IMG/VR virus record: IMGVR_UViG_3300032266_001011 | Coordinates: 1 to 29,710 of that record | Source of the DNA: a virus | Taxonomy: Duplodnaviria > Caudoviricetes | Length of the DNA: 29,710 nucleotides | Reading direction: 5' to 3' (one strand) | Program-made: the position numbers and the translations under genes | The notes under the pieces: generated by a model | Database searches by the model: none | What the model was told of the DNA's origin: nothing | Seen by the model: only the letters and a program-made list of their open reading frames with translations | Shown: positions 1-29,710 of the stretch, piece by piece | Position numbering within the stretch: the stretch's first letter is position 1 | How the letters are laid out: the number at the start of each line of letters is the position of its first letter

Positions 1-2
1 TG

Positions 3-2360
3 CGTGGCATGTTTGTGGAAACACGAATTGACCCACGTATAGAATCAGCTTTGCCCATGTTGGCAAAGATACAACAGGAAGCAAAAGCTATGAAAGAAGC
101 AGATATATTTGAATCATGGGCTGCCAGATTGGTAGAAGGAACCTGGGCCATGCCCGATACTCCAGAAAAGATGACTCGACTCAAAGACTGGTTGAGTCAG
201 CCGCGACCCCTGGGTCCTGACGCCGAGAATGTCACAGATGTGTTATATGATCTGATTGGTGATGATGCATTGTTTGATCAACTTGCAGCCATGGCCGAAG
301 AAGATCCTGATGCAGATGCTGTGCCTTTGGTACAATCCTGGATCACTCGCAACAAAGATCAGAGTCCTGAACTGAGTGAACTGGCAGCAAGTTTCCAAAC
401 TGCTGCACCTGCTGCTCCGGCAGCGCCCGCCGCACCTGCACCAGCAGCAGAGGTACCACCCGCTGCTCCTGCAGCACCAGCACCTGTAGCAGAAAATCTC
501 AATGTGTTCCGTAGACTAGCAGGTATGTCAGAGTCAATTGTAGACCAATCATCAGATGAAACTATGGATGATCCCGACCAGGATGACAAAATAGCAAATT
601 TCCAGAAGATTGGACAACCGATGAATGCAGTAGTTGGTTCACAGCGTACAACCACTGACACAGGCAACGGCAATCCAGATTTCCAAGAGAGAATAGCCAG
701 CGTTACGGGCCCCGATGGTCAAGGCATGTACAAAGTCACTGTTATACACAATGATAATATCGCTTCAAGCTATCTTACAAAAAATCCTCCACGCAACCCA
801 CAATTTTTTGGAAAAGATGTAGACGAAGGCGACAATCTCCAAACTTTTGAAAGTCTGCAACGTATGCGTCGACTAGCAGGCATGCCTGTAAACGAAAATG
901 TATTGACAGACAACACACATCACACATTGAAGCACATACTGCACACATTCCGGCGTGACATCCACGACTTCCTCCAGCACGGAGATCTCAGCGATCACTT
1001 GTACGATGCATTGTTTGACTACTATCACGATGACATGCCCTATGGTGTGGCCAAAGCACGTTCAGGTGATCCCTACGAATGGATCAGTGATCGACTGTAT
1101 CAGGATCTAGGCGATCATGGTATGTTAGATGAGGGTATGTTGACCGAAAAAGGCACATTCCTTCCCAATGCTACTCCCGAAGAGCAAGAGGCTCAATTGA
1201 AAAAGGATGAAGAAGGTCGTGAGGCTATTAGCAAAGCCACGGTTTGGCCAGCACCAGCACCAGCACCAGCACCAGCACCAGCACCAGCACCAGCGCCAGC
1301 GGCACCTTCTCCATACGGCGGCCCTCCTAAAACACATGGACCAGTCCAGTTACCGTTTATGACGGCTCAACCTGCTAAGGGTACATTCGCACAAAAAGTT
1401 GCGGCCGAACAAGTCTATGCCGCTGCCAGACGAGCCGGCAAAACTAATGCTGAAGCCGAAGCAGCAGAACAAGACGCATTAACAGGCGTTACACACAATC
1501 TAGACGGTACACTAAAGGTACCAGCACCAGCACCAGCACCAGCACCAGCACCAGCACCAGCACCAGCACCAGCGCCAGCACCAGCACCAGCACCAGCACC
1601 AGCACCAGCACCAGCACCAGCGCCTGCTCCGGAGCCAGCCGCAGCAACACCACCAAGAGGTGTTAATTTCGACCCTGCCTATTTGGCAGCAGCTGCCAAG
1701 GGCGGACCGGGTATGTCTATGGTCAGTCCGCAAGATGCACAGGCTGCATTAGCATGGTTGAAACAAAATCCAAATTATAAATCGGGCAGCGGAGCAACCA
1801 CTCGAGGTCTTAAAGAATGCAACTACACCATGGAAAACGAATACTGCCCTGTGCATGGACTTGAGGAATGCTATGGACAAGGTGTTTACGAGTCTGAACT
1901 GGCAAGAATCAAATCTCTTGCTCGCAACATCAACAAAGACTCCATGGACGAAGCAGATTATGATTTGGGCTATCAGGACAATCAACTGCCATTTGCACAT
2001 CAAGGCACCCCTGGAGCAAACAATTATGAATATACAATGCCGGCCAATGCTGCCGAAAGAGAGCAAGATGTTAAAGATTTTGGACACCTGACAAAAAATC
2101 TAAATCTAGGCAACCCTGCCAGCCCCATCAACAAAAATGTAAATCCCTACGGCAGCAAAGCAGTTCCGTTTGGCCAAAACGGTACAACAACCGTGGGTTA
2201 CAACATGCCAGCCAACGCCGAAGAACGCGCCGCTGACTTGAAAGACTTTGGCCAACTGACGAAGAAATTTAATCTAGGCAGTAATCGAGCACCAGCCATG
2301 GAAGACAAAACTTTTGATGCTGAACTGGCAAGAATAAAATCACTTAGTTCGCTCAAATGA
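3..2360 (+). CDS. Large low-complexity modular protein with Pro-Ala linkers, putative internal head/virion protein (probably 5'-truncated)
   Basis: 783-aa ORF from ATG 9, but the frame is open to the window edge. It has PA-rich linkers, four copies of an E-x-L-x-R-x-[RK]-x-L-A-like motif, a CNYTMENEYCPVHGLEEC Cys motif and an acidic composition. Confidence 0.6.
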   Translation, partial: RGMFVETRIDPRIESALPMLAKIQQEAKAMKEADIFESWAARLVEGTWAMPDTPEKMTRLKDWLSQPRPLGPDAENVTDVLYDLIGDDALFDQLAAMAEEDPDADAVPLVQSWITRNKDQSPELSELAASFQTAAPAAPAAPAAPAPAAEVPPAAPAAPAPVAENLNVFRRLAGMSESIVDQSSDETMDDPDQDDKIANFQKIGQPMNAVVGSQRTTTDTGNGNPDFQERIASVTGPDGQGMYKVTVIHNDNIASSYLTKNPPRNPQFFGKDVDEGDNLQTFESLQRMRRLAGMPVNENVLTDNTHHTLKHILHTFRRDIHDFLQHGDLSDHLYDALFDYYHDDMPYGVAKARSGDPYEWISDRLYQDLGDHGMLDEGMLTEKGTFLPNATPEEQEAQLKKDEEGREAISKATVWPAPAPAPAPAPAPAPAPAAPSPYGGPPKTHGPVQLPFMTAQPAKGTFAQKVAAEQVYAAARRAGKTNAEAEAAEQDALTGVTHNLDGTLKVPAPAPAPAPAPAPAPAPAPAPAPAPAPAPAPAPAPAPEPAAATPPRGVNFDPAYLAAAAKGGPGMSMVSPQDAQAALAWLKQNPNYKSGSGATTRGLKECNYTMENEYCPVHGLEECYGQGVYESELARIKSLARNINKDSMDEADYDLGYQDNQLPFAHQGTPGANNYEYTMPANAAEREQDVKDFGHLTKNLNLGNPASPINKNVNPYGSKAVPFGQNGTTTVGYNMPANAEERAADLKDFGQLTKKFNLGSNRAPAMEDKTFDAELARIKSLSSLK
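1248..1301 (+). repeat. (CCAGCA)n hexanucleotide tandem repeat encoding (Pro-Ala)n
   Basis: About 9 CCAGCA/CCAGCG units, directly visible. Confidence 0.95.
1521..1622 (+). repeat. (CCAGCA)n hexanucleotide tandem repeat encoding (Pro-Ala)n
   Basis: About 17 near-perfect CCAGCA units with rare CCAGCG variants. Confidence 0.95.
2031..2282 (+). repeat. Diverged internal duplication of ~28 codons
   Basis: YTMPANAAEREQDVKDFGHLTKNLNLG (from ~2031) vs YNMPANAEERAADLKDFGQLTKKFNLG (from ~2199). Confidence 0.9.
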
Positions 2361-2371
2361 CATAAATAAAC

Positions 2372-2400
2372 TTGACACTGAGACAAGAAGCGCATATACT
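2372..2400 (+). promoter_or_regulatory. sigma70-type (early) promoter for gp32, preceded by a late-type ATAAATA box at 2362-2368
   Basis: TTGACA (2372-2377), 17 nt, TATACT (2395-2400). Confidence 0.8.
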
Positions 2401-2421
2401 GCTAGGGTGTTTGCGCTTTTT
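2388..2421 (+). terminator. Putative intrinsic terminator overlapping the gp32 promoter -10 box
   Basis: AAGCGCA...TGCGCTT inverted repeat running into a T tract, just downstream of the ORF1 stop. Confidence 0.5.
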
Positions 2422-2497
2422 CATTTGTGGCACAGGCAACACAATCTAAATCATTAGATAGGCATTTAACATAGGCAACTTTATAGGAGAAAAAACT

Positions 2498-3481
2498 ATG
2501 GCAACTTTAGCAGAAATCAGAGCACGACTACAGGCAGCAGAGACCAAAGGCAAATCCGGAGGCAGCGGTGGAGACAATCCAATCTACCCACACTGGAACA
2601 TGGAAGAAGGCCAATCCGCAACTGTCCGATTCTTACCGGACGCAAACTCCAAAAACACATTCTTCTGGGTGGAACGGGCCATGATCCGACTGCCATTCAA
2701 TGGCGTCAAAGGAGAGATGGATTCCAAACAGGTCATGGTGCAGGTCCCATGTATGCACATGTGGAACGAAACTTGTCCAATCCTGTCCGAGGTCAGCCCT
2801 TGGTTCAAGGATCCCAGCTTAGAAGACATGGGTCGCAAATACTGGAAGAAACGCAGTTATGTGTTCCAGGGCTTTGTGCGTGAGAACCCCATCGCTGACG
2901 ACAAGACACCGGCAAACCCAATCCGTCGTTTCATCATCGGACCACAGATCTTCACACTGATCAAGAGTGCGTTGATGGATCCAGAGTTGGAAAACTTGCC
3001 CACAGACATCATGAGTGGGTTGGACTTCCGTATCACCAAGACGCAGAAGGGCGGTTACGCTGACTACAACACTTCCAAGTGGGCTAGAAAAGAATCCGCA
3101 CTTACTGAAGAAGAACAAGCAGCCATCGAAACACATGGCCTGTTTGACTTGAGCACATTCTTGCCCAAGAAGCCCACTGATGTGGAACTCAAGGTCATGA
3201 AAGAAATGTTTGAAGCCAGTGTTGATGGCAAAGCATTTGACATGGAGCGTTGGGGACAATACTTCCGTCCAGCTGGTATGCAAGCACCTAGCGGTGCAGC
3301 CGCAGCAGATGTGGACGAAGATGTTCCAGTGGCCAAGTCGGCACCTGTGGCAAAGGCACCGGTGGATGCGTTCGACGATGAGGATACTCCTGTGGCAACC
3401 GCACCAGTGGCCAAGCCAGCAGAAGGCAACAAAAAGGCCGAGGACATCTTGGCCATGATCCGTAGCCGTCAGAACAAGTAA
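2498..3481 (+). CDS. gp32: T4 gp32-like single-stranded DNA-binding protein
   Basis: ATVRFLP, CPI..., RKYWKKRSY and DFRITKTQKGGYADYNTSKW motifs; acidic Ala/Pro-rich tail; AGGAG SD; upstream of uvsX/uvsY. Confidence 0.9.
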   Translation: MATLAEIRARLQAAETKGKSGGSGGDNPIYPHWNMEEGQSATVRFLPDANSKNTFFWVERAMIRLPFNGVKGEMDSKQVMVQVPCMHMWNETCPILSEVSPWFKDPSLEDMGRKYWKKRSYVFQGFVRENPIADDKTPANPIRRFIIGPQIFTLIKSALMDPELENLPTDIMSGLDFRITKTQKGGYADYNTSKWARKESALTEEEQAAIETHGLFDLSTFLPKKPTDVELKVMKEMFEASVDGKAFDMERWGQYFRPAGMQAPSGAAAADVDEDVPVAKSAPVAKAPVDAFDDEDTPVATAPVAKPAEGNKKAEDILAMIRSRQNK

Positions 3482-4402
3482 TTGACGTATTGTATAGACT
3501 ATAGAAATGGAGGCATGGGCAATACTGTTTTAGCCCATGTTCTCTATTCTTGTGGCCAGGTAGAAATAGATCTAGAAAACTTTTTTTCGGATGCAGGTAA
3601 TTCACATAAAATAGCAAACTTAAATCATACCAAGTTAAAAGCACATCATCTTATAGAATTTCCTGAACCTGATTTAGATTGCATATTGCAACTTAGATCC
3701 GACAATTGGTTTCACATTTTACAATTTAGAATGAGCTATTCTAAATGGTACACCAGTGTGCCGACTCTATCAAACTTGGATAATTTTTTTGACAGAAAAA
3801 TTCAAATCAAAGATGATTGGGTAAAATTTTACAATGTTGTACGTGATCCAAGTTGGCTTGATTGTATTTCTTATGAAGAAATTTATAAGTTGCCTAAATA
3901 TGCACAAGAAGAAATTCAAAATACATATCGACTTCCAAAAACGTCATTGGCAACTGAATCTGATCTAGTAGAATTTCTATCTGAAACATACTTTGATATG
4001 TTGATGCATCCTTATCATCCGTTTTTTGATGCACCAGTGTATCTGCTTAGTGACTACTTTGGAAAAAATGTACAGGCATTAGAACAGATTGCTGAAAGAT
4101 TAAACTGGAACTACAATTACCAACGCAGCGATGATTTTTATTTTGCAATGCTAATAGCAAATCAAAATCATTTGTCCTGGTTAGATAATATAAAACAAGT
4201 ACACAACAATATCATAAATTCAATTCAATCATCAGTTGATTTGCAGCCATGGGAAAGAGCATTGATTGTTGCTAAAAGTTGTATCACACTTGGGCGACAC
4301 CCAAGTACATTAAATTGGCAAGATAGTCATTGCTTTTTAGATAACAATAATATAACATTAATTAAATCATTACAAGGAAATCATCATGGGAAAACCATTT
4401 GA
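3482..4402 (+). CDS. Hypothetical protein, AT-rich insertion
   Basis: 306-aa ORF with TTG start. Visibly AT-richer than its flanks. N-terminal NGGMGN loop and a WVKFYNVVRDPSWLDC motif. Confidence 0.65.
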   Translation: MTYCIDYRNGGMGNTVLAHVLYSCGQVEIDLENFFSDAGNSHKIANLNHTKLKAHHLIEFPEPDLDCILQLRSDNWFHILQFRMSYSKWYTSVPTLSNLDNFFDRKIQIKDDWVKFYNVVRDPSWLDCISYEEIYKLPKYAQEEIQNTYRLPKTSLATESDLVEFLSETYFDMLMHPYHPFFDAPVYLLSDYFGKNVQALEQIAERLNWNYNYQRSDDFYFAMLIANQNHLSWLDNIKQVHNNIINSIQSSVDLQPWERALIVAKSCITLGRHPSTLNWQDSHCFLDNNNITLIKSLQGNHHGKTI

Positions 4403-5441
4403 CGTAAGTAAATTCCGCAAGGAAATCACCAAATCAATCGAAGGATTGAGCATTGGTTTCAATGATCCAACAGACTGGATCTCCACAGGCAACTATGCCT
4501 TGAATTATCTAATCTCCGGAGACTTTAACAAAGGTATTCCCTTGGGCAAAGTCACTGTGTTTGCAGGTGAATCGGGTGCAGGTAAATCATACATCTGCTC
4601 TGGCAATATCATCAAGAACGCCCAAGCACAGGGCATCTATGTGGTGTTGATCGACAGCGAAAACGCACTAGACGAAGACTGGCTCAAAGCCTTGGGTGTT
4701 GATACCAGCGATAGCAAACTACTCAAACTAAGCATGGCCATGATCGACGATGTGGCCAAAACAATCTCAACATTTATGAGCGACTACAAAGCCTTACCCG
4801 ATGGCGAACGGCCCAAGGTCATGTTTGTGATTGATAGCTTGGGCATGTTGCTTACACCCACTGATGTAAATCAATTTGATGCAGGCGAGATGAAAGGTGA
4901 TCTAGGTCGTAAGCCTAAAGCACTTACCAGTCTTGTTCGTAATTGTGTGAACATGTTTGGTAGTTACAATGTGGGCTTGGTATGTACCAATCACACATAC
5001 GCAAGTCAAGACATGTTTGATCCGGATGACAAGATCTCCGGCGGACAAGGTTTCATCTATGCTAGTTCAATCGTGGTGGCTATGAAGAAACTCAAACTCA
5101 AAGAGGATGAAGATGGCAACAAGATCTCAGATGTGATGGGGATCCGTGCTGCTTGCAAGGTCATGAAAACACGCTATGCAAAACCATTTGAAGGTGTGCA
5201 GGTCAAGATTCCTTATGAAACAGGAATGAGTCCTTTCTCCGGCATGGTGGATCTCATGGAGAAACGCAATCTGCTAAAGAAGGAAGGTAACAGCCTGGTG
5301 TTTGTGACCAGCGATGGTGAGATCATCAAGAAGTTCCGCAAGAAGTGGGAAGCCAATGAAGAAGGCTGTTTGGATCGTGCCATGGCAGACTTTGGAAATC
5401 ACAAAGAAGAGGTAAGTACCATCGAGGAGGCAGCAGAATGA
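4386..5441 (+). CDS. uvsX: UvsX/RecA-like recombinase
   Basis: ISTGNYALNYLISG, Walker A GESGAGKS, IDSENALD, Walker B VIDSLG, CTNHTY, SGGQG; AAGGA SD. Confidence 0.95.
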   Translation: MGKPFDVSKFRKEITKSIEGLSIGFNDPTDWISTGNYALNYLISGDFNKGIPLGKVTVFAGESGAGKSYICSGNIIKNAQAQGIYVVLIDSENALDEDWLKALGVDTSDSKLLKLSMAMIDDVAKTISTFMSDYKALPDGERPKVMFVIDSLGMLLTPTDVNQFDAGEMKGDLGRKPKALTSLVRNCVNMFGSYNVGLVCTNHTYASQDMFDPDDKISGGQGFIYASSIVVAMKKLKLKEDEDGNKISDVMGIRAACKVMKTRYAKPFEGVQVKIPYETGMSPFSGMVDLMEKRNLLKKEGNSLVFVTSDGEIIKKFRKKWEANEEGCLDRAMADFGNHKEEVSTIEEAAE

Positions 5442-5710
5442 ATGTAGCAGTGGCCAGCGAAATGTGGTCTGAACTCAAGCGTTATGTGAATACCGTGGAT
5501 CGAGATGAAGCGGCCGAAACAGTTGTGGCTATCTTGATCGACAACGACTGTGATGTGGATGATATCAAAGACACATTCAAGGGTGACACTGATATCAAAC
5601 GAGCATTGACCGCATATCTTGACAACGACAAATCATATACAGATGAAGATGATGAAGATGATGGTGTTGACGCAGAAGAAGACTATCACGAAGACGACTG
5701 GGAAAACTGA
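5438..5710 (+). CDS. Small acidic hypothetical protein
   Basis: 90 aa, ATGA-coupled to uvsX, D/E-rich C-terminus, GGAGG SD. Confidence 0.8.
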   Translation: MNVAVASEMWSELKRYVNTVDRDEAAETVVAILIDNDCDVDDIKDTFKGDTDIKRALTAYLDNDKSYTDEDDEDDGVDAEEDYHEDDWEN

Positions 5711-6162
5711 TGTGGTATAGCAAGGTAGTGGCCAACTTGGCGGCCATTCCTGATTTCATAGACCATTACGAAGCAGAACTTGATGCAGCCAAAAGAGATT
5801 GTAAAATCTCTGGTGTGCTGGAAAAGAACATCACTGCTTTGCCTGGTATCACGGAACAACGCTTCAATCAACTACAGGAGATTGAAGCAGTTCTAAACTA
5901 TCTCAATATCCAACTACGCAAGATACGTAGGAAACATTTCCAAAAATATCTAGAAGGCTATGCCCGCGCTCTTACGTCAAGAGATGCTGAAAAGTACGCA
6001 GAAGGCGAGGACGAAGTTGTGGACTTTGAAACCATTATCAACGAAGTAGCATTGCTACGCAATCGTTGGTTGGGTATCATGAAAGGGTTAGATACCAAAC
6101 AATGGCAGATGGGCCATGTGGTTCGTTTACGCACAGCGGGAATGGAAGATATTACAGTATGA
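5710..6162 (+). CDS. uvsY: UvsY-like recombination mediator
   Basis: 150-aa helical protein with KYLEGYARALTSRDAEKY..E and ..K.WQ motifs, in the uvsX operon. Confidence 0.75.
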   Translation: MWYSKVVANLAAIPDFIDHYEAELDAAKRDCKISGVLEKNITALPGITEQRFNQLQEIEAVLNYLNIQLRKIRRKHFQKYLEGYARALTSRDAEKYAEGEDEVVDFETIINEVALLRNRWLGIMKGLDTKQWQMGHVVRLRTAGMEDITV

Positions 6163-6186
6163 CCATTCGGAGTGATACATACTGTT

Positions 6187-7182
6187 ATGAAACGCACCGC
6201 ATTTGTAACAGGCATGACCGGCCAAGACGGTCCTTATCTCGCTCGACTCTTAGTTGAAAAAGGCTATCACGTATATGGCCTTGTCAAACGCTATTCAAAT
6301 CCTAATCTAGAAAATCTCCGTTGGCTGGGCATTGAGAACGATATCGAGTTGATCACCGGTGACATCACCGATGAAAACAACATGAATCATCTCATGCAAA
6401 CACTCAAACCTGCGGAAGTATACAATCTTGCAGCACAGAGTTTTGTGGGCGCCAGCTGGGATCTCAACAAGCTCACAACAGAAGTGAACTCTGTGGGTGT
6501 GTTGAACTTGCTCAACGCCATACGCACTCATAGCCCTAACACACGCTTCTATCAGGCCAGTACCAGTGAGATGTTTGGTAATGCTACCGAAGCAGGTGCC
6601 CAGGGCGAGCACACCCCATTCAGACCAAGAAGCCCATACGGCGTGAGCAAGTTGTACAGCCATTGGATGACCATTAACTTCCGTGAAAGTTACAGCTTAT
6701 ATGCCTGTTCTGGAATCTTGTTCAATCACGAAAGCCCGTTGCGTGGCCGTGAATTTGTCACACGCAAAGTCACAGACGGTGTTGCCCGTATCAAACTAGG
6801 ATTAGCCGACTCTATCACCTTGGGCAATTTAGATGCCAAAAGAGATTGGGGGTTTGCTGGGGACTTTGTGGAAGCCATGTGGTTGATGCTACAACAACCT
6901 ACTGCTCGGGACCATGTGATCGCTACCGGCGAGCAGCACAGCATTGGTGAACTGTGCGATGTAGCATTCCGACATGCGGGTATTGCAGATTGGTCGACAC
7001 TTGTAAAGTCTGATCCAAGATTCAAACGCCCTGCTGAACTGTATAGTCTACATGGCGACAGCACTTCTGCCCGAACCATACTAGGATGGCAGCCACGAAC
7101 TGACTTTGCCACCATGATCCAACACATGGTGGATGCTGATCTAAAGAGACTTCAACCTGCCCAGCAGTCTGCTCACAGGTAA
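6187..7182 (+). CDS. gmd: GDP-mannose 4,6-dehydratase
   Basis: TGMTGQDG, YNLAAQSFV, QASTSEMFG, SPYGVSK (YxxxK), LFNHESPLRG, RDWG. Start set at ATG 6187. Confidence 0.97.
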   Translation: MKRTAFVTGMTGQDGPYLARLLVEKGYHVYGLVKRYSNPNLENLRWLGIENDIELITGDITDENNMNHLMQTLKPAEVYNLAAQSFVGASWDLNKLTTEVNSVGVLNLLNAIRTHSPNTRFYQASTSEMFGNATEAGAQGEHTPFRPRSPYGVSKLYSHWMTINFRESYSLYACSGILFNHESPLRGREFVTRKVTDGVARIKLGLADSITLGNLDAKRDWGFAGDFVEAMWLMLQQPTARDHVIATGEQHSIGELCDVAFRHAGIADWSTLVKSDPRFKRPAELYSLHGDSTSARTILGWQPRTDFATMIQHMVDADLKRLQPAQQSAHR

Positions 7183-7986
7183 CCCCGATCGTATTTCTCC
7201 CAGTGTCCACTCTGTGTGACACAGTTTTTCTAACCACTCTGCTCTATCGGGCATGAGTGGTTTTTCTATCTGAGCAAAGTCATGATTGGCCACTGGCGCT
7301 GCCATGCTGTATGCACCCACAAACGCCGGCACACCATCAATGATGGCTTGACTACCCGGACCGGAGTTTTCATTGACCACGGCCCAGGCACGACCTAGAT
7401 TGCTGCGGAAATCAAACTCATCATAGGTTCCACGCAAAGCCTGTGGTTGTTGTATCTGCACACCGGGCATGGGTTTTAATCGTTGCCTGGGATGCGGACG
7501 CACTATGATCTTGCGATCAGTATGTGCTCGTATGCGATCCACAGTTTGTTGTAACCATGTTTCTGGTGCAGGCAGTCCTGCCCATTGCTCACTGTCACTT
7601 CGTTGCATGGCTATCAAGACATGATCGCCCTGGTGCCAGGGTTGTAGTCTCACTGCGAGTTTATCGACTCGTCCTGCTTCCGTTCCGTCTCCCCACCAGG
7701 CACGAGCGTTCACGCCGTTGACGCCCAGTTTCCAGGTCACACCACGCATGAGTTGCCCTACTTCTAGCACTATTACCGGGCGTCCAGCTGCTTTAAATTC
7801 CTGCCACACAGCACGATTGGGTGCCATACGCCCGGCCCATAACTGGCTCCAGATCACAGCCACATCTGCTGCGGAGTTGTGCTCGGTCACACGTATACCA
7901 TGCCGTTTACAGCCTTCTCGGAATGCTTCAAACACAGGTACAGAATTCAGTGCACCAAATCTATTAAAAATACTAATGTTGATCAT
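7141..7986 (-). CDS. KpsS/KpsC-like (capsule polysaccharide synthesis family) GT-B glycosyltransferase, paralog 1
   Basis: AMQRSDS, IIVRPHP, AWAVVNENSGPGSQAIIDGVPAF, QWT-like terminal EWT. Confidence 0.65.
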   Translation of the reverse strand: MINISIFNRFGALNSVPVFEAFREGCKRHGIRVTEHNSAADVAVIWSQLWAGRMAPNRAVWQEFKAAGRPVIVLEVGQLMRGVTWKLGVNGVNARAWWGDGTEAGRVDKLAVRLQPWHQGDHVLIAMQRSDSEQWAGLPAPETWLQQTVDRIRAHTDRKIIVRPHPRQRLKPMPGVQIQQPQALRGTYDEFDFRSNLGRAWAVVNENSGPGSQAIIDGVPAFVGAYSMAAPVANHDFAQIEKPLMPDRAEWLEKLCHTEWTLGEIRSGLPVSRLLGRLKSL

Positions 7987-7993
7987 ATTGTAG

Positions 7994-7999
7994 TAAATA
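7994..7999 (+). promoter_or_regulatory. Late-type TAAATA box in a divergent intergenic gap
   Basis: gTAAATA in the 34-nt gap between 7986(-) and 8021(+). A TAACTA variant lies on the minus strand at 7998-8003. Confidence 0.5.
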
Positions 8000-8020
8000 G
8001 TTATTCAAACTTGGAAGCCT

Positions 8021-8842
8021 ATGACAAAATACGCAGTGGTCACAACATTCAACCAATCAGGATACAGCAAGTATGCCAGTCGAATGATTGATACATTCAT
8101 ACAGCATTGGCCCGGTGAAGTAGATCTTTATGTGTACACAGAAGACTGCGAAATCACACAAACAGCGCATAATCTACATGTGCGAAACTTGCATGAAGTC
8201 AGTCCTGAGATAGTGGCCTTCAAACAGCGATGGGGAGCCGACCCTAGAGCTCGCGGAGAAGTGGCCACAGGTCCTGCAGATGCCAAGGGCAAAGCACCTG
8301 GAATAGGATTCCGCTGGGATGCCATACGCTTCTGCCACAAAGCCTACAGTGTGTTCCATGCTGCTGCCAATTGTTCAGCTGATATTTTATTCTGGATGGA
8401 TGCCGACATGGTGTGCCATACCAGACTCAACGAAGCATTTTTAGTGCTCCAGATATCCGGAGATGTAGGGCTTGCATACCTGGGCAGAGAAAAGAAGTTC
8501 AGCGAGTGCGGATTATATGGCATGAACTTAAACGATCCCATCACTAGATTATGGCTCGGAGAGTTTCAACTGGCATATGATTCCGGCCGCCTTATGACCA
8601 TGGCTGAATGGAACGATTGCTGGGTGTTTGATGAGACCAGAAAAGAAGTGCAGGCACTACACCCTGAGTGGAAGGTGTTGAACTGGAGCGCCGGCTTGAT
8701 CAAAGGAGAAGGGCATCCACTGATCAACACAGCCTGGGGTGCATATCTAGATCATCTCAAGGGCAATAGAAAGAACACCGGGCGCAGCAATCACAAAGAT
8801 CTCATACGCCCCAGAAACGAACGATATTGGCGCACTGCCTAG
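8021..8842 (+). CDS. GT-A fold nucleotide-sugar glycosyltransferase (DxD), paralog A
   Basis: VVTTF start, RFCHKAY, FWMDADM (DxD), SECG, DCWVF, YLDHLKG. Confidence 0.75.
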   Translation: MTKYAVVTTFNQSGYSKYASRMIDTFIQHWPGEVDLYVYTEDCEITQTAHNLHVRNLHEVSPEIVAFKQRWGADPRARGEVATGPADAKGKAPGIGFRWDAIRFCHKAYSVFHAAANCSADILFWMDADMVCHTRLNEAFLVLQISGDVGLAYLGREKKFSECGLYGMNLNDPITRLWLGEFQLAYDSGRLMTMAEWNDCWVFDETRKEVQALHPEWKVLNWSAGLIKGEGHPLINTAWGAYLDHLKGNRKNTGRSNHKDLIRPRNERYWRTA

Positions 8843-9588
8843 TCGTTATCGGCCACACAGATTCCATCAACATCACCTTGTACATATTCTGCCTTTGAAT
8901 GCTTGGCCTTGTAGTGTATGAGATGATCGCCCAGCACCGTATGTCGTAGCGGAGTCTTGTAGCTTTTTTTAAATCCCGCACATAGATCCAATACAGCCGC
9001 ATCGGGCACTGTTAACAAGGCAGCACCAAACACATCGTTGTCATAGAATCTACGCAGATCAGCATGATCTCGGTCGCGATATCTGCGACAATATTCTGCT
9101 CTGAACGTGACAAAATCTTCATGCTGGGTATTCACAGCAAATATTCCAGTTTCGGGTACCAACCAAGTTCCTGGACGACCTCCTTTGTCTGTGTGATATG
9201 TCACACCCAGGTACATGGCCAGGTGATCAGGTCGCAACACTCTTTGCAGCAATTCAATGGGCAAGGATTGTGTGGTGATGACATCTGCATCCAACCACAA
9301 GATCCATTCAGCCGAACTGTGGTTCATGGCATGCATGAAACTGTATGCTTTCTTGGCAAACTTTTTCATGCTTTGATTCAATGAAGTATCCAGTTGATAT
9401 TGGAAATAGTCCGACTCTAACTGTGAAAAATCTATCTGCTGCACACGGTCATGTGCAGGCATGCGGAATCCTTCCACATAACAAGCAAGAGAGAGATCCT
9501 GAGGCCAATGCTCCAAGAAACTGCTGACCGAATCCTGACCAATGAGATCATAGTAGAGTTGATTGAAACTGGTGATTACCTGTATCAT
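8839..9588 (-). CDS. GT-A fold glycosyltransferase (DxD), paralog B
   Basis: Colinear with 8021..8842: VITSF, KFAKKAY, LWLDADV, ETG, DNDVF, LIHYKA. Start at 9588 by ATGA coupling with the upstream gene. Confidence 0.75.
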   Translation of the reverse strand: MIQVITSFNQLYYDLIGQDSVSSFLEHWPQDLSLACYVEGFRMPAHDRVQQIDFSQLESDYFQYQLDTSLNQSMKKFAKKAYSFMHAMNHSSAEWILWLDADVITTQSLPIELLQRVLRPDHLAMYLGVTYHTDKGGRPGTWLVPETGIFAVNTQHEDFVTFRAEYCRRYRDRDHADLRRFYDNDVFGAALLTVPDAAVLDLCAGFKKSYKTPLRHTVLGDHLIHYKAKHSKAEYVQGDVDGICVADND

Positions 9589-10553
9589 TTGATTGCCCAT
9601 TTCTTCATGTGTGCCCAACATACCCCCAACTGTAATTCTTCGTGACTCCAGTGGAACTGGCTGATTCTTTGCGCCCAAGGTTCACGGTCTGCCATGAGCG
9701 GAGTTTCTATCCGGTTGATTCCCTGGGTGGCCATGTCACGTGCTTGACTACGCTCTGGATCAGTTAATATCACAGGAATACCTTCCATCACCGCTGCCAC
9801 ACCTGGACTTGAATTATGATTCACAACTGCCCAACAGTCGGTGAAATCATCCATGAGACTGTGCCCTTCCGCACTGATTCCCATATGTTTTAATCCGCGA
9901 CTGTGACACAGTTTCATTATTCTCTCACAGTATTTCCTAGCCTTCTTGTCACCAGGATGTGGGCGTATGCGTATGGGTCGATCACTATACTTGCGTATTT
10001 CGATTATGTTTTTCAACGCCCAGTCCACCACATCCCATCCTGCCATGCTCCATCCACCATCACGTTGTAAACACAGCAACACATGATTGCCCGACTGTCG
10101 CCAAGGCCGTAATTTTACATCGCAAAAATCTTGAACTGTTCGCCATCTCGCAGGATCAGGATCCTGATCACAATATTCTCCGGTGTTGGCAAAGATGCCA
10201 TCATAGCTGTAACGCAACCAATAGCCGGGATTGGCCTTGTTCTTGTACAGGAACAAGTTACTGTCTGCGATCACAGTCCTACCACCTGCAGCCCGTTGCC
10301 CATCCAGGATTTCTTGTCTAAACTGCAAGTGCGCGGCAGTTTTGCCGTGTTCATGAACCCAGCCCAAGATCACAGCGACCTCGCTGGGTTGATATTTCAT
10401 GTTGCTTTCGATTATGCCCTGATCACCTACTGCGTTCGCGCCTTGTGCAAAATATCTCAGAGTGTCCAGTTTGTCTGTGGCGTTCTTGAGACTTTCTTCG
10501 GTGTTGTACTGCTCTTTTCTAGGCAGTGTGGCTGTGTAACTTATGACTCTCAT
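9585..10553 (-). CDS. KpsS/KpsC-like glycosyltransferase, paralog 2
   Basis: CLQRDGG, IRIRPHPGD, CWAVVNHNSSPGVAAVMEGIPVI. Confidence 0.65.
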   Translation of the reverse strand: MRVISYTATLPRKEQYNTEESLKNATDKLDTLRYFAQGANAVGDQGIIESNMKYQPSEVAVILGWVHEHGKTAAHLQFRQEILDGQRAAGGRTVIADSNLFLYKNKANPGYWLRYSYDGIFANTGEYCDQDPDPARWRTVQDFCDVKLRPWRQSGNHVLLCLQRDGGWSMAGWDVVDWALKNIIEIRKYSDRPIRIRPHPGDKKARKYCERIMKLCHSRGLKHMGISAEGHSLMDDFTDCWAVVNHNSSPGVAAVMEGIPVILTDPERSQARDMATQGINRIETPLMADREPWAQRISQFHWSHEELQLGVCWAHMKKWAIK

Positions 10554-11362
10554 ATTTCTTGCATCATCCTAAATGCCGTTCCATTCTTTAGTTCTTTCAC
10601 ATGATATTGCCCATATGCCATGCTATGACACCAGGCCATCAACAGGTCTTGATCAGGATAAAATACCTTTTCTATCATGGCAAGATCTCGATTGGCCACA
10701 GGTTCTGCCACGTGGCTGGGTGCCAGCACAAAGGCCGGCACACCTGCTAAAATGCTCTCCACTGCTGCCACACTGTTGAAGGTGACCAAGGCATGCACAT
10801 CTTGTTCCAGCACTTGACTCAATGGCTCGTTTAATACCCGGTCCTCCCGTTTTGGCGCACGTTCTCTCACCACCACAGGACGATCTGTATGCTGTTTGAT
10901 CGTGTCCACAGTTTCCTGGATCCATTTTTGTTGATCTATACCATAATGCTTGCAAGGTTTTTCATCTGGTGCTGCCACGATGATCTTGTGCCCGTAACGC
11001 CTTGGATGCGGAGTCACCCCCAAACGATCCCACCGATCACTGGGACGCGGGCGTATGATTCTATGTTGTAGATCATTCAGAACTATCCTGTGATAGTGTT
11101 TGATACCTTGGCTGTTGCGTACACCCACATTGTTGCCCACATAGCCCGAATCCATGAAATAGAAGTCGTTGCCATCTTCTAAGCACTGTTTCATGATCTT
11201 GTGTTTGAGAATACCTCTCAGTACCAATCGATTACGATCCTGTGCTATGTCGTATTTGTAATCAAAGTAGTCTGAATCCATATGTTTCATGCCGGCACTG
11301 GCAGCCAGCATGTTCACATATTCATCATTACCACCTTTGCTGAGAAAGATCCAGCCGCTCAT
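10550..11362 (-). CDS. KpsS/KpsC-like glycosyltransferase, paralog 3
   Basis: YFMDSGY, HTDRPVVVRER, HALVTFNSVAAVESILAGVPAF. The RPHP motif is replaced by RERA. Confidence 0.6.
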   Translation of the reverse strand: MSGWIFLSKGGNDEYVNMLAASAGMKHMDSDYFDYKYDIAQDRNRLVLRGILKHKIMKQCLEDGNDFYFMDSGYVGNNVGVRNSQGIKHYHRIVLNDLQHRIIRPRPSDRWDRLGVTPHPRRYGHKIIVAAPDEKPCKHYGIDQQKWIQETVDTIKQHTDRPVVVRERAPKREDRVLNEPLSQVLEQDVHALVTFNSVAAVESILAGVPAFVLAPSHVAEPVANRDLAMIEKVFYPDQDLLMAWCHSMAYGQYHVKELKNGTAFRMMQEI

Positions 11363-12036
11363 GAGATCACCTCAATACTGCACTGTTGATGTTGATTGCG
11401 ATATAGTGTTCGAAAACTTCGACCATAACTGTGAATCCATTCACCTAGCGCTCGAAATTCTCCTTGCTCCCAGAGATCGTACGATTTGACATCATGCCAG
11501 GGATACATCTCATCAAACACTATCACAGTTCCGGGCACAATACGATCATTCAACAATGTCAATATGTCCAGGGTGCTGCTGTATAGATCACAATCAACGT
11601 GTAGAAATGACACCACTCCAGGATTATGAATCATCCAAGGAACCACGGTCTGATTGAACCATCCGGGCACGAGTTGTACTTTTCTTTTGGCAAACTGATC
11701 CACAACCGCTTGTAGTTCCGCAGAGTCCAGTGCAAATTTTCCTGGTGGATTCTGTGCGTGCCGAGCGTGAACATCTGACTTCTTAAACCAAGTCTCGGGC
11801 AATCCTTCAAAACTATCAAACCCCCACACAGTTTGATTTATAAAATGATCCGAGATAATTTTCAGTGTGAGGCCTTGATATACACCAAATTCCATCACAT
11901 GCCCAGCGAGTTTTACTTTTTGTAGTGCATGAGTCAGATGACTATATCTTTGTGGTCTCTTGCTTTTGTTCCTGCAGTTGATGATCTCAGCGGAATGTAA
12001 ACAATCTATCTCAAAGTTTGTACTATCAATGATCAT
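11359..12036 (-). CDS. TylF/MycF/NovP-like sugar O-methyltransferase
   Basis: MEFGVYQG, WGFDSFEGLPE, GWFNQT, LHVDCDLYSST, GTVIVFDE. Confidence 0.85.
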   Translation of the reverse strand: MIIDSTNFEIDCLHSAEIINCRNKSKRPQRYSHLTHALQKVKLAGHVMEFGVYQGLTLKIISDHFINQTVWGFDSFEGLPETWFKKSDVHARHAQNPPGKFALDSAELQAVVDQFAKRKVQLVPGWFNQTVVPWMIHNPGVVSFLHVDCDLYSSTLDILTLLNDRIVPGTVIVFDEMYPWHDVKSYDLWEQGEFRALGEWIHSYGRSFRTLYRNQHQQCSIEVIS

Positions 12037-12722
12037 ACACCTAACCTCTGCTGACAGTATTCAGTGAAAATGCGTTCCTTGTGCCAGTCATCACAGAAAT
12101 CTCCACGATCTGCAAATTCATGAAAGCAAGGAGTTCCTAGCGTGTAATGCACAAGTTTTGCTAAGGGATTCCATTCGTATTCAACATCCAGCCAGTTCCA
12201 TTCTTTGGGCAACTCACCTATACGGTCATCATCGATCCAGGAGAATCTGTGCAAGAATGCGCCTGTTGAATTCTGCACAAATTCGGGTGTGAGTGTCCGG
12301 TTGCGTATGGCATTGCAATTCCACAAGATCACACTTGACCAGTTCTTACGTGGATAGTCTTCGTTTGGACTGCCCAGATACTTTTCAGTCATGCGGGTCT
12401 TGTAATCATGTTTCACAACCATCACATCTTTTGTGTAATCTTTAAAGTTCCAAAGTTCTGCGATATCCCCACGCACAATCATATCACCGTCGATGAATAT
12501 GGCCCAGCCCTGATAGTCCATGAGATATGGCACCAGGAAGCGTGTGTATATGAAATGATTTGATCCATCTGTGTGTGTTTCACTATAGTCTCGGAACAAG
12601 TTCAATGCCACAGGCACTATGGCCACAGGCTGACTGCTGTTGCGTATGATTGAATTCACACAGGTGTGATAAGCAATGGCTTCTCTGGGGTCATATCCCA
12701 CAAACACAGGAATGGGTTTCAT
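12033..12722 (-). CDS. GT8-related (GT-A) glycosyltransferase
   Basis: VFVGYDPRE, FIYTRFLVP, FIDGDM (DxD), YPRKNWSSVILWNC, LPKEWN, HYTLGTP. Start set at ATG 12722. Confidence 0.85.
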   Translation of the reverse strand: MKPIPVFVGYDPREAIAYHTCVNSIIRNSSQPVAIVPVALNLFRDYSETHTDGSNHFIYTRFLVPYLMDYQGWAIFIDGDMIVRGDIAELWNFKDYTKDVMVVKHDYKTRMTEKYLGSPNEDYPRKNWSSVILWNCNAIRNRTLTPEFVQNSTGAFLHRFSWIDDDRIGELPKEWNWLDVEYEWNPLAKLVHYTLGTPCFHEFADRGDFCDDWHKERIFTEYCQQRLGV

Positions 12723-12726
12723 GAAA

Positions 12727-12754
12727 TATTTATCGGCGTACATAACGGTAAATA
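12727..12754. promoter_or_regulatory. Back-to-back late-type TAAATA promoters
   Basis: Minus-strand TAAATA (12727-12732) lies 4 nt before ATG 12722. Plus-strand TAAATA (12749-12754) lies 4 nt before ATG 12759. Confidence 0.7.
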
Positions 12755-12758
12755 CATT

Positions 12759-13487
12759 ATGACGTCATTGGATGAACACTTTTTGCCCTACGAATACAAG
12801 TCGAGTTCGCAACACCGAGAAGATGGTATAATAGATCTCTTGTGCTCACACATCACTGATCCTGACCATCGTGCTATTGAAATAGGATCCGGCACCGGTG
12901 AGCAAAACATGATCCGCAATCTTGTTGAGAATCTTGGATATCATGGTATTGGGCATGATCTGCAATCGGCCACTTGGGCCCATCCCAGTTATGAACACAG
13001 GATCTGTGCTGTGGCATTGGATCAACTTGGATCTTTAATCAAAACATGGCCCACACGTACCCCGGACTTTTTTAGCCTGGATATTGATAGTTTTGATTTT
13101 TGGGTACTAAAAGATCTCTTGTACAAGCATGATTTCCGCCCGGCTGTGATGTGTTTGGAATATCTCAGTTATTATCAGGATCAAGTGGTGAGTGTGCGAC
13201 CCGGATTACCCAAATACAAAAAGACCTACTGCGGATGCAGCCTGGCAGCATATCAACTGCTCACTGAACGATTTGGATATCGATTCTTCACAGTGGACAC
13301 CCACGGCGTGAACAGTTTCTTCTATCACCCAGATCGTATACGGGATGTTGATGTGTTGCAGAATCTGCCCACACATGCTTGGAGAATGTATCCTAAACAC
13401 GCAGGCCTTTCTGTGACAGCATTTCACCATGTGATGGAATTTGACCCCGTTGTTCTATTTGACAATACTCTATATGCACAAACTTAA
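12759..13487 (+). CDS. FkbM-related class I SAM methyltransferase
   Basis: SSQHREDGII, AIEIGSGTG, DFFSLDIDSFDFWV, RPAVMCLEY, GCSL, GVNSFF. Confidence 0.7.
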   Translation: MTSLDEHFLPYEYKSSSQHREDGIIDLLCSHITDPDHRAIEIGSGTGEQNMIRNLVENLGYHGIGHDLQSATWAHPSYEHRICAVALDQLGSLIKTWPTRTPDFFSLDIDSFDFWVLKDLLYKHDFRPAVMCLEYLSYYQDQVVSVRPGLPKYKKTYCGCSLAAYQLLTERFGYRFFTVDTHGVNSFFYHPDRIRDVDVLQNLPTHAWRMYPKHAGLSVTAFHHVMEFDPVVLFDNTLYAQT

Positions 13488-14205
13488 TCTCAACTGCCAC
13501 GGTTTGAATTTTGATTTTTGTATACATGATCCGGGTATAGACCGGATGGTCAGCAGAAAAATACTAAAACACAATGGCTGGGAAAGTAACATAACAAAAA
13601 TATGGATAGATCATATACGGCCGGGCGATGTTGTGGTCGACATAGGTGCTAACATCGGCTGGTACAGCAAAATAGCTCAACTCCAACAGGCTGAAGTTTT
13701 TGCATTTGAGCCCGATCCTAGAAACTTCCAAGTCTTGGAACAAAACTGTCCACATGCACATCTTTTTGAATCAGCACTGGGCGACTGTGAATCTACTACA
13801 ACTATCAAATATAATCCGGACAATTTTGGGGATACCAGAGTGGCATCCGACGGAGATGTTGTGGTGAATCAAACAACGCTGGATGCTGTGATTGGTGATC
13901 GTGCAGGTGAAATACGTGCTATAAAAATAGATGTTCAAGGTTGGGAACCACATGTATTACACGGTGCTGCGAACACCATGAAAAATTTGCCCAGTGGCTG
14001 TTTGGTAGTCTTGGAGTTTTGTCCTGTTTTGTTGGCGGAAAATAATTTCGATATGCACTGCCTTGATGATTTTTTCCAATTGTTCAGCAATTCCTATGCA
14101 TTAAGAAAAGAAGAAACACTCAGTATAGATCACATGATTGAGTGGGCAGAACTGGTCAAAAATGATTCCCAGCTGTTGTACGCCGATACTGTTAATTTTG
14201 TGTAG
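13474..14205 (+). CDS. FkbM family methyltransferase
   Basis: VVDIGANIGWYS, AFEPDPRNF, TLD, IKIDVQGWE..VL.G. Start set at ATG 13474. Confidence 0.9.
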   Translation: MHKLNLNCHGLNFDFCIHDPGIDRMVSRKILKHNGWESNITKIWIDHIRPGDVVVDIGANIGWYSKIAQLQQAEVFAFEPDPRNFQVLEQNCPHAHLFESALGDCESTTTIKYNPDNFGDTRVASDGDVVVNQTTLDAVIGDRAGEIRAIKIDVQGWEPHVLHGAANTMKNLPSGCLVVLEFCPVLLAENNFDMHCLDDFFQLFSNSYALRKEETLSIDHMIEWAELVKNDSQLLYADTVNFV

Positions 14206-14215
14206 GAATCTATCA

Positions 14216-14800
14216 ATGATGGAACATTTCTATCAAGACATCTCGGGCTTTATGAGCCACAAAAATACTGTGATGCTGGATCTGGTATTGGATCAATTTC
14301 CTGCTGAAGGCACTTGGGTAGAACTAGGATCCTGGACCGGACGCAGTGCCGCATATTGTGTGGTTGAACTGATCAACAGAAACAAACTGGGTGAGTTCTA
14401 TTGTGTGGATATCTGGAAAGGTGAAGCAGCTATCGCGTATGATCCAGCCACTGTGCAGGATCTTGAAAAGATTTTCAAACACAATCTCTCTCCGGTGATA
14501 GAACATGTAACAATGTTGAGCATGACGAGTTGGGATTCGGCTACCCATTTTGCGGACGAGTCAGTGGATTTTTGCTATGTGGATGCGGGACACAGTTATG
14601 AAGCGGTCACAAATGATTTAACTGCTTGGTGGCCCAAACTGCGCCCGGGATCTTGTTTTGCCGGCGATGACTACACCAAAGGATATCCCGGTGTGCAGCA
14701 GGCAGTATGGGACTTCTTTGGCCCAAGAGATATCCAGGTACGTAGATCGGGTCGCTGTTGGCTGGTCACAAAACCATTTGATGACAGCAGTTTGATTTAA
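14216..14800 (+). CDS. Class I SAM methyltransferase (Methyltransf_24-like)
   Basis: VELGSWTGRS, CVDIW, DFCYVDAGHSYE, WPKLRPG...GDDY, GV.QAV; AGGA SD before ATG 14216. Confidence 0.85.
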   Translation: MMEHFYQDISGFMSHKNTVMLDLVLDQFPAEGTWVELGSWTGRSAAYCVVELINRNKLGEFYCVDIWKGEAAIAYDPATVQDLEKIFKHNLSPVIEHVTMLSMTSWDSATHFADESVDFCYVDAGHSYEAVTNDLTAWWPKLRPGSCFAGDDYTKGYPGVQQAVWDFFGPRDIQVRRSGRCWLVTKPFDDSSLI

Positions 14801-14803
14801 ATA
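14798..14803 (+). promoter_or_regulatory. Late-type TAAATA box
   Basis: TAAATA lies 4 nt before ATG 14808, with no SD. Confidence 0.55.
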
Positions 14804-14807
14804 AAAT

Positions 14808-15440
14808 ATGACTTGGCTTAAACATTATCGAGACAACTACTACCACTTATTAAATCCACAAGTGAGCGGTGCCAAAAGAGGATTGACGGAAGGTCTTTAT
14901 CAGCGCGCCGAGGGATTCAATCTTGTGTTTGCACATCTTGAAAGCCGCGATCAGAGTGAATATCATATCGTTGAAACCGGCACCATGAGAAATCCTGGCA
15001 ATTGGAAAGATGGACAAAGTGCTCGACTATTCACGGAATTTGTAGAACATCACAGTGGTAGTGTGCGTAGCGTAGATATAGATCCCGCAGCAGTAGATGC
15101 TGCCCGTACAGCTATCACATCCGAGAAATTTGAAAGCACATGCATGGACAGTGTGCTGTATTTGGCCACACAATTGGATTTGGATTGTGTGGATCTTTTT
15201 TATCTTGACAGCTATGATGTAAAATGGGATAATGATCACGCGAGTGCCCAGCATCATTTGATGGAATTTCAGGTGATTGAACCACATCTCAAACCTGGGG
15301 CCTTGGTGGTGATCGACGATAACAGTAGATTTTTAAATAGCAATCAACGCACAGGAAAAGGCCATTACATTGCAGACTACTTGCAAGCAAAAGGACATGA
15401 ACCTTTATACGATGCATATCAGATCATTTATAGATTTTAA
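14808..15440 (+). CDS. Class I SAM methyltransferase-like protein
   Basis: IVETGT, SVDID, DSVLYL, LFYLDSYD, LKPGALVVIDD, GKG. Confidence 0.75.
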   Translation: MTWLKHYRDNYYHLLNPQVSGAKRGLTEGLYQRAEGFNLVFAHLESRDQSEYHIVETGTMRNPGNWKDGQSARLFTEFVEHHSGSVRSVDIDPAAVDAARTAITSEKFESTCMDSVLYLATQLDLDCVDLFYLDSYDVKWDNDHASAQHHLMEFQVIEPHLKPGALVVIDDNSRFLNSNQRTGKGHYIADYLQAKGHEPLYDAYQIIYRF

Positions 15441-15442
15441 TC

Positions 15443-16228
15443 ATGATTATTGATACTTTATTATTCAACAACGAATTCGACATGCTGGACATACATCTGG
15501 CCATCACTGACCAGTATGTGGATCGCTGGGTGGTACTAGAAGCCAGCAGAACTTTTAGCGGCATCTCTAAACCTTACTATCTCACTGATAATCTTCACAG
15601 ATATCAAAAACGCTATGGCGATAGAATCCAAGTTGTCACATTGGAACTGACAGCAGAGCAGACCAATCTCATATGCGAAACCATGATGCGGCAAGCCATA
15701 GCACCTGCACTTGCACAATACAGCGCAGAAGACATTGTGATACACGGTGATCTGGATGAGATCATCAATCCCGAATGCTGGGCAGAAATCGTGGCCACAA
15801 TGGATCAACATGATCGACCTGTCAGTTGCGGATTTGAGATGTACATGTACAAGTTTGATCAGCGGGCCGAGCGTGGATGGAAAGGTAGTGTGGTAGCACG
15901 CCGACGCATGTTCGACACACCACACGAGTTATATAAAGGTGCTAGTATCAAACGCAAAAATCGCAATCATTGCGTGGGATTAAAGACGCATGTGGGCTGG
16001 CACTGGACCTGGATGGGCTCTGACGAGCTGATACGCAACAAGGTAGTGAGTTGTATAGAAACCCAGCACAGAGATCCTGAAGAGATGTTGCAGGCATTTA
16101 AAAGAAAAGATACCATTAGTGCGATAAATCACAAAGCCACTACACATGTGGTGGATACTCAATATCCTGAATCAGTACAGGCCGTTCTCAAAAGATATCC
16201 AGCTTATTGGCATAATCCGCCGGTGTGA
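15443..16228 (+). CDS. GT17-like beta-1,4-N-acetylglucosaminyltransferase
   Basis: FNNEFDML, VLEASRTFSG..KP, HGDLDEI, GWHWTWMG...K. Confidence 0.75.
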   Translation: MIIDTLLFNNEFDMLDIHLAITDQYVDRWVVLEASRTFSGISKPYYLTDNLHRYQKRYGDRIQVVTLELTAEQTNLICETMMRQAIAPALAQYSAEDIVIHGDLDEIINPECWAEIVATMDQHDRPVSCGFEMYMYKFDQRAERGWKGSVVARRRMFDTPHELYKGASIKRKNRNHCVGLKTHVGWHWTWMGSDELIRNKVVSCIETQHRDPEEMLQAFKRKDTISAINHKATTHVVDTQYPESVQAVLKRYPAYWHNPPV

Positions 16229-17049
16229 TCGTGGCCACTCAATCAGAAAAAGATCTTCATCGTGCCGCCCGAAACGCACATCGTGCTCGGAAAAGAAATG
16301 ATCCTGTGCCCACAGCGGTAAATGATCCTGCAGGACCTGTAGATTGCGCCTGTGTTATACATGGCAACGGGTATGATTTCACCTATGTGGATCGACTGCA
16401 TAACATGCTTAATCGTCATTTGTCGCGCGGCGCTAGATTACATGTGTACACAGAAGCTTCACGCCCAGTGCCCAGTCACATGATCCGACATGACCTAACC
16501 GAATGGCCAGGGGTATCGGGGCGCAAACGCAGCTGGTGGTACAAGATGCAGCTATTCAACAGTGACCATTTCCGCGGACAATTGTTGTATTTTGATCTAG
16601 ACACAGTGATCGTGAGCAATATAGATTGGATCGTGAATCTCAGTCCGGTGTTTTTTTGGACCTTGCGTGATTTTCGATCACTGTGGCGTCCGGACTTGCA
16701 CACCATGAATTCGTCTGTGATGTACTGGAACACTCAAAATTGGAATTTGATCTGGACTCAATTTGAACAGCAGGGCATAGAGCGCATAGGCCTGCGCCAT
16801 CAACATGGTGGTGATCAGGACTATTTAAACACTGTGATTCCTGCTAACAAGCGCAGGTTTTTAGACGAACGCCGAATAGTAAGCTGGCGTTGGACAGCAT
16901 TAGATGGTGGTATGAATTTCCGAAATAGAACTTATCACAGGCCCGGTCGCGGCACTATATTGAGTCCAGAAAATAGTGTACTGGTATTTCACGGCGATCC
17001 AAAACCACATGAAGTGTCTGATGCTGTAATAAAATCCCACTGGGTCTGA
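16225..17049 (+). CDS. GT-A (GT8-like) glycosyltransferase
   Basis: YVDRLHNM, WWYKMQLF, LYFDLDTVI (DxD), NSSVMYW, GDQDY, VFHGDPKPHE. Confidence 0.85.
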   Translation: MIVATQSEKDLHRAARNAHRARKRNDPVPTAVNDPAGPVDCACVIHGNGYDFTYVDRLHNMLNRHLSRGARLHVYTEASRPVPSHMIRHDLTEWPGVSGRKRSWWYKMQLFNSDHFRGQLLYFDLDTVIVSNIDWIVNLSPVFFWTLRDFRSLWRPDLHTMNSSVMYWNTQNWNLIWTQFEQQGIERIGLRHQHGGDQDYLNTVIPANKRRFLDERRIVSWRWTALDGGMNFRNRTYHRPGRGTILSPENSVLVFHGDPKPHEVSDAVIKSHWV

Positions 17050-17051
17050 CA

Positions 17052-17057
17052 TAAATA
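17052..17057 (+). promoter_or_regulatory. Late-type TAAATA box
   Basis: cATAAATA right after the stop at 17049, followed by GGAGG SD and ATG 17076. Confidence 0.6.
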
Positions 17058-17075
17058 CAGCATGGAGGACAAATC

Positions 17076-17639
17076 ATGGTTCAACGAATAGTCAAATTGA
17101 TAGGTAGTGCATATTCAACTAGTGGCAATGTGCATGTGCAAGCAACATACAATGGAGTAGAGATCTTAAATGGTCCTGTCACTACCACTGTGACAGATGC
17201 GATTCCTGTCGCAGGACAATTGCCTGTGCCTGCTTTGGACGATTTGGTCCTGTTTGAAACCACAACAGATACCACTGGGCAAATACCAGTTTCCATCACT
17301 GTGACCGGCGGCACTTTGTTTTTTACAAATTTTTGGATGAACTACACTGGATTTACTCAAGTCATCGGCGAATCTAGCTTTCCCGAAAACTCCGCCAATT
17401 CAGACCAATCTATCTTGATCACAATTGTGGAACCTCACAATTTTTATTCGGACCCAAACAAGAACACTGTGGAAAGTGATGGCATTTCAAATCTCACCAA
17501 GGATGGTAAACCCTGGATCTGGCGAGAGAATGTGGGCGATAGGTTAGGTGATTGGACATATCCTATCGCTGATGGCGAAACAGTGACCTTTGATTTTTTT
17601 GTAGATCCTGCAAAGGTGGTGTTGGTGGCACCAACTTAA
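17076..17639 (+). CDS. Hypothetical beta-rich protein, possibly virion-associated
   Basis: 187 aa, T/V/G-rich, with its own late box, strong SD and terminator. Confidence 0.7.
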   Translation: MVQRIVKLIGSAYSTSGNVHVQATYNGVEILNGPVTTTVTDAIPVAGQLPVPALDDLVLFETTTDTTGQIPVSITVTGGTLFFTNFWMNYTGFTQVIGESSFPENSANSDQSILITIVEPHNFYSDPNKNTVESDGISNLTKDGKPWIWRENVGDRLGDWTYPIADGETVTFDFFVDPAKVVLVAPT

Positions 17640-17656
17640 TTGATGTATACATCATC

Positions 17657-17686
17657 AAAACCCTGCATGTTGTAGGGTTTTTTTTT
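17657..17686 (+). terminator. Rho-independent terminator
   Basis: AAAACCCTGCA-tgt-TGTAGGG followed by T9. Confidence 0.85.
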
Positions 17687-17690
17687 GAGG

Positions 17691-17719
17691 TTGACCCATA
17701 TCGCAATCTGCACTATAAT
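17691..17719 (+). promoter_or_regulatory. sigma70-type early promoter
   Basis: TTGACC-17-TATAAT. Confidence 0.75.
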
Positions 17720-17813
17720 ACACTCATGTCAACACCGAAGCACACAACAAAAACCGCTGAAAAATGTCGCAATTTTTCGCAAGTAGAGTTGGAAAAAGAT
17801 GCAAGCAAAACGG

Positions 17814-17842
17814 TTGACTGGTATCGTAATCGCTGCTACAAT
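17814..17842 (+). promoter_or_regulatory. sigma70-type early promoter (tandem)
   Basis: TTGACT-17-TACAAT with an extended TG and an A-rich upstream region. Confidence 0.75.
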
Positions 17843-17874
17843 AGTGGCTTAACAACACAACGGGGCTAGAAACC

Positions 17875-18903
17875 ATGAGTGCTATTCGTATCCTGCGCGG
17901 TGAATATCGCGGCAAAACTGTAAAAAACCAAAGCTTCGCTCTAGTAAGCGGCTTCCAAACGGGCGCCAAGGGCGGCTATGTGACTGTGCAAAACAACGGC
18001 ACATTCCCCAACTGCCCTGCCACTGTTCGCATCCGCGTTGATGCTATCTCTGACTACGAGATGATCTCCGGCGACACTGTTGAACAGAACACACCTGCTC
18101 CAACCGCAACTGCCAAGATCGCAGAGACTGAAGAGCAAGCAATGACTCGTATCCGCGAGCGTTTTGAAATCCTTACAGAAATGTCAAAAGCCTGCATTGG
18201 TGGTGACATCCGTGCAATGATCGTATCGGGCCCTCCAGGTGTGGGCAAGAGCTACGGCGTGGAACAAGAGATTGAAAAAGCCACGCTGTTTGACAAGATC
18301 GCAGGCAAGCGACTGCGAGCAGAAGTTGTGAAAGGTAGTGCTACTCCTATTGGCCTGTATCAGACTCTGTACAAATACTCGGACCCAAATTGTGTGTTGG
18401 TGTTTGATGACTGTGACTCAATCCTGCTAGACGATGTAGCACTGAACTTGCTGAAAGGTGCATTGGACTCGGGCAAGAAGCGCAAGATCTCCTGGTTGAG
18501 CGAATCTAGCACTCTGCGTCGTGAAGGCATCCCAGACAGTTTTGACTTCAAAGGCTCGGTGATCTTTATCACCAACTTGAAGTTTGACAAGATGAAATCG
18601 CAGAAACTGCGCGATCACTTGGACGCACTGCAAAGTCGTTGCCATTACCTGGACTTGACCTTGGACACCATGCGTGACAAGATCTTGCGTATCAAGCAGA
18701 TCGCCAAGGACGGTGTGTTGTTTGATGGCTACGACTTCGAGCCCGAAACGCAAGACAGCATCTTTGAGTTCATGGAAACCAACCAAGTTCGCCTGCGTGA
18801 GATGAGCCTGCGTATGGCGCTGAAGATCGCAGACCTGCGTAAGCTGAGCCCGGACAACTGGCGCCGTCTTGCAGAGACCACCTGCATGAAAGCAGCTGAC
18901 TAA
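17875..18903 (+). CDS. AAA+ / P-loop ATPase
   Basis: Walker A GPPGVGKS, Walker B VLVFDDCD, sensor FITN, Arg finger ALQSR. Confidence 0.9.
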   Translation: MSAIRILRGEYRGKTVKNQSFALVSGFQTGAKGGYVTVQNNGTFPNCPATVRIRVDAISDYEMISGDTVEQNTPAPTATAKIAETEEQAMTRIRERFEILTEMSKACIGGDIRAMIVSGPPGVGKSYGVEQEIEKATLFDKIAGKRLRAEVVKGSATPIGLYQTLYKYSDPNCVLVFDDCDSILLDDVALNLLKGALDSGKKRKISWLSESSTLRREGIPDSFDFKGSVIFITNLKFDKMKSQKLRDHLDALQSRCHYLDLTLDTMRDKILRIKQIAKDGVLFDGYDFEPETQDSIFEFMETNQVRLREMSLRMALKIADLRKLSPDNWRRLAETTCMKAAD

Positions 18904-18904
18904 T

Positions 18905-19045
18905 ATGACCATCACCATTCTGTGGATGCTGCTGAATGGGTGGTTTGCCAAAGTGAGTTTTGAGCAAGACGCACCCATATCAGGATGGATCTGTTTGTTC
19001 ATCAGTGCCTGGTATCTGAGTCGAGTGATGACTGCAATTTTTTAA
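18905..19045 (+). CDS. Small putative membrane protein (46 aa)
   Basis: MTITILWMLLNGWFAKVSFEQDAPISGWICLFISAWYLSRVMTAIF: two hydrophobic segments, 1 nt after the ATPase stop; not in the ORF track. Confidence 0.55.
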   Translation: MTITILWMLLNGWFAKVSFEQDAPISGWICLFISAWYLSRVMTAIF

Positions 19046-19054
19046 GGAATCGAT

Positions 19055-19165
19055 ATGTTTGAAATCTGGGATGGTGATTTGTTTTTGTACACTGTGGATA
19101 GCACATATGAGGCTGATGAAGCTGAGGAAACAGGATTCCGCGTAGTGCCAATCTCACAGGAATAG
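19055..19165 (+). CDS. Small acidic hypothetical protein (36 aa)
   Basis: MFEIWDGDLFLYTVDSTYEADEAEETGFRVVPISQE with AAGGA SD; not in the ORF track. Confidence 0.55.
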   Translation: MFEIWDGDLFLYTVDSTYEADEAEETGFRVVPISQE

Positions 19166-19230
19166 CAAGGTCATAGCGTAAAGCTAGGAAACAGAGTCGC
19201 AGTGAATTTCTAGCCCGGCGACTCTTTTAT

Positions 19231-19260
19231 GGCAGGTGTCTAAATGGCACCTGTCTTTTT
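19231..19260 (+). terminator. Rho-independent terminator
   Basis: GGCAGGTGTC-taaat-GGCACCTGTC-TTTTT, with two G-U pairs in the stem. Confidence 0.8.
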
Positions 19261-19277
19261 GACTATGATCTTGACCT

Positions 19278-19285
19278 TATAAATA
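19278..19285 (+). promoter_or_regulatory. T4 consensus late promoter
   Basis: Perfect TATAAATA, 4 nt before ATG 19290. Confidence 0.75.
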
Positions 19286-19289
19286 CAAG

Positions 19290-20084
19290 ATGAAGATGGT
19301 GTTTGATGTTGGTACTGTGGATATAGAGTTGTATCCAGGACCCGCCACCGATCTGATCGTGAGATGCTACAAACATTTGCAAAATGTGCCATTGCCCATA
19401 CGTGATTGGGACTACCCTTTCTACATTGATCAGGTCACGATTCGTGACACGACTATGCAACTGTATGAGTTTGCAAAACAATTGGGCATTGAAGTAGATA
19501 CGGAGCAGTGCCACCAGCAATGTTATCTGAACCACCTGCATGAGATATATGAAAAAAATTATGATGGAAAACCTCTTTGGCTTGACTTTCATGAACACAT
19601 TCATTTATGTGAAAGACTGCCCGGACCAAGATTGAACAAATATCTAAACATTGATTATAGAGAATTGTCAGGTCCATTGTCGTCAAAATTTGATGACAGC
19701 CTATTGTATCATTTAAAATTTGATATAAATCCCGGTGATGTGATGATCAAGTGGTCTGAGTTGGGGAAAACTCCCTATGATTACTGGTCGAACAAAGAAC
19801 CCAGTGACATAAATCGAATCTGTGAATTAGCTAAACCTTTTTTGATCTTTCGTCCCAAATTGTGTATACCAGTCCAATCAGTGAACGTTAGACAAAACAT
19901 CGACGCTGAGAATTTTAACAAATGGTGGCATCATTATGAACATGATTGGTGCAAGCATTGGAATATTAAATCTTGGAATCTGGACCACATGCTTGGCAAG
20001 ATAGTGATAGGTCGTGTGGTTGACTTTGATAAATTTTTAAAAATATTGCAATCTCACAGTGTGTTGCAAAAAGTAACGCTATGA
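19290..20084 (+). CDS. Hypothetical protein
   Basis: 264-aa AT-rich ORF with His-rich motifs (LNHLHE, FHEHIH) and W.ELGKT. Confidence 0.75.
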   Translation: MKMVFDVGTVDIELYPGPATDLIVRCYKHLQNVPLPIRDWDYPFYIDQVTIRDTTMQLYEFAKQLGIEVDTEQCHQQCYLNHLHEIYEKNYDGKPLWLDFHEHIHLCERLPGPRLNKYLNIDYRELSGPLSSKFDDSLLYHLKFDINPGDVMIKWSELGKTPYDYWSNKEPSDINRICELAKPFLIFRPKLCIPVQSVNVRQNIDAENFNKWWHHYEHDWCKHWNIKSWNLDHMLGKIVIGRVVDFDKFLKILQSHSVLQKVTL

Positions 20085-21241
20085 ATTTTGTTGTTGTTAT
20101 ACTTGCAGGTCCTGCACAACAACTGACAACCGCAACTGTTGAATTTGGGCGCTGGGGAACCAAAACCAATCAACCAACCATGGTGTGCAACACCTGGGAG
20201 CAAGGATTTAATGCTGCCAAACAAAAATTCAACCATGCACTGTTTGTGAAATCAGGAACCATATTCACTGACTGGGACCAATGGCAACAACTGTTGTCAA
20301 GTTACCCACACAAAGGTCTGATCGCACACATAATTTGGCACCCGTCGGGAACCCCAGATATCAATGACCAGTGTTGGTTTGTTGATCTGTCTAAATTCAG
20401 TGTGACTGACTTGACCAAGCCAGTGACCTTCATGGTGCCGCACAGAAGCCAAAAAAATTTGCACGATGATTACACCCCGTTATGGATCTCTCCCGGCACC
20501 ACCCGCAGTGAAATCACAACATCTGGACTGGGTGCTCATCTGATTTCACAGTCACTCAATCGTGGTGACGCAGTGGTTAATTGGAATAATTCAGCGAGAA
20601 ATATAAAAAAATTCATATACCAAGACGGTCAAGACTCTTGGCAATCATGGTTAAGTGACTATTTTGAACTTAGTGAACACCAGTTCTGGGTGTTAAACAA
20701 TGAAACAGTTTGTGTTCCTAAGGTAGCCAGTCTGCTGACTCCAGGCTCAGGCTTGTATTGGATAGTGGCGGCTATGCTCGGTGCAACAGATATACATGTT
20801 GTAGATATCAGTGCCACCCAGATTGCTTTTTGCAAGCATATTTGGCACCATTGGAATGGCAAAGACTATGGAGTCTTTGCCTGGGATTTTATACAAAACA
20901 ATCAGATTAGACATTATGAATTGGATCGTGCCAATCTGTCAGCAGCTGATAGATTAGCATATGACATCCAGACTAATTTTATTTCGCATGTTGACCAATC
21001 CGCAGTTGAGATTTTTAACAATCATGGTATTACAGATCCGGTGGGCCAATGGAATCTTGCCAAGACACAGTGTTCTGTGCAATTTTCTCAGGACAATATC
21101 ATTGAATATGCGATAGCAAATAATACATATCAATATATTTGGGATACCAATGTCACTGACTACAAATGGTCCAGATTGAAAACTTCGGTCACAGACATAG
21201 AAAAGTTTAAAAAGATTTGCGATGAAAAAAGAAATAACTGA
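20081..21241 (+). CDS. Hypothetical protein, possible degenerate GT-like plus SAM-binding-like fusion
   Basis: 386 aa, ATGA-coupled. C-terminal half has TPGSGLYW...IHVVDIS, reminiscent of methyltransferase motifs I/II. Confidence 0.6.
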   Translation: MNFVVVILAGPAQQLTTATVEFGRWGTKTNQPTMVCNTWEQGFNAAKQKFNHALFVKSGTIFTDWDQWQQLLSSYPHKGLIAHIIWHPSGTPDINDQCWFVDLSKFSVTDLTKPVTFMVPHRSQKNLHDDYTPLWISPGTTRSEITTSGLGAHLISQSLNRGDAVVNWNNSARNIKKFIYQDGQDSWQSWLSDYFELSEHQFWVLNNETVCVPKVASLLTPGSGLYWIVAAMLGATDIHVVDISATQIAFCKHIWHHWNGKDYGVFAWDFIQNNQIRHYELDRANLSAADRLAYDIQTNFISHVDQSAVEIFNNHGITDPVGQWNLAKTQCSVQFSQDNIIEYAIANNTYQYIWDTNVTDYKWSRLKTSVTDIEKFKKICDEKRNN

Positions 21242-21941
21242 AAAGTTCTATCAACGGTACAAGGATGTGTGCTGGGCACCAACAGACCTAAGGTCCGACG
21301 CTGATTATGACTGGATCGCTCACTCATCTCAACTGCCGTGGTTGAGACTGGATATCCATGTGCCGACAGAGAAGATACTGAACGAAATACAAAATATTAA
21401 ACATCTATGTGTGCCTCATCGAGACGATTATGCAGAAAATGCAGGTTGGGAAAGTTTCTGCATACATGGCAAATCCTATGATGCCACTCGTGAAGACAGT
21501 TATTACTGTGACAATCGACCTTTTGAATTTACAAAAGAAGCACTGGCCCTCATGCCCGATACTGTTGACTATTTTAAAAATGCCTGGCCGCACTTGAGCT
21601 ATAAACGAGTAAGGGTTATGCGATTAAAGCCCAATGGGTACATATCGGTACACAAAGACAGTACAATATCGCACTTGTCACCTATAAATATAGCAATAGA
21701 TCATCCGCCCAACTGTGGATTTGTCATGGGGAAATTTGGCACGGCGCCTTTTGTATCCGGCTGTGCATTGATCTTGGATGTGTCTAATTATCATACTGTG
21801 TTTAATCACAGTCAGCAAGATCGGTGGCATATCATTGTTCACCAAAATACCAATGATAAATTCAAAGACCTGGTTGTGAAAAGTTATAAAAATCTGTATA
21901 ATACCATGTATGAAAAGAGCAACCATAACCATACGCGATGA
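21222..21941 (+). CDS. 2OG-Fe(II) oxygenase, aspartyl/asparaginyl beta-hydroxylase-like
   Basis: RVRVMRLKPNGYISVHKD (HxD), distal HTVFN, R.HII. Confidence 0.75.
   Translation: MKKEITEKFYQRYKDVCWAPTDLRSDADYDWIAHSSQLPWLRLDIHVPTEKILNEIQNIKHLCVPHRDDYAENAGWESFCIHGKSYDATREDSYYCDNRPFEFTKEALALMPDTVDYFKNAWPHLSYKRVRVMRLKPNGYISVHKDSTISHLSPINIAIDHPPNCGFVMGKFGTAPFVSGCALILDVSNYHTVFNHSQQDRWHIIVHQNTNDKFKDLVVKSYKNLYNTMYEKSNHNHTR
21874..21902 (+). promoter_or_regulatory. sigma70-type promoter for uvsW, embedded in the upstream gene
   Basis: TTGTGA-17-TATAAT (extended TG), 7 nt before ATG 21910. Confidence 0.55.
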
Positions 21942-23370
21942 GGTGAACATCAAGATAGAAGGCCTGGATCTTGACACCCGCAGAGATCTTGTCAAGCGAT
22001 TCAAATACGATGTGCCCTATGCTCGCTATCTTCCGGCTGTGCGGCTGGGTCGGTGGGATGGCAAGGTGGCCTATTTCCAACTGGGGGGCAGCACTTATGT
22101 GAATCTCTTGCCTGACATAATCCCCATCCTAGAATCACAAAACTACGATATCGAACTGGACGATCAGCGTGAATACACCACTACCTTTGATTTTGTACAA
22201 GTTGTAGAGACCACATATCAGGATAGACTGTGGCCTCGAGGACACCCTGCAGAGGGACAACCTATCTTGCTGCGTGATTATCAAGTGGAGATCGTGAATA
22301 ACTTCTTGGCCAATCCACAGTGCTTGCAGGAAGTGGCCACAGGCGCAGGCAAGACCATCATGACAGCAGCACTCAGCGATGCTGTAAGCACATACGGTCG
22401 CAGTATCGTTATCGTGCCCAACAAAAGTCTTGTGACACAAACAGAAAAAGATTATATCAATATGGAATTGGATGTGGGTGTGTATTTTGGTGACAGAAAA
22501 GAATATGGTAGACACCACACCATTTGCACATGGCAGAGCTTGAATAATCTTTTAAAGAACACCAAGAACGGTGTGGGAGATTGTACCATACAGGAATTTC
22601 TCGAAGATGTTGTGTGCGTTATAGTAGACGAAGTGCATATGGCCAAAGCAGATGCGCTCAAAACTCTATTAACAGGCGTGATGGCGCAAGTGCCAATTCG
22701 TTGGGGACTCACAGGAACCATTCCAAAAGAGCTGTTTGAAAGCCAAAGCCTGCTGGTGAGCCTGGGTCCCGTGATATCTAGACTGGCTGCCAGTGAACTA
22801 CAGGATCGCGGTGTGCTGGCGCAGTGTCATGTGAATGTGGTGCAACTGGTGGACATTCGCGAACACAAGACCTATCAAGAAGAGTTAAAATACCTATTGG
22901 AAGAGCCCGGTAGGCTGGATGCCATTGCACAACTGGTACTGCAAGTGAATGAAACAGGCAATACCTTGGTGTTGGTGGATCGTGTGGCAGCAGGACAAGA
23001 ACTGGTGGCAAGACTGGGCGATCGTGCGGTGTTTGTGTCAGGTGCTACCAAGGCCAAGGCCCGCCAGGATGAATATGATGAAATTGCCACCAGCACGGAC
23101 AAGATCATCGTGGCCACATACGGTGTAGCAGCAGTGGGTATTAACATTCCGCGTATCTTTAACTTGGTAATGATCGAGCCCGGCAAGAGTTTTACACGGG
23201 TGATCCAATCAATCGGGCGTGGTATCCGCAAAGCAGAAGATAAAGATCATGTGCAGATATGGGATATCACAAGCACATGCAAATTCAGCAAACGACACTT
23301 GACCAAACGCAAGGTGTTCTACAATGAAGCTAACTATCCATACACTCAGGAGAAATTGAACTGGCAATAG
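21910..23370 (+). CDS. uvsW: UvsW-like SF2 DNA helicase
   Basis: WDGK, LRDYQ, ATGAGKT, DEVH, GLTGT, GINIP, QSIGRGIR. Confidence 0.92.
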   Translation: MKRATITIRDEVNIKIEGLDLDTRRDLVKRFKYDVPYARYLPAVRLGRWDGKVAYFQLGGSTYVNLLPDIIPILESQNYDIELDDQREYTTTFDFVQVVETTYQDRLWPRGHPAEGQPILLRDYQVEIVNNFLANPQCLQEVATGAGKTIMTAALSDAVSTYGRSIVIVPNKSLVTQTEKDYINMELDVGVYFGDRKEYGRHHTICTWQSLNNLLKNTKNGVGDCTIQEFLEDVVCVIVDEVHMAKADALKTLLTGVMAQVPIRWGLTGTIPKELFESQSLLVSLGPVISRLAASELQDRGVLAQCHVNVVQLVDIREHKTYQEELKYLLEEPGRLDAIAQLVLQVNETGNTLVLVDRVAAGQELVARLGDRAVFVSGATKAKARQDEYDEIATSTDKIIVATYGVAAVGINIPRIFNLVMIEPGKSFTRVIQSIGRGIRKAEDKDHVQIWDITSTCKFSKRHLTKRKVFYNEANYPYTQEKLNWQ

Positions 23371-23371
23371 G

Positions 23372-23400
23372 TTGCATTCTTGCCAACTATAATATACAAT
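23372..23400 (+). promoter_or_regulatory. sigma70-type promoter
   Basis: TTGCAT-17-TACAAT, 6 nt before ATG 23407. Confidence 0.6.
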
Positions 23401-23406
23401 AAACTC

Positions 23407-23907
23407 ATGCGTATCCTAACACTAGACAACCGACCCTACGATCTTGACCATTTGCCTGAAGAGGTGGATGACATGAGATTTGCCATATTAGATAATTCAG
23501 ACCCGGCCAACCCAGACTATCATTACATTCCTTTAATCTTTTTGGAAAGTTTCAATGCACCTGCACTGGTATTACAGATTGGTGATTTCAAGATCAAGAT
23601 GCCTGTAGACTGGCAGATCCTGATTGGTGAACCCGATGTGGGAGATCTAGAAATGCTGCCACTCACAAGTGTGAATGATCGTGGGTTCAAAGTATTCCAA
23701 TTCAATCCACTCAGCAGTTTCCGACCTAGCTTTCCATCTTTAGAGATAATCGACGTATATCAAGAAGTAGCTTGGTATGCACCCAAACTAAAGAATGGGC
23801 AGATGTTGTGTGTGCCAATCAATGATGCAGAGCAACCGGACTGTGTGTATTTCGTAAAAGACATCAGCAGAAACTGCGAGATAGTGGACTACAATCGAGC
23901 CTGGTAA
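23407..23907 (+). CDS. Hypothetical beta-rich protein
   Basis: Start reset to ATG 23407 (MRILTLDN) from the promoter position; 166 aa. Confidence 0.75.
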   Translation: MRILTLDNRPYDLDHLPEEVDDMRFAILDNSDPANPDYHYIPLIFLESFNAPALVLQIGDFKIKMPVDWQILIGEPDVGDLEMLPLTSVNDRGFKVFQFNPLSSFRPSFPSLEIIDVYQEVAWYAPKLKNGQMLCVPINDAEQPDCVYFVKDISRNCEIVDYNRAW

Positions 23908-24197
23908 TGGGACAGTTGAAGCCAGGTAGCACCTTGATATACGAGCGTGACGGTGACACCGTGTATCGTCGTGAGACCGGCGCGGCTCCCAGCACACGAG
24001 TGGAAGTGGGTCATGACTATGCTCAGCACAGAGATCTGCGTATCCAGGAGAACATGAAACAAAAGCATGACTCAATGATGGAAGACAAACTATGGGGAGA
24101 GATTCGTAAAGAGGCCCGCACCAATCCTGCTTTACAAGATATTCTGGACCATGCTATAATGGTGTATCATTTAACTCGAACTGACAAATCACCATGA
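23907..24197 (+). CDS. Hypothetical protein
   Basis: 96 aa, TAATG-coupled; C-terminal W.EI....TNPALQD.LD.A.M.Y.L motif. Confidence 0.8.
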   Translation: MGQLKPGSTLIYERDGDTVYRRETGAAPSTRVEVGHDYAQHRDLRIQENMKQKHDSMMEDKLWGEIRKEARTNPALQDILDHAIMVYHLTRTDKSP

Positions 24198-24487
24198 AAA
24201 AGACTGTTAAACTCGCACCTGCTGACCCGTATACAGAAAAGTGGACTGACCTGTGGCTTACCAAGGAGTATGAACCAGATGCCTGGGAACGCATCAAATG
24301 GGACAAATTGTGGGAAACGGAAGAATATAAAGAAGAAAAGGGTGAGCCTTACTTTGAACTTGCCGGCGATGAATACCGACTATTCGAAGAATGGCGAGAC
24401 ATAACAGCAGCCGCTGAAACCAATGTGGCTTTGAAAGACCTGCTGGATCAAGCAAAAATGATCTATAGATTGACCAAGATCAAATGA
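24194..24487 (+). CDS. Hypothetical protein sharing its C-terminal motif with the upstream gene
   Basis: 97 aa, ATGA-coupled; WRDITAAAETNVALKDLLDQAKMIYRL. Confidence 0.75.
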   Translation: MKKTVKLAPADPYTEKWTDLWLTKEYEPDAWERIKWDKLWETEEYKEEKGEPYFELAGDEYRLFEEWRDITAAAETNVALKDLLDQAKMIYRLTKIK

Positions 24488-24927
24488 GCGACAAACTGAA
24501 TATTTCGAACGAGATGCGTCAACTGGACGCAAAGAACCGTGACTTCTATGATGAACTCACGCCGGAAGAACGCAAGAAGTTCTCAACCTTCCTCATGGTG
24601 CGTTGGGGATCTGCTGTGGATGGCAGCCAAGAGATCCAGGAATACTATGTGCAGAGTGTGAATCATTATCTAAACAAGCACTTCTTTACCATGCATCGAC
24701 ATCCCAAACTGCAATGGCTCATGGCCACAGCAGCCAGTCCGGGCATGGGTGCAATACGGCACAACTGGATCGCACCCAAGAAGAAAGAAGCCGGTGCAAG
24801 TGCAATAAAGAAACAACTGCGAGAATTGTATCCACATTTCAAAGATGATGAGATCGATCTCATGGCCGCGCTCACTGACAAAAAAGAACTAGCTCAACTG
24901 CAACGGGCTCATGGCAACGACAAGTAA
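24484..24927 (+). CDS. Putative clamp-loader small subunit (T4 gp62-like)
   Basis: 147 aa; KFSTFLMVRW.S, N..LN, LQW and WI.PKKK patterns resemble phage clamp loader A subunits; replication context. Confidence 0.55.
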   Translation: MSDKLNISNEMRQLDAKNRDFYDELTPEERKKFSTFLMVRWGSAVDGSQEIQEYYVQSVNHYLNKHFFTMHRHPKLQWLMATAASPGMGAIRHNWIAPKKKEAGASAIKKQLRELYPHFKDDEIDLMAALTDKKELAQLQRAHGNDK

Positions 24928-25597
24928 CTTCACATGTAGATATTGCGAACGATCATTCAGCCGAGAAACCACGCTGAGTGTGCATGTTTGCGAACAGAAG
25001 AAACGCTGGCAAGAGCAAAGTGAACGCGGTGTACAGTTGGGTCTGCAAGGCTATCTAAAGTTCTACGAATACACACAAGGATCAGCAAAGTTAAAAGGAT
25101 GGGATGACTTTGTGATATCCCCATACTATCGTGCGTTTGTGAAGTGGGGTAGGTATTGTGTGGATGTGAGAGTAATCCAGCCAGAACGATTCCTTGAATG
25201 GTTGCTGAAAGGTAATCGAAAGATTGACAACTGGTGCAGTGATAAGCTATACACAGAGTATCTCGTGACCCATGTGCAGAAAGAAACTGTGAACGATGCT
25301 CTGGCCAGAGCCATTGAATACAGCATTGATTGGAGTGAGCGGACTGATTCTCCTTCACATGATTGTTTGAGATATGGCAGCGCCAATGCCACATGCTATG
25401 CTGTCACAACAGGCAGGATTAGTGCTTGGGTGATCTACAATTCGGAATCTGGGCAGAAGTTCCTATCAGATCTCAATGCAGAGCAAGTGGCAATGATATG
25501 GCCTTACATTGATTCAGATATATGGCAGAAGAAGTTTGCGGATTATCCTGCTGATCAGGAATACGCACGAGAGATTTTAACACAAGCAGGATGGTGA
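24911..25597 (+). CDS. Zinc-finger (CxxC-x12-HxC) protein
   Basis: FTCRYCERSFSRETTLSVHVC at the N-terminus, followed by a helical domain. Confidence 0.75.
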   Translation: MATTSNFTCRYCERSFSRETTLSVHVCEQKKRWQEQSERGVQLGLQGYLKFYEYTQGSAKLKGWDDFVISPYYRAFVKWGRYCVDVRVIQPERFLEWLLKGNRKIDNWCSDKLYTEYLVTHVQKETVNDALARAIEYSIDWSERTDSPSHDCLRYGSANATCYAVTTGRISAWVIYNSESGQKFLSDLNAEQVAMIWPYIDSDIWQKKFADYPADQEYAREILTQAGW

Positions 25598-25598
25598 A

Positions 25599-25955
25599 AT
25601 GATCAAACATGTATACACTAATGGACCATATATAACCACAACAAACAACCCGGCCACCAACTACATGAACAACTACAGCGGTGCTCAAGGGCTGGGTAAC
25701 ATGCGATTCAACACAAGCACTCAGAGCGTGGAAGTGTATGATGGAATGATGTGGAGACCAATGGAGATGAGCACTGCAAATGTGAGTCTCACATCAGATG
25801 CTGTGGCAGCCATTGCTTGGGCCAATCAACAGCGCCATGAAGAAATGAAAATAAAAGAATTGGCTGAACGGCATCCTGCTGTGGCTGATCAGTTGGCAGC
25901 GGTGCGCGAAGCCGAAGAAAAACTGCGAATGGTCACACTCCTGGTCCAGTCATGA
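25599..25955 (+). CDS. Hypothetical protein
   Basis: 118 aa; GNMRFN......EVYDG..W motif and a C-terminal coiled coil. Confidence 0.75.
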   Translation: MIKHVYTNGPYITTTNNPATNYMNNYSGAQGLGNMRFNTSTQSVEVYDGMMWRPMEMSTANVSLTSDAVAAIAWANQQRHEEMKIKELAERHPAVADQLAAVREAEEKLRMVTLLVQS

Positions 25956-26521
25956 GCGCAGACATTGACATTGATGTGCCCAATAGGGATGCTGTGCTGG
26001 CATTGATCCAGCATACAGCCGCACGGCAAAGCAACGGGCGCCGACACAACTCCGGCATCTATGTCACTGAGATTCCCAGAGATCCTGTGACGGGTACAAG
26101 TGCATTGGATTATGAAACAGCCGAGGCCCGCGGCTACTTCAAGATCGATTTATTGAACATGAGTGTGTATAATTTAGTGCGAGATCCTGCACACTATGAA
26201 GAGATGTTAGCGGCAGAGCCGCCCTGGAGTAGATTGTGGACAGATCCAGAATGGTCCCGGCAACTAGTGCATGTAGGCAACTACACTGATTTGCTGCGGA
26301 CAATGCAGCCAGATTCAATCCCTAGGATGGCTGCGTTTATTTCAGTAATCCGTCCAGGCAAAGCACACTTACAGAATCAGCCCTGGAATCGAGTTTTTGA
26401 GTCAGTGTGGGATGGAGATGACAGTAGAGGTTATACGTTCAAAAAAGCTCATGCTGTGGGATATGCAGCCTTGGTGGCCTTGCACATGAACTTACTCAAC
26501 TCGACGAACCAGGGTAATTGA
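25952..26521 (+). CDS. dnaE: Miniature DNA polymerase III alpha-like (DnaE palm/fingers only)
   Basis: ADIDIDV, HNSGIYV, GYFKIDLL, AAFISVIRPG and GYTFKKAHAVGYA match the DnaE motifs PDIDID, HAAGV, GLLKxD, ALxRPG and YGFNKSHAxAY in order. Confidence 0.85.
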   Translation: MSADIDIDVPNRDAVLALIQHTAARQSNGRRHNSGIYVTEIPRDPVTGTSALDYETAEARGYFKIDLLNMSVYNLVRDPAHYEEMLAAEPPWSRLWTDPEWSRQLVHVGNYTDLLRTMQPDSIPRMAAFISVIRPGKAHLQNQPWNRVFESVWDGDDSRGYTFKKAHAVGYAALVALHMNLLNSTNQGN

Positions 26522-26869
26522 TTTTCGTTTGCCTTTTCTACGGGCGATGTCATTTAAACTGCACACAGGGCCGTGCAAGATCTCCAGGTCCTTGTTCACA
26601 AATGTGCGTAAGCACAGTCGAAATTCTTCCCATTCGCCGCGCAGGAATATGTTGATGGGGATTGATCTGTTGCTTTCCCACCACCAGGTGTTGGCCAGAT
26701 CAATGTAGCGACGTTTCTGTTCAGGATCTTGTATCACACCGAAGTCGTAGATGGTGGTGATCACGTCGTCTCGATTCTGCACGATGCCCACGTATTCGTT
26801 GCTGGAATACACACACAAGGTTATGAAAGGATACTTGTCTGCAAGTTTTTGGAATAAGTCGCTGCCCAT
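26492..26869 (-). CDS. Hypothetical protein
   Basis: 125 aa; WWWESNRSIPINIF; basic C-terminus; perfect TATAAATA upstream. Confidence 0.75.
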   Translation of the reverse strand: MGSDLFQKLADKYPFITLCVYSSNEYVGIVQNRDDVITTIYDFGVIQDPEQKRRYIDLANTWWWESNRSIPINIFLRGEWEEFRLCLRTFVNKDLEILHGPVCSLNDIARRKGKRKSITLVRRVE

Positions 26870-26885
26870 ATTGTATTAGTTCGGA

Positions 26886-26915
26886 TATTTATACCCCTGT
26901 GTCTCGGGCTAAATA
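26886..26915. promoter_or_regulatory. Divergent late promoters
   Basis: Minus-strand TATAAATA (26886-26893) and plus-strand cTAAATA (26909-26915). Confidence 0.7.
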
Positions 26916-26932
26916 TCATTGGAGCTCACCAC

Positions 26933-28024
26933 ATGTATTCAACCCAGATCTATATCTATCAACAAATCCAACGTGTGTTGGTATTGGATACCACAGATGG
27001 TGATGTTTTTGACCGGAGGTGGGATCCTGTGTACGCTAAAAAACTAACCATCAACAAGGGTGTTGACAATGTGATTTTGTTTGAGTTCATCAATCAAGAT
27101 CAAAAACCTGTGAACATCACCGGATCAGCATTGCGATTCAGACTGATCAATCTAGCGGGCACAGCCCTGCTGATTGAAAAAGACATGGTCATAATCAACG
27201 CTCAGTTTGGTCGTGCCAAGGTCATACTCACAGCAGCAGAGACCACAGAGTTTCCGCCAGAACCCTCAAGTTATAGCATAGAACGAGCCAGTGGCAATCT
27301 TGTGGAAGCAGTGTTCGTGGATGCCCAAGCACAAGGCCGTGGCGATGTGGACATTGTTGATTCAGTCAAGCCGGCTTTTGTGCCCAGCCAGTTGGTCACC
27401 ATTCCCACAATCTATGGTCCGGAATCTTATGTTGATCCGGTGTTCAATTCCAACTATCCTGATTGGGCATTGAATCCACCAGGTGCGTATGGCAATGTAT
27501 TCAATGACCCACAACGATTCAGCAGTCATGTGCCCACCAATGGTACCAGCTTTACCACATTCCAGATGGAGATGGATCACTACACCGGAAATGTCAAAGT
27601 GCAAGGTGCCCAGAACTACGAATCTGTTTGGGCAGATGTTACAGAGTTGCAGAGCTATTACAACAAAAGTGGTGCCGACTATATCAATGTGGTGGGATAT
27701 CATCCGCTGTTGAGATTGGTAAGTGATCAATGGCCGGGCACAGAACAAGTGCAGTTGGCCCTGGCCACGGCCACCGGAGCCAATGGGGTGATCACCGGGA
27801 TCACTGTGACTCAAGCTGGATATGGATATCTTGCACCTCCTAAGGTCAATATTATTGGTTTAGGTGCAGGTGCTGTGGCCGAAGCAGAAATTACTGGCGA
27901 TCAGGTCAGTGCCATAAATGTTATAGACGGTGGCGCAGGGTATGTGGCCAATCCACAACAAAGCAATCGGGTAGCGGTAATCGGTATCAGTCGCGGAGCC
28001 ATCATAAGCATACTGGTCAGATGA
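26933..28024 (+). CDS. Putative virion structural (baseplate/tail-associated) protein
   Basis: Ig-like N-terminal region (F.FINQDQKPVNITG). C-terminal ITVTQAGYGY..PP.V.I.G.GAGA.A.A and INVIDGGAGY repeats are typical of T4-like phage structural proteins. Late promoter and GGAG SD. Confidence 0.65.
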   Translation: MYSTQIYIYQQIQRVLVLDTTDGDVFDRRWDPVYAKKLTINKGVDNVILFEFINQDQKPVNITGSALRFRLINLAGTALLIEKDMVIINAQFGRAKVILTAAETTEFPPEPSSYSIERASGNLVEAVFVDAQAQGRGDVDIVDSVKPAFVPSQLVTIPTIYGPESYVDPVFNSNYPDWALNPPGAYGNVFNDPQRFSSHVPTNGTSFTTFQMEMDHYTGNVKVQGAQNYESVWADVTELQSYYNKSGADYINVVGYHPLLRLVSDQWPGTEQVQLALATATGANGVITGITVTQAGYGYLAPPKVNIIGLGAGAVAEAEITGDQVSAINVIDGGAGYVANPQQSNRVAVIGISRGAIISILVR

Positions 28025-28752
28025 CATTTAAAAAAATCGTAGGGTTTGGTGATAGCTGGATGTATGGTGATGAACTGTTGGATCCGGAACTCCGTGGCCG
28101 ATACCCTGATGCACATTCATGCTGGCATCAAAATGATGTATACCGCAACAGTCACAACTTCTTGGGACTACTGGGCGACCATTATGGTGTACCTGTGGAA
28201 AATTTTGGCATCGCCGGCGGCAGCATGCAGAGTTCAATCTGGACATTCCAATGGTGGCTGGATCATGAACCAGACCCGGGTTCGTGTTTGATTCTGGTAG
28301 GGCATACAGACTCTGACCGACTCAGCTTTTACAATCCCAATCATCGCAGTTACGCCAATGATCCTCCGTGGAATCGGTTCGTACACTCCACCTGGGTGCA
28401 GTATGGGTCGAGCGTGGTACCTGAAGAATTCCGCACCATGGTCAAGCAACAACTGGTGCTGACCAATTGCGCTGAATTGGCAAAATTAAATTATCAACAG
28501 ACTGTACAGTTTTTTGATGGAGTAGCAGTTAGAAAAAATCTCAACATGATGCAGTTTCACATCATGCCCGAGGATATCAAAATGGATCTTCCTACCATGA
28601 TCTGGCCGGGCTTTAGTACCACCATCTGGTTCCGAGACCATCCTGGCAACCGGCATCGAGAACTCATAATGCCCGGCGGTCATCCTAACGAGATTGGGCA
28701 TGTGATGATATCAGAAAAGTTGATTTTTACCATAGACTCTGCTACAATGTAA
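28021..28752 (+). CDS. SGNH/GDSL-like hydrolase
   Basis: GFGDSW (block I), NFGIAGGS (block II), GGHPNEIGH (block V). Confidence 0.7.
   Translation: MTFKKIVGFGDSWMYGDELLDPELRGRYPDAHSCWHQNDVYRNSHNFLGLLGDHYGVPVENFGIAGGSMQSSIWTFQWWLDHEPDPGSCLILVGHTDSDRLSFYNPNHRSYANDPPWNRFVHSTWVQYGSSVVPEEFRTMVKQQLVLTNCAELAKLNYQQTVQFFDGVAVRKNLNMMQFHIMPEDIKMDLPTMIWPGFSTTIWFRDHPGNRHRELIMPGGHPNEIGHVMISEKLIFTIDSATM
28720..28748 (+). promoter_or_regulatory. sigma70-type promoter for primase, inside the 3' end of the upstream gene
   Basis: TTGATT-17-TACAAT (extended TG), 6 nt before ATG 28755. Confidence 0.6.
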
Positions 28753-28754
28753 GG

Positions 28755-29710
28755 ATGCTTGACATCCTTGGTTATCTGCCTGCGAAACGAAAAGCCACGC
28801 CTTCAGGTTGGATATCGTTCAACGCTGTGTGCTGTGCTCACAATGGCAGTACAACGGATCGACGCAGCCGAGGGGGTCTCAAACCCACAGAAACAGGTTG
28901 GAGTTATCACTGTTTCAACTGCAACTACACCGCCAGCTTTATCCTTGGACGTTCAATGAGTTTTAAGGCCCGCAGGCTCTTGAGTTGGATGGGTGTGCCC
29001 GACGCAGAGATTGATGCGTTAAACTTGGAAAGTCTCCGACATCGCAGCATACATGGTATCCTAGATGATCGCCAGAGGATGTTCAGCACCCTGGCAGGTA
29101 TTGAATTTGAAGAACAAGAACTACCGGCATTGAGTGAGTTGCTGACCGGCGAAGATCCTCGTCGAGATTATCTAAGGCAACGATGTGTGCCCGATGACTA
29201 TCCTGTGATGATACAAGATCATCCAGAACAAGCATGGCAACATCGCCCCAGTGTGATCATTCCATTCACCCACGACGATCGCATAGTAGGACACACGCAG
29301 AGATTCTTGGACGACCGCAAACCCAAATACATCAGCAACAGCCAACCCGGATATGTGTTCGGCACAGACTTACAGCATGCAGATTGGATTCATGTGATCG
29401 TGGTAGAAGGCATATTTGATGCGTTATGTATCAGTGCTCTTGCTGTGATGCACAGCACCATATCAGATGAGCAAGCAAGACTGATCCGTAGCCTGGGCCG
29501 AGAGATCACAGTGGTGCCAGATCAAGACTTGTCAGGTATGGAACTGGTGGATCGTGCTGTGGAACTGGGTTGGGCAGTGAGCATGCCTCCTTGGCCGGAT
29601 GACATCAAGGATGTGAATGACAGTGTGGTCCGTTATGGCAGGCTGGCAACTGTGCTAACTATATTTGAAAATCGTGAAACCAGTCGGATCAAAATAGAAC
29701 TAAGGAAGAA
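28755..29710 (+). CDS. gp61: DNA primase (T4 gp61-like), 3'-truncated by the window edge
   Basis: Manual translation MLDILGYLPAKRKATPSGWISFNAVCC...YHCFNC (Zn domain)...IIPF...PKY...VVEGIFDA...VPDQD..G...KDVND (TOPRIM). Absent from the ORF track because it has no stop codon in the window. Confidence 0.9.
   Translation, partial: MLDILGYLPAKRKATPSGWISFNAVCCAHNGSTTDRRSRGGLKPTETGWSYHCFNCNYTASFILGRSMSFKARRLLSWMGVPDAEIDALNLESLRHRSIHGILDDRQRMFSTLAGIEFEEQELPALSELLTGEDPRRDYLRQRCVPDDYPVMIQDHPEQAWQHRPSVIIPFTHDDRIVGHTQRFLDDRKPKYISNSQPGYVFGTDLQHADWIHVIVVEGIFDALCISALAVMHSTISDEQARLIRSLGREITVVPDQDLSGMELVDRAVELGWAVSMPPWPDDIKDVNDSVVRYGRLATVLTIFENRETSRIKIELRK

Follow-up and report, generated by a model that had tools for sequence, protein, structure and literature searches.

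The open reading frame (ORF) described here lies in a 29,710-base IMG/VR virus record, the whole of which was analyzed and is referred to below as the window. CheckV places the record at ~9% completeness, and the genes it carries are those of a region for replication and recombination in a T4-like jumbo phage; a gp32-type SSB, UvsX and UvsY are also encoded in the window, together with a sugar, methyltransferase and glycosyltransferase island. The ORF itself, at 25952..26521 on the plus strand, starts with ATG and runs intact for 189 amino acids, as read from the ORF list and the sequence. Its start codon (ATG, 25952-25954) overlaps the stop codon (TGA, 25953-25955) of the upstream ORF at 25599..25955, so the ATGA coupling claimed in the first-pass annotation for an intact reading frame is real. 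The genes that bear on its interpretation are as follows, with the ORF of interest listed under the assignment that is argued for below, and its product referred to hereafter as the C-unit.

17875-18903: AAA+ ORF
21910..23370, plus strand: SF2 (UvsW-type) DNA helicase, which opens a conserved gene block
23380..23907, plus strand: conserved 175-aa ORF (phrog_11279) of the same block
24484..24927, plus strand: conserved 147-aa ORF (phrog_11758) of the same block
24911..25597, plus strand: C2HC zinc-finger and all-alpha protein, 228 aa (phrog_11058)
25599..25955, plus strand: 118-aa ORF, ATGA-coupled to the C-unit gene
25952..26521, plus strand: putative C-terminal (Mg2+/template-binding) unit of a split minimal DNA Pol III alpha, 189 aa
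26492..26869, minus strand: convergent conserved 125-aa ORF (phrog_11637)
26933..28024, plus strand: 363-aa protein with matches to virion and baseplate families, within the conserved block
28755..29708, plus strand: gp61-type DNA primase (Toprim), cut by the window end, which closes the conserved block

The order of this block (helicase, 23380 ORF, 24484 ORF, zinc-finger protein, C-unit, reverse ORF, structural-like protein, primase) is kept in all four relatives compared (G005, G008, G006 and PA5oct) and in RaK2, and in every relative checked the primase lies two genes away from the C-unit gene. The reverse ORF overlaps the 3′ end of the C-unit gene by 30 nt and occupies the same place in four of four distant relatives, while the PA5oct and RaK2 counterparts of the 363-aa protein carry a structural-protein annotation. 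The 118-aa ORF, which found no match in G005, G008, G006 or PA5oct, is confined to the close lineage of the window; the small gene that fills the same slot in RaK2 bears no relation to it. The clamp loader that had been counted among the neighbors at first pass was not confirmed, as all that the AAA+ ORF has in common with PA5oct’s gp44-type clamp loader is a Walker A stretch.

Five DnaE motifs are present in the translation in the correct order, as was first noticed, and all are colinear with DnaE: DIDID at residues 4-8, HNSG at 32-35, FKID at 63-66, IRPG at 133-136 and YTFKKAHA at 161-168. In E. coli DnaE, with positions taken from the MG1655 dnaE gene, the motifs are DFDVDF at 401, GKHAGG at 509, KFD at 553-555, FRPGP at 638 and FNKSH at 756. 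HMMER aligned four ordered, colinear segments of the C-unit with M. tuberculosis DnaE1 and E. coli alpha, and hhalign equated C-unit residues 29-137 with E. coli DnaE 508-642 (probability 52%, E 1.5e-4). Residue by residue, the alignments pair D4, D6 and D8 of the C-unit with D401, D403 and D405 of E. coli DnaE; H32 with H511; K64 and D66 with K553 and D555; R134 with R639; and F163, K165 and H167 with F756, K758 and H760. We take D401, D403 and D555 to be the catalytic residues of E. coli DnaE. Because D4 aligns with D401 and D6 with D403, the catalytic pair of the C-unit is D4/D6 and not D6/D8 as originally assigned, D8 being the equivalent of D405.

The mapping also delineates what has been kept and what has been lost. 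The C-unit, a stand-alone small protein, starts three residues before the first Asp and retains the second part of the DnaE palm, comprising the DxDxD, H-x-x-G and K-x-D strands, followed by a trimmed fingers piece that bears the RPG and F-x-K-x-H motifs. Absent are the first palm strand, the GS phosphate-binding loop, the clamp-binding and OB parts, and anything past E. coli DnaE residue ~780. The spacing between D6 and D66 is 60 residues, against 152 between D403 and D555 in E. coli. The ~100 residues of the thumb (E. coli 406-507) are replaced by 20, and ~115 residues of the fingers (E. coli 643-755, including R709/R710) are replaced by ~25, leaving ~90 missing. Deletion of the thumb and absence of the PHP and other DnaE domains, proposed at first pass, are thereby upheld by hhalign, domain searches and structure comparison alike, and HhH parts are missing as well.

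The C-unit belongs to a large protein family. It matches phrog_11778 (‘DNA polymerase’, 197 positions) over its full length with an E value of 1.5e-49, residues 3-184 falling on profile positions 7-193, and the DnaE-type phrog_405 (1190 positions) matches residues 150-181. Of 5663 candidate clusters (proteins of 103-331 aa) in a collection of 5.8 billion proteins, 5608 reach E ≤ 0.001, well beyond what chance would give. Full-length relatives at 37-43% identity were detected by tblastn in 96 phage records, with PA5oct, RaK2, K64-1, 121Q-type coliphages, XaC1 and Phosso among the matches. Stretches of the window’s own lineage number in the order of a thousand in IMG/VR, and megablast returned no near-identical phage DNA. 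Searched against PDB sequences, a profile of 68 relatives matched DnaE chains exclusively (9 of 9), the best being M. tuberculosis DnaE1 at E 1.6e-5. As a single sequence the C-unit offers modest evidence: Pfam and NCBIfam searches gave no significant match, and the hhalign probability against E. coli DnaE is the 52% quoted above.

An AlphaFold2 model of the C-unit, computed from the 68-sequence alignment, has a mean pLDDT of 92.3 and a pTM of 0.83. The modeled strands span residues 5-9, 31-37 and 64-69, bear the acidic and basic motif residues, and are followed by a helical C-terminal half. We compared this model with 48,161 PDB representatives using VIA-align; all seven chains with Z of at least 5 are C-family polymerases. 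These are PolC 3f2b (Z 9.6, rmsd 3.7, 187 aligned), M. tuberculosis DnaE1 5lew (Z 9.3, rmsd 4.2, 185 aligned), the Taq enzyme 2hpi (Z 9.0, rmsd 4.2, 187 aligned), E. coli 5m1s (Z 7.3, rmsd 4.1, 184 aligned, chain range 400-781), 5fku (Z 6.7), 9qpc (Z 6.5) and 7pu7 (Z 6.0); the next-ranked match is unrelated and reaches Z 4.6 over 80 residues. A Pol-beta-like palm, the absence of which the first-pass annotation would have counted against its reading, is thus present in the predicted structure. Judged from these alignments, the C-unit should resemble the DnaE catalytic core in its working, yet it is no DnaE orthologue.

The GRGS segment missing from the C-unit exists as a separate protein of ~170 aa, the N-unit, in seven of seven complete relatives, and the suggestion made at the outset that 25952..26521 encodes one subunit of a split polymerase is thereby borne out. 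The PA5oct N-unit (EST35_0288, 169 aa) carries a WGVGRGS motif, matches PF07733 positions 22-97 and is encoded ~43.6 kb from the C-unit; its RaK2 counterpart is ORF162. In the nearest complete relative of the window, G005 (337,119 bp with terminal repeats), the C-unit is 72% identical to that of the window and the N-unit, with a score of 28 bits (cut-off 23.9), lies ~100 kb away. By hhalign, the N-unit corresponds to E. coli DnaE 323-394 (probability 87%, E 3.7e-6). The point of division is sharply placed. All 20 of the diverse N-units that were aligned terminate at EFLK/R, in register with E. coli FERFL 388-392, so that the break falls inside the catalytic sheet, within the 6-8 residues that separate the post-GS-loop helix from the DxD strand; the N-unit ends at the equivalent of E. 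coli ~392-394 and the window C-unit starts at the equivalent of ~398-401.

The occurrence of the two units is matched. The families are near equal in size (5608 C-unit and 5542 N-unit clusters), and both units are found in 7/7 complete genomes. A C-unit is present on all five large N-unit contigs and on one of 17 fragmentary ones, as expected for distant genes. In the opposite direction, seven of 13 C-unit records carry one N-unit each, including all four that are at least 90% complete, and the six without one are 29-47% complete. The two genes are 31-224 kb apart in the seven genomes measured, namely G005 and the GenBank phage RaK2 (both among the seven complete relatives) and five other GenBank phages. 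Mirror-tree comparison of the two units gave no significant correlation of pairwise identities (r = 0.26, p = 0.26) over 21 pairs from seven genomes, among which all divergences are deep. In a conserved block of its own, the N-unit is accompanied by a small ORF and a Cpn10-like co-chaperonin, all three present in 7/7 contigs, and by a gp44-type clamp loader, matched in six, the seventh locus ending before the gene. PHP and HhH (HHH_6) domains are absent from all seven relatives’ genomes. No genuine fused form of the two units was found: one of 449 longer candidates passed the cut-off, and this 397-aa protein proved spurious, with unrelated Pfam domains and 14% query coverage.

Within the 29.7-kb window, which represents ~9% of the genome, searches with the Pfam model PF07733, the PA5oct protein and a 20-sequence profile found no N-unit. 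The four related fragments, which include the closer relatives G001 and G002 (148-157 kb), gave the same result; as all these records are incomplete, it is no sign that the genomes lack the gene. The ~100 kb that separate the two genes in G005 explain the absence from the window and from G001/G002. The separate GRGS ORF that the first-pass annotation had proposed to look for is therefore found in 7/7 complete relatives and not in the window; as the window is without an N-unit, we infer the partner in its phage from relatives, and this front half is expected to lie outside the record.

We queried the fit of the two halves by co-folding the window C-unit (68-row alignment) with the G005 N-unit (36-row alignment) in three runs. 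The score was 0.91 in each run, and the best of three controls scored 0.01. The 0.91 mark is reached by 116 of 157 solved complexes and by 2 of 215 mismatched pairs, an approximate comparison given that own alignments were used. The runs share at least 96% of their contacts, with a partner pLDDT of 91. The predicted contacts join N-unit residues 131-144, comprising the WGVGRGS strand and loop, to C-unit residues 3-10, which hold the DIDID strand, and N-unit residues 70-76 to C-unit residues 38-40. Strand complementation of this kind is what the DnaE palm would lead one to expect, and, as a model, the pattern lends support to binding. A multimer prediction with a GRGS ORF, as was originally proposed, thus scores well with the N-unit of a relative, a pass that may reflect likeness to or memory of known folds because single-chain DnaE relatives have solved structures.

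Together, a model for the locus emerges. The product of the ORF at 25952-26521 is most likely the C-terminal unit, bearing the catalytic Asp residues, of the split minimal Pol III alpha known from group 2.2 (Rak2-like) jumbo phages. A separate GRGS N-unit is its predicted partner, and the pair would likely be an accessory DNA polymerase beside the family B replicase; we assign this reading a probability of roughly 0.88. In this model, the WGVGRGS strand of the N-unit would pack against the DIDID strand of the C-unit to complete one Pol-beta-like sheet. Neither unit is predicted to be active alone, and the pair would carry out templated DNA synthesis. Working beside PolB, it could serve to make the lagging or leading strand, to extend primers or in repair, roles put forward in the discussion of these phages by Iyer et al. 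(PMC7824862). With the thumb, the R709/R710 segment and the duplex-binding domains lost, the activity may be something other than processive synthesis, or may call for a further subunit. A literature search turned up no biochemical or genetic tests of the C-unit or the N-unit.

That same loss is the starting point for the best-surviving alternative, in which the two units form a Pol-beta-fold nucleotidyltransferase that is not a templated polymerase and performs terminal addition, short primer extension at the primase, RNA tailing or synthesis of a nucleotide signal. The thumb, the HhH/OB binders of duplex and single-stranded DNA, and the R709/R710 finger segment are all missing, and the position of the gene, which in all relatives checked is two genes away from the primase, would suit such an enzyme. 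A complete family B replicase is, moreover, already at hand: PA5oct and three of three complete relatives checked encode a family B polymerase, so that the search for one advised at first pass is positive in relatives, with none inside the window fragment. The DnaE finger motifs (RPG and F-x-K-x-H) are, however, kept and invariant in the C-unit, the structure matches at Z of at least 5 consist of C-family DNA polymerases throughout, and relatives of signaling or tailing nucleotidyltransferases are absent from all searches; we consider this alternative unlikely.

The zinc-finger neighbor invites an elaboration of the split-polymerase reading. In a three-part mini-polymerase, the zinc-finger/all-alpha protein (24911-25597) would provide the DNA grip in place of the thumb, HhH and OB parts, and the assembly would extend primase-made primers before hand-off to PolB, akin to the Pol alpha-primase step. 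The idea arises because the zinc-finger gene is upstream of the C-unit gene in five of five distant relatives and because the protein yields a confident model without a solved-fold match. The two genes directly adjoin in PA5oct, G005 and G008, and one small gene intervenes in RaK2 and in the window. The AlphaFold2 model of the neighbor has a pLDDT of 89.2; no PDB representative reaches Z 5 against it (best Z 3.3), T4 gp59, at Z 3.1, shares its rank with unrelated entries, and an Atlas search returned only unnamed viral clusters. We regard a three-part enzyme as a speculative and rather improbable arrangement.

Far less probable is that the 189-aa protein acts by itself as a repurposed minimal nucleotidyltransferase with no need for a GRGS partner, a repurposed enzyme being an option entertained in the first-pass annotation. 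What can be said for it is that the partner is absent from the window and from the four related fragments; these partner-less records are, however, fragments of 9-47% completeness, and exactly one N-unit is present in each of the seven complete relatives, with family sizes that match. Neither the GS phosphate-binding loop nor the first strand of the nucleotidyltransferase sheet is present in the C-unit by itself, and the DIDID strand of the C-unit is predicted to pair with a strand of the partner. The stand-alone option is thus not borne out.

Conservation of the C-unit gene bears on whether it is functional at all. The ORF is intact at 79 of 80 close loci, the one exception being cut by a contig end, and at 238 of 243 related loci across lineages, where it encodes 183-204 aa. 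Nei-Gojobori (NG86) dN/dS, with the window as reference and taken over the 45 of 79 pairs with unsaturated dS, has a median of 0.078 and a maximum of 0.105; pN/pS over all 79 pairs has a median of 0.19. Across 68 sequences down to 37% identity, D4, D6, D8, K64, D66, R134, P135, K137, F163 and H167 are invariant, and D4, D6 and D8 are likewise retained in 80/80 close relatives. Sequence comparison thus indicates that the C-unit gene is under selection and not decaying. The search for equal-length homologs and the dN/dS estimate that had been called for therefore favor selected miniaturization over decay, as first suggested. In RNA-library runs, at most one tenth of sampled words were found, in libraries that may contain DNA; contigs from such libraries (X2, X6 and X9) represent short fragments from relatives (85-95% alike) that partly cover the C-unit gene and may stem from DNA. 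A decaying fragment of a full-length DnaE, or halves rejoined by a split intein in the manner of cyanobacterial DnaE, which is described as naturally intein-split, can be set aside, given a dN/dS of ~0.08 with a narrow length range on the one hand and, on the other, N-units that end at EFLK/R and C-units that start 1-13 residues before the first Asp of DxDxD, which leaves no room for intein halves.

The split-polymerase assignment finally places the window among known systems. Bacterial DnaE (E. coli, 1160 aa; PDB 2HNH/5FKU) and PolC have the same Pol-beta-like sheet and motif order (DxD, K-x-D, H-x-x-G, RPG, F-N/K-K-S/A-H). Relative to these, the C-unit is about one sixth the length, is without the PHP, thumb, HhH, clamp-binding and OB parts and ~90 finger residues, and the GS-loop part of the palm resides on another polypeptide. 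The features of a C-family replicase proper, with PHP, thumb, full fingers, HhH, clamp-binding and OB parts in one chain of >900 aa, are accordingly not those of the C-unit. Short PHP-less phage DnaE-like polymerases, exemplified by a 557-aa ORF of G005 and by the Streptomyces phage ‘DnaE-like DNA polymerase III alpha’, are likewise reduced C-family cores. Unlike the C-unit, the 557-aa G005 protein is a single chain in which the thumb and the complete fingers are retained (PF07733, E 1.5e-38; PF17657, E 1.9e-14), and the C-unit is so weakly alignable to it (hhalign probability 25%) that the two represent different lineages. Cyanobacterial intein-split DnaE has intein halves at its junction, and the split phage units have none.

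The closest correspondence is with a family that has already been described. A split minimal DNA polymerase III alpha was reported from sequence in group 2.2 (Rak2-like) jumbo phages by Iyer, Anantharaman, Krishnan, Burroughs and Aravind (2021, Viruses 13:63, PMC7824862). The passages of that article dealing with this enzyme describe two proteins whose genes lie far apart, in phages that have a family B polymerase and no other Pol III domains; they propose a role beside PolB in synthesis of one strand, primer extension or repair, and regard the split enzyme as a model of ancestral Pol III. RefSeq, too, names both RaK2 units ‘DNA polymerase’. The novelty implied in the first-pass annotation therefore falls away; 25952-26521 is a further example of a known family and not a discovery, one more diverged instance that introduces no new principle. 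The family retains its own interest as a C-family polymerase core pared to ~360 residues and split through the middle of the catalytic sheet, abundant at ~5,600 protein clusters per half, and carried by phages whose replication otherwise relies on a family B enzyme of archaeo-eukaryotic type.

Compared with its best-known members, PA5oct EST35_0220 and RaK2 ORF124, the window C-unit belongs to the same family at 37-43% identity over 95% of its length, and shares their length class and invariant residues. The genes occupy the same block between a UvsW-type helicase and a gp61-type primase, in the same T4-like setting, reflected in the window by the gp32-type SSB, UvsX and UvsY. The window differs in representing a diverged lineage of uncultured phages, with the extra 118-aa gene separating the zinc-finger and C-unit genes, and in its nearest complete relative, G005, the halves lie ~100 kb apart, compared with 31-44 kb in PA5oct, RaK2 and their kin.

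The aspartate-bearing half of the split mini-polymerase (C-unit) is preceded in the window by a gene for a zinc-finger protein.

24911-25597, plus strand: zinc-finger protein of 228 aa, with an invariant C-x2-C...H-x-C finger and an all-alpha body

This gene lies upstream of the C-unit in all five distant relatives, and its product may work together with the mini-polymerase. The AlphaFold2 model of the protein is confident (pLDDT 89.2, pTM 0.79); compared with PDB representatives, it returned no match at Z 5, the top score being Z 3.3. A likeness to T4 gp59 was considered and set aside, its Z of 3.1 not being separable from noise.

The other half of the mini-polymerase, the GRGS-bearing N-unit, resides in a conserved gene block in the relatives.

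N-unit block loci: L003:7517-9651 (PA5oct); further stretches from relatives, L099, L100, L108, L119, L121, L139 and L150

On the 3' side of the N-unit, a conserved small ORF is followed by a Cpn10-like co-chaperonin in seven of seven contigs. A gp44-type clamp-loader ATPase comes next in six of these; the seventh locus stops short of that position. The first-pass annotation had assumed a clamp-loader neighbor within the window, an assumption that found no support: the window AAA+ ORF is not the presumed gp44-type clamp loader.

17875-18903: AAA+ ATPase of 342 aa, phrog_1250

Its counterpart is kept in G005, the nearest complete relative, at 62% identity.

Two further window ORFs adjoin replication genes.

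21222-21941: aspartyl/asparaginyl beta-hydroxylase-domain ORF of 239 aa (PF05118, E 1.9e-11)
28021-28752: ORF of 243 aa, flanked by the structural-like gene and the primase gene, with only a weak GDSL-lipase hint (E 0.15)

The former overlaps the start of the helicase gene. The latter has no PHROG family, and its counterpart is absent from the four relatives compared (G005, G008, G006 and PA5oct). The stretch at 6172-17049, which separates the recombination genes from the replication genes, forms an island with sugar-nucleotide and modification genes on both strands; among them are a gene for a GDP-mannose 4,6-dehydratase, five or more methyltransferase-like ORFs and several genes for glycosyltransferases.

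G005 encodes, separately from the split mini-polymerase, a single-chain DnaE-like polymerase, and thus three polymerase systems are present in one phage.

L341:3753-5423 (G005, about 93.7-95.4 kb), minus strand: PHP-less, single-chain DnaE-like polymerase of 557 aa (PF07733, E 1.5e-38; PF17657, E 1.9e-14)

Because PF17657 matches above the Pfam cut-off in only one of seven relatives, this polymerase gene is an accessory one. For PA5oct, the family B polymerase matches are divided over two separate open frames of 825 and 379 aa, ~2.5 kb apart (L084-L086, PA5oct 217.6-221.4 kb), which suggests that the PolB gene of this phage is interrupted or two-part.
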